A stretch of DNA of 64,000 nt from an uncultured Verrucomicrobiae bacterium (GCA_963706955.1 CAVPOC010000015.1:35700-99699), one strand, 5' to 3'; positions 1 through 64,000 are shown, numbered from the stretch's first letter. Numbers and translations are program-made. The notes: a model not told the origin generated them from the letters alone.

Positions 1-252
1 ACGCTCACCCAACCACTTTACCATGCGCTCATCCTTCTCGATTAGCGTTAGAAGAATATCTTCGCGAACGAGCAACTCGGTTAGCGCACCCAGCCCGGGT
101 CCTATCTCCACGACGTGGTCCCCGGCCTGAGCGCGAAGCTGCCCGACGATCCAACGGGCCAGATTCATATCGTGAAGGAAGTTCTGCCCCAAACTTCGGA
201 CTGGACGCGTGCCGAGCAAGGTCAAGGCGTGCTGAATTTCGGTGCGCGTCAT
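1..252 (-). CDS. rsmA: 16S rRNA adenine dimethyltransferase RsmA/KsgA (5' part, runs off window)
   Basis: Hand translation from ATG at 252: MTRTEIQHALTLLGTRPVRSLGQNFLHD...VVEIGPGLGALT...IEKD. Contains the GQNFL motif and the SAM-binding EIGPGxG motif. Not in the ORF track. Confidence 0.93.
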   Translation of the reverse strand, partial: MTRTEIQHALTLLGTRPVRSLGQNFLHDMNLARWIVGQLRAQAGDHVVEIGPGLGALTELLVREDILLTLIEKDERMVKWLGER

Positions 253-418
253 CCGCTTGGTGTCACAAATTCCTGACTCATTCACAAAAGAGTAGTGAAC
301 AAGTAATCCAAGGACCAACGGATTGTTCTCAAGTTATTCACAGGGCCGGGCGGCTCGGAAATGAGAAATCCCCGCTTGAGACACGCTCCGGTATAAGGCA
401 GCGTATGGACCTGCCCAA

Positions 419-1423
419 ATGAAGAAGTCCGGCTGCGTCATCATCGCGCTCTTTGTTGCTCTTTGTGTGAGCATGTTTGTCAACCTGATGCTCTTCGCGG
501 CTTTGGTGGGTTTGCGCGGCTCGAGCAATGTTACCGCGAGTCGCATTCTTCGTGAGAAGGAGTTTGAGGAAGTTCTCGTCAAGGACGGCACAACTCCGGG
601 GCAGAAGATTGCGGTTATCCCGTTGGAAGGCATCATCGCCTTCAACCAATCAAGTGGCCTTGGTGAGGATGTGGTTCAGGGTTTCAAGAATGCACTCGAG
701 CAGGCTCGCACCGATGCCCAAGTCAAAGCGGTTGTCATTTCGGTCGATAGCCCCGGCGGTGAAATTACCGCGTCCGACGTGCTCTACAACAGCTTGAGGG
801 AATTCAGCAAGGAGAAGCCGTCGGTGATCTATTTTAACTCGATCGGAGCCTCCGGTGCGTACTACGCAGCATGCGGAGCCAGCTATATCATGTGCAACGC
901 CACCACGTTCACTGGCTCGATCGGAGTAATCATCTCGACGCTCAACTATCGCGACCTTTTGGGAAAGGTCGGTCTCGAGGCGGTGGTTTTCAAAAGTGGG
1001 AAGTTCAAGGATATGCTCAGCGGCGCGCGGGAGATGACTCCGGAAGAGAAGGCGTATGTGGAGGGTCTCGTCATGCAGAGCTACGATCGCTTTGTCGGAA
1101 TCGTGGCCAAGTCGAGAAACCTTGATGAACAGAGCCTGCGTGGCGGTGTTGCCGATGGCCGTATCCTCAGCGGAACCGACGCCTATGCCGCAAACCTCGT
1201 GAACCAACTCGGCTATGTCGAGGATGCTTTTGCGAAAGCTCGTGAACTCGGTGCGGCTCCGGGAGCACGTGTCGTTCGCTACAAGCGACCAATATCTCTA
1301 GGCAGCCTCTTAAGGATGCTTGGTCAAACGGAAACACCTTCAATCAAGGTTGACTTCCTCGAAGGTGTTCCCCGCCTCCAACCGGGACGAACTTATTTGC
1401 TGCCGCCCTTCTTTGCACCGTAG
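419..1423 (+). CDS. sppA: Signal peptide peptidase SppA (S49)
   Basis: N-terminal TM helix; DSPGG, ASGAYY (catalytic Ser), TGSIGV and KSGKFKD motifs. Confidence 0.93.
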   Translation: MKKSGCVIIALFVALCVSMFVNLMLFAALVGLRGSSNVTASRILREKEFEEVLVKDGTTPGQKIAVIPLEGIIAFNQSSGLGEDVVQGFKNALEQARTDAQVKAVVISVDSPGGEITASDVLYNSLREFSKEKPSVIYFNSIGASGAYYAACGASYIMCNATTFTGSIGVIISTLNYRDLLGKVGLEAVVFKSGKFKDMLSGAREMTPEEKAYVEGLVMQSYDRFVGIVAKSRNLDEQSLRGGVADGRILSGTDAYAANLVNQLGYVEDAFAKARELGAAPGARVVRYKRPISLGSLLRMLGQTETPSIKVDFLEGVPRLQPGRTYLLPPFFAP

Positions 1424-1573
1424 TCTTCTGATAGCTACGCATATGCCATCTAGCCTCCAGGTTCGGAAGGTGCGAGGAGGGCGTGCGTTAGTGATCATGG
1501 AGGGCCGCTGCCAAAGCGATGGAAGATCGCGTCACACGATCGTAGACAATTCAACGGTCTCCTCGGGCGTCTA

Positions 1574-2353
1574 GTGGAACTACTTTTCTCGGGAACCCTC
1601 AGCGTCGGTAGTTTGGTCTACTTTTATCGGCTCGCGACCAATCCGGCAGCCTTCCAATCCAGCTCGCACATCCGGGCTCAGGCCTACGGAACTCCTGACG
1701 TTGTCTTCACCACGGTCCTGGTCCTCTTGTTGCTGATTAACATTTTGGGTTCAAGCGATCGCCTGGTGGAGCTGGACACGCAAATGCTGATCGTCGGTGC
1801 CGTCTTTTCGCTTTTGTTGTTATCTATTGTTCTAAGTTTTCTACTTCTTCGGGCTCGAAATCCGCTGGAACTTTTCGGACTACAAGGCGTCTCCTGGTCG
1901 ACAAACCTGAAGGCCGCCTTTGTTGGTCTGCTGGCGGCTTTGCCATTAGTCTATTTTATTCACTCTGTCTGTCTGGTACTTTTGGGTGCCCAGGCCGAGC
2001 CGCAGCCGCTGATCCAATTTCTTGCTCAAAACCCCAGCCTGGAGGACCGGATCCTATTGATTGGCACGGCGCTGGTGATTGCACCAGTGGCAGAGGAATT
2101 GATCTTCAGAGGCTATCTGTTTGGAGTGCTTTGTCGCTACACCGGTAAGTGGTGGGCTTTACTGATCAGTGCCCTGATATTTGCCGCAATCCATGCGCAC
2201 ATCCCCTCCCTCGCCGGCCTCTTCGCTCTCGCCATCACGCTGACGTTGGTTTACGAAGGAACGGGGTCTCTTTGGGCTGCCATTCTCATGCATTCGCTTT
2301 TTAATGCGATCACAGTCGTCTTCACGCTCGCATGGCCAGATCTGGTGAAATGA
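1574..2353 (+). CDS. CPBP/CAAX (Abi) family intramembrane metalloprotease
   Basis: Multiple TM helices; APVAEELIFRG, FAAIH and HSLFN motifs. Confidence 0.9.
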   Translation: MELLFSGTLSVGSLVYFYRLATNPAAFQSSSHIRAQAYGTPDVVFTTVLVLLLLINILGSSDRLVELDTQMLIVGAVFSLLLLSIVLSFLLLRARNPLELFGLQGVSWSTNLKAAFVGLLAALPLVYFIHSVCLVLLGAQAEPQPLIQFLAQNPSLEDRILLIGTALVIAPVAEELIFRGYLFGVLCRYTGKWWALLISALIFAAIHAHIPSLAGLFALAITLTLVYEGTGSLWAAILMHSLFNAITVVFTLAWPDLVK

Positions 2354-3264
2354 GGCTTCGGGATCTCGGCGAAGATCGGCTTCTCGAGATCCTTCTGCCT
2401 AACCTTCCCGTTGGACGAGATACAGTCGTCGGAACCGGCGACGATTGTGCTGTCGTGAAAGCGCCAGGAAATGGGATGATGCTTCTCCTGAAGACCGACT
2501 GCATTGTCGAGGGGATTCATTATTACGCCAACGAGGAACCTGCGCGAGTGGGGTGGAAGGCCCTCTGCCGAACTCTGAGCGACGTGGCCGCGATGGGCGG
2601 GGAGCCACTCCATGCGCTGATCACCGTCTTCTCTCCGGAGGATCGTCGCGTGGCCTATTGGAAATCGCTTTACAGGGGTCTTTCCAAGGCAGCCAAGCGC
2701 TTTGGAGTTGGGATCATCGGAGGTGAGACTTCCCGATCTCGCTGCGCCGCGATATCCGTCGCGATGGTCGGCCGCGTCGAGGCTGATCATTTGGTAACAA
2801 GATCGGGCGGCCAACCGAAGGACATCCTCTGCGTCACGGGAACGCTTGGCGGTTCGCTTGCCGGAAGGCACCTGGACTTTGTCCCGCGCGTCACCGAAGG
2901 CCGCTGGCTCGGCAAACGGAGATACGCACGGGCGATGATGGATCTAAGCGACGGCTTGGCGGCAGACCTCCCGCGACTGGCGGCGGCAAGCAATTGCAGC
3001 TTCAGGCTCGACGTCAATGCGGTGCCAAAGGCACGTGGGTGCGACTCCAGGCGAGCCATCTCCGACGGAGAGGACTATGAATTGCTCATCGCGGTCTCCC
3101 CACGAATGATCGAATCGTTGCGCCGCAGCTGGAGGAAAATTTTCCCCAAGCTCAAGTTGACAGCGATTGGCGAACTCACCGAGCCGGGAACGCCGCCTGT
3201 CGGCCTACCGCGCGGGTTTGACCATTTTTTGTCTGGCGCGAATCCACCCGGCCACGCCAGCTAA
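2350..3264 (+). CDS. thiL: Thiamine-monophosphate kinase
   Basis: GDDCAV, SDVAAMG, MMDLSDGL and DGEDYELL motifs. The ATG at 2350 overlaps the upstream stop (ATGA). Confidence 0.93.
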   Translation: MRLRDLGEDRLLEILLPNLPVGRDTVVGTGDDCAVVKAPGNGMMLLLKTDCIVEGIHYYANEEPARVGWKALCRTLSDVAAMGGEPLHALITVFSPEDRRVAYWKSLYRGLSKAAKRFGVGIIGGETSRSRCAAISVAMVGRVEADHLVTRSGGQPKDILCVTGTLGGSLAGRHLDFVPRVTEGRWLGKRRYARAMMDLSDGLAADLPRLAAASNCSFRLDVNAVPKARGCDSRRAISDGEDYELLIAVSPRMIESLRRSWRKIFPKLKLTAIGELTEPGTPPVGLPRGFDHFLSGANPPGHAS

Positions 3265-3351
3265 GAGAATGTTGCAGGACGCAGGCCTCAACAAAAGGAC
3301 ATCTCGGCGGGGAAGCCTGGGAAAGAAGTATTTCCTTCGCACAAACGCGGA

Positions 3352-4416
3352 ATGATTCGCTTTAAATATCATCCGCCCGGCACACCGCCAGCAACGCTGG
3401 TGCCGCATACGCCCAAGACAGGCCCGTCGGTTATTACGCTCATCCAATACGACAGCGAGAACATCTTCGAAGCGCAGATCGATACCTTCGAGGACTTGAT
3501 CGAGCGATTTGATCCATCGATGACGAATTGGATAAACGTGGATGGCCTTCACGATGTGGCGCTTCTTCGAAAGTTGGGAGAACGTTTCAATATCCATCCC
3601 CTCGCCTTGGAGGATGTCCTCAACACGACCCAGCGCCCGAAAGTGGAAAACTACACTGACCATTTCTTCATAGTCAGTGACATGATCTACGAGGAAAATG
3701 GGAAAATAGTCCTGGAACAGTTAAGCATCTTCCTGGGCAAATCCTTTGTTCTGACAATTCAAGAGGAGAGTGAGCGTGACGTTTTCGAACAAGTCCGCGC
3801 TCGCTTGCGAGCGGGCCGCGGCTACGCACGTAAGATGAAGGCTGATTATCTTGCCTACGCGTTGCTCGACGCCACCGTGGATCAATTTTACCCAATCTTA
3901 GAGTCGCTCGGTGGCTCCATCGAGTCCCTCGAGGAAGAATTGCTGGCCAAGCCCTCGCGAGATACCCTGCGTCGCCTCTACCAACAGAAGCGCGTTTTGC
4001 TCCAGCTTCGCCGGATCGCGTGGCCGCAGCGGGAAATTTTCAATACTGTTATCCGCGACGATTCCGGACTGATCGAAAAAGAGACTCAGGTTTTCCTCCG
4101 AGATTGTTACGATCACGTTTCGCACGTCATCGACATTCTCGAAAACTTTCGCGACCTTTCCACAGGTCTTATGGACCTCTATCTGTCCAGTCTCGGTTTT
4201 CGGACCAACGAAGTGGTCCGCGTTTTGACAGTCATCTCGAGCATCTTTATTCCATTGACGTTTTTGGCCGGCGTTTACGGCATGAATTTCAACACAGAAT
4301 ACCGGTGGAACATGCCCGAGTTGAACTGGCCTTTCGGTTACTTGCTGTGCCTTGCAGCCATGGCGTCGATTGCCATAGGGATGGTAATCTTTTTCAAGCG
4401 TAAGAAGTGGCTGTAA
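3352..4416 (+). CDS. corA: Magnesium/cobalt transporter CorA
   Basis: HPLALED, QRPK, YGMNF and MPEL signatures; two C-terminal TM helices. Confidence 0.95.
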   Translation: MIRFKYHPPGTPPATLVPHTPKTGPSVITLIQYDSENIFEAQIDTFEDLIERFDPSMTNWINVDGLHDVALLRKLGERFNIHPLALEDVLNTTQRPKVENYTDHFFIVSDMIYEENGKIVLEQLSIFLGKSFVLTIQEESERDVFEQVRARLRAGRGYARKMKADYLAYALLDATVDQFYPILESLGGSIESLEEELLAKPSRDTLRRLYQQKRVLLQLRRIAWPQREIFNTVIRDDSGLIEKETQVFLRDCYDHVSHVIDILENFRDLSTGLMDLYLSSLGFRTNEVVRVLTVISSIFIPLTFLAGVYGMNFNTEYRWNMPELNWPFGYLLCLAAMASIAIGMVIFFKRKKWL

Positions 4417-5513
4417 AATCCATCTTGATTCTGACAGCAGGTTTTGGCGAAGGCCATAACGCCGCGGCTCGCAATCTGCAGGAAGCCATCGCGGCTGAAT
4501 CACCTGACACCCCGTGCGTCGTCCACGACGTATTTCGCGACGCCTACGGGCGACTCACCCGAATCGTGGAAAACGGTTACGTCGCGGTCATCAATCACCT
4601 TCCTTCGCTCTGGCAAACCGCGTTCGAGCTATTCGACCGCACACGCCTGGTCGAACAGCACATCAAGTGGTATGGAGCTGCGGCTCGTCGCTTGACCCAG
4701 CTGATTGCCGAACGCCAGCCTTCAGTCATCGTCTCCACATATCCAGGGTGTAATCATCTTCTTGATCACCTTTTCCGGAAAAGGCTCAAACGTCCGTTCA
4801 CATTGGTGACAATCGTCACTGATTCGCTGTCCATCAACTCGGTCTGGCACCGCGCACAGAGCGACTTCTTCCTGGTAGCGAATGATCTAACCGCGGAGGT
4901 CCTCGCGCAGGCAGGCGTTCCTATCCAAAAAGTACGGATCTTCGGTTTTCCAGTTCCTCGGATATTTGCCAGCTTCAATGGAACGCGCTCGGTGCCACCG
5001 CCCGATGGACGCTGGCGCGTCCTGTATGTCATCAACTCCGGTCGCCACTTAGCGACCGAAATTACACGACGTCTGCTCGCCCTTGAAGAGGTGAGTCTCA
5101 CGGTCACCGTTGGGCGCGATCACGATCTCGCCCGCCAACTGACGCTCGTCGCGACCGAAAATCGTGGGAGACTCGACATTCGCGGCTGGACGCTAGAAAT
5201 GCCTCAGTTGATGGCGGAAAGCCATCTTCTCATCAGCAAGGCAGGCGGCGCCACCGTCCAAGAAGCCCTCGCGGCCAGAACCCCCCTGATCATCACGCAG
5301 ATTGTCCCCGGGCAGGAGGAAGGCAATGCCCGGCTCGTTATCGAAAAAGAAGCGGGAGCGCTGGCGACAACGCCGCTGGAAATCTCCGCCACAACACGTC
5401 GAGCGTTTGCCAATGGCGCTCAAGAGCTGCTTAGATGGCAGCGTGCAGCCGCCTCGCTCGCTCGACCCAATGCGGCCGATGAAACCGCCCGGTTTGTCCT
5501 CAGCCTGATTTAA
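4407..5513 (+). CDS. MGDG-synthase/UgtP-like GT28 glycosyltransferase (probable glycolipid synthase)
   Basis: GFGEGHNAAA, VTD, ISKAGGAT and PGQEEGN motifs. Confidence 0.85.
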   Translation: MAVKSILILTAGFGEGHNAAARNLQEAIAAESPDTPCVVHDVFRDAYGRLTRIVENGYVAVINHLPSLWQTAFELFDRTRLVEQHIKWYGAAARRLTQLIAERQPSVIVSTYPGCNHLLDHLFRKRLKRPFTLVTIVTDSLSINSVWHRAQSDFFLVANDLTAEVLAQAGVPIQKVRIFGFPVPRIFASFNGTRSVPPPDGRWRVLYVINSGRHLATEITRRLLALEEVSLTVTVGRDHDLARQLTLVATENRGRLDIRGWTLEMPQLMAESHLLISKAGGATVQEALAARTPLIITQIVPGQEEGNARLVIEKEAGALATTPLEISATTRRAFANGAQELLRWQRAAASLARPNAADETARFVLSLI

Positions 5514-5529
5514 CTGAATCGAGGTGACT

Positions 5530-6168
5530 TCACGTTTCACAATATCGGTCGCCAGCGTCCCCTAGTCCCGGGACAATGTAGGCGCGTTCGTTGAGTTTTT
5601 CGTCGAGAGCTGCGAGAAAGATGGGGACTTCAGGATGCTGTCTTTTGAAATGTTCCGCCCCCGTGATGCAGCCAAGTAAGGCTATCAGGCGAAGGCGTCT
5701 GGCTCCCTCGGCCTTGAGCTTGGCTGCCGCATCTGCGGCGCTATTCCCCGTGGCCAGCATCGGGTCAACCAGGAAGATGTCAGAATCTGCGAGATCAAGT
5801 GGCGCTTTGAAGTAGTAGCTCATCGGTTCAAACGTCGTCTCATTCCTGTAAGTGCCCACATGGCCGAGCCTTGCCTCCGGAACGACTTCCAACATTGCTT
5901 CCGCCATTCCAAGACCGGCGCGGAGAATGGGGACGACCGTTACCCGTTTGAAAAGTTTGTGTCCTTTGCATCGTTCGAGCGGCGTCTCGATTTCGATCTC
6001 CGCGACTTCGAGATCACGGGTGGCCTCAAAAGCCAGCAGCGCAGTCACCTCGTGCAGCGTCCTCCGGAAAAGCTCAGTCGGAGTTTCCTTGTTCCGTAAA
6101 ATCGTCACCTTTGACTTGATGAGAGGATGATCAACGATAGTGCAGCCGGCTAACCTACGCTCCAACAT
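5530..6168 (-). CDS. upp: Uracil phosphoribosyltransferase
   Basis: VPILRAGLGM, DPMLATG and YIVPGLGDAGDR motifs. Start chosen at ATG 6168. Confidence 0.95.
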   Translation of the reverse strand: MLERRLAGCTIVDHPLIKSKVTILRNKETPTELFRRTLHEVTALLAFEATRDLEVAEIEIETPLERCKGHKLFKRVTVVPILRAGLGMAEAMLEVVPEARLGHVGTYRNETTFEPMSYYFKAPLDLADSDIFLVDPMLATGNSAADAAAKLKAEGARRLRLIALLGCITGAEHFKRQHPEVPIFLAALDEKLNERAYIVPGLGDAGDRYCET

Positions 6169-6325
6169 GTCCCGGAGAATACATGATCGCCCCAAGGAGG
6201 ACAGGACACAGTCGATTACTGATCGAACCGGCACGCGAACGCCCTCGCTCCGCTGCGCCTAACCGTGGCGGATGCACCTGACGCGTGACATGCGCCGATT
6301 TTTTCAGACACTCTTCGGAAAAACG

Positions 6326-7336
6326 ATGAAGACAAAAGTCAAATGGGGAGTTCTTGGCGTGGCGGAGATCGCCATCAGAAAGGTTATCCCAGCGATGCAA
6401 CGGGGCGAGTGCTCGGAAGTCGTCGCCATCGCGTCGAGAGATTTGGAGCGTGCGAAATCCGCGGCCACGAAGCTCGGAATTTCCAAGCCCTATGGATCGT
6501 ATGAGGAGCTCTTAGCGGATCCTGACATCGAAGCCGTCTATAATCCCCTTCCCAACCACCTTCACGTTCCCTGGTCAATCAAGGCCATGGAGGCAGGCAA
6601 ACATGTGCTTTGCGAAAAGCCCATTAGCCTGACCGTCGACGAGGCAAAAGAGCTGCTGAAAGCCCGGGATCGAACCGGTATGAAGATCGCGGAAGCCTTT
6701 ATGGTGCGAACCCACCCGCAATGGGTAAAGGTCTTCGAGTTGATCGCTGCCGGCAGGATCGGCGCGGTCCGCTCGATTATCGGTTACTTCAGCTACTTTA
6801 ATCGGGATGCGAAGAACATCCGCAACATTCTCGCCTACGGCGGAGGAGCCCTCATGGACATCGGGTGCTACCTCATATATACCTCACGATCGGCATTCGC
6901 CGCCGAGCCCACACGCGTTTGCGGTCTCATCGAATTTGACCGAGACACTGGAACCGACGTGTTGAGTTCCGCCATGCTCGACTTCCCGACCGGCCAGTCG
7001 GTATTCACCTGCAGCACGCAAGTGGTCCCCTATCAACGCGTCCAGATCCTGGGGACCGAACGAAGAATCGAAGTAGAAATACCCTTCAATGCTCCGCCGG
7101 ATAAACCCTGCCGCATTTTCGTGGACGACGGTTCCGATTTCTCAGGTCGCAGTGCGGAGATCTTGAAGTTCGCCGTTTGCAACCAATACACCATCCAGGG
7201 GGATTCCTTTTCGAGGAGCATTCGTGAAGGCACTGAGCTTTCTGTCTCCCTGGAAGGCTCGATTCGAAACATGGCTGTCATCGAAGCCGTCCTTCGCTCA
7301 GCCAAATCCAACCAATGGGAAACTCCAGCGGTCTAG
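6326..7336 (+). CDS. Gfo/Idh/MocA family oxidoreductase
   Basis: WGVLGVAEIA Rossmann fold; NPLPNHLH, HVLCEKP and GGGALMDIGCY motifs. Confidence 0.9.
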   Translation: MKTKVKWGVLGVAEIAIRKVIPAMQRGECSEVVAIASRDLERAKSAATKLGISKPYGSYEELLADPDIEAVYNPLPNHLHVPWSIKAMEAGKHVLCEKPISLTVDEAKELLKARDRTGMKIAEAFMVRTHPQWVKVFELIAAGRIGAVRSIIGYFSYFNRDAKNIRNILAYGGGALMDIGCYLIYTSRSAFAAEPTRVCGLIEFDRDTGTDVLSSAMLDFPTGQSVFTCSTQVVPYQRVQILGTERRIEVEIPFNAPPDKPCRIFVDDGSDFSGRSAEILKFAVCNQYTIQGDSFSRSIREGTELSVSLEGSIRNMAVIEAVLRSAKSNQWETPAV

Positions 7337-7354
7337 TGGTGACGCGCTCGCCCG

Positions 7355-8416
7355 CTAAACCCGGACGGGGCGCTGCTCCTCGTCAGATTTGAAACAGGCA
7401 TCCAGGATCTTCTGGATCTCGGCGCCCCGGGAGAAGTCCGGCTGATCTTGCTTGCCTGTCAGAATCGAATTGACGAACCGCTTATACATGGTGGGAACGG
7501 GCGCGGTGGTCACGTCTTTCCAAAGGCCTTTATCCAGGTCTTTGCCGACGCTGATACGATATCCTTTGGTCGTCCGTTCGGAATCAATCTCCACAGAGCC
7601 CTTGGTGCCGGAGATCTTGAGGTAAAGGCGATTGATGTGACCACCGGCCCAGCGAGTCGTATGGATGGTGCCAAGCGCTCCATTCTTGAACTCGATGCTT
7701 AGGACGGCGGAGTCGTTCGCATCGAGCACATACTCACCGACCCGGTCGCGGGGAGCTTTTCGGAACGCTTTCAGCCGGCAATACACCGACGAAATGTGCC
7801 CAACCGGATAGGTTGCGAAGTCGAGAATGTGCACGCCGACATCGCCGAGGGCTCCCTTGCTTCCATGCAGTGTGGATAGACGCCAAAGCCATGTCGGGGT
7901 CGTGCGCCAGTCGCCCCAGATCTTACTCGGCAGCCACGATTGAAGATAGCTCGCCTCCACATGCCGCATCTCACCCAGCCCGCCTCGCTGCACCAGAGCC
8001 GCAACTCCTTGAATGCATGACCAGTCGCGGTAGGAGAGATTGATCATATTGATGAGACCGCTCTTGTTGGCGACGGCTACCATGCGCCGAGCGTCGGCGT
8101 AATTCAGCGCCAGCGGCTTTTCACAAAGGACGTGCTTCCCCGCTTGCAAGCACTTGATCGAAAGTGCCGCGTGGAAAGCGTCCGGAGTGACGTTGCTAAC
8201 CGCGTCGATATCGGCGCGAGCAAGCACATCTTCCAGGCTGGTGTAAGCTGCGGGAATTCCGTGCTGCTTACAGAAAGCGCCGGCACGAGCCTGGTCCACA
8301 TCCACTGCAGCCACAATCTGACAATTGGCGACCTCTCGAAATCTCTCGACGTGAAAGTCGGCCATGCGGCCTGTGCCGAGAATCGCCAGACGGACAACTC
8401 TTTTCGTTTTGCTCAT
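7355..8416 (-). CDS. Gfo/Idh/MocA oxidoreductase (ThuB-like position)
   Basis: ILGTGRMA, HVLCEKP and GALGDVGVH motifs; directly downstream of thuA. Confidence 0.88.
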   Translation of the reverse strand: MSKTKRVVRLAILGTGRMADFHVERFREVANCQIVAAVDVDQARAGAFCKQHGIPAAYTSLEDVLARADIDAVSNVTPDAFHAALSIKCLQAGKHVLCEKPLALNYADARRMVAVANKSGLINMINLSYRDWSCIQGVAALVQRGGLGEMRHVEASYLQSWLPSKIWGDWRTTPTWLWRLSTLHGSKGALGDVGVHILDFATYPVGHISSVYCRLKAFRKAPRDRVGEYVLDANDSAVLSIEFKNGALGTIHTTRWAGGHINRLYLKISGTKGSVEIDSERTTKGYRISVGKDLDKGLWKDVTTAPVPTMYKRFVNSILTGKQDQPDFSRGAEIQKILDACFKSDEEQRPVRV

Positions 8417-8433
8417 GACAAGAATGATTCGAA

Positions 8434-9204
8434 TTACCGGTGGCCGACGGTTGAACGCAAGTGCGCGTCTGCATCCTGCGGGAGCTGCTCAAGTGGAGGA
8501 GAGTTTGGACACGCGTCGGGAATTCGGACGGTCGGTCGAGCCCAGTGCACAGCATTGATGATGATGCGCTGGACCTCCGGAATATAGTAAGTTGGATAGG
8601 TTTCGTGGCCCGGACGGAAGTAGAAGATGCGACCGTTACCGCGGGACCAGGTGCACCCGCTGCGAAATACCTCCCCACCGGTGAACCACGAGATAAAAAT
8701 CAGCTCGTCGGGAGCGGGGATGCCAAATGGCTCACCGTACATTTCCTCGGCAGGAACCTCGAAATATTCGCCAATCCCTTGTGCGATCGGATGCGCGGGC
8801 ATCACGTTCCAAACGCGTTCCTTGTCATTAGCCTCACGCCACTTGAGCGAACAGGTAGTGCCCATGAGGGCTTTGAAGAGCTTGGCGTAGTGGCCAGAGT
8901 GCAGAACGACAAGACCCATTCCTTCAAGGACGCGCTTTTTGGCGCGCTCGACAATTTCGTCCTCAACGTCCCCATGGGCCATATGCCCCCACCACAGGAG
9001 CACATCCGTCTGATCAAGAACGGACTCGCTGAGACCGTGCTCCGGCTCGTCGAGAGTCGCCGTGCGCACCTCAAAACTGGATTCCTTCCGAAGGAAGGCT
9101 GCGATCGCCTCGTGCATGCCTTGAGGATAGATCGCGGCAACCTGGTCACTCTTTTTTTCATGGCGAAACTCGCCCCAAACGGTAACGTTAAACGAAGTAG
9201 ACAT
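8434..9204 (-). CDS. thuA: Trehalose utilization protein ThuA family
   Basis: [32 protein letters not shown] and PGHETYP motifs typical of ThuA. Confidence 0.88.
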
Positions 9205-9297
9205 ACGAATTTTCCGCTTTAACTATCTCAGCTTCTCTTCCCGCGGCAACGGCGACAAGTTGCATTTGTCTGCGATTAGTAGTAAAAATCCGACCCT

Positions 9298-10149
9298 GTG
9301 CTGGCGATTGCGCGAGATCTCGAACGGGCGCTCTCTTCGCTTCGGACCGGGCAATTGAAGATCCGCATCGCCAAACAGACCGGGCTTTTTCAGCGCAAGC
9401 GAGGTTGTTTCTTTCATACTACCCCGGAGTTGTTTATTCAGACCGGCGGCGCCACAGATTTCGAGTGCCCGGGCGAAGTTTTCCGGGTTCGTAGTCGCGA
9501 AGTTTGCGTGATGCCCAGCGGGGTTGCTCATGCAGAGACGCCGGTGGATCTGAAAACTCCCTACGGGGTTTTAGTGTGTATGCATGCGCGCGACGGATTC
9601 ATCATCCAGCGCGCGGCGGCAACCCCCCAACAAGAGATCGTCGCGGTGAGTACCGAGCATCTCTCCAGTCCGCGCGGTCGAGCGGGATTTCGATATCTGG
9701 ACGAAATGCCATCAGGATCAATGGTCCCCGACAACTACCGATGGACCTTCGAACAAAGCTTGCTGGAGGCTTTTCTGATCACCTTGCTTAGCGAGTTAAA
9801 CCGGCCCGCCGCCGGGGATGCTTCCCGCTCGCCGTTGGTCGTCGAGGCTGAGAAACTTGCCCGCACCTTGCTTCCCGATCCCGACTTGTCGGTGGCACGT
9901 CTGGCACGTTCGCTGGGATGCTCAGCCGACTATCTCTCTCGGCGTTTCCACGAAGAGCGCGGTATGACCCTGACAGCATGGATCACCCGCGAGCGGATGG
10001 ACATAGCAAAGGATCTGCTGGCCGACCCACAACGCAATGTCGCCGAGATTTGCTGGGCTTGCGGCTTCAACGCGCCTTCCTATTTCATTCGCGTTTTCCG
10101 ACAGCACACAGGCACCACGCCACGCGCGTTCCGGATGACAGGAATTTAG
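9298..10149 (+). CDS. AraC family transcriptional regulator
   Basis: Cupin-like N-terminus (HxxPE...H) and C-terminal double HTH (ACGFNAPSYFIRVFRQHTGTTP); divergent from thuA. Confidence 0.9.
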   Translation: MLAIARDLERALSSLRTGQLKIRIAKQTGLFQRKRGCFFHTTPELFIQTGGATDFECPGEVFRVRSREVCVMPSGVAHAETPVDLKTPYGVLVCMHARDGFIIQRAAATPQQEIVAVSTEHLSSPRGRAGFRYLDEMPSGSMVPDNYRWTFEQSLLEAFLITLLSELNRPAAGDASRSPLVVEAEKLARTLLPDPDLSVARLARSLGCSADYLSRRFHEERGMTLTAWITRERMDIAKDLLADPQRNVAEICWACGFNAPSYFIRVFRQHTGTTPRAFRMTGI

Positions 10150-10242
10150 CCTAAATCGGAAAATCGCAGGTTCGCTGGCACTACCGTTTCGACCAATGCT
10201 CAGCAGTTTGCGGCTGGAGTACCAAATCGCCAATAAACGGAC

Positions 10243-11840
10243 TTACGAGTCGCGCTGCGAGCGAGCCAGGAAGCGCTTGAGTCGCTGTTCTTCCACGTCG
10301 AGATCATGTTCGATGCGCCTGCGCACTTCTTCTGAAATCTCGCCGGTCCGGCGCATTCTGGCGAGGCGATGGCGCGCATGATCCATCAGCTTCGGGAGGA
10401 GATCTCCGTCGCGGCTGGTGGCGTAGCGATTGATTTCCTTCGGCAGAGCGAGCCGGTCTTGCAACGTTCGCAGGCGGTCCTGGTAATGCATTTTCCAACG
10501 TTCGAGCGACTCGCGATACTCTGGTATCGGCTCGTTTTTGATCAGGTCATCGACTTCTTTAATGAGTTCATGAAGCAGGGAGACACGCGCCTTGCTTTCG
10601 CTCTGGAAATCCCAGTTCGGTTCCTCGACCTTCAGCTTGCGGGCAATCCACGGCAAAGTAAGGCCTTGAACCACCAGAGTGACAAAGATGACGCAAAAGG
10701 TCAGGAACAAGATGATATGGCGATGGGGAAACGCCTCGCCGGTCAATGTCACCAGTGGCAAGGCAAGCGCTGCTGCCATCGAGACCACACCACGCATGCC
10801 GGCCCACGAGGCGACCACCAGGTTGCCAATCGGTACATCCACCGCTGCAGAAAATATTTCTCGAAGAAGACCATCGGGAAGATCCAAAGAAATCGCACGG
10901 CAATGACCACGAAAGAGATTGCCGCCCCGACAAAGATCATCTGACCGACAGGCATTCTCATCTCACGCACAATCGTCGGAATTTGCAGACCAATGAGAAT
11001 GAAGACGAGCCCGTTGAGGAGATAGTCCAGGAGCTTCCAGATGCTTTCGCGCTGCAACCGGCTCTCGGGACCGAGCGCTTCCCATGAGCGATGCCCGATG
11101 TACAGGCCGGTCGTAACCACGGCGAGAACTCCGGAGAAGCCAAGTCGTTCAGCAGGCAGATAGGAAATGTAAGGCGTCAAAAGCGTGAGTGTCACCGCCA
11201 CGGAAGGATCACGCAAGTGGCGGTGGAGATACGCAGCGCTCATACCGATAAGCAGACCGAAGAGAGATCCTCCCAAGGACATCCAAACAAAATCAGCCGT
11301 CGCATCCGCAATCGAGAACGAGCCCGTGACGACAGCCGCGACGGCAAATTGATACGCCACCAACCCACTGGCGTCGTTGACAAGGCTCTCCCCCTCCAGC
11401 ACAGCCGACAACCGCTTCGGAATGCGTAGATTTTTCAAGACCGTCGTCGCGGCGACAGCGTCTGGAGGCGATACAATTGCGCCGAGCACGAAAGCCGGTG
11501 CCAGCGCCAGGCCCGGAATAAGCCAGTAAGCGGCGTAGGCGACGCAGACGATCGTGGCAAAGACAAGGCCGATAGCCAGAGCTAAAATCGGAAGGAAATT
11601 CGAACGAAAGTCTTCCCATGGAAAATTCCACGCTGCCGAGAAAAGTAACGGCGGCAAGAAAATCAGGAAGACGACTTCGGGATCCAGTCGAACCTCGGGC
11701 AGTCGCGGCAGCAAACCTATCAACAAGCCAGCCATGACCAGGAGGATGGGAAACGGGAATTTCACCCGCTCGGCCACAACTGCCAGGACGCTAACGATCC
11801 CGAGCAGTATAAGAACGGTGTGGATTTTCTCGATCATCAA
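10243..11840 (-). CDS. CPA1 Na+/H+ antiporter (NhaP/YjcE-like), split by one frameshift
   Basis: LPPLL, SPPDAVA and EGESLVNDA motifs in the first ORF; WAGMRGVVS in the second. Adding one G to the GG run at ~10842 joins them (FLQR-VDVPIG). Confidence 0.88.
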
Positions 11841-11945
11841 GTCCCCAAGAATGTTCGAAGGGGCGAGCCGAGGTCAATCTGTGGTAAAATCGCAAGGCGT
11901 CAAAGCCCTTGCGCTCCGCTCGCCGCGATGCATTAGATGTGTTTC

Positions 11946-13061
11946 ATGGTTTCTGTCGAGCATACCGATCCGGTAAATGCCCGGATTCTCTCTATTTCCG
12001 AGGACAAGATTGCCGGCTTCGTCCGCGATCCCTTTGCGACGATCGCTCGCCAGGCTGGACTGCCGCTCGACGTCGTGCTCAGCAGGATTCGCAAGATGCT
12101 CGAAGCCGGAACGATCCGACGGGTGCGCCAAACGTTGCTCGCCACAAACCTTGCTTCCGGCGCGCTAGTTGCTTGGAAGGTTCCGCCTGAACGACTCGAC
12201 GCCGCCTTCGATTTCATGTTTCAGGAGGATCCCTACTCCGGCCATGTAGTCATTCGATCGACGGACGCGAAAATTCCAGGCGGCGCCTACAAACTTTGGA
12301 CGACCTTGAAAGTCCCCGCAGGATTCTCCCTCGAAGCACATTGCCAGGCGCTGTGTTGCCGAACAGGAGCAGAAGCATTCCGGCTCATGCCGGCAAAAGG
12401 CATCTTCGCTCTGGGAGTGGGTCACGTCAGGCGCAAGACGATTCACCCCGGCGATAAGGCTTCTGGGCCAGCAAAGATGCACGTCGTTGAGACGATTACC
12501 TTAAGCGAGCACGAGTGGCGCATCTTGACCGCTCTGAAGCGAGAGTTTGCGCCCGATGAAATTCGGGAGCCGGTTTGGGAGTCACGCGCCGCCGAAGCCG
12601 GTGTGTCACTCGAAGAGTTTCTCTCCGTCGCCGAATCGCTGGCCGCCCGCAAGCTCATCGGCAGGTTCTCCACCTTTTTGGAGCACGTGAAGCCCAGCCA
12701 GAGCGGAATGCGAGTTACCCGGTTTAATGCCCTCTTTCACTGGGCGGTCCCGCGAAATCGAGAGATTGAGGCCGGCGGAGAAATTGGCCGTCACGAGATT
12801 CTCACCCATTGTTATTGGCGGGAAGCAGGGCCCGAATTCAACAATGTCAACATCATGGGCGTGGCACATGGAACAGAAAAAGAGCGTCTGCTCGAACACA
12901 AGGAAGCCATCGACCACCACCTCAAATCGATGGGCATTCCTGTCGCCTATACCAACGTCTTTTGGGGCGGACGAAGCGAAATCAAGCCATCGGAAATTTC
13001 GCCCTTTGCCTATCGCGACTGGCTCAAGGCCCTCCAGCAGAACATGGCCGCCTACTCCTAA
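11946..13061 (+). CDS. Lrp/AsnC-like double-domain protein, probable fused siroheme decarboxylase AhbAB (NirDLGH family)
   Basis: Two tandem wHTH + Lrp-like modules with ALVAWKVP/ALFHWAVP and HxxxR motifs (GHVVIR, THCYWR), as in AhbA/AhbB. Confidence 0.75.
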   Translation: MVSVEHTDPVNARILSISEDKIAGFVRDPFATIARQAGLPLDVVLSRIRKMLEAGTIRRVRQTLLATNLASGALVAWKVPPERLDAAFDFMFQEDPYSGHVVIRSTDAKIPGGAYKLWTTLKVPAGFSLEAHCQALCCRTGAEAFRLMPAKGIFALGVGHVRRKTIHPGDKASGPAKMHVVETITLSEHEWRILTALKREFAPDEIREPVWESRAAEAGVSLEEFLSVAESLAARKLIGRFSTFLEHVKPSQSGMRVTRFNALFHWAVPRNREIEAGGEIGRHEILTHCYWREAGPEFNNVNIMGVAHGTEKERLLEHKEAIDHHLKSMGIPVAYTNVFWGGRSEIKPSEISPFAYRDWLKALQQNMAAYS

Positions 13062-14470
13062 GTTTCAGCGGTCAACCGCGCACGGAGGTCCGCCCGACTG
13101 ATCTTTCCGCGAGCATTAAGCGGGATTTCCTCGAAGAAAAACCATCGTCTGGGCACCTGCCAGGCTGCCAGATTGCTAGCACAAAGCCTCCGCAATTCCG
13201 CCTCGGTCACCGCTCCTTGTATACAGGCGACCACTTCCTCTCCTCGCGTGCTGGCGGCCAAGCCAAGCACCACCGCCTCGCGCACGTTCGGCGACATTTT
13301 CAGCACCCTCTCGACCTCGCCGGGATTCAGTTTCCGCCCGGCGACATTTATCAGTTCAGAAGTTCGTCCGACGAGGACGAATCCGTCTGCGCTCCTTTCC
13401 AGCAGATCCGCAGGGCGAAAGGCTCGGTCGGCGAAGTTCACCTCTTCGCCGGGGGGCCAGTAACCGGAGCCTACCGCCAGACTGCGTACCCACACTTGTG
13501 AAGGACCCTCGGTCTCGACACTCAAGCTAACTCCCTCGAGCGGCTGGCCTACAAAGTTGGGCGGGGTATCGATCAGGTCGCTTCGATCATAGCAAATACC
13601 TCCGCACTCCGAAGCACCGTACAAGGAATGTATCTTGCGACTCCAGCTTTCGAAGAAGCCTCTTGCGACCGTGCCGAGCAGCGGCGCGCCCGCGGAAACG
13701 CAGAGACGAAGCTTCCTTAGTGAAACAGAAAACTCTGCCAGGCTTCGAAAGATTGCCGGGACTCCCGGAAAGACCGTCGCCGAAGTGGTTCGAAGTCCTT
13801 CGATAATCGCGCGAGGAATAAGGTCTGACGAAACGACCAGGCCGATGCCATCGCAGAGCAGCGGAGTAATCAAGTTGCTAAAGCCGTAAGAATGAGCAAA
13901 GGAAGCGACTCCGTAGTTGAGATCACTCTCGCGCAATCCCATCGTTTTGCAGATATTCTCATAATCTGCCAGGAGCTGCCCGGCGCTAAAGCTAATCGCG
14001 CGCGGCTCAGATGTTGTTCCCGACGTCACTTTGAGCATGTCCGCGCCCGAGTTTACCAGCGGTTCCAAATCCTCCCGTTGCGCGGTTTCGAGTCCGGCGT
14101 CCGAGGGGACAACGCGAAGGTCTGCTCCACAAAATTGCTCGATTCGGCGTCGGCGGTCAGCAGAGACATCGAGTTCCAGCGGCAGAAGAGTTCGACCGCT
14201 ACGCCAGGTAGCAATCACGATGGCAGGCCACTCCACACGATTTCCAATCTGGAGGCATACCGCTCCTGGCAAGTCACCGCGACCCAGTCGCGCCTCCCAG
14301 CGACGCGCCTCCTCTTCGATCAGGGAGAATGTCCGCAAGACAGTTCCATCAGGTGCAAAGATCGCCGCCTCTCCCTTTCTCGAGGAGAGCACCTCTCTCC
14401 AACGCGATAGAATGGGATTGTTTTCCCTATTGCGCGAGTTCTCTTCCCTGGTAAAGTTATGGGTTTTCAT
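13058..14470 (-). CDS. Class I adenylate-forming enzyme (AMP-binding acyl-CoA ligase-like)
   Basis: [10 protein letters not shown]-loop, HSYGF, YGASE, GRxxELINVAG and P(LN)ARGK motifs. Start is uncertain. Confidence 0.87.
14430..14457 (+). promoter_or_regulatory. Putative sigma70 promoter for rpmE-prfA-prmC
   Basis: TTGCGC-16 nt-TAAAGT with an extended -10 TG at 14449-14450, 17 nt upstream of the rpmE ATG. Confidence 0.45.
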
Positions 14471-14474
14471 TGAA

Positions 14475-14711
14475 ATGAAGTCGTCGATCCATCCAACCTA
14501 CGTCGAGACCGTCATCGTATGCGCTTGCGGTGCGACCTATCGCACCCGCTCCACGCGGGACAACATCAAAATTGGCATCTGTGCGGCGTGCCATCCGTTT
14601 TTTACTGGTGAACAGAAGTTTGTCGATACGGCTGGGCGTGTGGATAAATTTAGGCGGCGCTACGGCACCGTGCGTGCTACGCGCGCAGTCAAGCCCGGAA
14701 AGAAAGCCTAG
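14475..14711 (+). CDS. rpmE: 50S ribosomal protein L31 (Zn-binding type)
   Basis: MKSSIHPTY...CACG...[25 protein letters not shown]-terminal part of the 14031 ORF, with the true ATG at 14475. Confidence 0.96.
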
Positions 14712-14782
14712 ATCCCTTCCACTGCCAACGGTGATCGCGCGTTGCGCCATCACCGTTTCGCTTTTTCTGGCATCAATACGCC

Positions 14783-15859
14783 ATGGACTACTCTGTCCTA
14801 ATCGACAAGAAACGACGCCGTTTCGAGGAATTGGAGGAGGAAATCAGCGGCGGGCTGGTTTTCGATATCGCCGGTCGGGCGCGAAACATCCTTCGCGAAC
14901 ACGCCCGGCTTAAGGAGCTTGCCGAGCTTTGGGATGCCTACCAAAAAATTGAACAGGAGCTCGAGGAGAGCCAAAGGCTGACTGCCAGCGAAGACGCCGA
15001 AATGGCGGAGCTCGCTTCCGCGGAGATTCCCAGTCTCGGAAAGCGTCTCGGCCAGCTCGAAAAAGATCTTCAAATAGCCCTGTTGCCTCCGGAGCCCGGC
15101 GAAGATCGGGACGCCATCGTGGAGATTCGAGCCGGAACCGGCGGAACTGAGGCTGCCCTTTTTGCAGCCGACCTCTATCGTATGTACAGCCGGTTTGCAG
15201 AAGCTAACCGCTGGAAGGTCGAAGCAATGGACTCCAGCCAAGCGGACCTCGGCGGCTTGAAAGAGATCGTCTTTCGGCTTTCGGGCGATTCCGTCTTTCG
15301 AAAGATGCGCTATGAGTCCGGTGTCCACCGGGTCCAACGAGTTCCCGCCACGGAAGCACAAGGCCGCATTCATACTTCCACGGCGACGGTCGCCGTCTTA
15401 CCCGAGGCCGAAGAAATCGATATCGAGCTCAAAATGGAGGACCTGCGGATCGAGGTTTGCCGGTCCGGAGGTCCCGGAGGACAGGGGGTGAATACTACGG
15501 ATTCAGCCGTCCAGATCCTCCATATTCCGACTGGCCGCATTGTGCGCTGCCAGGACGGCCGCAGCCAACAGCAGAACAAGGAACGCGCACTCCAGATCAT
15601 GCGGTCTCGACTCCTCGAAGACAAACGGCGCCACGAGGAGGAGAAGTATTCAGCGCACCGCCGCAGCCTTATTGGAGGGGGAGGAAGGGAAGAAAAGATT
15701 CGCACCTATAATTTTCCGCAGAATCGGGTTACCGACCATCGGATTGGACTAACGATCTATAGCCTGGATCGCTTCATCGAAGGTGATATCGAAGAGATGA
15801 TCGACAGCTTGCAAGCCAGTGATATTTCGCAACGCCTCAAAGAGGCGGACATCGGCTGA
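14783..15859 (+). CDS. prfA: Peptide chain release factor 1
   Basis: GGQ motif, PAT (PxT) anticodon motif, [14 protein letters not shown]. Confidence 0.97.
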
Positions 15860-15922
15860 CCGATTTGCCTCGCCCGACGCGCCGCCAACTCCGCCGCCGG
15901 GTTGCTTCACCACCAAAAGCAC

Positions 15923-16768
15923 ATGACGGTCCTCGAGGTCCTCACAGCCGCAACCGGTTATCTCAAAGAGCATGGGGTGGAACATCCCCGGCTAAATGCC
16001 GAACACCTACTCGCGCACGTCCTTGGTAAAAAACGGCTCGACCTCTATCTCGAATTCGACCGTTCGCTGTCGGACGCAGAACGCGCACCGTTTCGCCGGC
16101 TGATCCGAGATCGGGGAACAAGAAGACCCCTGCAGCACCTTCTGGGGACGGCTGAATTCTTTGGTCGATCCTTTCTAAGCGACGGCCGGGCGCTGGTTCC
16201 CCGGCCTGAAACGGAACAACTCGTGGAACTGGTCCTTCAACAGCTTGCCAGCAGCCCAGAGGACGTCCGCATACTTGATGTTGGCACCGGTTCGGGAGTC
16301 ATCGCGATTACGCTGACTCTGGAATTCCCTCGTGCCGCCGTCTGGGCAACCGATGTTTCGCTTGAAGCTCTTTGCCTCGCTCGCGAGAACGGTATCCGGC
16401 ACTCGGTCGAGGTCAATTTCCTTCAGGCAAATCTGTTTCCGGCCGTGACCAAACGATTCGATTGGATCGTCGCGAACCTCCCCTACATCGTCTCCGAAGA
16501 ACTCGCCGGCCTTCAACGTGAGGTTCAGCACGATCCCCCTGCTGCGCTCGATGGCGGATCGGATGGTCTTTGCCACATCCGGAGACTCATCGAGTCCGCG
16601 CCCGAACACCTGACGCCAACCGGATGTCTGGCTCTGGAGCTTGGCCAAGGCCAAGCGGAGGTCGTTTCCTCTGAGCTCATCGCTCTCGGCTACGAAAAGG
16701 TTCGCATGTGGAAAGACTATCAAGGAATTGAGCGTTTCACCATTGCCTCGACTCCGCAGAAAGATTGA
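15923..16768 (+). CDS. prmC: Release factor glutamine methyltransferase
   Basis: LVPRPETE, LDVGTGSG, NLPY and ALDGG motifs; follows prfA. Confidence 0.94.
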   Translation: MTVLEVLTAATGYLKEHGVEHPRLNAEHLLAHVLGKKRLDLYLEFDRSLSDAERAPFRRLIRDRGTRRPLQHLLGTAEFFGRSFLSDGRALVPRPETEQLVELVLQQLASSPEDVRILDVGTGSGVIAITLTLEFPRAAVWATDVSLEALCLARENGIRHSVEVNFLQANLFPAVTKRFDWIVANLPYIVSEELAGLQREVQHDPPAALDGGSDGLCHIRRLIESAPEHLTPTGCLALELGQGQAEVVSSELIALGYEKVRMWKDYQGIERFTIASTPQKD

Positions 16769-16848
16769 CCATCACTCTAGTGGATGAACTAAAATTAACG
16801 CGACAGCGGATCGCGGAAGGTCTATCAAGCTAGGCGGAAGCAGAAACA

Positions 16849-18108
16849 ATGGATAAGATCATCGTCCACGGGGGATCCAAGCTGAGTGGATGCGTTCGGA
16901 TCAGCGGTTCCAAGAACTCGGCTCTGCCAATTCTCGCTGCCACGCTGCTGACCAAGGAACCCTGTGTCATCTCCCGGGTGCCGGATTTGAGCGATATCCA
17001 TTACATGCTAACGATTCTTAGCGAACTTGGCTGCGAGGTGGAACGGGCGAGTGGCATAGTCACCGTAAAGGCAGAAAATGTGCTCACCGACGCGCCCTAC
17101 GACATCGTCAGGAAAATGCGCGCTTCGATCTGCGTTCTTGGACCTCTGCTGGGCCGGGAAAAGGAAGCGACGGTTTCACTGCCAGGAGGCTGCGTCATTG
17201 GCGATCGGCCGATCGATTTGCACCTGCGAGGCTTCGAAGCTCTCGGTGCCGCCGTGCGCGTTCAGAGAGGTAACATCAAGGTCCTCGCTCCTGAGCTGCA
17301 CGGAGCAACGATCAATTTGCGTGGCAAGTTCGGCTCAACGGTGCTCGGCACGGACAACGTCATGATGGCGGCCGTGCTCGCTGAGGGGACGACGGTGATT
17401 GACGGCGCCGCCGAAGAACCGGAAGTCGAGGATCTCGCGAACTTCTTGATCGCCATGGGCGCGAAGATCGAGGGCGCCGGCACTCGGCGGATCATCATTG
17501 AAGGAGTAAAGGAACTCCATGGAGCTGAGCACCACATCATCCCGGACCGCATCGAGGCCGGCACTTTTCTAATTGCAGGGGCGATCATGGGCACCGAGGT
17601 AACGATCACGCGTGCGGAACCACGCCATTTGAAGGCGGTTCTCGATCCTCTCACTGAAGCCGGTTTCTTGATCTCTACGGCGAAGGACACGGTCACCCTC
17701 CGCTCAAATGGGACTGGGCGTCCCCTCAAGCTGGAAACTTGTCCCTACCCGGGCTTTCCCACCGACATGCAGGCGCAGATGTGTGCGCTGCTTTCCACAA
17801 TCGATGGAATCAGTGTGATCACCGAAACTGTCTTCCCGCAAAGATTCATGCACGTGGCCGAACTCAAGCGGATGGGGGCCAATATCGAACTGGAAGGTCC
17901 GACCGCGATCATCAATGGTGTCGCGAAGCTGAGCGGAGCACCCGTCATGGCCAGCGACCTCCGTGCCTCCGCTGCCCTCGTGCTCGCTGGACTCAAAGCG
18001 GAGAACTCTACCGAAATCAATCGCGTTTATCACATCGATCGAGGCTATGAGAGCCTCGACGAAAAGTTAAACGGGCTGGGTGCACAAATCGAACGGGTCA
18101 AAGTCTGA
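16849..18108 (+). CDS. murA: UDP-N-acetylglucosamine 1-carboxyvinyltransferase
   Basis: GSKNSALP, LPGGCVIGDRP (catalytic Cys retained), PDRIEAGT, FPTDMQ and DRGYE motifs. Confidence 0.97.
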   Translation: MDKIIVHGGSKLSGCVRISGSKNSALPILAATLLTKEPCVISRVPDLSDIHYMLTILSELGCEVERASGIVTVKAENVLTDAPYDIVRKMRASICVLGPLLGREKEATVSLPGGCVIGDRPIDLHLRGFEALGAAVRVQRGNIKVLAPELHGATINLRGKFGSTVLGTDNVMMAAVLAEGTTVIDGAAEEPEVEDLANFLIAMGAKIEGAGTRRIIIEGVKELHGAEHHIIPDRIEAGTFLIAGAIMGTEVTITRAEPRHLKAVLDPLTEAGFLISTAKDTVTLRSNGTGRPLKLETCPYPGFPTDMQAQMCALLSTIDGISVITETVFPQRFMHVAELKRMGANIELEGPTAIINGVAKLSGAPVMASDLRASAALVLAGLKAENSTEINRVYHIDRGYESLDEKLNGLGAQIERVKV

Positions 18109-18252
18109 TCCGCGCGCTCTCAAGCAGACTGTCTGGCCGCCTCGCGCGGTGCGACTTGTGAGGCGCTTGTTAGCCGCCCAGTCAGCTATTCCGCAGCCGC
18201 CTTGGCACCAACGCCTCTAGAAGTTTTCGGGTATTGTAGTGGGCACGTTGCC

Positions 18253-19356
18253 TTAGCGGGCCGTCTTACGATGAATCCAAACGCTCTGAAGGATGCCGAG
18301 CCCAAACAAGATCATCATCAGGAACGAGCCGCCGTAGCTGATCAAGGGAAGAGGAAGACCTGTGATCGGCGTAATCGAGATCGTCATTCCGATGTTTAGG
18401 AAAGTATAGGTAAAGATCAGCATGACGACACCGACAGCGAGTAGTTGCCCCAGCCCATCCTCCGCCTTCATGGCGATGTAGAGTCCTGTCAAGAGCAACA
18501 AACCCAATGCTGCGATCAGCAGAATCCCGCCCAAGAATCCGTGCTGTTCACCCAGGACCGCGAAAATAAAATCGTTGTGTTTGATGGTGGTTGGCAAGAA
18601 GCCGAGTTCGTTCAAGGTGTTCGATGCTCTAAAACCTTTTCCAGAAAAGCCACCGGAGCCGATCGCCGTCAGTGATTGAATGATATTCCACCCGTTTCCC
18701 TGCGGGTCCAGGTAGGGATTCACGAAGCTGGTGATACGGGCATACTGGTATGGCTTGAGGGCAAAATTGACGATCAACGGCACCATGGCCACACCAACGA
18801 TCATCATGGCGATGAGCCACCTCTTGGGAACCTCTCCTACGAACAAGAGAGCGATCACCATTGGCACCCAGACAATGCACATCCCCAGATCTGGCTCGAC
18901 GAGGATGAGCAGCCACGGTGCTCCAACGATCGCGCCACACCCTAGAATCCGCAAAACCGGGTAAATCTTTTTCGTTGCCTCTAGATACACCGCGATCGTC
19001 ATGATGCCGGCGAGAACGGCGAATTGGGAGGGTTGAACGCTCATGAACCCCAGGTTTAGCCAGCATTGCGCTCCATAGCGCCTCTCTCCCCAAAGCAGCA
19101 CGGCGACCAGCCCGATAACCCCCAGGACGTAACAGGGGACAGCTCCAAGGCGAATCCACCGGTAGTCAACTAGGGAGACGATAAAAAACACCGGGAGCGC
19201 GGCCAGGATCCAAACAATCTGGGACTTCCAAAACCTTTGCCCGGGAATCATCCACGTCGCGCTGTAGATTGCGTAAACTCCGTAAATCATCAGCGCAAAC
19301 ATCAACAGGAACAAAATCCAGTTCATGCCAAGGAGCTTTCGAAGCCAGGAACGCAT
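18253..19356 (-). CDS. rodA: SEDS protein RodA (FtsW/RodA family)
   Basis: QPSQF, EPDLG, PYQ, AIGSGG, HNDFIF and GLPLPLISYGGS motifs. Confidence 0.87.
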   Translation of the reverse strand: MRSWLRKLLGMNWILFLLMFALMIYGVYAIYSATWMIPGQRFWKSQIVWILAALPVFFIVSLVDYRWIRLGAVPCYVLGVIGLVAVLLWGERRYGAQCWLNLGFMSVQPSQFAVLAGIMTIAVYLEATKKIYPVLRILGCGAIVGAPWLLILVEPDLGMCIVWVPMVIALLFVGEVPKRWLIAMMIVGVAMVPLIVNFALKPYQYARITSFVNPYLDPQGNGWNIIQSLTAIGSGGFSGKGFRASNTLNELGFLPTTIKHNDFIFAVLGEQHGFLGGILLIAALGLLLLTGLYIAMKAEDGLGQLLAVGVVMLIFTYTFLNIGMTISITPITGLPLPLISYGGSFLMMILFGLGILQSVWIHRKTAR

Positions 19357-19371
19357 GCGAACGAAGGATAT

Positions 19372-20160
19372 TTATGCCAGCTGCGGCACCGCCGCCAGCA
19401 GAGTTTTCGTGTAGTCGTCCTGGGGGTTCTCGTAGATAGCTTCGGCCGGAGCAGCTTCGACGATCTTGCCATGATGCATGACCAAGACAAAGTCACTAAT
19501 GTGCTCAATCACAGCAAGATCATGGGCGATGAACAGATAAGAGATGCCCAGCTCCTCTTGCAAATCCTTCAAGAGATTGACGATCTGTCCTTGGACGCTG
19601 ACATCGAGGGCGCTGACCGGCTCGTCGCAAACTATGAAACGCGGCTTTACGGCCAATGCCCTGGCAATGCCGATTCGCTGGCGCTGACCGCCGCTAAACT
19701 CATGCGGGTATCGAACGGCCATTTCCGGTTCAAGCCCCACCTGCTTCAAGAGCGCAGCCACCGACTCGCGACGATCGGCGGCGGATAGCTCGCGAAAATG
19801 AATTTCCAGAGCCTCCCCGATGATCTCGCCGCAGTTCATGCGGGGGTTCAAAGAGCCGTATGGATCCTGAAAAATCATCTGCATTTCCCGCCGTAACGGC
19901 CGAAACTCCCTCTCGCTCATTGGTAGAATACCTTTGCCGTCGAAAATGACCTCGCCATCCGTCGCTCTAATAAGCTTCAGTAACGCCCGACCTACTGTTG
20001 TCTTCCCGCTCCCGCTCTCGCCTACCAACCCGACGGTTTGACCTCCCTCCACAACGAAGCTCACCCCATCCACTGCCTTGACCTCATCGACCTTCCGACG
20101 AAAAAAGCCGCCGAAGACCGGAAACCAAACCCTCAAATTCTTGACCTCCAGAAGCGCCAT
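19372..20160 (-). CDS. Oligopeptide/dipeptide-type ABC transporter ATP-binding subunit (OppF-like)
   Basis: GESGSGKT Walker [13 protein letters not shown] and DEPVSALD motifs. Confidence 0.9.
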
Positions 20161-20446
20161 CGCGCAAGAAAGTGTGCCGTTTGACTAAAAAAGCAAGGCG
20201 GGATCAATTTCAACGATGACACCCCGTTGCCGCCGCATATCGATTGACCGACCTATTGAATTCAAATCATCTATCAGAAGAACGCACGGCGAAGGTACTT
20301 ATCCGAGTTATTACTCCTTTCCAGAACATTTTGTTTCTCTCCGATTGGAAATCGTCCGGGGCTAGGTGGACAGCGCAAACACCCTGCGGCGAGTGCATTT
20401 CCATTGGCTCAGGGAGTAAAGCGCAGAGGGCGCAGGAGCATTCTTG

Positions 20447-21685
20447 ATGAGCAAGAAGACGCGCAATCACATCATCGCACTTGCGTGCCTGCTCGCTTTT
20501 GTCGCAGTCGGGATGTTATTCTACGTTAACTGGGTAGTTCAAAAGCCTTTTGCAATCATTCTCTTCCTGACGGACAACTTAACTACATCGACACTTGCAG
20601 CATCGCGAATCTACGAGAATGGCGCCGACAATCGGCTCAACCTCGAGAAACTTCCGAACCTGGGTCTTATAACGACGCACGCTGCTGATTTCGCGGTGAG
20701 TGATCCGGCTGCCGCAGCTACCGCGATCGCCACGGGAATAAAGGTCAATAATCGTTCCGTAGGAGTGGATTCTGCAGGCCAGCCGCTCGAAAATTTGTTC
20801 GATCTGGCTAGAAAAGCGGGACGGACCACCGGGCTGATCACCAACGCAGCGATCTCCGATACAACGCCGGCGGCTTTTTACGCAAAATCGGGTAATCCTC
20901 AGGACTCAGAAACCATCGCAGCGCAGCTTGTCGAAACCGCGAATATCGATGTGGTTCTCGGTGGCGGAGAGGCGGACTTTCTCCCGGAACACAAGCAAGG
21001 TCGGCGCCAGGACGGGCGTGATCTGTTGCTCGAGATGCGCCGCAAGGGCTATGACATCGCTCAAAACAAGTCGGAGCTGGAAAATACGCCTGCGTGGCGG
21101 GCACCGAGATTACTCGGCGTTTTCTCGTTCGGTAACCTCGCGTTTGCCGACGAAATCCAATCCGCCGGATCGCAGCCCGATCTTGCCGCAATGGTGCGCG
21201 CTGCGATCCAACTCCTGCAATATAATCGCAAAGGTTATCTGCTGGTGGTCGATGGCGGACTTGCCGGAAAAGCTGCAGCCCAAAACGAGGGAGAACGCAT
21301 GCTGCGAGAATTGATCGCTCTTGACCAAGCCGTCGCCTCGGCAGTCAGTTTTGCTGGCGCGAACTCCCTGATCGTGGTTGCCGGAAAGCAGAGTGTCGGT
21401 GGGCTCCGCTTGAATGGATATCCATTCCGCGATGACAAAGGCGCTTCCGTTGTTGGTATCAATAGCCAGGGCATCCCTTCCATGACGTGGTCAACCGGAC
21501 CCGGAACCGCAGCCTTGGGCACAGGCGAGGCTTCGCCTGCCAGCGAGCCCTCGGCGGTGCCTGCGCCTGTGGCTATTGGCGTAGCGGAAGATGGAATCGT
21601 CGCCGGAGTTGGTCCCGGCTCCGAGCGGCTTCAAGGCTTCAGAGACAACACCGATGTGTATCGGGTCATTTCGCAGAACCTTTAG
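20447..21685 (+). CDS. Alkaline phosphatase-fold protein, membrane-anchored/exported, active site degenerate
   Basis: AP scaffold motifs (IILF, AAAATAIATG, TPAAF, DVVLGGG, RxDGRDL, DNTDV) are present. AGGAG SD precedes ATG 20447. Catalytic Ser and Zn ligands are substituted. Confidence 0.8.
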   Translation: MSKKTRNHIIALACLLAFVAVGMLFYVNWVVQKPFAIILFLTDNLTTSTLAASRIYENGADNRLNLEKLPNLGLITTHAADFAVSDPAAAATAIATGIKVNNRSVGVDSAGQPLENLFDLARKAGRTTGLITNAAISDTTPAAFYAKSGNPQDSETIAAQLVETANIDVVLGGGEADFLPEHKQGRRQDGRDLLLEMRRKGYDIAQNKSELENTPAWRAPRLLGVFSFGNLAFADEIQSAGSQPDLAAMVRAAIQLLQYNRKGYLLVVDGGLAGKAAAQNEGERMLRELIALDQAVASAVSFAGANSLIVVAGKQSVGGLRLNGYPFRDDKGASVVGINSQGIPSMTWSTGPGTAALGTGEASPASEPSAVPAPVAIGVAEDGIVAGVGPGSERLQGFRDNTDVYRVISQNL

Positions 21686-21700
21686 GAAAATCAGCCTGCC

Positions 21701-22114
21701 TTAAGCTCCGTAGCTCTTGGAGAACTTCTTCTTGCTGTCCGAAGCCTCTTCCGACGCCACACCCGGTTCGGCGGTGCTGGCGGCCGTTTCGGCGGCGGAG
21801 GCGGCCGGAGGCGTAGGTGGCGGGGATGAAGACGCTGCATGGGCGGCCTGCACATACGCCATCTCCAAATCCGAAAGCACGCTGTTGAGAATCTCTTTCT
21901 CCTCATTGGTCAGATTGCCGCGCGTCTTTTCACGTATCATCTCGAGATGGTCGATAAAGAGCTTTGCTGGCTCGAGCAGAATCTCGCTCTTACCCGAGTG
22001 CGGGCTCGGTATGCGACCGAGAAAAAGCGATGCTTGTTGCGCCTGCATCATCACAAACTCAATGAATCTCTGTGACATTTCGCCCGATTGAGTGGATTTC
22101 TGAACTTCAGCCAT
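21701..22114 (-). CDS. DUF1844 domain protein
   Basis: LGRIPSP...AKLFIDHLEMIREKTRGNLTxEE...LEMAYV pattern. Confidence 0.8.
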   Translation of the reverse strand: MAEVQKSTQSGEMSQRFIEFVMMQAQQASLFLGRIPSPHSGKSEILLEPAKLFIDHLEMIREKTRGNLTNEEKEILNSVLSDLEMAYVQAAHAASSSPPPTPPAASAAETAASTAEPGVASEEASDSKKKFSKSYGA

Positions 22115-22116
22115 GG

Positions 22117-24756
22117 TCAGGATTGAGGATTCTTTTTTTGAGTCGCGGCCGTCGTCCCAGGCGGTCGCACGACGACCTCGACGCGCGAAGATGTCCCGAA
22201 GTATTTCGCGGCAGCATCGCGCACATCACTAATCGTCGCCCGCTCGACCTGGTCACGTCGGCGGAGGTAATTGTCGAAGCCCAAACCAACCAGTTCATCA
22301 ACGGCGACAGTGGCGGCAAAGGCGGAATTGCTTTGGTTTCGGATTGCCTCAGAACCAAGAAGCTTTTTCTTTGCGCGAGCAAGTTCTTCTTCGGTAAGCC
22401 CGTCCTTTGACAAGGCTTCGATTTCCTGATGGAGCTCTGCGGTCACGGCTTCCACTTTCTTCGGATCGGTGCCCAAAAAGAAGACGAATGAACCGGGCGC
22501 CAAACCGGCGAAGTTTCCCGCCCCTACGAAATAGGCAAGACCCATCTGCTCGCGGATTCTATTAAAAAAGCGCGAGCCCAAATCGTTGGAGGCTTCATTG
22601 AGCAAATCGAGGAGGGTGCGATCCGGGCTGAGGACGTCAGCGCCAGGATAGCCGATCATCACGACCGCTTGTTGCTTGTTGCGCTCTTCGACAACGCTGA
22701 CCGGTGCATTCGGAGCGACCGGCCTTGGCGGGTCTGATAACGCCAGTTGGCCAGCCGGCATGGCGCCGAAATTCTTTTCGACGAGGCGCAGGACTTCCTC
22801 AGCCTTGACATCGCCAAAGACAGCGAGGACGCCATTTTGGGCAACAATGAGATTGTCTTTGAATGCTGTTAACTCCGCGGGCGAGAGCTTTTGGATGGCT
22901 TCGACGCGCCCGCTCGTGCGCAGTGCGTACGGGTGTTTGTCGAAGAGTTTCTCGCGGAGAACATTTCGCGCCACTGACGTGATTTGTTCGTCCTCTGCCT
23001 TGATGGCAGCAATTTGAGCCGCCTTCTCGAGTTCGACCTCTTTCTCGGGAAAAGTGGGATTCTCGAGAATGTCGGCCAGCACTTCGAGACCGAGCGACAG
23101 ATCAGGCTTCATCACCTCGACACTCAAACTGAAACTATTGTTGCCATTGTCCGAGCCGATTCGACCGCCTGCACCTTCGACCTGCTCGGCGATCTGCACC
23201 GCCGTCCGGTTTTTGGTTCCTTTCAGGAGCGCGCGGGAAAGGAGTCTGGTGATGCCGTTGTTCTCAAGATTTTCAGCCAGCAGCCCGCCGCGAAAGCCAG
23301 CATAAATAGAAACCAGCGGCAATCTTGGATCCTCCCGCACGAGTAAACGCAACCCGTTTGGAAGAACGAATTTTTTCACCTCGGACTTGACGGCCTTTGT
23401 CTCGGCAGCGCCCGGGGTAGTTGATGATCCAGTTGGATTGAGAGAAGTGACATTCAGCCTATCATCACGCAGATATTTTTGCGCCACGCGCTGGAGATCT
23501 GCGGTCGTTACCCGAGCGATCGCATCGAGGTAATCCTTGCTGAAATTGATATTCCTGGTCAGGAGCCAGTTCGAGCCCAGATCGGAAGCTTTGCCCCGCA
23601 TGGTGGAAAGGCCCGCCAACTGGTTTGCAAGCATCGAGCGGCGGGCCTTGTCGAGTTCGGCCTGTGTCCCGCCAGTTTGCTTGATCTGCTCCAGGACGGC
23701 GAGGGCCTCTTTCTCTACCGCTGAGCGTTGCCCAGGATCGCAAAGGGCTTGAATGACAAAGACCCCGTCGGTCTGCAACGAAAACACTCCCGAGTCGATC
23801 GCGTGAACGATCTGCTGCTTCTCCCGAAGCTCCTGATTCAAAAGCGAGCTCCGCCCGGAGCCGAGCACATCGCCGAGGAGTTCCAGCGCCGGCGTGTCAG
23901 GGTCAGTGAGTCCAGGAACGCGCCAGGCCAGCGAGAGGCGCGTTAGCTCTGTGGCAAACTCTTCGTGCGCATCGCGGCGTCCGATCTGCTCCGGTTCGCT
24001 TGCAATGTAAAGCGGCTCCACCGGCTGCCGTGAATAATCTTTGAAGGCCTGCTCAACTTGTTCTCGAATCTTCTCAGCGTCCACATCGCCCGCGACGACA
24101 AAGGTGAGATTATTCGGCGCATATCGCGACTTGTAATATTCCATGACATCATCGCGCTTGAGTTTGTTGTAAACATCAAGATATCCGATAATTGGATGCC
24201 CAAAGGGGCTCTCGGAGAAGACCGTCCGAAGCATAAGCTGCGAGCTCTGGCGGCCCGGATCATCAAATCCCATGGCGAACTCTCGGCGAATAACTTCCTG
24301 TTCCTTGACGTATTCGTCTTCCGGCAGGGTCGAATTCATCATCGCGTCGGCAAGAATGGTGACCGCCTCGGAAACACCCTCCGAAGGAACATCGATCCAA
24401 TACACCGTTCGATCGAAACTGGTATATGCGTTGATATAGCCGCCGCGATCCTGAACTTGCCGTGCAATGTCTCCTGCTTTGCGATCCCGCGTGCCCTTAA
24501 AGAGCATGTGCTCAAGAATGTGCGAGAGGCCCGCTCCCATCCATTTACCCTCGTCGATACTGCCGGTAGCACACCAGGCTTGCACACTCGCCACAGGGGC
24601 GCTGTGGTCCTCCTCAATGATCAGCGTAAGTCCATTCTCCAACGTAAAAACCCGTGCGGTGCTCTCCGGCAAAACGGGGACTGGGGGAGGAGAATCCTTC
24701 GCGGGAGCGTGAGCTAGCGTCATCAGAAGAGAAACGAGAAGAAAAACGGACTTCAT
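22117..24756 (-). CDS. M16 (pitrilysin/insulinase) zinc peptidase with signal peptide
   Basis: HILEH inverted zinc motif and NAYTS; two-module architecture with a second LPNGL repeat. Confidence 0.92.
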   Translation of the reverse strand: MKSVFLLVSLLMTLAHAPAKDSPPPVPVLPESTARVFTLENGLTLIIEEDHSAPVASVQAWCATGSIDEGKWMGAGLSHILEHMLFKGTRDRKAGDIARQVQDRGGYINAYTSFDRTVYWIDVPSEGVSEAVTILADAMMNSTLPEDEYVKEQEVIRREFAMGFDDPGRQSSQLMLRTVFSESPFGHPIIGYLDVYNKLKRDDVMEYYKSRYAPNNLTFVVAGDVDAEKIREQVEQAFKDYSRQPVEPLYIASEPEQIGRRDAHEEFATELTRLSLAWRVPGLTDPDTPALELLGDVLGSGRSSLLNQELREKQQIVHAIDSGVFSLQTDGVFVIQALCDPGQRSAVEKEALAVLEQIKQTGGTQAELDKARRSMLANQLAGLSTMRGKASDLGSNWLLTRNINFSKDYLDAIARVTTADLQRVAQKYLRDDRLNVTSLNPTGSSTTPGAAETKAVKSEVKKFVLPNGLRLLVREDPRLPLVSIYAGFRGGLLAENLENNGITRLLSRALLKGTKNRTAVQIAEQVEGAGGRIGSDNGNNSFSLSVEVMKPDLSLGLEVLADILENPTFPEKEVELEKAAQIAAIKAEDEQITSVARNVLREKLFDKHPYALRTSGRVEAIQKLSPAELTAFKDNLIVAQNGVLAVFGDVKAEEVLRLVEKNFGAMPAGQLALSDPPRPVAPNAPVSVVEERNKQQAVVMIGYPGADVLSPDRTLLDLLNEASNDLGSRFFNRIREQMGLAYFVGAGNFAGLAPGSFVFFLGTDPKKVEAVTAELHQEIEALSKDGLTEEELARAKKKLLGSEAIRNQSNSAFAATVAVDELVGLGFDNYLRRRDQVERATISDVRDAAAKYFGTSSRVEVVVRPPGTTAATQKKNPQS

Positions 24757-25184
24757 GCTTTCTTTCCGACAACGCCGGAGCCAATTGCGCTCAATTTCTC
24801 CGGAGCTGGGCGGAAAGGCAGCACGAAAGCTTCCAGAAAATCATAGCCTTCGCGAAAGCTCTCGGGAGTGTCCTCATCGGTCTTCCCGAATATTCCCACG
24901 TGAACAAGATTGAAAACCATGTTGCCGATATCATCAGTGGAGCGCAGACCCCAATAGTCAAAGACGGTGATGGCCATCGGACCGAACTCTTGTAAAGCGT
25001 GCAACCGAAATCCCTCGAGCAGTTCGGTAGCGGCCACATGGCCTGATGCATCCTTGCGAGCCTTCTTTCGCCGCTTCAGCGTAGCCTCGAGTGCGTCACG
25101 CAAGAAAATGTAGGCGTCGGCATGGTATCGAGGATCGGTGATCAAAACTCGCTCGAGCGCCTCTTGGAATCCAATTGCCTGCAT
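24753..25184 (-). CDS. Minf_1886 family protein (Verrucomicrobia/Planctomycetes-restricted)
   Basis: DPRY..AY.F...AL...HV...ELL.G.R..A...FGPMA..V...WG....D.G..VFNL pattern; ATGA overlap with the M16 gene. Confidence 0.78.
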   Translation of the reverse strand: MQAIGFQEALERVLITDPRYHADAYIFLRDALEATLKRRKKARKDASGHVAATELLEGFRLHALQEFGPMAITVFDYWGLRSTDDIGNMVFNLVHVGIFGKTDEDTPESFREGYDFLEAFVLPFRPAPEKLSAIGSGVVGKKA

Positions 25185-25185
25185 A

Positions 25186-25323
25186 TTACTGACGAAGTTC
25201 GAGACCAGCTTGCAAGGGAGCCAGAGCTCGCTCACTGCGCCAGTGCTTGACAGCTAAGCCGGCACAAAAGGCAAGTAAAACGAAGGCGACCAGGGTTTGT
25301 TCCCTGCGGGTGAGTGAAAACAT
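25186..25323 (-). CDS. Small single-TM protein (45 aa)
   Basis: MFSLTRREQTLVAFVLLAFCAGLAVKHWR...; GGAG just before the ATG; fills the operon gap and ends 1 nt before the next start. Confidence 0.6.
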   Translation of the reverse strand: MFSLTRREQTLVAFVLLAFCAGLAVKHWRSERALAPLQAGLELRQ

Positions 25324-25373
25324 TTCTCCAGAAAATAGCGAGGCGGGCCGGTCGTGCAAGTGCGCAAGAACAT

Positions 25374-26681
25374 CTACCATCCCCGCACCTCGATATCGTC
25401 GAGATAACGACTCACGGCATCGTTGCGGTGAAAAGTAAGGGCGTTCGATTGCGAGTCGACTGCCGAATCAAACTCCTTGCTGGGCGTGCTCAATTGGGCC
25501 GCCTCAAACCAGTTAAGGTAATCTTCCATTTCGTCGGCGCGTTTGACGACCGCTTGTTGCAGCTGCATGTTTTTTCGAATTCTGACTTCGAGCTTTTTCT
25601 TCGGCTTTGCGGCGAGTTCGCTGGCAACCATGCGGTACTCTTGGACAATCGGACGGATGAGCGGGTGGGCCCTGATTTCTAGCCGCAGTAGGTCCTCAGC
25701 CTTCTGGCGGACGACATAGCGCCCAGTCTTCGATTTGGCCACAGCCGGAAACGCTTCCGGGCCGTTTAGAGTGCCGCCCTTCGGCTTCGCCGGGTTCACT
25801 GGCGCCGTGATTTCAAGAATAAGGCTAAGCCTTCGCTCTGTTTCCTTCACACTGAGAGGAGTTACGCGATTGGCTGCGGAAGCATCTGCCAGACTAAGCG
25901 TCCAGACCTTCGATACCATCACGGGATCGTCGGCAAGAGACGGAAACTTCTTCAGCAACTCAGCGCCCTCGCTGGTATTAAGTGAAGACAAGTTGGCGCA
26001 GTAATCGGCGAGATGCTTGGCTCCATCGGGACTGCTGAGGAGTGCACGCAAGAGCCCGAGGGCCTTTGCCCGATAGATTGCGTGCGAGGTGGCGTCGAGC
26101 ATCTCTGGCCGCTCTTTCAAGAAGGCCGTTAAGTCGGGGGAATCTTTCGCATTGATAAGCCGCTCATAGACGCTGACGTCGACTCCCTCTTCGCGCGCAA
26201 TCACATCCTCGAACAAGCCTTCCACCAGCCAAGCCGGCGGTTGGTGAAGCGCTTTCCCCGCCTTGGCCAAAACATTCCGATAGCCAAATTCCAAAAACAA
26301 CGCTCTGTAGACCTCCAGGTCGAAATCCGACCCTTTCAATGCCGCCGTATCGCCAACATCGATCTGAATCTTTGAGGCACCGCCATCGCTCTCGTAGAGC
26401 GCCGTCCGAATGCGAGGAGAATTCGAGCCGCTGATCGCGAGCACTTGGACAATGATGGGCGATTTCCATTCGTCGCTCAATCTCAAGCGGCGCAGCCACT
26501 GATTTTTTAGGTCTTCGGCTCGCTGCGCCAGGCGCGATCTCAGCCCACGATCCGAGTGATAGATGACAAACTGTTGCGACGAACTAACGGAGCGCTGCAA
26601 GGGCGCCGGTGGATCGGACTTGGTCTGGGCAAAGACTGAGAGCGAACCGAGTATTGCCGGCCAAAGCAGCAAGCCACGCAC
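25374..26681 (-). CDS. Exported hypothetical protein with a peptidase-MA-like PxWLxEG motif
   Basis: 435-aa ORF with signal peptide and PPAWLVEGL; co-oriented in the operon. Confidence 0.7.
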   Translation of the reverse strand: MRGLLLWPAILGSLSVFAQTKSDPPAPLQRSVSSSQQFVIYHSDRGLRSRLAQRAEDLKNQWLRRLRLSDEWKSPIIVQVLAISGSNSPRIRTALYESDGGASKIQIDVGDTAALKGSDFDLEVYRALFLEFGYRNVLAKAGKALHQPPAWLVEGLFEDVIAREEGVDVSVYERLINAKDSPDLTAFLKERPEMLDATSHAIYRAKALGLLRALLSSPDGAKHLADYCANLSSLNTSEGAELLKKFPSLADDPVMVSKVWTLSLADASAANRVTPLSVKETERRLSLILEITAPVNPAKPKGGTLNGPEAFPAVAKSKTGRYVVRQKAEDLLRLEIRAHPLIRPIVQEYRMVASELAAKPKKKLEVRIRKNMQLQQAVVKRADEMEDYLNWFEAAQLSTPSKEFDSAVDSQSNALTFHRNDAVSRYLDDIEVRGW

Positions 26682-27454
26682 TACTGAGCGCCCGATTTGC
26701 GAGCTTTCCAGCTCAACTTGGCCATCGATGGAGTAAAGAGAACTTCGTCCGCCGACTCCAAAACCGTGACTGCTTCCGACGTAGAGGCAATTACCGGACG
26801 CATGATCCCCTCGAGCAAAGGCATCAACCGCGGGCTTATCGGCATCCGTCCAATACCGCCTCCAGTCACCCTCATGCTCGCCTTTCCTCCTGTCGCCTCC
26901 GGTGCTGTGATCAGATACATATAGATCGGCCAGCCGAAGAGTCGCTGCTCGACAAAAAATTTCAACTCGCCGGACCGAATCACGATGAACGCGCGGCTGA
27001 AATCCGCGCGGAAAATTGAATTACTGGTTGTCGGGTCAGGAACGATGCTGGCCGCGAGGTAGTTGTTCGCTTGCGCTTGGGAAATATCGATGGTCCTGGC
27101 GTAATTGCTTCCGGAGAGCACCTGCACCGTATGCAGCAATTGACCCGCCTGCACTTCGTTGGCGGCCTGTGCCGGAGGAACATCGTCTGGCTGGCGAGCC
27201 ATTTGAATCAAAGCAGCCAAAATCGCAGCGAGGATCGCCGTGGAGACGAGTCCTCGAATAAACCCGAATATCGCGGCCGCTATTCCTGTGGTTGCGGCAC
27301 GGCCTCGGAACCGTGGTGCCGCAGGCACCTTCGTCGGCGCGGAGATTGTTGGCTCATCGCTGGCCCCGCGCTCCAAGCGCGCGCCACACTCCTGACAGAA
27401 CACGCGGGTCGAATCATTTTCGTGGCCGCACTGGCTACATTTGACGCTCTTCAC
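26681..27454 (-). CDS. Zinc-ribbon membrane protein
   Basis: N-terminal CxxC...FCxxCG followed by a TM helix. Confidence 0.75.
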   Translation of the reverse strand: MKSVKCSQCGHENDSTRVFCQECGARLERGASDEPTISAPTKVPAAPRFRGRAATTGIAAAIFGFIRGLVSTAILAAILAALIQMARQPDDVPPAQAANEVQAGQLLHTVQVLSGSNYARTIDISQAQANNYLAASIVPDPTTSNSIFRADFSRAFIVIRSGELKFFVEQRLFGWPIYMYLITAPEATGGKASMRVTGGGIGRMPISPRLMPLLEGIMRPVIASTSEAVTVLESADEVLFTPSMAKLSWKARKSGAQ

Positions 27455-27795
27455 TCCTGGGAAGATTTTGCCGGCTTGGAAGTTTCCGCCCCCTTTTTCT
27501 CGGTCGTTTTCTCGGTCGACTTCGTCTCCGCAGGCTTCGCGCTTTCGCCGGCGACACCGCCTTCCTTTTTCGCGGCCTGTTTGTAACCTTCGCTTCGGTA
27601 ATCGGTGATATAAAAGCCACTTCCCTTGAAAATTAAACCTGCGCCGGTTCCCAGTAGGCGGCGGACTTTCCCCTTACCCCATCTTTTCATGCGGCACTGG
27701 GCTTCTGGACAGATAGTGAAAGCATTATCCTTCATGGACTGAAAGACCTCGAAAGTCTTCCGGCACTTTTCACATTCGTATTCGTAGGTCGGCAT
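27451..27795 (-). CDS. FmdB family zinc-ribbon protein
   Basis: MPTYEYECxxC...C...C...FKGSGFYITDY with a low-complexity tail. Confidence 0.9.
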   Translation of the reverse strand: MPTYEYECEKCRKTFEVFQSMKDNAFTICPEAQCRMKRWGKGKVRRLLGTGAGLIFKGSGFYITDYRSEGYKQAAKKEGGVAGESAKPAETKSTEKTTEKKGAETSKPAKSSQE

Positions 27796-27807
27796 CTTCC
27801 AGATGGT

Positions 27808-27835
27808 ATTATCCGGAATTCAGTGTTTTGTGCAA
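27808..27835 (-). promoter_or_regulatory. Putative sigma70 promoter of the FmdB-DUF1844 operon
   Basis: Minus strand TTGCAC-16 nt-GATAAT, 12 nt upstream of the ATG. Confidence 0.3.
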
Positions 27836-27889
27836 TCCTCTCCCTGTCGGCTTGACGTTTTTACAATCCCTGCTCTTTTTCTACGGCGC

Positions 27890-28510
27890 ATGAGATATTC
27901 GGACGCGCTTCGTCACGTCACTGCTGCCACTATCATCGCATTCACCCTGGGAGCCTGCGCCAGCTACGACCCCCGGCTAAATGATCGAAATACCGTCTAC
28001 CTCGGCGCCGGTGGGCCCGTTATCGATCCCTCGGTAAAGGAAAGCCTCGCCCTTAAGAAATCCTACTGGGACGATAGTGGCATTACTGGTCCTCCTTCCA
28101 TTGTCATCAACCTGACCAAGCAGACGGCCTCCTTCTACAAGGGGAGCAAACTGGTTGGCGTCTCGGCGATTTCCAGCGGACGAGAAGGCTTCGACACGCC
28201 CGCGGGCAGTTTCAAGATCATGCAGAAGGATTTTGCCCACGCCTCAAACCTCTATGGGGACTACGTCGATACCGCCGGAAATGTCGTCGTCAAAAACGTG
28301 GACGTAAAGAAAGACCCGCGCCCGACCGGCGCAACATTCCGCGGTGCGCCGATGCCATACTTCATGCGCATTACTGGCGGAGTCGGTATGCATCAGGGCT
28401 TTCTCCCAGGCGTTCCCGATAGCCACGGCTGCATTCGCATGCCGGAGAAAATGGCGCGGCTTTACTGGGATAACGCACCGCTAGGCACTCCCGTTATCGT
28501 GGAGCATTGA
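27890..28510 (+). CDS. L,D-transpeptidase (YkuD/ErfK) family lipoprotein
   Basis: Lipobox LGAC; ISSG, TP.G, MPYFMR and H...SHGCIR catalytic motif. Confidence 0.9.
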   Translation: MRYSDALRHVTAATIIAFTLGACASYDPRLNDRNTVYLGAGGPVIDPSVKESLALKKSYWDDSGITGPPSIVINLTKQTASFYKGSKLVGVSAISSGREGFDTPAGSFKIMQKDFAHASNLYGDYVDTAGNVVVKNVDVKKDPRPTGATFRGAPMPYFMRITGGVGMHQGFLPGVPDSHGCIRMPEKMARLYWDNAPLGTPVIVEH

Positions 28511-28514
28511 TCCG

Positions 28515-28532
28515 ACAGGGATTACCTGTTTT
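28515..28532 (+). terminator. Possible intrinsic terminator
   Basis: ACAGG-GATTA-CCTGT hairpin followed by TTT immediately after the LD-transpeptidase stop; the stem is short. Confidence 0.35.
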
Positions 28533-28602
28533 GTGTATGATTTAGCTGTAAGTATATCCCGTATGGGCACTAAGTTCTTTCGCTTCGACTGCTCGCAGCG
28601 AG

Positions 28603-30612
28603 TTAGAACGGGTCGCCGGAGGGGGGCTTGGCTGTCGAGATTTCCCAAGCCTCAAGCAAGTTTTCCGGGACTTCCATGAGGAAACGCGAGGGTCTTTGTA
28701 GCGCCTCAGAGTAACCTGCGTTCAGCCTTCTTTCCGGAAAAGTCATGTAGAGTTCGTCTTTACAGCGCGTTATCCCGACATAGAAGAGCCTTCGCTCCTC
28801 TTCGAGTGACTCAGGATTTGCGAGGGTGCGCGACGCTGGAAACATGCCTTCAGATAGCCAGATCAAAAAGACTACTTTCCACTCGAGGCCTTTGGCCTGA
28901 TGAAGCGTCGAAAGTGTAACTTTCTCCAATTCGGGTTCACCGTAAAATGTCTCCGCAGTTTCAACGGCTCCCAGGAGCGCAAGTTGGGAGAGAAAGTCCT
29001 CGGGACTCTCGAACTCGCGTGCGAATGCCGCGAGGGTGTCAATATCCTGTTGTCGCGCCTCGTAATTGGCAAACTTGGTTTTCATGTAGTCGTCGTAGAT
29101 GGCGTAGCCAACGCTCTCGATCATTTTGGCAGGCGGCAGCAGACCGCTTGCCGGCGCGAGCTCCATCATCGTATTCACGAACTGCCGCCAAGCCTCCTGT
29201 GCTTTGGCGGGCGGCCGGACCGCATCCATTTGTGAGAACTCACGCTGTCCCTCGAGTTGAGCACTGACCCGGCTCCAAAGTGACTCGGCTGCTTTCGGAC
29301 CAATCCCTGGGAAGAGCTTGACGATGCGCTTGAACGCAGTCTCGTCGCGAGGATTGACCGCAAATTTCAAGAATGCGGCTACGTCTTTGATGTGCGCCTG
29401 CTCAAAAAAACGTAGCCCGCTGGTGATCGTGAATGGGATCCCTCGTCGCGTGAATTCGAGCTGAACCTCCATCGAGTGATAGTGCGCGCGATAAAGTATG
29501 GCAATTTCGTGGAGATCGACACCTTCTTCATGCAACTCAAGCACTCGCTGAGCAACAAACGCCGCTTGTTGCGAGTTCGTCGAGAGCGACACCACGGCGG
29601 GGCGCAGCGCATGGGAGCGACGCGCAGCGACAAGCGTCTTCCTGAACTGCGCCTCGTTCGCCTGAATAGCCGCATTAGCAACCTCGAGGACCTCGGGAAC
29701 GCTCCGGTAATTCGTCTCGATCTTGAAAACTTGCGCTTCCCGATGCTTCTCGGGAAATTTCAGGATGTTCTCGAAGTTTGCGCCACGCCAGGAGTAAATG
29801 CTCTGGGCGTCGTCACCCACGACCATGATGTTGCCGTGGCGGCTGGCAATCAGTTCGACAAGTTCGTCTTGGAGGTGATTAGTGTCCTGATATTCATCCA
29901 CAAGGATATGCTCAAACTTTTCTTGGTAGAGCGCAGCGACATCATCCGCTGTGCGGAAAAGTTCCAAGGTCTTCGAAAGAAGATCGTCGAAGTCCATGGC
30001 GTTCGCCTCTTTCTTGCGGACTTCATAGACGCTCTGCGCACGGGCGATCTGCTCGGCAAGAGGTAAAAAATACTGGTATTTTGTCGTAAGCAATCTGGCA
30101 ATCGAAGAGCCCGTGTTCACCCGATAGCTGAAAATATCGGCCAATACCTCTGGCTTCGGAAATCGTCGATCAGTTGTTCGCAGTCCCTCTCGGGCAAGGA
30201 TGCTGGCGATCAGTTCATTCTGATCCTCGCGATCCATGATCGTGAAGCTCTGCCGGAACCCTAAGCGCTCGGCGTGCCGTCGGAGAATGCGGTTGCCAAT
30301 CGAGTGGAACGTTCCTCCCCAGAGGCCGACGGCGCCCTGCGGCAGCAGCGATGCGACGCGATCAAGCATTTCCCGAGCCGCCTTGTTCGTAAATGTCAGT
30401 AGGAGGATGCGGCCGGCAGGCACCCCCTGTTCCAGGAGCCACGCTACCCGGTAAGTTAAAGTTCGCGTCTTACCGCTTCCCGCGCCAGCGATAACCAAGG
30501 CGGCGCCGGGCGCTGACGTGACCGCCGCGAGCTGCTGCGCATTGAGCTCAGCTGCATAGTCGATACCGGTCGAAGCGCCACCGGGTAAATCGAGGGTGTA
30601 ATGTCTCGCCAC
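28603..30612 (-). CDS. UvrD/PcrA/Rep family ATP-dependent DNA helicase
   Basis: AGAGSGKT, TFTNKAA, VDEYQD, VGDDAQSIY, NYRS, HQAKGLE and EERRLFYV motifs. Confidence 0.94.
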   Translation of the reverse strand: MARHYTLDLPGGASTGIDYAAELNAQQLAAVTSAPGAALVIAGAGSGKTRTLTYRVAWLLEQGVPAGRILLLTFTNKAAREMLDRVASLLPQGAVGLWGGTFHSIGNRILRRHAERLGFRQSFTIMDREDQNELIASILAREGLRTTDRRFPKPEVLADIFSYRVNTGSSIARLLTTKYQYFLPLAEQIARAQSVYEVRKKEANAMDFDDLLSKTLELFRTADDVAALYQEKFEHILVDEYQDTNHLQDELVELIASRHGNIMVVGDDAQSIYSWRGANFENILKFPEKHREAQVFKIETNYRSVPEVLEVANAAIQANEAQFRKTLVAARRSHALRPAVVSLSTNSQQAAFVAQRVLELHEEGVDLHEIAILYRAHYHSMEVQLEFTRRGIPFTITSGLRFFEQAHIKDVAAFLKFAVNPRDETAFKRIVKLFPGIGPKAAESLWSRVSAQLEGQREFSQMDAVRPPAKAQEAWRQFVNTMMELAPASGLLPPAKMIESVGYAIYDDYMKTKFANYEARQQDIDTLAAFAREFESPEDFLSQLALLGAVETAETFYGEPELEKVTLSTLHQAKGLEWKVVFLIWLSEGMFPASRTLANPESLEEERRLFYVGITRCKDELYMTFPERRLNAGYSEALQRPSRFLMEVPENLLEAWEISTAKPPSGDPF

Positions 30613-31467
30613 CTATTCCTCGCCGTCCGCCCTGCTCGTCGCACTGACGCGGAGAGAAGCCATATGCGTATCGTCAATTCCTAGCCCGTAAGCTAAGAGC
30701 AACGCGGACTCTTGCCAGACGCGAGCTTTATTACTTCCCAGAACTACCGCAATCATGTCTTTCCCGCCCCACGAACCGCTCGATATCAGGCAATGGCCCG
30801 CGGCGTCCGTGTAGCCGGTCTTCATCCCGTTGCAGAATGAATATGTCCTCAAGACGCGATTGGTATTCTGCAAGGGGATCGTCTTCCCGGTCGCATAACG
30901 AAACATGCAGTGCTTCGTCCTCATAATCTCACGCAAGAGCGGATTGAAGTAGGCCGCTCTGGCGATGCGACCCATATCACGCGCCGTGGAATACTGATCA
31001 TCGGCTGGAAGGCCGTTGGGATTGACAAAGTGCGAGGACTCTCCTCCCATTCGCGCCATCCTGGCATTCATCTTTGCCGCGAAATCTTCAAGACTTCCGG
31101 CGTTGTCCCGCGCGAGCGCCCTGGCCACATCGTTAGGACTCTTGACGAGAAGCGCCGTGAGAAGTTGCTGACGTGTGTAGCGCTCGCCCGTCTTCACATA
31201 AAGCTTTGTCGGTGCCGCCAGCATATCGGTCCTGTCGATGACCACTGGGGCAGAAAGATCTCCTGACTCAGCAATGATCAGCGCGGTGAGGAGCTTCTGA
31301 GTACTAGCTACCGCCCGCCGCTCGTTTTCGTTTTTCTTGTAGATGACCCTTCCGGTATTCGCGTCGAACAGAATAGCAGATTCGGCAGTGATGATTGGCT
31401 CTTGCCCTTCCAGCGCAAGGGGAGCCGTTAGCAGCCCGAAAAGCAAAACTGCCGACAGCATCTTCAT
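30613..31467 (-). CDS. D-alanyl-D-alanine carboxypeptidase (peptidase S11)
   Basis: SxxK (STQK), SxN (SPN) and KTG motifs; signal peptide. Confidence 0.92.
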   Translation of the reverse strand: MKMLSAVLLFGLLTAPLALEGQEPIITAESAILFDANTGRVIYKKNENERRAVASTQKLLTALIIAESGDLSAPVVIDRTDMLAAPTKLYVKTGERYTRQQLLTALLVKSPNDVARALARDNAGSLEDFAAKMNARMARMGGESSHFVNPNGLPADDQYSTARDMGRIARAAYFNPLLREIMRTKHCMFRYATGKTIPLQNTNRVLRTYSFCNGMKTGYTDAAGHCLISSGSWGGKDMIAVVLGSNKARVWQESALLLAYGLGIDDTHMASLRVSATSRADGEE

Positions 31468-31500
31468 CGCGCGGGACAATAGCCGCAATTCTGGCGGGAA

Positions 31501-31962
31501 TTAAGGATTTTTTTTCCGCAGACGAATCGTGATCCGCTTGAGCTTGGCATCGTCCGGCGGACTCCAGGTCATGACATCCTGATCGTCCTTGAACACATTG
31601 TGAACAACGAAGCGATCGTAGGAGTTGAGGGGCTCCGTTTGCAGCGGCCGCCCTGTGCTTTTCACGGCTTCGGCAAGATGGCGCACCTTGGCCACGAGGG
31701 CATCATCCCGCATCGCCCGATGATGATCGACATCCACGACCACGCGCGCTGCTTTCGGATCACTCGCCTGCAGGATGCGGTTTAGAAGAAACTGCAAGTC
31801 ATCCAGTGTCTGCTCGCGTCTCCCAATCAGCCTGTCCGCCTCGTGGGTGAATATTTGCAAGACTTTGTGCCCGCCGCGTTCCTGCTCCTCGATCTCAAAC
31901 ACAAATCCAAGGTATCCGAGCATCGTATCGAGAATCTCGCGTGGAGAAAGCTTGCCACTCAT
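31501..31962 (-). CDS. jag: Jag/EloR-like KH + R3H RNA-binding protein (short form)
   Basis: LIGR..QTLDDLQ KH motif, R..VH R3H motif; canonical position after yidC. Confidence 0.85.
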   Translation of the reverse strand: MSGKLSPREILDTMLGYLGFVFEIEEQERGGHKVLQIFTHEADRLIGRREQTLDDLQFLLNRILQASDPKAARVVVDVDHHRAMRDDALVAKVRHLAEAVKSTGRPLQTEPLNSYDRFVVHNVFKDDQDVMTWSPPDDAKLKRITIRLRKKNP

Positions 31963-33686
31963 GAAGCCGCTCGTTTCTTCCTCTTTTTCCCAGCAACAGT
32001 CGACTCTCTCTTCGCAACGACGCTCTTTTTTTCCAGTGTGGGCAGCGGCTTATTCCGTGTCAGGTAAAGTTGGAAGATAGAGAAAAGATTTTGTGTCGCC
32101 CAATAAAGCGCCAGCCCACTCGCATAGTTGTAGCAGAAGACCAGGAATATCACCGGCATGAAATAAAAGATGCGCTGCTGCATCGCGTCGCCGCTTTTTG
32201 GTGTGATAACCAACTGCCAGATCATTGTCCCGGCCATGACAATCGGCAGAACATTCACTGGAAAGCCCCACAGCTTGAAAACGGTGTCAGGTTGAGAAAG
32301 ATCCTGGACCCAGAGAAATGAGCTGTTGCGCAGCTCGATCGCGCTGCCGAGCATTGCGTAAAAGCCAAAAAAGATCGGGATCTGAATGAGCAAAGGCACG
32401 CAACCGCTGAAGGGATTAACTCCATATTCCTTGTAGAGCTTCATCACCTCCTCGTTCATTTTTTGCGGATCATCCTTAAACTTCTCCCGAAGCTCGGTCA
32501 TTTTCGGCGAGAGCAGTGACATCTTCCGCATTTGCGCGGTCGCCTTGTTCTGAATGGGCCAAAGCAGCGATTTAATAATGATGGTCAGGATGATGATCGC
32601 GGCGGCATAGCTGTGGAAAACCGCATTCAGGCTGTTCATCGCCCACAGGAGGAACTCGCTGACAAATCCAAACATTCCGAAATTCATGACGGCGTCCTGA
32701 CCACCACTCAGTTTGCGAAGTGGGGCGAGGTCCTTAGGTCCGGCATAGATCTGGAAGGACTCGACGAGGCTCTCCCCCGGAGCCAGCCTGAACGCCGGCA
32801 TGCCTATGCCTCCCTGGATGCCATAGACACGAGCGTCATTGAGCTTGCGGGTGTCGTAGCGCGTGGCCCAAGCGGAGATCCCCTTAGTCTTTTCCGTGGT
32901 GACGATCGTGCAGAAATATTGGCTGGCGACGCCGGCCCAGGTTACGTCCTTCTTGGCTTCGAGGTAGAGGCTGCGCGCATCACGAATCGGAATGCCGAGA
33001 AGCGGGATGGAGCTCGGATCGAACCAATTCACGTCAATGGTCGCGAACTTGCCCTCGTGCATCCAGTCGAACTTCGTGTAGATAGGGAGATCGTTGTGAT
33101 GGATTGGGGCGGCGCCTCCCGCGAATACGAAGTAGCCCTTCCTCTCCAAGTCTGCAGAGCCTGCATTTCGGAACCCTAGCTCCATTCGGACCACGTAAAT
33201 TCCATCCTTGGTCCCGCTCTCGGGCAGGATAAAACGCTTCGTGATTTCCAAACCATCGGCGTCCTTCCGGGTGAAAATGGCCTCGCCCTTGTCTTTGTCA
33301 GTCTCCATGGCAAAGCCACCCCAGGCTTCGCCAGGATTATCACCAATCGCCCCGATGGGCATCGCACGGTTGCCATTCAGGAAGACCGCCTGCTGGTTTT
33401 CACCCAGGTGCAGCAGAAGAATGGCACGCTCGATCCCTCCTTTGTCATTGCTAAAGACATATTCAGCGTCCTTGCTATAGAGATTCTGGTTTCGCGCCGC
33501 GATGACCGGCTCCTCGCGCACGGGTGCAGGCGTGGAAACAGGGTCTTGCGGCGGGGTCGGCGTCGCCGTGACCGTTTCCGGGGCTGCGCCGTGCGGTCGC
33601 GGGCTGTAATTCTTGACATAGTACCACTGCCAGAGCATGAGACCAAGAACCGAAAGAATGACAGCGATCCAGGCTTTGCGGTCCAT
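31959..33686 (-). CDS. yidC: Membrane protein insertase YidC
   Basis: YAGPK, GCVPLLIQIPIF, ELR, FLWVQDLSQPD and SGLALYW motifs. Confidence 0.96.
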   Translation of the reverse strand: MDRKAWIAVILSVLGLMLWQWYYVKNYSPRPHGAAPETVTATPTPPQDPVSTPAPVREEPVIAARNQNLYSKDAEYVFSNDKGGIERAILLLHLGENQQAVFLNGNRAMPIGAIGDNPGEAWGGFAMETDKDKGEAIFTRKDADGLEITKRFILPESGTKDGIYVVRMELGFRNAGSADLERKGYFVFAGGAAPIHHNDLPIYTKFDWMHEGKFATIDVNWFDPSSIPLLGIPIRDARSLYLEAKKDVTWAGVASQYFCTIVTTEKTKGISAWATRYDTRKLNDARVYGIQGGIGMPAFRLAPGESLVESFQIYAGPKDLAPLRKLSGGQDAVMNFGMFGFVSEFLLWAMNSLNAVFHSYAAAIIILTIIIKSLLWPIQNKATAQMRKMSLLSPKMTELREKFKDDPQKMNEEVMKLYKEYGVNPFSGCVPLLIQIPIFFGFYAMLGSAIELRNSSFLWVQDLSQPDTVFKLWGFPVNVLPIVMAGTMIWQLVITPKSGDAMQQRIFYFMPVIFLVFCYNYASGLALYWATQNLFSIFQLYLTRNKPLPTLEKKSVVAKRESTVAGKKRKKRAAS

Positions 33687-33688
33687 TT

Positions 33689-33937
33689 TCACTTCTTAAA
33701 AGAGTTCAAAGATGCGGGGACAGGGTCGTAGCCACTGCCGCCCCAGGGATGACACCGCGCGATGCGCTTCAGACCGAGCCACAACCCTTGGGACGCGCCA
33801 TGCCGCTGAATAGCCTCCAAGCAGTATTGTGAACAACTTGGTTCAAATCGGCAACCCCCTCCGCCAGAGAGCACATGCAGGAATGGAGAAACCGTCCATC
33901 GATACACGCGAATTAGAACAATCAAGAGGGTGCTCAT
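33689..33937 (-). CDS. yidD: Membrane protein insertion efficiency factor
   Basis: CRFEPSCS...[17 protein letters not shown]. Confidence 0.95.
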
Positions 33938-34274
33938 AAGAGCAAAAACCAACATGAATTTGCTACCGAGGCGCTGCGGAACGAACTCTCTGGCAAGGTC
34001 CAGAAGACCCTAAATGCTGAGGCAATCGAATCTTTCAGCTGGTTTTGGAGCGGCAAGGATCTGCAGCCCCCGGCGAGCAGAGCAGTCATCTGCCAGGCCA
34101 TCAGGATATCGCCAAAACTTTGTGCGACGGCGTTTCTGGGAAGCCTTGGCCATAAATGGCTTCGGCTTGGCCGTTTAAAAGTTTGTATTGGCATCTGCTC
34201 GTTTTCCAGGCTCTCAGCTCACGCGGCAAGCGGTGGACAGAATTTATTTTCTGATATCGTCCGCCTTGGTCCAT

Positions 34275-34670
34275 TCAGCAAGAGCCGGACAAAATAGAAA
34301 GCCGCTTCGCGAGAATCAACCATTCCTCACGCAATTCCTGAAAACTGGCTCGGTTGGCCATCGGTTTGGCAGCGACTACGATCAGAAGTCCGGAGGCCAG
34401 TAACGGGCGATGTAGGCGACAGATCTCACGTAATCTTCGCCGCACCCGGTTGCGTGTCACTGCCTCGCCCAGGCGCCGGGGGGTTATCAGACCAAAACGG
34501 GTTCCGCCAGCCGCGGGATCGCACGCGATGCTTAAACGCAACAAGCGGCCCTGCGCAGAGTGTCCATGCGATCGCACCAACGCAAACTCGCGACTCAACC
34601 TGATGCGGACAGACCGCGGAAATCCAAGCCGCTCAGGCTTCGGTGTGCCGGGCGTAGGGGATCTCGACAC
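34275..34670 (-). CDS. rnpA: Ribonuclease P protein component
   Basis: R.G......[13 protein letters not shown] (RNR motif); GTG start lies inside rpmH. Confidence 0.92.
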
Positions 34671-34806
34671 CCTTGGGCAGCAGGCGTTTGCGACCGCGTT
34701 GGCGACGGCGGCTCAAGATCGCGCGGCCACCCTTCGTTTTCATTCGAGCGCGAAAACCGAACTGGCGCTTACGCGTGCGCTTGCTTGGCTGGTAGGTGCG
34801 TTTCAT
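34633..34806 (-). CDS. rpmH: 50S ribosomal protein L34 (57 aa)
   Basis: Hand translation [57 protein letters not shown]; absent from the ORF track, which lists nothing under 60 aa. Confidence 0.97.
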
Positions 34807-34830
34807 AAAATCGGAAAAATGAAGCCCGCT

Positions 34831-34858
34831 AGAATAGCCTTTCGATCCGCAGAGTCAA
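34831..34858 (-). promoter_or_regulatory. Putative sigma70 promoter of the rpmH operon
   Basis: Minus strand TTGACT-16 nt-TATTCT, 24 nt upstream of the rpmH ATG. Confidence 0.55.
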
Positions 34859-34937
34859 TTGAGGAATCCTGATCGGCGCCAGACTCGCCTCGGCGCGAAA
34901 AGCCCGCGAACGCAAAAACTACCAACACGCGGGCACG

Positions 34938-35609
34938 TTAGCGCCGAAGGACTTCGACGCAGCGACAAAGTTCGACAAAGTCCTGCCAACCGAGCTCCAA
35001 GTAAGGATCAGTCTCCTTGACCGCGCGCAACGTTAGGTCGGCAATCTTTTCCTCAGCGCGCTTGATGTGGCGACTGACCCTGCTCTCATGCCACTTCCAA
35101 AGGCTGGCGACTTCCCGCTGGGTCACTCCGTGCATGTGCACAAGCTGCAGCAACACCAACTCCTCCACGTCGCAAGCTGCGAACGCCTCACGCAAGGCAG
35201 GTCCTAGAATTTCAATGATGGAGGAGTCCGGGTGCGAAGTTGCAGCCTTGGCCGGCGGGGCGGATCCTTCGGCATCAAGGGTCAGCGAATGAATCGCCCG
35301 AGTATGCTGAGCCTCCCGACGCTTCAGCGAAATCCAGCGGTTCACGCAAATCGCAGTTAGCCACGATTTCAGTGCTGATCGCCCATTGAAAACATGAAAC
35401 AAGGGGCGTGGACCGACCAGACAGTCACCCCAGAGTTGGGCCAGAATGTCATCGATTTCATCCCTCGACGCTCCGTAAGAACCCAATACCTTGCTGAGAA
35501 AGGGCGTCAGACTTCTTTTAAGCTCAGAGATCGCCTCTTCATTCCCTTCGATGCATTGCTGCACTAGATCGACATCGGCCAGTGCCGGTGCTTCTTCCCC
35601 ACTACTCAT
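34938..35609 (-). CDS. ECF-type RNA polymerase sigma factor
   Basis: D..LV..C..G.E.A, region 2 F.GRS.L.SWL, region 4 HTH (TQREVA..W...ESRVSR), plus a C-terminal extension. Confidence 0.85.
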   Translation of the reverse strand: MSSGEEAPALADVDLVQQCIEGNEEAISELKRSLTPFLSKVLGSYGASRDEIDDILAQLWGDCLVGPRPLFHVFNGRSALKSWLTAICVNRWISLKRREAQHTRAIHSLTLDAEGSAPPAKAATSHPDSSIIEILGPALREAFAACDVEELVLLQLVHMHGVTQREVASLWKWHESRVSRHIKRAEEKIADLTLRAVKETDPYLELGWQDFVELCRCVEVLRR

Positions 35610-35713
35610 TTCGCTTATCTAAGGAGAAGCCATGACACTAACACAAGGCAAAAACGCGCAGAATGCCATGACAATTTCTTTACAAATCATCTGTCCGAAA
35701 GCGTAATGAGTAC

Positions 35714-35950
35714 ATGCCTGCCGAATTTGAGATTCTTTTTCGATTTCTGGAGCTTGCCGATGGAGAGGTCCAAGGACGACAATCGGCCCGGCCCCCTGCC
35801 GGCATCGAGAGACTTGTCACGGCGTTGCTGTCAGGCCAGCTCGCCGAGGAAAAGAGAATTGAGCTGTGCGAAGAGCTCCGGGACCAGCCCGCTTGGCTTG
35901 CATGGTTCGCCGAGCAGATTAAGAAACGCCGCAAGCCTCCTTCGGCTTAA
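35714..35950 (+). CDS. Small hypothetical protein (78 aa)
   Basis: Protein-like helical composition; divergent from the ECF sigma and convergent with the S8 gene. Confidence 0.6.
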   Translation: MPAEFEILFRFLELADGEVQGRQSARPPAGIERLVTALLSGQLAEEKRIELCEELRDQPAWLAWFAEQIKKRRKPPSA

Positions 35951-35966
35951 TTCTGCGGTCGCCAGC

Positions 35967-36707
35967 TCATTTTCCCTCTGCTGCTACTCTGCGCAGCAAC
36001 GACTTGGCCAGGACTGGATCGATCTCCGGATAGACGGAAAGCAGCCGGGCGAGCATGCCTGAGACCCAGGCGGCGGCAAAGCTGCTCCCGGTCATTACGC
36101 GGTGACCGCGATTTTTCCAAGGGACGCGCACTTCCGCGGCCGGCGCGGCAAATTCGACCATTCGCCCCGATAAAAAACGAAGGCCGGCATCGTTCGAGAG
36201 GGCGCAATCGACGCCCAGCACGCTTGAGAGATAGGCCGGCCACTCCGAGCTCTCCGGGCTGCCCGAAGCTGCCACGACATGGATGCCGGCCAGCAGCGCA
36301 CTATCTGCCCATTCCTTATAGATCGGCAAGTGGCCGGAAATTCCACACCCGAAGCTGCAATTGAGGATGTTATAGCCGAGGGCGATCGATTTTCGCGCCG
36401 CCATCGAGACTTGCGCGGTGCGTGCACTGAGACTGGATCCCAGCACTCGGAAGCTCCCAATCTCCGCTTTGGGCGCCAACCGCCAGATGATCCCTGAGAC
36501 TGCAGTGCCATGACCATACATGTCTTCCCCATTACCCTCTCGCATGCCACCGGTTGGGTCCGATAAGAGATCATGATAGAGCTGCTGTCCAAAGAAGTCC
36601 GGGTGGGAGATTTCAACGCCCGAATCGAGGACCGCAATGCGGACTCCCTGGCCATCTCCCCTCTCCATCGCATCCGCTGCTTGTGAGGGGCTGATCCACA
36701 CGCTCAT
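35967..36707 (-). CDS. Compact cytoplasmic subtilisin-like S8 serine peptidase
   Basis: Triad motifs AVLDSG, HGT and TGSSFAA; no signal peptide or prodomain; ATGA-coupled to the GAF gene. Confidence 0.88.
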   Translation of the reverse strand: MSVWISPSQAADAMERGDGQGVRIAVLDSGVEISHPDFFGQQLYHDLLSDPTGGMREGNGEDMYGHGTAVSGIIWRLAPKAEIGSFRVLGSSLSARTAQVSMAARKSIALGYNILNCSFGCGISGHLPIYKEWADSALLAGIHVVAASGSPESSEWPAYLSSVLGVDCALSNDAGLRFLSGRMVEFAAPAAEVRVPWKNRGHRVMTGSSFAAAWVSGMLARLLSVYPEIDPVLAKSLLRRVAAEGK

Positions 36708-37204
36708 CCTTCCTCGATTACACGCTCCACTTCCCGCACAGCATCAGTCACTAACGCTAAATCAGCTGTCGAGAAGGGTGGTGGCTCCGGCGCCGTCGCG
36801 TTTGCAGGTTTCAGCCGCACGCAAGAAATACCACCGTGAATTGCATCACGAAATCGAAGTGGAACCGCGATCATCGCACAGGTCAAGACTCCCAGGCGCC
36901 GATCCAAGGTGGGATCTTGCTGGGCATTCTGGTAAACCGAATTTTCACAGATTGCCTGCTCGGTTACGCAGATCAAACTCATCAGTCCAGCCGTTAGTGG
37001 CTGTCGATGGATGCCCACAAAACGCTCGCCATAAGGACCGGAACTCCACACTGGCACTAAAGCTTCCTCATTTTCGTCCAAAAGCCAGATCGTTCCCTCG
37101 TCTGCCCCGACGGAGTCAAAGGCCCTTTTTAGGATACCCGAAATGCTCTCCGTGCAGTGTAGACTGTGAAGTTCGAGCAAGGCTGCGCTAGCAAATTTGG
37201 CCAA
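36704..37204 (-). CDS. Stand-alone GAF domain protein
   Basis: GTIWLLD....LV...G....V......AMIAVPL......G.ISCV....F...DL pattern; GGAGG SD 7 nt before the TTG start. Confidence 0.85.
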   Translation of the reverse strand: MAKFASAALLELHSLHCTESISGILKRAFDSVGADEGTIWLLDENEEALVPVWSSGPYGERFVGIHRQPLTAGLMSLICVTEQAICENSVYQNAQQDPTLDRRLGVLTCAMIAVPLRFRDAIHGGISCVRLKPANATAPEPPPFSTADLALVTDAVREVERVIEEG

Positions 37205-37815
37205 TGTAAATCCTCCCGCCTATAGCTTTCATACCGAGGCAAAGGCGATCTTGTCCATGTCGAAAATTCTCTCAAAGAGCCAGGGGGTTTAGTGCCGGAT
37301 CGTTCGCCAGTCTCTGGCTGCAATTTAGAGGGAAGCTTCGCATCGTCAGCTAGGGAGCCGGGATCTAGATCTGGTAAGCACACAGATACCCGAAAATCCA
37401 TCTCAACGCCATTGAAGAACCCGCGATTCGTGCTACAGCTCTGTTCTCTGGATCGTCCATGGCTTTTTTGGCTTCAAATTCGCATTCCGCCCGTACACTA
37501 TTTAGTTATGGCCGCTTAACGGAGGGCGAGACATCTCATCAAGACTCGCAAGCATGCGCAAGTTTCTAGAACTCGCACGTATGACCCTCATGGAGGATAT
37601 CGTCGCCGTTGAAGATATCGAGACAACTTTCGAGGCTTCGACCGCGGCAGAGATAAGTTCGACGCCCCTCATAGCCATCCAACTTCAGCAACCCAGGAAC
37701 CCTCGTCCAGGGATCACATGAAACTCCACGATTCCGGTCCCCACGCTGCAGATAGCGCTTCGCCGGAAACTCGTCCCGCTCCGACCGCCGTAGAGCTATC
37801 CCGACCTGGAGAACG

Positions 37816-38211
37816 GTGGAGCAATTAGAGCAGGACGAGCCGACTGACCCGGTTTCGGAATACGAAGAGCGTGTCCTGCGGCCGGACGATTTTGTGTTCC
37901 TGAGCGGCAAGGGCACTTGTTGGCTGATCAGGACGAGGGAAATTTGGCTTCTGGAAGCATGCGGTGGGAGAACGCGCGTCTCGATACCGGGAGGCACCGT
38001 AGTTCTGCGGAGAACACTTGCCGAGTGCGAGCGCAAATTAGACAATACAGCCTTCTTCCGTGCGACGCGCGATTGCATTATCAACCTGATGCACGTCAAG
38101 CAAACGCGCCTCCTCGATTGTTCTCGCGTAGCTTTTGTGCTCCCAAACAATAAACAGGTCATCGTTTCGGGGGAGCAAAACGCCTTCTTTCGAAAAATGC
38201 GGGCTCTTTAG
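37816..38211 (+). CDS. Stand-alone LytTR DNA-binding domain protein 1
   Basis: I..LEA.G..T....R.TL..CE.KLD...FFRATRDCIINL.HV motif; no receiver domain. An out-of-frame ATG at 37718 could be the real start if an indel is present. Confidence 0.85.
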   Translation: MEQLEQDEPTDPVSEYEERVLRPDDFVFLSGKGTCWLIRTREIWLLEACGGRTRVSIPGGTVVLRRTLAECERKLDNTAFFRATRDCIINLMHVKQTRLLDCSRVAFVLPNNKQVIVSGEQNAFFRKMRAL

Positions 38212-38575
38212 CCCGGTCGCGATCTGCTAAACCTCTTCGCGAGGGTTTGGCATTCTCAACCTCGCTTTAAGCACAGACAGCCATGCTGTTTGCCAGCTCC
38301 GAGTTGACAAAGCATCGCTGTTCTTCTATATCTCTTTTTTCCTGCAAGTCCAAGCAGGTGCGGGCGTAAAGGGTATCAAGGCAGAACATGGCGTAAATCA
38401 AGTTCTCCTACTGGACACGCTATCAGTCATCGGCAGTGGCAACACTTCCGACGAAGCGTGGCAACAGTCGCGTGTCGGAATCGCTTTTGCGAGGTCAAGC
38501 CTCGGCAGAATCATTCTCCGAACGGCATAAACAGGCGCAACGCTAGGGAGGTTCGGCAAAGGAACTGCCGCACCA

Positions 38576-38592
38576 CCAAGGGCGGTAGCTTG
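38576..38592 (+). promoter_or_regulatory. ops/JUMPstart-like element
   Basis: CCAAGGGCGGTAGCTTG matches the ops consensus GGCGGTAGnnTG and lies upstream of, and co-oriented with, a long polysaccharide locus. Confidence 0.35.
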
Positions 38593-38980
38593 TCGAAAAG
38601 GACTCACCACTCCCGCTCGCCTGGGCATTGAACGCGTCGCTGTCGGTCAGCTGAAATCTCCTAAACTCAAGAAGAAACATTTTTTGCGCAGAAAAGATTG
38701 TTCGAGAATCAAAAACTGGCGCACTACCACTGACCATGAAAATCTTCCGTTCACTGGCGTCATTTGCCGCCAATCACATTTCCGTTTGCGGGTCCGCCCA
38801 CATCGCGCTAGCGTGGCACTGTGTTTGAGCACTGGCTTGGAAAATCTATTCCTCCCCCAACCTTCATCTTAGTAATACGGGTCCTCAACTTCGAACCCGC
38901 AGCATAGGTTCGAACCAAGAAGCTAGGCACTGCATCTATTTTCGGCTTCCGAAGATTTGCCGACTTACTCATCACACGCC

Positions 38981-39460
38981 ATGAAGGCGAAATCCATTCC
39001 AAAACCAGTCAGCTCCCCCGACGAACCACAAGAATACGGAATCCGCATTCCGGAGATCGAACAACCCAATGGTGCCACCGCTGGACCCGGCGAGGTCGTT
39101 TACCAATTCACCGGTGACATCCCGCTTCGAAATGACGATTTCGTCGTTCTTACCGACAACATCAAGTGTTGTATTCTTCGCATGTCCGACCTACTCCGGC
39201 TGGAAGCGGAAGGAAATTACAGCCGTGTCTATTGGATCGGCTCGTCGATGTTGATCCGTCGTCCCCTTCGTGATTGCGAGAAACGGCTTGATCCGACGAA
39301 ATTCTTTCGCGCCCGCCGCGACTGCATCGTCAACCTCGAACACGTCAAGCATACACGCATTGTCGACTTGATGCGTTATGTCTTTGTCCTCCAGGACGGT
39401 ACAGAAGTAACCCTTTCCCGTCGCCAAAGCCTCGTCCTGCGCAAGTCGCGATCTCTTTAA
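38981..39460 (+). CDS. Stand-alone LytTR DNA-binding domain protein 2
   Basis: LEAEGNYSRV...RRPLRDCEKRLDP..FFRARRDCIVNL...LSRRQS; no receiver domain. Confidence 0.9.
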   Translation: MKAKSIPKPVSSPDEPQEYGIRIPEIEQPNGATAGPGEVVYQFTGDIPLRNDDFVVLTDNIKCCILRMSDLLRLEAEGNYSRVYWIGSSMLIRRPLRDCEKRLDPTKFFRARRDCIVNLEHVKHTRIVDLMRYVFVLQDGTEVTLSRRQSLVLRKSRSL

Positions 39461-40203
39461 ACCTCGTCCGCTGCCGCTTCTAGGCGCGGCGACCACGGCT
39501 CCTGACGCGGGCTGCTCCCTCTGTCTGCCCCTCCTGGGTAACGGAGTCACTCGACGCCCGCTTTCCTATGGACCTCCCGCGCATCGCGCTTACCGGCTCC
39601 ACCGCCCGTTTGCCGCAACCGTGAGAGCAGTCTCTTGTGCTGATTTGCATTCTTCCGGCAAATTCCTTCCTACCGCTCGCTCATTCGTACATCCATTAGC
39701 TCCCGCTTTTCGATTATACGTCACATTTCCCTTCCAGACCTTAGTCTTCGCTCGTAAAAGGAATATTGGAAAAGCTTGAGAAAGGTAACACATCGTTAGG
39801 GACTTTGCGGACGAGCTTCACACTCATGATGTAATGGAGTCGAGGACTAGAATTTGGGATACTGATTCCTAGCAGCGAGAACAATAAGCGTTCGTTCTCA
39901 ATTCCACCCCCCCTCTGGCATATTGATCGACCCGGCTTATCCCCGTCTTGATGCCTCGTCCCTAACGGGATTCTTCCTTCCCTCGGGTCAAGGGCGCCCT
40001 CACCATGCCACGGTGCGGCACCTTATGCCCATACATATTAGATGCTACGTTCCGGCGCCCCAACGCGACGGACGACCAAGGGCGGCAGCCTGCTCGCAAG
40101 GGCTGCTATTAGTATAACGCCGGCGCCATATTCTAAGCTAATGATCTCGGCGGCTAATAATAGTCAGCAAATCCTCGGCGACTGTCACTGATCGCGGCAT
40201 CAC

Positions 40204-41027
40204 TTGGTTGCCGCCCAAGACGTCCCTGTAAGCAACTCATGCGCTCCATTGCCGACGGTCCATCCGCCCGACGTCTTACCTTCGCTTAGCCAGGCCGAGT
40301 CCATCCCTACCTGGAAGCGCCTGCTCGATCTCAGCCTTATCTTCCTGACCACTCCCGTCTGGCTTAGCACCATGGGCTTTGTTAGCCTCTGGATCCTTAT
40401 CGTCTCCCCGGTCCTCTGCTCTACCGGCAGGAGCGAATCGGTTATCGGGGTCGCCGCTTCATGATCCTGAAATTCAGGACTATGCACGTAAACTCCGAGA
40501 CTGTTAGCCACGAAGGTTATTTCGAGAAGCTCATGCAGTCCAATTGCCCGATGACCAAGCTGGACAGCTGCGGCGATGCTCGCCTGATCCGCGGTGGTCG
40601 AATCCTTAGGGCTCTCGGTCTGGACGAGCTGCCGCAACTATTCAATGTCCTGCGCAGCGAGATGAGCCTTGTTGGCCCGCGCCCGTGCACGCCGCACGAG
40701 TTTGACCACTACCGCCCGGAGCAAAAACTACGGGTTAACGCCCCGCCCGGCTTGACTGGTTACTGGCAGGTCAACGGCAAGAATAAGACCAGCTTCAGTC
40801 AGATGATTAGCATGGACATCTATTACGGACAGCACATGTCCGTGCTAATGGACTTAATTATCATCCTGAAAACAGTGCCGGCAATCGGCATCCAGGTATG
40901 CGAATCAATTAGTCGCAAGACAGGATCTAAGATTAACCAGCTCTGGCAGCAATATGGCGGCGAAGGGACTGCTCCGCCCGAGGTGGCGCGGGGCGAGCTA
41001 CAGGAGGAGACGAGGAGAAATACATGA
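40204..41027 (+). CDS. Priming sugar transferase (Bac_transf/WcaJ-like phosphoglycosyltransferase), frameshifted
   Basis: KRLLD, KFRTM, LDELPQLFNVL.SEMSLVGPRP and PGLTGYWQV motifs. One missing G at ~40410 restores SPGPLLYRQERIG. Start is uncertain. Confidence 0.88.
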
Positions 41028-42116
41028 AAAAGCCAATCTCGGTTGGTGTGGTCGGATGTGGTTACTGGGGCCCGAATCTGATTCGAAATTTCAAGAGCCT
41101 ACCCGATTGCAACCTGAAGGCGATGTGCGACTGTGAGCGAATCTCGCCTGAAGCATCTGCGGTCGCTCTACTCGGATGTTCAGGGTGAGACGAATTTCGA
41201 GCATTTGCTTAACGGAATGGAGCTCGATGCGACGGTGATCGCAACCTCGGTCAAACACCACTATCCGTTGGCCAAGGCAAGTCTGCTCGCCGGAAAGCAC
41301 ACCCTTATCGAAAAGCCGATGGCGTCGAGTTCCGCCGAATGTGAGGAATTGATCGACCTGGCTGCCCGACAAGGCGTCGTCCTCATGGTGGGACATACGT
41401 TTCTTTACTCGCCGGTGGTCCGCAAGATCGTCGATATCGTTCAGGCGGGTGACATTGGCGACATTCGTTACATCAATTCGCGACGCCTCAACCTCGGTCT
41501 CTTTCAAAAGGATATCAATGTGGCTTGGGACCTCGCCCCGCACGACATCTCGATTATCCTTCACATCCTGGAAGACTTTCCCGTCTCGGTAAACTGCCAG
41601 GGTAACGCACACGTCACTCCTCAGATCGCCGACGTGACGAATATGTCGCTGACCTTTCGCCATAAGCGGTTCGCCACCATCCAGAGCAGCTGGCTCGAGC
41701 CGCGCAAAGTCCGCGAAATGACCATCGTGGGCACCCGCCGAATGATCGTCTACGATGACCTGCAGACGCTGGAGAAGATTCGCATCTACGACGTGCGCGT
41801 CGAGCGTCCACCTCACTATGACACCTTCGCCGAATTTCATTATTCGTATCATTACGGCGACAGCTACATCCCCCATCTCAAGCAAGAGGAACCATTGAAG
41901 CTCGAGTGCCAGCATTTTCTCGACTGCATCGAGAGCGGCACAAAGCCACTGACCGGTGGACGGCAGGGACTCGAACTGGTCAAGATTCTCGAGGCGGCTT
42001 CCGCTTCACTGGAGGACCACGGCGCGCCGGTGACGTTTTCTCACCCGCACGAAGTCCTTCCGTCGTTCGCGCGCTCGGAGCCCAAGTTGGCACATGCGGA
42101 GCCGGTGCGCCTGTGA
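41024..42116 (+). CDS. Gfo/Idh/MocA NDP-sugar oxidoreductase (WbpB/GnnA-like), copy 1, frameshift at ~41132
   Basis: MKKPISVGVVGCGYWGPNLIRNF from ATG 41024 (ATGA overlap), continuing into EKP and WDLAPHD. Confidence 0.87.
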
Positions 42117-42632
42117 ACGGTCAAGCGCCCGACTACAAGCGAATCTCGTCGGACGTTAAGCTCGGTCGAGACGTCCGGATCTTTGCTTTCGTGAACCTCT
42201 ATGGTTGCGAAATCGGCGACGAGACAAAGATCGGCACGTTTGTCGAGGTTCAGAAGGGCGCGCGAATTGGCGCTCGTTGCAAGATCTCGAGTCATACCTT
42301 CATCTGCGAAGGCGTTACCATCGAGTCCGAGGTATTTATCGGACACGGGGTGACGTTTATCAATGATCGGTACCCGAGAGCAACGAGCGCCTTAGGAGAA
42401 CTCAAAACCGAAGACGATTGGGATTGCCAAAGCACGCTGGTCAAGCGGGGCGCCTCGATCGGTTCGGGGGCAACGCTGCTTGGGAGGCATTACTGTCGGC
42501 GAAAACGCCATTGTGGGCGCCGGCAGTGTCGTCACGAAAGACGTCCCTCCGAATACCACTGTGGCGGGCAATCCTGCGAGAATCTTGAAACCTGCCGCGA
42601 AAGATCACGCTAATGCGAGTTCCATTTCTTGA
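42113..42632 (+). CDS. Hexapeptide-repeat N-acetyltransferase (WbpD-like), copy 1, frameshift at ~42485
   Basis: [17 protein letters not shown] and FIND.YP motifs; the corrected frame gives [11 protein letters not shown]...GNPAR. Confidence 0.85.
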
Positions 42633-43737
42633 CCTTTCAGCTCATCACGCTCCTCTCCGAAGCGAAATTGACGCCGCGATCGGAGAAGTGATCGACTCTG
42701 GTGCCTTCGCGGGCGGACCGTTCGTCGACGGATTTCGAAGAGCAGCTTCGCAGCCTATTGCGGTTGCAAATATTGCCATCGGGGTGGGAAGCGGCACGGA
42801 TGCTCTTTGGCTTGCACTGCTCGCCTGCGGAGTCGGTCCCGGAGACGAAGTGATCACCGTCCCGAACACTTTCATGGCGACCGCAGAGGCGATCACCTAC
42901 TGCGGCGCCAAGCCGGTGTTCGTCGACGTTGACGCGCTGACCTACACGATGGACCCTACTCTGATCGAAGACGCCATCACTTCGCGAACGAAAGCGGTCA
43001 TTCCCGTTCACCTTTTCGGTCAGCCGGCCGACATGGATCCGATTGTCGAGATCGCACGCTCGCACGGTCTTGTTGTGATCGAGGACGCCGCCCAGGCCCA
43101 TGGAGCCGAATACAAGGGACGACGCGTCGGTTCGCTCGGCGACGCAGGCTGCTTTAGCTTTTATCCTGGCAAGAATCTCGGCGCGTTCGGCGAGGCCGGC
43201 GCCGTCGTTACGAGCGATCGCGAGCTGCAGAAGAAAATTCGAATTCTAAGAGATCACGGTCAGATCCAGAAATACCATCATGCCATGGTTGGCTGGAACG
43301 CCGAATGGACGGCATTCAGGCGGCCGTGCTCGGAGTAAAGCTCCGCCACCTCGAAAAGGGAAACGAACTTCGGCGTTCACACGCCGCCAAGTATGATGAG
43401 GCTCTGCAGCGATATAGAGGAACTCGTGACGCCCTACACGGCCGATTACGCCCATCACGTCTATCACATCTACGCGGTCCGTGTTCCTCGGAGAGACGAG
43501 ATCATTGCCAATCGCTCGCCGAAATGGGTGTCGCCTGTGGCATTCACTATCCGGTGCCCGATCCATTTGCAGCACGCCTATCAGAGCCTCGAATACGAGA
43601 TTGGCGCGTTCCCGATCGCTGAGAGAGCTGCGCATCAATTCATTTCGTTGCCAATGTTCCCCGAGTTAACCTCCGGGCAAATTGAAATCGTCATCAAGGG
43701 CCTGAAGGAAGCTGTCGCAAACTGCGCGCTTGCCTGA
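42613..43737 (+). CDS. DegT/DnrJ/EryC1/StrS aminotransferase (WbpE/GnnB-like), copy 1, several frameshifts
   Basis: [30 protein letters not shown] (PLP Lys) and SLPMFP motifs spread over several frames. Confidence 0.87.
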
Positions 43738-43767
43738 CACTTCCGACTCGCGCGCACGTCCGTTCTC

Positions 43768-44888
43768 ATGACGATCGACCAGCTCGTAACCGAGGTCCCT
43801 GCATCCGGAGGGATCGACGCTCGTCGTCCGCCGACTTTCGACGAGCTTGTCGAGATACGCGTTGTCGATCCCACTTGCGATCCGAGTTGGGATCGGCTCG
43901 CAAGCTCGCATCCCGACTTCACCTTCTTCCACTGCTCCGCCTGGATGCGGGTGCTGTGCAAGACATACGGTCATAAACCGCTCGCCTTTTGCTGTTCCCG
44001 ACGGGGTCAGCCCAGAGCCTTGCTGCCGCTCGTTGAAGTCACAAGTCGCCTGACAGGAGACCGGGGGTGTCGGCCTTCCCTTCACGGACTTTTGCGATCC
44101 GCTTTTCTTTGACGGCTGCGATCCAAGCATAATCGTCGCGAATCTCTGCGCCTTTGCCCAAATACGCGGCTGGAAGCACTTCGAAATTCGCGGAAGGCTG
44201 CCAACCAATCTCCCTCCTCGATCCTCACTCACGTTTCACGGCCATTCGCTTGACCTTCGCGGTGGTGCAGAAGCTCTTTTCGCCAAATTCGCAAGCCCCG
44301 TCAAGCGTGCGATCCGCAAGGCCGAACAAAGCGGCCTATCCGTCCGGCTAAGCACTTCAGAAGGCGGCGATGCGCGAGCTTCTACCGACTCCACGCTCGC
44401 ACGCGACGCCGGCATGGCCTACCGCCTCAGCCGTTTGCTTTCTTTTCGAAACATTCACAGTGAAGTAATCAAGCCAGGCTTGGGATTCGTTGTCTTGGCG
44501 AAAAACGCGTCCAAAACCGTAGCCGGAGCGGTCTTCTTCTATACCGCCACGACCGCAGTATTTAAGTTCGCTGCTTCCGACGAGCGTTACTCGCACCTTA
44601 GACCCAACAATCTGGTCATGTGGCGAGCGATTCAAGAGCTTTCACGCCGTGACATCGGAATACTTCACCTCGGTCAGAACCTCGCGCGGCGACGAAGGAC
44701 TCAGGCGTTTCAAGTTGGGCTGGGGAGCAGTAGAAGAGCCAATCAATTACTTTCGCTTCGATGTCCGGGCGAATCGTTGGACTACTACAACGGATAAAGC
44801 TTCGGGGACGCATAACGCAATTTTTTCGCGGTTGCCTCTGGCCATCAACCGCCTGATCGGCGCGGTGATCTACCCGCATTTGGACTAA
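43768..44888 (+). CDS. GNAT/FemAB-like acyltransferase (cell-surface polysaccharide associated), frameshifted
   Basis: WD......FFH...W, (S)LPFTDFC, RAIRKA, RPNNLVMW..I and GLRRFKLGWG motifs across frames. Confidence 0.78.
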
Positions 44889-44934
44889 GCTCCAAGCTTG
44901 CCCTCCACTCTCTCAACCAACTGTCCGCCTAGCC

Positions 44935-47505
44935 TTGAGCGAAGGATCTAACTCCTCAGCAGTGTCCCAGCAAAAACCCACAGCACCTCCTCCTAGCTTA
45001 ACTGTGCACGACGTTCTTTACGTGCTTTTCAAACACAAGTGGAAGATCCTCTTCTGCTCTGCCATCGGCATTTGTGCCGCCGCAAGCGTCTTTCTTCTTC
45101 GCGTCCCGGTCTTTGAATCGGAGGCCAAACTGCTTGTGCGCTACGTTGTCGATACCAGCGCTATCGATCAAGTCGAGTCCCGCGCAACGGTAGGTTCCTC
45201 CAGTGAAAATCTCATCAATTCCGAGGTGGAGATTCTCACGAGCTGGGATCTAGCGATGCAGGTTGCAAAGGCAGTGGGTCCTGCGCGCTTGCTCCCGAAA
45301 TCTGAGGACGCTACCGATCTAGCCAAGGCCGCCCGCAGTATCCGCTTGGACATGATGGTGACCGCTCTCAAGGGCACGAATATTATCATGGTTTCTTATA
45401 AGAACCCTGATCCCGAGCTTGCCACTCTCGTCTTGAAAGAACTCATCAGCCGATACTTTACCAAGCATCTGGACGTCCACCGCTCGGCTGACGCCTTCAA
45501 TTTCGTAGCGCAACAGAGCGATGAGGTCCGCGCGCGTTTAAACCAGACCGAGCAGGAGTTAAAACAGCTTAAGGGTGAAGCGGGAATTACTTCCCTAAGC
45601 GAAAGCATAACAAATCTCAGCATGGGTCTAAAGAAAACCCGCGAGGAGCTTCAGGCTTCCGAAGCAGAACTTGCGGAACAGAGAGCCGCCGTTCAAGAGA
45701 TCGAGAAAGCACTCACTGCGAGAGAAGAAAAGTTACCCAAAGTTCCGGAGCCGAATGAAAATGCTGAAGCGATTCAGCAATACCATTCTGTCGTAGATCG
45801 CCTTCGCCAGTTTCGCGAAACGCAACTTGCGCTTGTCCTCAAAAACCAGGAAAAGCCCGATCGCTTCCCGACCGAGAGAATGGAGGGCATTCGGCAAATG
45901 CGCAGCAATTCTTGGGAGCCGCAGAGTCGTTCAAGCGAGCTATCCCGCTCAAGCGAGATAGCATCTCTCGGAAGAGAAAAGTTTATCGGGACGCAGCGAG
46001 AGGATGCGCACGCGCTGGCGCGGGAGCGTTATCGTCGTCAAAATGACACCGGTTTCGCCTACCAAGGAAATAAGAAGAACTTCGATACGCTGGTCAAGGA
46101 GGCCGAAGAGGAGATCCTCGGACGGAAAAACATTCCGGTCCAGGAAGCCAAAGAATCGCAAGCTGAGTTGGTGAAACTCAACCAGATGCAGATTGAAAGT
46201 CTTGAGAAGCAGCGAATCGAATTAGAGCATAAGTTTCCGAGAATCGCCGAATCTGTTCCCATTTCTGCTGACAATCCCCGATCCGACATTTCGTCGGAGC
46301 GTGCCCGCTTGCAAGTTGATCGGTCCAAATTAGAGGTGGATCGCTCTCGTCTTGCTGGCATTGAAGCTAGAAGAGAAGCCCTGAAGTCTCGGCTCAGCGA
46401 TCTCGGGACTCAGATGAAACTTCTCTCTGATATTGGACCTCGAATCGAGCAGCTCCAGCGAACCAAGGAAATTGAAGAGAACAATTACAAGTACTTTCAA
46501 GCCAGCCTTGAGAAGGCTCGTGTCGACGAAGCCTTGGATCCATCTAAGATGCCCAATATCAGCATCGTGCAAAGCCCGTCCACAGCGTTCAGGGTTACGG
46601 GAACGATGAAAAAGATCGTGCTCGGATTGGCTGGCGGAGGCATAGGCTTAGGTATCGGCCTGGCTTTGTTGATCGAAATAATCTTGAATCGCACGATCAA
46701 ACGGCCACTCGAGCTCGAAACGCTCTTAGGCCTTCCTATCTGGCTCTCTATTCCCTACCTGAATGGAAGCAATCGCTTTCGTCTTAATGGCAGAGCCCGC
46801 TTGCGTCTCCCATGGCCTCGCTCTAAAGATAGGTGGCTTGCCACTCATCAGGAGAACGGAAACGGCCAGGCCGCGCCATGGGAGTTCGATCATCCAATAC
46901 GAGGCTTTGCCGAAACAATTCGAGATCGTCTGATCCTCTCTTTCGAGCTCAATGGGGTGAACCATAAACCGAAGCTCGTCGCCGTGACTGGATGCCCGCA
47001 GGGAGCTGGAACTTCGACGATTAGCGCGGGCATTGCTGCCGCCCTTTCGGAAACGGGAGATGGAAAGGTTCTGCTCGTGGATATGAACGTTGGCCGTCCT
47101 GAGGTCCATCCGTTCTTCCAGGGAGCGCCAGCATGCTCGCTTGCAGAGGCCTTGGTCGGGGCGCCTGCACCGGCTGGAGAGAATCTCTATCTCGCGGTAG
47201 CAACGCCTGGCAATGGAAGGCGGAACCAGGTTATTCCAAAAAGGTTCTACGAAATGATGCCACACCTCAAGGCAAGCGAGTTCGATTACATCATTTTCGA
47301 CATGCCGCCCCTGAATCAAACCAGTGTTACCCTGGCAATGTCCGCTTGGATGGACAAGGTGCTCGTCGTCGTTGAAGCTGAAAGAAGCGATAGGGACTTT
47401 GTGAAGCGCACTTATGCTGAACTTCTCGCCTGCCGAGCCAACGCGTCGGTCATTTTCAACAAGGTTCGGCGATACACGCCGAAATGGCTGGGAGCAGAAA
47501 CATAA
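44935..47505 (+). CDS. Wzc/GumC-like polysaccharide co-polymerase with degenerate BY-kinase domain
   Basis: N-terminal TM, INSEVEILTS, long coiled coil, second TM, VLLVDMN and IIFDMPP motifs. Confidence 0.85.
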   Translation: MSEGSNSSAVSQQKPTAPPPSLTVHDVLYVLFKHKWKILFCSAIGICAAASVFLLRVPVFESEAKLLVRYVVDTSAIDQVESRATVGSSSENLINSEVEILTSWDLAMQVAKAVGPARLLPKSEDATDLAKAARSIRLDMMVTALKGTNIIMVSYKNPDPELATLVLKELISRYFTKHLDVHRSADAFNFVAQQSDEVRARLNQTEQELKQLKGEAGITSLSESITNLSMGLKKTREELQASEAELAEQRAAVQEIEKALTAREEKLPKVPEPNENAEAIQQYHSVVDRLRQFRETQLALVLKNQEKPDRFPTERMEGIRQMRSNSWEPQSRSSELSRSSEIASLGREKFIGTQREDAHALARERYRRQNDTGFAYQGNKKNFDTLVKEAEEEILGRKNIPVQEAKESQAELVKLNQMQIESLEKQRIELEHKFPRIAESVPISADNPRSDISSERARLQVDRSKLEVDRSRLAGIEARREALKSRLSDLGTQMKLLSDIGPRIEQLQRTKEIEENNYKYFQASLEKARVDEALDPSKMPNISIVQSPSTAFRVTGTMKKIVLGLAGGGIGLGIGLALLIEIILNRTIKRPLELETLLGLPIWLSIPYLNGSNRFRLNGRARLRLPWPRSKDRWLATHQENGNGQAAPWEFDHPIRGFAETIRDRLILSFELNGVNHKPKLVAVTGCPQGAGTSTISAGIAAALSETGDGKVLLVDMNVGRPEVHPFFQGAPACSLAEALVGAPAPAGENLYLAVATPGNGRRNQVIPKRFYEMMPHLKASEFDYIIFDMPPLNQTSVTLAMSAWMDKVLVVVEAERSDRDFVKRTYAELLACRANASVIFNKVRRYTPKWLGAET

Positions 47506-47913
47506 GGGGATATTCCGAAGCTCTAAGGGGCTGACACAGTTGCACTGCAAACGCGGTCTTCAACAGTTCAGCTCTCGGGGCTTCACTTCTGACTCTCGCC
47601 GAGAGCTGAGCGAGATCCAAGTTTGCGTTAACTATCGCTCGCCCATACGCCCGCTTAGCAACGCTGATGACAGCCTCTAGAGGTTAGTCGGAAATTGCCG
47701 CACAAAAGAGATTAGTTGCAGCGCATATGGCGCACATTTGCACCCGCAATGGACGCAAAGTTAGGTCTCGAACTGGACCGGCGATTCAGAAACCGCACGG
47801 ATCGATGTTTTCTGAATGCGATTTCATGATCATTGTTACCTTCTTTCAAAAGAACGCCAAGTAATCCGACGCGTTCAGCTCTTCAGCTTCTTTTCTGCAT
47901 TCCTACTCTGCTG

Positions 47914-48952
47914 GTGCTTTTAAATAGCCTCTACTTTCGCCTGAAGCCATTCATACCGCGGCGAATCCGACTCAATGTTCGGCGGTGGTTCGTTCTGCGA
48001 AAGCTGTCACAACTCGACGAAGTGTGGCCGATTATGCCGGGTTCAGACCGCGTTCCGGTCGACTGGCCCGGCTGGCCCGAAGGAAAGCAGTTCGCCTTTG
48101 TGCTGACACACGACGTCGAAAGCCAGCGTGGACTCGATTATGTCAAGGACTTGGCCCAACTGGAAATGACATATGGTTTCCGATCGTGCTTCAACTTTAT
48201 CCCGGAGGGTCCATACTCCGTTTCGTCCGAACTTCGGTCCTGGTTAATCGACCATGGTTTCGAGGTGGGTGTTCATGATCTCTACCACGATGGCCACCTC
48301 TTTTCCTCGCGCCAAGAGTTTTGCCGAAGGGCCAAACGAATTAATGAGATTCTGAAAGAATGGGGCGCGGTCGGATTTCGCTCCGGCTACATGCTGCGCA
48401 ATTTGGACTGGATCAGCGAGCTCGATATTGCTTACGATGCCTCCACCTTTGACACAGATCCGTTTGAGCCGCAGCCCGAGGGAGTAGAGACCATCTTTCC
48501 GTTTTGGCGTCACTTCGATGGCAACGATCGCGGTTACATGGAACTGCCGTATACCATGGCTCAGGATTCCACGCTGTTTCTTTTACTCCGTGCGAACAGC
48601 ATCGACGTTTGGAGAACCAAGCTCGACTGGCTTGCTAGTCAAGGAGGCATGGTGCTCCTCAACGTGCATCCGGACTACGTGGACTTCGCTGGTCACGGCG
48701 ATTCCTCCCGCTACCCTATCGCTCGCTACCAGGAGTTGCTCTCGGTACGTCCATCGTTCTTACGACGGTCTCGTCTGGCATCCCCTGCCGCGCGAACTAG
48801 CGGCTTACTGCGCCGATTTTCGACCCAAGCATTCGCGTCAGTGTTTGAACGATTCCCGATCCCGACAACAGGCAGTCTTACCGTCTCCCTCTCTAACCAT
48901 CTCGTCTCTTCTCTGGGCCATCGGCAACGGTTGGCAGAATCCCGGCATATGA
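47914..48952 (+). CDS. Polysaccharide deacetylase-like (CE4/NodB-like) protein, frameshift at ~48748
   Basis: LTHDVE, VHDLYH, GFRS, YDAS and HPDY motifs. The corrected C-terminus (YVHRSY...WHPLPRE) ends at TGA 48952, overlapping the GT4 ATG. Confidence 0.75.
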
Positions 48953-50251
48953 ACCTTCTCACCGAGCATGGCCCGGGCGGGGCATCATCTTCCGAACTTG
49001 AAGCCAGACGAGCGGCGGTCGTCCTCTTCTCCACGTATCCAGCCGATCCGCGACCCCGTCGAGCAGCGGAAGCGTTGTTGGATCACGGATTTCATGTCGA
49101 GGTGATCTGTCTTCGCGACGACGACGCCAAAGAGGTGGCAGACGAATTCTTCAACGGCGTAAGGATCACAAGGGTCCCCTTGGCACATCGGCGGGCAGGA
49201 AAGCTCAACTATATCGCGCAATACGCGGCCTTTACCTTCATTGCGGGCGCTATCCTCGCGCTCCGTTCATTACGTCACCGCTATCATCTTGTGCATGTCC
49301 ACAACATGCCCGATTTCCTCATCCTTAGCGCACTCGTTCCGAAGTTGCTCGGTGCGCGTGCGATCCTCGATCTCCATGATCCCATGCCTGAGCTGATGAT
49401 CACAATCTACAGCCTTGGTCACCAGAGCCTCCCTGTCAGGTTTCTCCAGATTGTCGAAAGGCTCAGTGTTCGATTTGCGGATTCGGTCATCACCGTCAAT
49501 GAGGCCTGTAAGAAGATTTTTTCCGCGCGCAGCTGTGCGCCATCCAAAGTCACGGTGATTATGAACTCACCGGATCCAGATATTTTTCGTTATCATTCCG
49601 TCGATTCCGAGCCCACCGTTCGTCGCGATATTTCTAAGCCCTTCGTGATCATGTCACCATGGCTCGCTTGTCGAACGGCACGGCTTGGACGTGGCAGTCG
49701 CCGCAGTGGACCGAGTCCGGGAATCGATCCCGAACGCTGAATTGCTGATTTACGGTCGAAGCACGGAATTTCTCGTTCGCGTATTGGCTTCGATCGAGAA
49801 GACTCCGCTGAGCACGGCGGTTCGCTATCTTGGTCCCAGGAACTTGGAAGGCATCGTCGAAGCGATTCGCAATTGTGACATCGGAGTGATCCCTAATCGA
49901 CGGAGCCTTTTCACGGAACTCAACACTCCGACGCGCATTTTCGAGTACATTTCCCAGGGCAAACCAGTGATCGCTCCGCGCGCTCCGGGAATCCTCGACT
50001 ACTTCGACGAACAAGATCTTGTCCTCTTTACGCTGGGTGATGCCGACGACCTCGCGAATAAGATCGATTACGTTTTCACGCACCCGGAAGAGGTCAGCAG
50101 GATTGTTCGGCGCGGCCAGACTGTCTATCACGCCCACGAATGGAAGAGCGAACGTGCGCGGTTCATTCGGTTGGTCGATGGGCTTGTCGGCGCCCATCGC
50201 CCCATCGCGCAGGTCAGCAAGGCCTCCGCCATCCTAAGAGGCAACGAATGA
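48949..50251 (+). CDS. GT4 family glycosyltransferase, frameshift at ~49655
   Basis: DPRPRR.A, HVHNMPD, DLHD.MPE, (Y)HGS.VERHGLD and PTRIFEY...GKPVI motifs. Confidence 0.85.
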
Positions 50252-51906
50252 TCGGCGTTGTCGCCAAGACGAGCGAAAGTGAGGCCGTCGCGGAATTCTT
50301 TCAACTTTTCAAGACGCCCTGGGAGTTCGCTCGTCGCGGGTTGCAGTGACGACGTTCTATTGAGCACTGTTGCTGAGCGAGTGGAGGCCTCGTGCCGCTT
50401 GCTCCTCCTCTTCAATGGCGACCAGACGTTTTTCGACGCCTGAACACAAGACTTCCATGAAGTCGCAATCTGGTGGCACCGTCACGTGTCGCGGTCGACG
50501 GATCCCGATATACGGAACTCTGACAACGTTTTCGACCAGCGGGTCCCTTACTTTGATCGGAGACTCGAACTCCGAGCCTGTGGCGGTCCTGGAAGAGCGG
50601 GGCCGGCCTGATCACCGTCCGAGTTGGCTACGACCTCCTCAGCGAGGTGCAACGCTTGCTTAGTGTTGGTCAACCGTCCGTAAACGCCGCCATCCCTACA
50701 CTGGACGAACACATCTCTTCATTGCGCCATTGGATTATCTCGGCGGGACTTCCCTTGGTGGAGGTTCCTCCCGTTCCTGCCGGTTACAGCTTCGTGACCT
50801 GTCTGACCCACGATGTTGATCATCCTGCTCTTCGGCATCATCTGTGCGACCATACCATGTTCGGCTTCGTCTATCGCGCGACCGTGGGAAGCTTGCACAA
50901 CGTTCTGACCGGAAGAAGAAGCCCGGCATACCTTCTCAAAAACTGGAAAGCGGCCTGCCTTCTTCCCCTCGTGCACTTGGGACTGGTCAGGGACTTCTGG
51001 CGTGATTTTGACCGCTACCTCGAAATTGAGGCCGGTTACGCTTCGACGTATTTCGTCATTCCTCGCAACAACTATTGTGGCCGTATCGCAAAGGGCTTTG
51101 CTCCCCGGACACGTGCCTGCCGCTACACGGTGACCGACGTGCTGCCTCAGCTGAGAAAGATCATTGCGGCAGACTGCGAAGTCGCGGTCCATGGGGTTGA
51201 TGCCTGGCTTGATGCCGAAGGAGGCCGCCAGGAAAAAGATGCCATCGCGGCGGTCGTTGGAACCACCGACCTGGGCGTGCGGATGCACTGGCTCCTTTTC
51301 GACGAACTCTCGCCCGGCAGACTGGATCGAGCAGGATTCAGCTATGACTCGACTGTGGGCTACCGCGAAACCGTCGGTTATCGAGCCGGGACGCTTCAAC
51401 CATACAAACCTCCGGAGCTAACCGTCTCCTGGAGCTCCCTCTGCACATCATGGATACTGCATTGTTCTATCCCGACTATTTGAATCTTGCCGAGGACGAA
51501 GCTCGACCGCTGGTTTGGAAACTTATTGACGATGCGGAGCGAATGGGTGGCACACTGACCATTAACTGGCATGATCGAAGCATCTCTCCCGAAAGGCTGT
51601 GGGATGACTTCTATCTAAATCTCCTTCGTGAGGTTCAGGCGCGCAAGGCGTGGCTGCCAACTGCTTCACAGGCTGTCGCTTGGTTTAGGCAACGTCTGTA
51701 CTGTGGCTATTGAGTCCTCTCCAGTCGACCGGAACTCTACACGCATTAGAGTCTCATTCGAACCCTGCAACTCACTCCCAGGTCTGCTGCTCCGGGTCTA
51801 CGAGCCCGGCCCGGGCTCGTTAGTGGATCAAGCGCGGACGCCAACCTCCGTGCCATTTCGCGACATTCCCCTTACGAAAACCACTGAACTCGCTCTCGCC
51901 GTTTGA
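50248..51906 (+). CDS. Polysaccharide deacetylase-like protein 2, multiple frameshifts
   Basis: MIGVVA...EFFQLFKTPWE start (ATGA overlap); THDVDH, HG, RMHWL, YDST and WHDRS motifs. Confidence 0.68.
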
Positions 51907-52910
51907 ACTCTAACGGTACGGTTCTTGCGCAGGTTGGTTGTGGTTATTGGGGTCCGAATCTTCTTCGGAATTTCTCCTCCTTGCCGAATTGCCGGGTCAA
52001 ATACGTTGTCGATTCCAGTCCGGAGCGACGTGCCTTTGTCGAAGCCAACTTTCCTCGTACCACCGCAGTGGATTCGTGCGCCCCGGTCCTCTCTGATCCT
52101 GAAGTTGGGGGTGTCATCATTGCCACACCCGCGGGAACGCACTTCCGGATCGCCAAAGAGGCGCTGCTCGCGGGCAAGAGCGTTTTCGTCGAAAAGCCAT
52201 TGGCGACCAAGGTCGCGGAAGTTGATGAACTGGGGGAAATCGCCGCCGCGCGCGATCTCATTGTCATGGCAGGCCATACCTTTCTCTTTAACGCGGCCGT
52301 GCGCTACGTGAAACAGCTGCTGGATGCAGGTGAGTTGGGTGAGATCCGATACATCTATAGCCAACGATTAAACCTCGGCCGCATCCGACCGGATATTGAT
52401 GCCCTTTGGAACTTCGCGCCGCACGATATCAGCATTATTCAATACTGGCTTGGCGATCCCACCCCCATAGCGGTTCACCGGGTCGGGATGGATTTCATTC
52501 AGAACGGCATTGATGATGTCGTCTTTCTTACCGTCGTGTATCCGAACAAGGTGATTGCCAACATTCACGTCAGCTGGCTCGACCCCCAGAAAGTGAGAAA
52601 GATGATCGTAGTCGGATCACGCAAGATGGTCGTTTATGACGATATCGCTGATGACAAGATCGCCATCTACGACAAGGGTATCGATAAGAGAGCGATTCTT
52701 GGTCAAAATATGGACTTTGACCATCCCCGGCCCGAGCAGTTTAGTTATCGCAGCGGGGACCTCTTAATGCCGCACGTTAATTTTACCGAGCCTCTGCGGT
52801 CCGAGGCACAGACCTTTGTCGACTGCTTGCGTAACGGAGGCTTGCCCATCACCGGTATTTCTCATGCCCGGAAGGTCGTGTCGATTCTTGAGCGCGCTAA
52901 GCCGCTCTAA
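51903..52910 (+). CDS. Gfo/Idh/MocA NDP-sugar oxidoreductase, copy 2
   Basis: GCGYWGPNLLRNF, EKP, WNFAPHD and SWLDP.KVR motifs; paralog of the 41024 gene. Confidence 0.9.
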   Translation: MNSNGTVLAQVGCGYWGPNLLRNFSSLPNCRVKYVVDSSPERRAFVEANFPRTTAVDSCAPVLSDPEVGGVIIATPAGTHFRIAKEALLAGKSVFVEKPLATKVAEVDELGEIAAARDLIVMAGHTFLFNAAVRYVKQLLDAGELGEIRYIYSQRLNLGRIRPDIDALWNFAPHDISIIQYWLGDPTPIAVHRVGMDFIQNGIDDVVFLTVVYPNKVIANIHVSWLDPQKVRKMIVVGSRKMVVYDDIADDKIAIYDKGIDKRAILGQNMDFDHPRPEQFSYRSGDLLMPHVNFTEPLRSEAQTFVDCLRNGGLPITGISHARKVVSILERAKPL

Positions 52911-52915
52911 CGCTC

Positions 52916-53407
52916 ATGCCACACAATGTCACGAGAGAGTCAGCCTCGATACCGACCCTTCGCAAGGCCGGGATAGTCGACGTGGCTTTTGGCCAACGGG
53001 TCACCGTCGTCGAACCCGTCAACCTTTATGGATGCACAATCGGAGATGATTGTTTCGTTGGACCATTCGTCGAGATCCAATGCGGCGTGACGATTGGACA
53101 TCGCTGCCGCGTCCAGTCTCACGCCTTCATTTGCGAGCTTGTGAAGATTGGCGACGACTGCTTTATCTCGCACGGTGCCATGTTCATCAATGACCTCTTC
53201 TCTCTTGGCGGCCCCGCTAAGAGGCGACAAGATCTCTGGCGCTCAACCACCGTCGGTAATGCGGTCAATATTGGTACGAATGCAACGGTTCTGCCAGTGA
53301 CTATTTGCGATCACGTAGTGGTGGGTGCCGGCGCCGTGATTACGAAAGATATCGTGCAGGCTGGTATCTACGCCGGCAACCCGGCTCGTTTTCTTAGGGC
53401 GATTTAA
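52916..53407 (+). CDS. Hexapeptide-repeat N-acetyltransferase, copy 2
   Basis: VNLYGC.IG, SHAFICE, FIND and GAGAVITKD...GNPAR motifs. Confidence 0.9.
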   Translation: MPHNVTRESASIPTLRKAGIVDVAFGQRVTVVEPVNLYGCTIGDDCFVGPFVEIQCGVTIGHRCRVQSHAFICELVKIGDDCFISHGAMFINDLFSLGGPAKRRQDLWRSTTVGNAVNIGTNATVLPVTICDHVVVGAGAVITKDIVQAGIYAGNPARFLRAI

Positions 53408-53437
53408 CTTATGCTCACTACTTTACCACGGCGTTCG

Positions 53438-54541
53438 ATGACCGTGCCTTTTGTCGATCTTCACGCCCAATATCTTGGTATCAAACCCGAGATCGACGCG
53501 GCCATCGCGGAAGTTATTGCAGACTCGGCGTTTATTCGAGGGCGTCATGTGGACGCCTTTGAAAAGGCATGGGCGGGGACGCTTGGAGTTAGGCACTGCG
53601 TTTCCTGCGCGAACGGCACTGACGCGCTGTACATCGTCATGCGTGGGCTCGGCATCCAGCCGGGCGACGAAGTCATCACGACGGCGCACTCCTGGATTTC
53701 CACGAGCGAGACAATTACGCAGGCAGGTGGCAGAGTGATCTTTTGCGATACGGATAACGAAACCTTCAATATCGACCCAACGCTGATCGAGGCAAAGATC
53801 ACGCCTCGGACGGTAGGCATCATTCCGGTGCATCTCTACGGCCAGCCAGCGGATATGGCCGCGATCATGGCGATTGCCCGGAAGCATGAGCTGTGGGTGA
53901 TCGAGGACTGCGCCCAAGCCCACCTGGCGAAATTCAAGGGTCAATCTGTGGGAACGTTCGGCGATGCGGCAACCTTTTCCTTCTATCCGGGCAAGAATCT
54001 CGGCGCCTATGGCGATGCGGGATGCCTGGTGACCAATAGAGACGACCTGGCAGAATGGTGCGGCACCTACGCCCGGCACGGCGGCAAGGGCGAACACGTC
54101 ATGGAAGGAATCAACAGCCGGCTGGATGGGCTGCAGGCCGGCGTGCTCAATGTGAAACTGCCGCATCTCGCCGCCTGGACGGAAGCACGCCGCAAGGTGG
54201 CCGCGCGTTACGACCAATTGCTGGCCGGTATTCCGGACCTGGTCACACCGGCCGTGGCCCCGGACTGCGAGCATGTCTATCACCTGTATGTCATCCGGAC
54301 CAGCCGCCGCGACGCCTTGAAAAAGCATCTGGCCGATGACGGCATTGCCACCTCCCTGAATTATCCCAAGGCGCTGCCTTTCTATCCCGCCTATGCGTAT
54401 CTCGGTCATCGACCGTCCGATTTCCCGGTCGCCCACGCGAACCAATCCCGCATCCTTTCCCTGCCGATGTATCCTGAAATGACCGGAGCCATGGTCGAGT
54501 ACGTCGCTGATCGAATTGCTGGGTTTCTCAATGACGAGTAG
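53438..54541 (+). CDS. DegT/DnrJ/EryC1/StrS aminotransferase, copy 2
   Basis: [34 protein letters not shown] and SLPMYP motifs. Confidence 0.93.
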   Translation: MTVPFVDLHAQYLGIKPEIDAAIAEVIADSAFIRGRHVDAFEKAWAGTLGVRHCVSCANGTDALYIVMRGLGIQPGDEVITTAHSWISTSETITQAGGRVIFCDTDNETFNIDPTLIEAKITPRTVGIIPVHLYGQPADMAAIMAIARKHELWVIEDCAQAHLAKFKGQSVGTFGDAATFSFYPGKNLGAYGDAGCLVTNRDDLAEWCGTYARHGGKGEHVMEGINSRLDGLQAGVLNVKLPHLAAWTEARRKVAARYDQLLAGIPDLVTPAVAPDCEHVYHLYVIRTSRRDALKKHLADDGIATSLNYPKALPFYPAYAYLGHRPSDFPVAHANQSRILSLPMYPEMTGAMVEYVADRIAGFLNDE

Positions 54542-54552
54542 CACGAGATGGT

Positions 54553-54756
54553 TTGCCGCGATGGCTCCAGCTCGTGATTTGGACCGATTTGCTGGCGAAT
54601 CCCATCAACCCCGTACTTGGAGCGGGCAGCACGGGGAAGCCGCCGCTCTCGTATCGCGAAATCATCCTCACCGCCCGGATGATTGACGAGATTTTCCGTC
54701 AGATCGCTCCCGCACTCGAGGAAACGGAGAATCCGTTGGCGCACGCGGTGCCATGA
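54553..54756 (+). pseudogene. Probable 3' remnant of a further oxidoreductase gene
   Basis: The tail PPLSYREIILTARMIDEIFRQI resembles a Gfo/Idh/MocA C-terminal helix and is ATGA-coupled to the GT2 gene; no recognisable N-terminus. Confidence 0.4.
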
Positions 54757-55667
54757 AATACGTTCTGATCACGGCGGCCCGAAATGAGTCCGCGTTCATC
54801 GAGCGGACGCTGCAATCCGTCGTCACGCAGACCCAACCTCCCGAACGCTGGGTGATTGTTGATGACGGCTCCACGGATGAGTCCCCGAAAATTGCGGCGA
54901 AGTATGCCAAGGCTCATCCCTGGATTGAACTGGTCCACCGGCCCAAACGGTCCGATCGAAGTTTTGCCGGCAAGGCCTACGCCGTGCAGGCCGGCTGGGA
55001 TCGGGTTCAGGACCTGGAGTTCGAGGTGCTCGGCAACCTGGATGCCGACGTGTCATTCGGACCGGATTACATGGCCTTCGTGATGGAGCGGTTCGAAGCC
55101 GACCCGGCTCTTGGTGTCGGTGGAACGCCCTTCACCGAGGAAGGGGGATACGATTCCACGCGCGATAGCTTTGAAGGGCCGAACTACGTGGCGGGTCCCT
55201 GTCAATTGTTTCGCCGCGCCTGCTGGCAGGACATCGGCGGATACGTTCCGAACAAGGCCGGTGGGGTGGACTGGATCGCAGTCATGACCGCCCGCATGAA
55301 GGGCTGGACGGTCCGCGCCTATCCCGAGAAGCGGTTTCACCACCATCGCTCGATGGGAACAGCGCAGCGCAGCCAGTTGTCGTCGATGTTCTCGTATGGT
55401 GAGAAGGATTACTACCTGGGCGGTTCGCCGCTCTGGCAGTTGTTTCGGTGCGCCTACCGTATGGCGAAGCGGCCCTACATCATGGGCGGGTTGGCCTTGG
55501 GCACCGGTTACTTTACGGCCGCGCTTCGGCGAATGCCCCGGGCGGTCAGCCCGGAATTGATGCGCTTCCATCGGGCGGAGCAGATGAAGAAGTTGAAGGG
55601 TGTGTTCGGGTCGCTTTTGCGCCTCAAGAAGGTGGACAACTTTGCCGTCGCTGGGGAACAGCGCTGA
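54753..55667 (+). CDS. GT2 family glycosyltransferase
   Basis: IT.ARNE, VDDGSTD and DAD motifs. Confidence 0.92.
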   Translation: MKYVLITAARNESAFIERTLQSVVTQTQPPERWVIVDDGSTDESPKIAAKYAKAHPWIELVHRPKRSDRSFAGKAYAVQAGWDRVQDLEFEVLGNLDADVSFGPDYMAFVMERFEADPALGVGGTPFTEEGGYDSTRDSFEGPNYVAGPCQLFRRACWQDIGGYVPNKAGGVDWIAVMTARMKGWTVRAYPEKRFHHHRSMGTAQRSQLSSMFSYGEKDYYLGGSPLWQLFRCAYRMAKRPYIMGGLALGTGYFTAALRRMPRAVSPELMRFHRAEQMKKLKGVFGSLLRLKKVDNFAVAGEQR

Positions 55668-56956
55668 TGCGAGTCGCGATTCCAGAAAGTGCTGTCACCG
55701 CGAATACGAAGGCCGTCCGCGGGGCTCTCGATCGCTTTCTACGGTGGCTGGACGAATACGGCGAAACTTCCTGGGATCACCAAAGTTACTTTGCCGGTGC
55801 GTATGGTGGTCGGGCCAAGGCTCTGTACTACCGGCACAAGCTCCTCGGCACGCTCGCCGTGGCCCCGATGATCTTCTCGGAGGCGTTTCTCCCGGCGGCC
55901 CGACGCTTGTTTCACCGGAGGGTCCGGTTTCCGATTGCAGACGCCCACTACGCCATGGGGTTCGCTTTCCTTTATGAAACAGAAGGTGCACCGGAACATC
56001 TCGCGCGGGCCATTCATTTCCTCGAGGAACTGAAAAAGTTCCGGTGCGGAGGATTCCGGGAATATTGTTGGGGCTACCCATTCGACTGGGTCACCCGCAA
56101 TGGCGTGATGAAGCGGAACACCCCGCTCATCACATCCACCCCCTATGTCTATGAGGCCTTCCTGCAGGTCCATCAGGTCGCGCCGCGCGACGAATGGCTG
56201 GAGATCCTCGCCTCCATCGTCCGCCACGCCTGTCAGGACATCAAGGATTTCCCGTTCCCGGCTCGGAACGCGCCCGCACGTGCTCCTACAATCCGTTTGA
56301 CACAGGCGGGGTGGTCAACGCCTCGGCCTACCGCGCGGCGATGCTGACCAGCGCCTCGCGCGTGTTCGACAGCGAGGAATACTGGGCAATCGCGGAGCGC
56401 AACCTGTGGTTCGTCCTGGAATCGCAGAACGACGATGGTTCCTGGCCCTACGCGAAGGATAGCGTGCGCGATTTCGTGGATCACTTTCACACCTGCTTCG
56501 TGATGAAGGCGCTGGCGAAGATCCACCCTGACGGGTCATGCGGAAACGCTCGCGGCGCTCGAGGCGGGGCGTCGACTACTACCTTGCGAATCTCTTCGAC
56601 GCCGACGGTCTGCCGAAGCCGTTCTCGGGGCACCGCGGCTGACGGTCTACAAGCGGGAACTCTACGACTGTGCCGAGTGCATCAATCTCTGTCTGCTCCT
56701 CCGTGATCGGTTTCCCCGCTTGCAGGCGACGCTCGAGACTGTCGTCACGGGCATCTGCGAAGACTGGGTCAAGCCGGACGGCTCATTTCGTTCCCGCCGG
56801 CTGCATTTCGGCTGGGACAACGTCCCGATGCACCGCTGGGCGCAGTCGCAGATGTTCCGCGCGCTGGCGTTGTATCTCCGTGAGACTGCGCGTAGTTCGG
56901 CGCGTGGAGGCGTTCGGTCGCAATACCGTGAAAGAGAATGTTTTCAAAGGTTTTAA
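55667..56956 (+). CDS. Uncharacterised alpha/alpha-barrel-like protein of polysaccharide loci, frameshifted
   Basis: CWGYPFDW, V.NA, QNDDGSWPY, DHFHT and RWAQ..MF.AL motifs across frames; TGATG coupling to GT2. Confidence 0.65.
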
Positions 56957-57398
56957 GAACCGAGGACCGCAGCAGTTTGCACTGTCGTTGCCGGGTGGCT
57001 ACAGGATGCGTGGGGCATTGCATCGCATGCGCGGTGTGAAGATGGGAGAAAACGTATGGATCGGTTACGGAGCATTGATCGAGACCGGCTATCCCGAACA
57101 TGTAACCATCGGCAACAACGTTATCATAGGCATCCGTGCAACCGTCCTGGCGCATTTTCAAGAAGTGATGGGCGTGACTATCAAGGACGACGTTTACGTG
57201 GGCGCGTGCGCGGTGATTTTGCCCGGGGTAACCATTGGCGAAGGCGCAGTGATTAGTGCGGGTAGCGTGGTAACCTCGTCAGTGCCGCCGATGACCGTGG
57301 TGCAGGGAAATCCCGCCAAACGTATCGCGAAATGTGGCATCCCGCTCCGGCTTAACACGTCCCGCGCCGAATTCATGCGGTGTCTCAAGAGCCTTTAG
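56928..57398 (+). CDS. Hexapeptide-repeat (LbH) acyltransferase
   Basis: RGVKMGENVWIG...ILPGVTIGEGAVISAGSVV...GNPAK; GTG at 56928. Confidence 0.85.
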   Translation: MKENVFKGFKNRGPQQFALSLPGGYRMRGALHRMRGVKMGENVWIGYGALIETGYPEHVTIGNNVIIGIRATVLAHFQEVMGVTIKDDVYVGACAVILPGVTIGEGAVISAGSVVTSSVPPMTVVQGNPAKRIAKCGIPLRLNTSRAEFMRCLKSL

Positions 57399-57416
57399 GA
57401 GGCTTGGAAGTTATTA

Positions 57417-57680
57417 ATGGAGAACAATCAAATCACCGCGGAATTGCGGCAGTTCATCAGAGAGCGCTATGGCGTTCCGGAAAATGATCCCGACTTCAAC
57501 GACGATGTTGACCTGTTCAACTACGGTTACATTGATTCCTTCGGTGCCGTGGCTTTGATAAGTTTCATCGAGAAACGGTTTGGCATCCGATTCCACAACG
57601 CCGACTGGGCCGCATTTCCATTGAGTACAATCAACCAGATCACCAACTTTGTCGCCAAACGCGGGAAAGGAGAGGTTTAG
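57417..57680 (+). CDS. Acyl/aminoacyl carrier protein (DltC-like)
   Basis: DLF..G.IDSFG.V.L...IE.RF.I with the phosphopantetheine-accepting Ser; 87 aa. Confidence 0.9.
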   Translation: MENNQITAELRQFIRERYGVPENDPDFNDDVDLFNYGYIDSFGAVALISFIEKRFGIRFHNADWAAFPLSTINQITNFVAKRGKGEV

Positions 57681-57682
57681 CC

Positions 57683-58880
57683 ATGTCCTACAAAATCGCG
57701 ATTCCCGTCAGTAGACTTGACGCCGAGTCCCGGTCCCAACTGGAATACTCGCTTTCTTTCGCCTCGGAAGAAATCGTCAGCTACAGGGTCGCCGAGGAGA
57801 ATTCACTCGTGGAGGTCGAAGTGGCCTCGGAAGCCGCGCGTGAGCCGGTGACGCAAAGAGTGCAGGAGCTGGTCAAGCGCTACCAGCAGCGTGAATTCGG
57901 CCTTGCCAAGAACCTCGAATACCAGTGCGAGCGCGATCTGCCGGTGTTTGACGCTTGGTCGCAGTTACTCGAACGCCGCTGGGTCACGCAGGTCGGGCAG
58001 GGCCACGTCATCCTGCGCGGCCCTGCCGCCGAACTCCTCAGTCTGATTGAGAGGAAGGTCAATGACTTCGGTGCGCACTTTCAGGCTCAGCGCGAGTTTT
58101 ATCCTTCGACGATTCTCTGCAAGACACTGGACCGCATCCACCACTTCACCTCGTTCCCGGAGCACATTGATTTCGTTGCGCATTTGAAGGGCGACTTGGA
58201 CGTGTTGAACAAGTTCTCAGCGGAATGTCGTGAGCAGGGCTGGTCGCCGGCCCATCACGAGGGTCGCATGGGCGACAACGATTTTGCTATCTGCCCTTCC
58301 TGCTGCTACCACTGCTACGAGGGCATGGAGAACTGGCAGATCGAAGGGCCTGGCCGTTGCACGACGATGGCGGTGAATTGCCACCGTTACGAGGGCGCCA
58401 ACCACCGCACCATGACCCGGCTGCGCGCCTTCACTCGAACGCGACGTGGTCTGGGTAGGCCACCCGCGCTACGTCATGGAAGGCCGCGCGAAAGCCGAAG
58501 AACTCATCGTGCAATGGGCCAAGGACTGGGAAGTGGTCGGCACTTTTGAGACGGCCAACGACATGTTCTTCACACAGGACTATGCGGTGAAGGCGTCGTT
58601 CCAGCGCCAGCAGCAGGCCAAAAAAGAACTACGGCTGCTGATCCCGTTTGAGAAGCAATCCATCAGCGTATTTTCCTCAAATTTCCATTCGACGACGTTT
58701 GGCAAAGCATTCAACATCACCCAGGGTGGCAAGCCCGCCACGAGCGCCTGCGTGGGTTGGGGCTACGAGCGTTGGGTGTTTGCCATCTTCTCACAGTTCG
58801 GCCTGGATTGGCAAATGTGGCCAGAACGACTGCGGGAAGATCTTATCCATCATGGGAAAACCAAGCAACCCTGCGCATGA
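57683..58880 (+). CDS. Class II aaRS (atypical SerRS) homolog, amino acid:[carrier protein] ligase-like; frameshift at ~58436
   Basis: SFPEH, PSCCYHCY, motif 2 C.RYE......RL..F..RD.V and motif 3 SACVGWGYERW. No SerRS tRNA-binding coiled coil is evident. Adjacent to the ACP. Confidence 0.82.
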
Positions 58881-58889
58881 CGCCTGTGC

Positions 58890-59394
58890 ATGACGACAAT
58901 CGAGGAATTGAAGCCTCCCGATTTTGAAGCGGTGGCGGGCTGGCTCTCCCGACCTGAAATGAACCGGTGGCTCACCGGCCGAGTGGCGCGGTAAGTCGGC
59001 CGATCCTGTGCTGATTGGCGTCATGCTGCGTAACAAGAAGAACCGGGTGTTTCTTGTCCGCTGGAATGGCCAGCCGGCCGGGTTGGTGGCGCTCGCGGAC
59101 ATCGACGCCGGGGATGCCACCGCAATGGTTTGGTATCTCTTGGGCGACGCTTCCTTATCGGGTCGCGGCATCACCTCGACGGCTGTGAAGTTGATGGCGC
59201 AAAAATGCTTCCTGGAACTCAAGCTCGAATCGCTGTACGCCTGGGTGATGGAGGATAACGCGGCTTCGACCAAAGTGCTGCGGAAGGCTGGCTTTCGTGA
59301 GGCGGGGCGCCTGCGTCGTGCGGCGAATTCCGACGGCCTGCCTGTAGATCGGATCTATTTCGACCTGCTTGCGAGCGAGTGTCCCGTGAGTTGA
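58890..59394 (+). CDS. RimJ/RimL-type GNAT N-acyltransferase, frameshift at ~58980
   Basis: MTTIEELK.PDF..V..WL, then GRGI acyl-CoA motif and N.AS.KVL.KAGF..G.LR. Confidence 0.83.
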
Positions 59395-59434
59395 TGCTCG
59401 TATGAGTTTGAAGTCGTAAGCGTCTCGTGCCCGT

Positions 59435-61212
59435 ATGAAGGTCTTCTTCCACACACAGCCATCCTCCGCCGTCTCCAGGTGGCAAGGGCTTTCCAAATGT
59501 ATGGGCATCGACAGTGAGCTTGCGGATGTTGCGCTGCACGGATTGCTGGCGGTTATCGCACGGGAAATCGAGTCGAATCAGAGTCCTGCCATCCTACTTG
59601 ACGTTGGCAGCCTCAAAGACCACAGAGATGCTGACCGCCTCGAGGAATTGGCGGATGCCATTGCTCAATCAAGCGCTTCGGTGTTGCTGCTGGTAGGCGG
59701 ATGCGGAGAGCTGGTGGACCGGTTCGTAAGGACCTTGACGCGTGGCATCGTGGCGCAGGTAGGTGCACCGGTCGGGCGGACCGTGTTAGTTTTCCGGCCG
59801 CGTCGAGCAAGTTTAGCCGGGAGATCAGCGGGCACTCCTTCGGACGCGAACCGTGTGAAGCGCTGGGTTTGGTTACCGGCGACCTAGCAAGTTTAGAGGT
59901 CATTACGAGGGTTGGCGAGAGCCCTTGTTTCGTCTGTGTCCCAATTGGCCGTGCGCGCGTCTTCGTTTGGGCCACTGATTCGGTTTTTGACGTGACGCGT
60001 CCTTTGAAGGAAGAAAGGGAGTTTGAACATGCAGCGGACGAATATGTACCTGCCATCATCTTTCTGCGCAACGCTTTCGGTGACCGTTGCTGGAGCAGCA
60101 CGTGGATTGGGGCGGGCATCGTGGTTGACGATCCGTTGCTGAGAGAGAATTACGGGCTCATCCATTTCCCGTCGCTACTCGAATCCGCCCGCCGGCACGC
60201 CTACCACGTCACGCTGGCGTTCATTCCATGGAACTACTGGCGTGGATCCGCCTCCAAAGCGAGGATGTTCCTTGAACATAGCGATTGTTTCAGCCTGTGC
60301 GTCCACGGCTGCGACCACACAAACAGGGAGTTCGAGTCGACCCACTACGAGGACTTGTTGACGCGAAATTTCAAGGCGACGCGCCGCATGAACCGGCACC
60401 GCGAGCGCACCGGCGTGCCGTACGAACCACTGATGGTGTGCCCGCAGGAGCTCTATTCACTCGAAGCCATGCGCGCTTTTGCCGATAGCCGCCAGATTAC
60501 TGCCCTAGTTTGCACCGCGTGTATGCCGCGCAATCTCGCGGTCGCTCAACTCCGGGGCGAAGATCTGCTGCTGCCGGCGCAGGATTCTTTCTTCGGTGTC
60601 CCGATATTCAAACGCCATTACTCGACCGACATCGCGGTCTTTGCGATGGCAGTCTTCTTGGGGAAGCCCGCAATCCTCGTGGAGCACCATGAATTCTTCC
60701 GCAGCGGTCCCGGTCGAGCGGAAGAATTTGTGTCCCAGCTAGCGCGAGTTTGTCCTGGCGTCCGGTGGACATCACTAGCTGAAACAGTGAGGCGCACTCA
60801 CCTTCGCCGGCGGCTTGCGGATCACCGGCATGAAGTCCGCTTCTTCACCGATGATTTTAAGATGGAAACAGTTCGTGACCGCGCGTCGGATTACAGTTTC
60901 TTACGCCGGATTCCGGGCACAACATCGATCCAGCGCGTGACGGTGAACGGTGCGGAAACGGCGTTTGCACATCGGGACGGGTGGTTATCGTTCACCGCGC
61001 CTATCGGCTCCGCGCAGTCGTTGAGGGTCCGCGTAGACGTGAACGCCGTGGAGGCGAAGAGTAACTCTTTGCACGGATTGAAGTATCAGGCAAGCGTCGC
61101 GCTGCGGCGCGGGCTTTCAGAATTTCGAGACAACGTGATTGCCAGAAGCGATGTTGCTTTGCGTGCGGCGAGGAAGCTGGCGAACACCTTGAAGCAAACC
61201 GGGAACCACTGA
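59435..61212 (+). CDS. Polysaccharide deacetylase-like protein 3, frameshift at ~59770
   Basis: IVVDDP, AFIPWN, VHGCDHT..EF and EHH motifs suggest a CE4-like metal site. Confidence 0.62.
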
Positions 61213-61240
61213 AACCCCCGCCATCGAACCTGCCTAAAAG

Positions 61241-63153
61241 ATGTGCGGCATTGTCGGACACCTTAACTTCGCCCCCGTCGCACCTGTGGACCGCGAGACG
61301 ATCGTTCGAATGGCCCGGTCTATCAGCCATCGGGGGCCGGACGACGAGGGCTATTATTTCGATGGGAATCTCGGGCTCGGGTTCCGGCGGCTTTCGATTA
61401 TCGACCTCTCGGGGGGGCACCAGCCGATGTCCGATGCTGCGGAGTCCGTGTGGGTCGTGTTCAACGGCGAGATCTACAATTACCTCGAGCTCCGCGCCGA
61501 GTTGGAGCAGTGCGGCCATCAATTTCGGACCCGCTCGGATACCGAGGTGATCATCCACGGTTACCGGGAATGGGGCACGGACGTGCTCAAACGGCTCAAC
61601 GGCATGTTTGGTCTCGCCATCTGGGATGTGCGCCGGCGGCGTCTGGTCGTGGCCCGCGATGCCATGGGCATCAAGCTTGTCTATTATCATGACTCGCAGG
61701 GACACCTGACCTTCGGTTCCGAGATACGGGCGGTGTTGGCCGCGGGAGAAATTGCCCCGGAGGTGGACCCGGTCGCGCTCAATCAGTTCCTGCGCTTCCG
61801 CTACGTGCCGTCACCGCTCACCATGTTCCAGGGCATCCGGAAACTGGCGCCCGGAACCATGCTGGTTGTCGAGGATGGCTGCTGCCGAGAGGAACGGTGG
61901 TACAATTACACCCCGGTCCCGTTCGATGGGCCGCGTGAGGACGAGGAGGCTGTCCGCGAGCTGTTGGATCTTTACCGCGGTGCTGTGAAGCGTCACCTGC
62001 TGAGTGACGTGCCGGTCGGTCTTCTGCTGAGTGGCGGGCTCGATTCCGGCCTGCTGCTCGCCCTCATGAACGAGCATGGTCGGGAGTGGCCGGTGTATAC
62101 TGTGGGTTACGGAGAGGAATTTGAGGACGACGAATTGTCGGACGCAGCCCAAACGGCGCGCCTGTTGGGGGCGAAGTTCACCCCGGTCAAGCTGGATCGC
62201 GCGGAGTATGAACGCTCGTTCGAACGGATCGTGGAGGCGCTCGAGGAACCGGTGACGTCCTCCTCGATTGTGCCGATGTATTTTGTCTGTCAGCGCGCGC
62301 GGCAGGACGTGAAGGTGGCCCTGATTGGCCAGGGTCCGGACGAACTGTTTGCCGGCTACACACGGCATCTCGGTGTGCGCTACGGGGGCCTGTGGCGCGG
62401 GTTGCCGTCGCCCCTGCGTTCGTTTGTTGCTACCGCGGTGTCAGCGTTGCCGCGGAATGAGGCCTTGAAGCGGGGCGTTCACTCACTCGGAACCAGTGAC
62501 CGGTTACAGCGCTATCACGATGTGTTTTCTCTTGCGCCGTTATCGGGCATTGACGCCCTGTTCAGGCGGGACGTGTTGCCCTCCGGGAACGGACACGCGA
62601 CCGTGGGGTATTGGCGCGAACTCGAGCCGCAGATGCGGCACCTCGATGAGCTGGGGGGCTTTCAATTGCTTGAGCTGCGTTCCTCGCTGCCCGACGAGTT
62701 GTTGATGTTCGGCGACAAGATTTCCATGGCGCACAGTCTCGAGGTCCGCGTGCCCTACCTTGACCGAACGGTCGTGGAATTCGCCCAGCGTTTGGGCGCG
62801 GGGTTGATGATTCGGAACGGGGAACGGAAGTGGATTCACCGCCGTGTCTGTCGTGCGTACCTGCCCCCGGAGATTTTGAGACGCAAGAAGCGCGGCTTTG
62901 CTGTGAACGTGGTCGACGGTTGGTTTCATTCGTCTGTCGAGGGCGCGTTTGCCGGAGTTGCTGCGAGACCGGCAGTCGCTGATGTATCGTTTCCTGGAGC
63001 CGACCGCAGTGGAAAGCTTGCTGGATGAACACCGCTCGGGCATGCTAGGACAATCACAAGCTCCTGTTCAGCCTCGCCATGGTCGAGCAATGGCTGCGCC
63101 TCCAGCGCTTCGGCAGCGAATTCTCTCAGATTAGCTCCGCTTCGTTAATTTGA
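61241..63153 (+). CDS. asnB: Asparagine synthase (glutamine-hydrolysing) family amidotransferase; C-terminal frameshifts at ~62945 and ~63050
   Basis: N-terminal MCG, HRGPD, RLSIID, NGEIYN, LSGGLDS, E.RVPYLD and R.K.GF motifs. Confidence 0.9.
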
Positions 63154-63206
63154 AGCCGTTCCTCTGCGGCTCATTGCACATTTTTATGACGAACCTATGA
63201 CATCTC

Positions 63207-64000
63207 CTTCAGCATCAGTCAGTGGCATTTATTGGAAAGAGCCTGATTAGACGGCCGAACCCGCCAAGTAGATGCGTTGACGTCGCCAAACGAAACACGT
63301 CATTGATCGTGGACCGGTCACGGTCGCAGGTCTCGAAGACGACTGGTATGAAGATGTTCATCGATCCCTAGCCGCTCATCAAGGCTAAAGCGGTTACCAT
63401 GGCTTCAGGGCCAGATGTTTTTACTTCTACAACGTGCCAAGACCTTTCAGCCCAGGTATGTTCCATCTAGAATTTCAGCCCGTTCCAGCTCTCGCTATCA
63501 CGACTTACGACCACTGGTGGAGCAAGCAAGTCAAAGGAACAACGCGCAATATGGACCGGAAGAGCCGAAGGGCTGGCGTTCAAACAAGAGAGGTAGCGTA
63601 TGACGACGAGTTTTTCGGGGCATGGTTAAGATTTTCAGCAGTCACCTATGCGTCAGGCCCAACGCTTTTGGCATTACGGAAAAGATCGAAGCCGTCAAAG
63701 AGCAGTTCTCACGGTTGGACATATTTCGTGAAGAAAATGATTGGCGCCTACTATCAAGGAGAGCTGATCGGGTTTCTGATATTGTTCGGTGATTCGGGAC
63801 ATTTTTGGGGTGGTGGGGCAGATCATTTCGATGCTCGAACATGAGGTAGAGCGACGAATAATACTCTGTTGGCTGAAGACGGTCAAAATCCGAGAGGAAG
63901 AAATTGCCTTATCTTGTATACGGTTATTGGTGCGACTCCTCATTAGTCGATTTCAGCGCTATTCTGGGTTCCAGGAGAGCACGATGCCGCGCTACTTTGT
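63207..64000 (+). pseudogene. Degraded or low-quality GNAT-like gene running off the window
   Basis: Fragments (ALAITTYDHWW.KQV...TRN...KS..AGV..REV.YDDEF; IGAYYQGELIGF) in shifting frames; very error-rich. Confidence 0.45.

Follow-up and report, generated by a model that had tools for sequence, protein, structure and literature searches.

What does a soil bacterium do with a protein resembling seryl-tRNA synthetase (SerRS) that is encoded beside a small carrier protein within a sugar-coat (EPS) gene cluster? We addressed this question on a stretch of 64,000 nucleotides from an uncultured Verrucomicrobiae bacterium (the window), in which the original prediction had placed four tightly packed genes for an LbH acyltransferase, a carrier protein, a SerRS-like protein and a GNAT. 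All four were found there, in that order and on the plus strand (Table 1), and the flanks were likewise as described: GT2, DegT, GFO and LbH genes precede the cassette, and AsnB (61241-63028) follows it. We infer that this cassette loads a small amino acid on the carrier without tRNA and likely delivers it to an EPS sugar of the surrounding locus, a reading to which we assign a probability of about one half.

Table 1. Features of the cassette and its flanks, in window coordinates
Feature	Coordinates	Strand	Basis
Upstream EPS locus part	40204..54541	+	weak family matches, all below cut-off
Conserved 416-aa protein, no assigned function	55673..56905	+	collinear with L004:5960-7210
LbH (hexapeptide-repeat) acyltransferase LbH3, ~156 aa (start codon GTG)	56928..57398	+	Pfam Hexapep E 9e-14
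Dedicated carrier protein, 87 aa	57417..57680	+	PP-binding E 1e-7
Class II aaRS-like aa:CP ligase homolog, 398 aa if read through	57683..58880	+	PDB/NCBIfam/fold
GNAT (Acetyltransf_3 / RimL-MccE type), ~167 aa	58890..59394	+	Pfam Acetyltransf_3
Predicted sugar de-N-acetylase, ~591 aa	59435..61212	+	predicted fold (NDST1/Agd3 architecture)
AsnB-type amidotransferase (WbpS / eps_aminotran_1-like)	61241..63099	+	TIGR01536

Comparison of ligases that join an amino acid to a carrier protein (aa:CP ligases) with true SerRS by profile and by structure favoured the former. The best PDB sequence match of an intact homolog that is 91% identical to the window ligase (P0002) was the aa:CP ligase Bll0957 (E = 2.5e-22), ahead of the M. 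kandleri SerRS (E = 1.5e-13). The best NCBIfam model for the ligase homologs was the aa:CP ligase model NF005479, for which the read-through gene is represented by a score of 126 bits and intact homologs scored 122-129 bits, far below the cut-off of 357, and the two pieces of the window gene 23.7 and 83.1 bits; the serS models TIGR00415 and NF002120 gave 68-101 bits against cut-offs of 490-611. The predicted structure (pLDDT 86.7) could be superimposed on 3MEY (Z 30.5, rmsd 3.0, 292 of 296 residues aligned) and on the core of methanogen-type SerRS (2CIM and 3W3S; Z 31-32, rmsd ~2.5, 303-322 residues, with Z 32 over 322 residues for 3W3S). As predicted, motif 2, motif 3 and the cysteine ligands are conserved: H234-R235-x-E237, G360-x-E362-R363 and C208 are invariant in the 92 family members, and C356 is kept in at least 90% of them. 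C208 aligns with the cysteine of the P-x-x-C-Y segment of Bll0957 and C356 with its G-C-V-A-F-G, and D or E occupies the acidic position that follows motif 2; the zinc site of Bll0957 consists of two cysteines and an acidic residue. The suggestion of a catalytic domain devoid of a tRNA-binding arm was borne out in one part only. No coiled-coil tRNA arm was seen in the model and none of the 92 members matched PF18490 (tRNA_bind_4), but the protein is not bare, having an extra N-terminal domain of ~88 aa (beta-alpha-beta-beta-alpha-beta) for which no match was found. The ~165-aa N-terminal tRNA-binding domain of methanogen-type SerRS appears to be absent from the window ligase; residues 1-88 aligned poorly with those enzymes (rmsd 9.5).

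The Bll0957-type ligases of Bradyrhizobium and Agrobacterium (PDB 3MEY, 4H2S), reportedly characterised by Mocibob et al. in 2010 and 2013, share with the window ligase a class II core that goes back to atypical SerRS, conserved motifs 2 and 3, the zinc-aligned cysteines, the lack of a detectable tRNA arm and a small dedicated carrier encoded next door. Unlike them, the window ligase is only ~23-25% identical in sequence, and its family has the ~88-aa N-terminal domain and the GNAT as a fixed partner. The ligase belongs to a divergent subfamily, whose nearest solved relatives are the Gly:CP ligase Bll0957 and the methanogen-type SerRS cores. Because a bacterial-type serS lies on another contig (G000 C1:97277-98522), and because no ligase homolog was found in 40 relatives or in a 400-genome sample of the phylum, the protein is not the housekeeping SerRS.

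The partners of the ligase were compared across 26 related loci from six phyla; hosts of the family are Verrucomicrobiota, Acidobacteriota, Gemmatimonadota, Planctomycetota, a delta-proteobacterial MAG and Paenibacillaceae. The carrier gene lies directly upstream of the ligase gene in all 25 loci with upstream DNA, and the pairing of the two is obligate. The phosphopantetheine serine is predicted to be S41 (Y-I-D-S-F-G); across 24 orthologs D40, S41 and G43 never vary, the serine lying in D-S-F/I-G. The carrier matched DltC and ACP models weakly and always below the cut-offs, with 28 bits for DltC models (cut-offs 52-68) and 33 bits for an ornithine-lipid ACP model (cut-off 130). The GNAT gene follows in 22 loci and is missing from the other four, and its 3' piece in the window matches Pfam Acetyltransf_3 (E = 1.7e-12). 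The family profile matched 1NSL, MccE (E = 9.5e-11), SpeG, RimL-type enzymes (e.g. 1S7K) and PseH, and an N-terminal motif, W-L-S...N-R-W-L...E-W-R, is specific to the family.

The original prediction had drawn an analogy to the Dlt system, and the relatives make it far stronger than could be seen from the window. In 19 of the 26 loci, a microprotein ending in F-x-Y-x-x-F occupies a fixed position beside an MBOAT gene, and this DltX-like ORF and an SGNH/AlgX-like or P299 partner adjoin the cassette; 17 of these loci also have a DltB-like MBOAT, and 20 of the 26 have an MBOAT no more than 8 kb away. The F-x-Y-x-x-F motif is described for DltX in a passage of PMC12148441. The sole match of three MBOATs tested was TIGR04091 DltB, at 161-184 bits and below the cut-off. 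The partner proteins can be assigned to SGNH only weakly: the ~370-aa proteins gave weak AlgX/GDSL matches, one of six tested exceeding the AlgX cut-off, and P299 had no match. Judged by gene content, most relatives appear to encode a complete Dlt-type machine in which the aaRS-like enzyme replaces DltA, and they would be expected to form an O-ester on the outer side of the membrane rather than an N-acyl sugar. The cassette shares with Dlt (DltA, DltC, DltB, DltX, DltD) the small carrier with a predicted amino acid load, and in relatives also the microprotein, its partner and the MBOAT. It differs in that a class II aaRS homolog takes the place of an ANL-type activating enzyme, in the addition of the GNAT, and in its hosts, most of them diderm soil bacteria that lack teichoic acids, unlike the Gram-positives; no AMP-binding (ANL) gene lies in the cassette, and the one at 13058-14470 is unrelated. 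The Vibrio cholerae AlmEFG system glycylates lipid A with the ANL-type ligase AlmE and the lipid A acyltransferase AlmG. In this Gram-negative bacterium a small amino acid passes from a carrier to a glycolipid of the envelope, which resembles the transfer predicted for the cassette; the class of its ligase differs.

The analogy rests on the relatives because the window itself has no MBOAT or SGNH partner, and no DltX-like ORF was found between 40 and 64 kb; the single MBOAT of the genome is on another contig, unlinked. In a tree of 24 ligases, those from loci with an LbH gene form one clade (100/98), which is sister to the MBOAT-type Verrucomicrobia (100/99). The Verrucomicrobia clade of the window is derived, nested within loci that have the membrane set, and has lost this set. 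Next to the cassette, its members encode an LbH acyltransferase together with an NDST/Agd3-like de-N-acetylase, in a Wbp/Vim-like EPS locus, where Dlt has the MBOAT, microprotein and SGNH protein. An LbH gene adjoins the carrier or ligase gene in 5/5 LbH-context loci with data and in 0/19 with a DltX-like ORF; being confined to one clade, this adjacency reflects one or two evolutionary events. LbH3 is 70% identical over 158 aa to the product of L004:7218-7697. In NCBIfam it matched sugar and maltose acetyltransferases of the acetyl-CoA type without reaching any cut-off, and by this resemblance to ordinary acetyl-CoA O/N-acetyltransferases LbH3 may simply acetylate the polymer.

The gene after the GNAT encodes a predicted de-N-acetylase with a GATase1/ThuA-like N-domain and a CE4-like domain. 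No sequence match was found in Pfam, NCBIfam or PDB, and the model (pLDDT 83.4) provided the assignment: Foldseek returned Agd3 (E = 1.4e-9) and NDST1 (E = 5e-9), and VIA gave Z 13.3 for NDST1 and Z ~11 for CE4 deacetylases on residues 220-457. D232-D233 and H291/H295 are invariant. With 444 homologs this family is much wider than that of the ligase, so its link to the ligase may be incidental. AsnB scored 455 bits with TIGR01536, above the cut-off, and 446 bits with TIGR03108, below the cut-off of 817. Upstream, the EPS locus holds a priming sugar transferase, two GFO-LbH-DegT (WbpB/D/E-like) triads, a FemAB/VimA-like gene, a Wzc-like chain-length/kinase protein, GT4 and CE4-like proteins, with below-cut-off matches to pepcterm_ChnLen, pepcterm_TyrKin, pepcterm_femAB, stp3, EPS_sugtrans and UDP-GlcNAc 3-dehydrogenase. 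The protein immediately before LbH3 had weak Pfam matches to GH127 and pectate lyase only, and a PDB sequence search gave no match.

This gene content resembles the Wbp/Vim pathway of Porphyromonas gingivalis and Tannerella forsythia, the enzymes of which make 2-N-seryl/glycyl-3-N-acetyl (diamino-)uronic sugars according to sections of PMC7468200. The window has WbpB/E/D-like triads, CE4-type candidates, a pepcterm_femAB/VimA-like gene and a WbpS-like AsnB; every Wbp/Vim enzyme type is represented, with all family matches below equivalog cut-offs (VimE 26.5 against 440; pepcterm_femAB 43.8 against 260). Wbp/Vim (WbpA/B/E/D, VimE, VimA, WbpS) includes neither a carrier protein nor an aaRS-like ligase, both of which the window has, and VimA is the presumed transferase, with a donor described as not established. 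The FemAB/VimA-like gene in our locus could also aminoacylate sugars from aminoacyl-tRNA without the cassette.

In the mechanism that we propose, the ligase would form aminoacyl-AMP and then thioesterify the holo-carrier, as Bll0957 does, and the GNAT would acetylate the free amino group of the aminoacyl-carrier. In the window, a cytoplasmic LbH enzyme would stand in for MBOAT, DltX and SGNH, moving the (N-acetyl)aminoacyl group onto an amino sugar whose amine the NDST/Agd3-like de-N-acetylase encoded next door would have exposed. We would then expect an N-aminoacylated residue of the diamino-uronic type, the kind of N-seryl/N-glycyl sugar that sections of PMC7468200 describe.

The original prediction had also offered the GNAT itself as the aminoacyl transferase. 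The aminoacyl-phosphopantetheine arm would then occupy the acetyl-CoA site and the amino acid would pass to a de-N-acetylated amino sugar, LbH3 being an unrelated acetyltransferase. GNAT-fold enzymes such as N-acyl amino acid synthases and Fem enzymes do use acyl-carrier or aminoacyl donors. Only the carrier is a more conserved partner than the GNAT. The GNAT and ligase genes are translationally close, being separated by 9 nt in the window and overlapping by 4 nt in the related locus L004, and the de-N-acetylase gene directly follows that of the GNAT. However, the 19 loci with the DltX-like microprotein and its partner already have a terminal transferase set beside the GNAT, locus L006 keeps the carrier, the ligase and an LbH protein and lacks the GNAT, and the closest characterised GNAT relatives transfer from acetyl-CoA onto amines. 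We therefore regard a transferase role as unlikely. The GNAT more likely caps the amino group, because it is kept in both membrane-type and LbH-type loci and its nearest solved relatives include MccE and RimL-type alpha-amine acetylases. A passage in PMC3817062 describes such enzymes as acetylating the alpha amine of aminoacyl-adenylates; the substrate proposed here differs in being a carrier-bound aminoacyl thioester.

It is less probable still that the aminoacyl-carrier feeds a lipid, a small secondary metabolite or a protein modification and that its position in an EPS locus is incidental. The weak ornithine-lipid ACP match of the carrier and the mobility of the cassette across phyla would fit such a role, as would part of PMC9437257, where aa:CP ligases are said to have no known downstream role. 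Against it, the neighbourhood survey found the cassette among glycosyltransferases, flippases, Wzy and polysaccharide deacetylases or lyases in annotated loci, consistent with the predicted link to glycan genes; MBOAT/SGNH-type polymer acylation genes are coupled to it in 19 of 26 loci, and no condensation, ketosynthase or lipid acyltransferase genes were seen beside it.

If the frame changes in the window were real, the locus would be decaying and the cassette a remnant without product. The aaRS-like gene is split over two frames (57683-58549 and 58446-58880), and most of its best 120 homologs have one uninterrupted ORF, of 394-409 aa. Because homologs have T-Q-R-D where the window reads ACT CGAA CGC GAC, one extra base can be placed at 58436-58439, which agrees with the indel predicted at 58436. 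Direct reading of the sequence revealed a second 1-nt insertion, overlooked in the earlier analysis, in the CC run at 58975-58976, which splits the GNAT gene; tblastn with the 169-aa GNAT of L004 also gave two pieces in different frames. A GNAT start at 59008 was rejected, the true start being the ATG at 58890 upstream of this insertion. The de-N-acetylase gene has one frame change near 59755-59770, the AsnB gene two near its 3' end and the gene at 55673-56905 two, and relative to L004 the region has seven in 7.4 kb (about one per kb). Further genes upstream of the cassette are split, and the cassette is an accessory element, absent from all the relatives searched. Yet neither extra base is present in near-identical contigs of public soil runs: a 481-nt contig of run X1 (depth 3.1) omits one letter at 58437, and contigs of runs X1 and X3 (two studies) omit one at 58975, where X1 may itself be the source sample of the window assembly. 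The absence of the extra bases from these contigs indicates that the ligase and GNAT indels are most likely assembly errors and that both genes are likely intact in nature. Such indels do occur in this assembly, since its essential serS is also split into two frames. Moreover, no nonsense codons or deletions were seen, and identity to intact homologs is 70-90%, so we consider decay very unlikely.

Finally, a second, atypical SerRS that charges tRNA, as the JGI name 'seryl-tRNA synthetase' of many homologs and the methanogen-type core fold might suggest, is hardly credible given the constant adjacency of a carrier gene, the closer sequence match to aa:CP ligases, the normal serS elsewhere in the genome and the failure to find a tRNA-binding arm or tRNA_bind_4 in 92 members.

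Our literature search found no paper describing this system. If the proposed reading is true, a family of enzymes that has lacked a known role would gain a probable one.

The original prediction had placed an LbH acyltransferase (LbH3), a carrier protein, a SerRS-like protein and a GNAT in one tightly packed group, and the gene map agrees with it: all four genes lie on the plus strand, separated by 18, 2 and 9 nt in the order LbH, carrier, ligase, GNAT. The carrier matched the DltC and ACP models weakly, every match falling under its cut-off, and its D40-S41-x-G43 stretch is invariant among 24 orthologs. We rejected the OlsHI ornithine-lipid ACP as a lead for the carrier on account of its weak match (33 bits against a cut-off of 130).

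Features of the cassette and of the neighbouring exopolysaccharide (EPS) locus, in window coordinates
Feature	Position	Strand	Remarks
S8 peptidase and GAF protein, just upstream of the EPS locus	within 35967-39460	-	
Two LytTR-domain proteins, also just upstream of the EPS locus	37816-38211; 38957-39460		
EPS locus	40.2-64 kb		priming sugar transferase, Wzc-like protein, GT4, GT2, CE4-like proteins, FemAB/VimA-like gene, WbpS-like AsnB, two GFO-LbH-DegT triads (WbpB/D/E type)
GFO-LbH-DegT triads	41133-43737; 51903-54541		
Conserved 416-aa soluble protein, between GT2 and LbH3	55673-56905		L004:5960-7210 in the collinear comparison locus; faint GH127 and pectate-lyase matches
LbH acyltransferase (LbH3)	56928-57398	+	GTG start at 56928; Hexapep E 9e-14
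Carrier protein, 87 aa	57417-57680	+	PP-binding E 1e-7
aaRS-like ligase gene	57683-58880	+	two frames: 57683-58549, 58446-58880
GNAT	58890-59394	+	ATG start at 58890, not 59008

The first piece of the ligase retrieved 366 homologs, of which the best 120 were mostly single ORFs of 394-409 aa. The closest one, the intact and 91% identical P0002, served as a stand-in for the window ligase in searches and in structural modelling. We followed the earlier proposal to compare the protein with aa:CP (amino acid:[carrier protein]) ligases and SerRS by HMM and structure. The aa:CP ligase Bll0957 ranked first among solved structures (E = 2.5e-22), and the aa:CP ligase model NF005479 ranked first in NCBIfam with 126 bits, far under its equivalog cut-off of 357. 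Motif 2 (H234-R235-x-E237), motif 3 (G360-x-E362-R363) and C208 are invariant in 92 aligned sequences, at least 90% of which also keep C356; the two cysteines line up with the Zn ligands of Bll0957. The first ~88 residues (window 57683-57946) form a beta-alpha-beta-beta-alpha-beta domain that is family-wide and absent from Bll0957, and for which a structure search gave no convincing fold match. Within the aa:CP-ligase/atypical-SerRS clade, the ligase forms a divergent subfamily outside the curated equivalog. It is also a rare accessory gene: neither 40 related genomes, including 18 from the same genus, nor 400 genomes sampled from the phylum gave a match. In one database homolog (P0069, 349 aa), the carrier runs into the ligase in one ORF, which then stops, either by natural fusion or by a frameshifted assembly.

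Scanning one genome per species with two exact peptide patterns, which relatives can escape, yielded 26 loci in Verrucomicrobiota, Acidobacteriota, Gemmatimonadota, Planctomycetota, a delta-proteobacterial MAG and Bacillota. We counted partner genes by tblastn with proteins of the window or of the loci. The carrier lies directly upstream of the ligase in all 25 loci with upstream DNA, and a GNAT follows the ligase in 22 of the 26 (it is absent in L006, L015, L023 and L024). An MBOAT was found within 8 kb in 20/26 loci, and 19/26 encode a conserved partner protein of ~370 aa (299 aa in Bacillota). The same 19 loci contain a small ORF with one hydrophobic stretch and a C-terminus of ..F-(V/I)-Y-V-N-F or ..F-I-Y-E-G-F, which adjoins the MBOAT; the bare motif gave about six further chance matches in ORFs at unrelated sites. 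F-x-Y-x-x-F is known from DltX, where it is described as the 'acyl shuttle' motif (PMC12148441). The only NCBIfam match of three MBOATs tested was DltB (TIGR04091), with scores of 161-184 bits where the cut-off is 375. The ~370-aa partner showed weak AlgX/GDSL matches, above the cut-off only in L017, and the Bacillota version gave no match. In two loci (L009:5216-6565 and L014:5545-6660), the DltX-like peptide is fused in frame to the DltB-like MBOAT; it is a separate small ORF in the other 17. The MBOAT, the DltX-like ORF and the weakly SGNH-like partner at the cassette therefore make up complete Dlt-like sets. These relatives share with Dlt a carrier, a DltB-like MBOAT and a DltX-like motif, and differ from it by an aaRS-like ligase instead of DltA and by the additional GNAT. 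Judged from gene content, the aaRS-like ligase occupies the place of DltA in these sets, with the GNAT added.

In the window itself, we found no MBOAT, DltX-like microprotein or SGNH-like partner protein, and the single MBOAT of its genome lies on another contig. To place this variant, a midpoint-rooted ligase tree was calculated from 24 sequences, with P0002 representing the window and the broken L020, L025 and L027 omitted. L003-L006 and P0002, which have the LbH gene or the gene order of the window, form one clade (100/98); L003, without upstream DNA, was assigned from the order of the genes downstream. This clade is sister to the MBOAT-type Verrucomicrobia L007/L008 (100/99) and is nested among sequences from loci with the DltX-like ORF. 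On the midpoint-rooted tree, the loss of the MBOAT/DltX/SGNH set in the clade of the window is thus apparently derived. Each of the five loci of this type for which data exist (window, L004, L005, L025 and L006, the last with the LbH gene where the GNAT would be) has an LbH acyltransferase gene abutting the carrier or the ligase; none of the 19 loci with the DltX-like ORF does. Because the five loci are close kin, this adjacency counts as one or two events. A long AlgI-type MBOAT lies a few kb further upstream in L005 and in the genome of L004 (L005:262-3829; G435 C3:44001-44675), in the latter apparently on the same contig, past the flank. The upstream genes of L005, a Ca. Udaeobacter locus, comprise one for a 592-aa AMP-binding enzyme and a 79-aa ORF besides the AlgI-type MBOAT, which ends in F-I-Y-F-Q-F; they may represent another acylation module, separate from the cassette. 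The record of L004 is labelled uncultured Bifidobacteriaceae. Its ligase belongs firmly within the Verrucomicrobiota clade, the locus and the window are collinear, and the taxonomic label or the binning looks wrong.

The window-type loci have in common a ~591-aa protein encoded 3' of the GNAT, which gave no family match and no PDB sequence match and in whose sequence no hydrophobic segment was seen. With 444 homologs, it is not specific to the cassette. Foldseek with its predicted model (pLDDT 83.4) retrieved the Agd3 carbohydrate deacetylase at E = 1.4e-9, the NDST1 N-deacetylase at E = 5e-9 and also PelA, and VIA-align aligned 421 residues with NDST1 (Z 13.3, r.m.s.d. 6.9). Residues 220-457 resemble CE4 deacetylases (Z ~11), residues 1-216 are a GATase1/ThuA-like domain, and D232-D233 and H291/H295 are invariant.

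We put a probability of roughly 0.4 on the following reading: a tRNA-synthetase catalytic core would have been recruited for the activation step of a second Dlt-type pathway, a widespread one that adds amino acids or N-acetylamino acids to exopolysaccharides in diderm soil phyla and Paenibacillaceae, and in the Verrucomicrobia clade of the window the carrier-ligase-GNAT core would have been rewired from transfer at the membrane by MBOAT/DltX/SGNH to cytoplasmic LbH transfer onto a de-N-acetylated amino sugar. The ligase would form an aminoacyl-adenylate and then a thioester on the holo-carrier, and the GNAT would acetylate the free alpha-amine of the aminoacyl-carrier. In the clade of the window, an amine that the NDST/Agd3-like enzyme has freed would then receive the residue from the LbH enzyme; most other lineages would use the DltB-, DltX- and SGNH-like proteins to carry it through the membrane onto a hydroxyl of a polymer. 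We infer each step, and the whole three-step sequence is the most likely one.

The reading that survives best beside it exchanges the roles of two enzymes, with the GNAT as the terminal aminoacyl transferase and LbH3 as a plain acetyltransferase. For an LbH enzyme as the transferase, a TIGR02353 match at 44-52 bits is a hint only; the Pls family includes LbH-type domains that take an aminoacyl donor from a carrier. Against solved structures, the GNAT-family profile matched 1NSL (E = 1.3e-17), MccE (E = 9.5e-11), SpeG, RimL-type entries and PseH. We favour the GNAT as an amine acetylase because it is kept with both the membrane and the LbH transfer sets and because relatives acetylate aminoacyl amines; the alpha amine of aminoacyl-adenylates is described as the target of MccE and RimL (PMC3817062).

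Less probable is that the aminoacyl-carrier serves a non-glycan product. The survey of homolog neighbourhoods that the original prediction had proposed bore out the linkage to glycan genes as well as to the carrier: glycosyltransferases, flippases, Wzy, polysaccharide deacetylases and lyases surround the cassette in related loci. In the window, many EPS-locus genes showed weak matches to XrtA/PEP-CTERM-associated models, and the presence of two triads suggests either a pair of distinct diamino sugars or a duplication. In its set of enzymes, the EPS locus appears to correspond to the Wbp/Vim pathway, whose product is given as a 2-N-seryl- or 2-N-glycyl-3-N-acetyl-(gluc/mann)uronic acid or amide (PMC7468200). 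The 416-aa protein, without a PDB sequence match, lies downstream of the cassette in L005 and L025. The S8, GAF and LytTR genes are possible regulators of the EPS locus.

A decayed locus could also account for the interrupted genes. The ligase has one extra base at 58436-58439, where the window has ACT CGAA CGC GAC and homologs read T-Q-R-D, as the originally noted indel at 58436 implied, and the GNAT has a second 1-base insertion in the CC run 58975-58976. Contigs from public soil-metagenome runs, 95-99% identical, were aligned with the window. One letter is omitted at 58437 in X1 (one contig, 481 nt, depth 3.1), a run that is perhaps the window's own sample, and at 58975 in contigs of X1 and X3, which stem from two studies; neither X2 nor X4 spans 58437, the X2 contig stops at 58975, and these two runs say nothing about either insertion. 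In the same assembly, the essential bacterial-type serS (G000 C1:97277-98522; L038, L039) is itself split into two frames covering model positions 1-230 and 230-417, which argues for indel errors of the assembly in essential genes too. Compared with the collinear and intact L004, window 55.7-63.1 kb contains seven frame changes across five genes, and by Pfam coverage the upstream DegT, FemAB-like and GT4 genes are also split. The frequency of frame changes in the EPS locus (40204-64000) is roughly one per kb, and the window stops where the contig does; the housekeeping genes of window 1-35 kb showed no obvious splits in ORF and Pfam tables. We read the cassette indels as assembly errors in a badly polished contig end.

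That the aaRS-like protein charges tRNA is the weakest reading. Its next-best solved relatives are type-2/methanogen SerRS (E = 1.5e-13 and 9e-7). In keeping with the originally noted lack of an evident tRNA-binding arm, there is no coiled-coil arm in the AlphaFold model (92-sequence alignment, pLDDT 86.7, pTM 0.82) and no PF18490 tRNA_bind_4 match in any of 92 family members. Residues ~70-90 to 393 of this model superimpose on both M. kandleri SerRS (Z 32.0, r.m.s.d. 2.6, 322 aligned) and Bll0957 (Z 30.5, r.m.s.d. 3.0, 292/296 aligned). In one Atlas neighbour cluster, 17% of the members carry tRNA_bind_4.

The enzymes of the aa:CP ligase family have been known since 2010, and their biological role was still called unknown in a 2022 review (PMC9437257). 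In the open-access literature, we found no paper linking them to MBOAT, Dlt-like genes or glycan modification; PMC12930378 deals with DltA alone, and PMC5388404 just cites the 2010 work (Mocibob 2010). MBOAT/SGNH acylation pathways other than Dlt are said in a 2025 paper to lack a carrier protein (PMC12148441), a statement that the gene neighbourhoods described here contradict. They give the family a concrete, testable job, tRNA-free aminoacylation of the envelope or exopolysaccharide, and because three cultured Paenibacillaceae among the Bacillota hosts all carry the MBOAT form, it is open to laboratory testing. Dlt-type chemistry would thereby extend to abundant, mostly uncultured soil phyla, and the window would add a membrane-independent variant. 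If true, N-aminoacyl sugars could arise by a carrier-dependent path as an alternative to VimA/FemAB, and the variant would point to a possible donor for such sugars as those of Wbp/Vim, a pathway without an established amino-acid donor.
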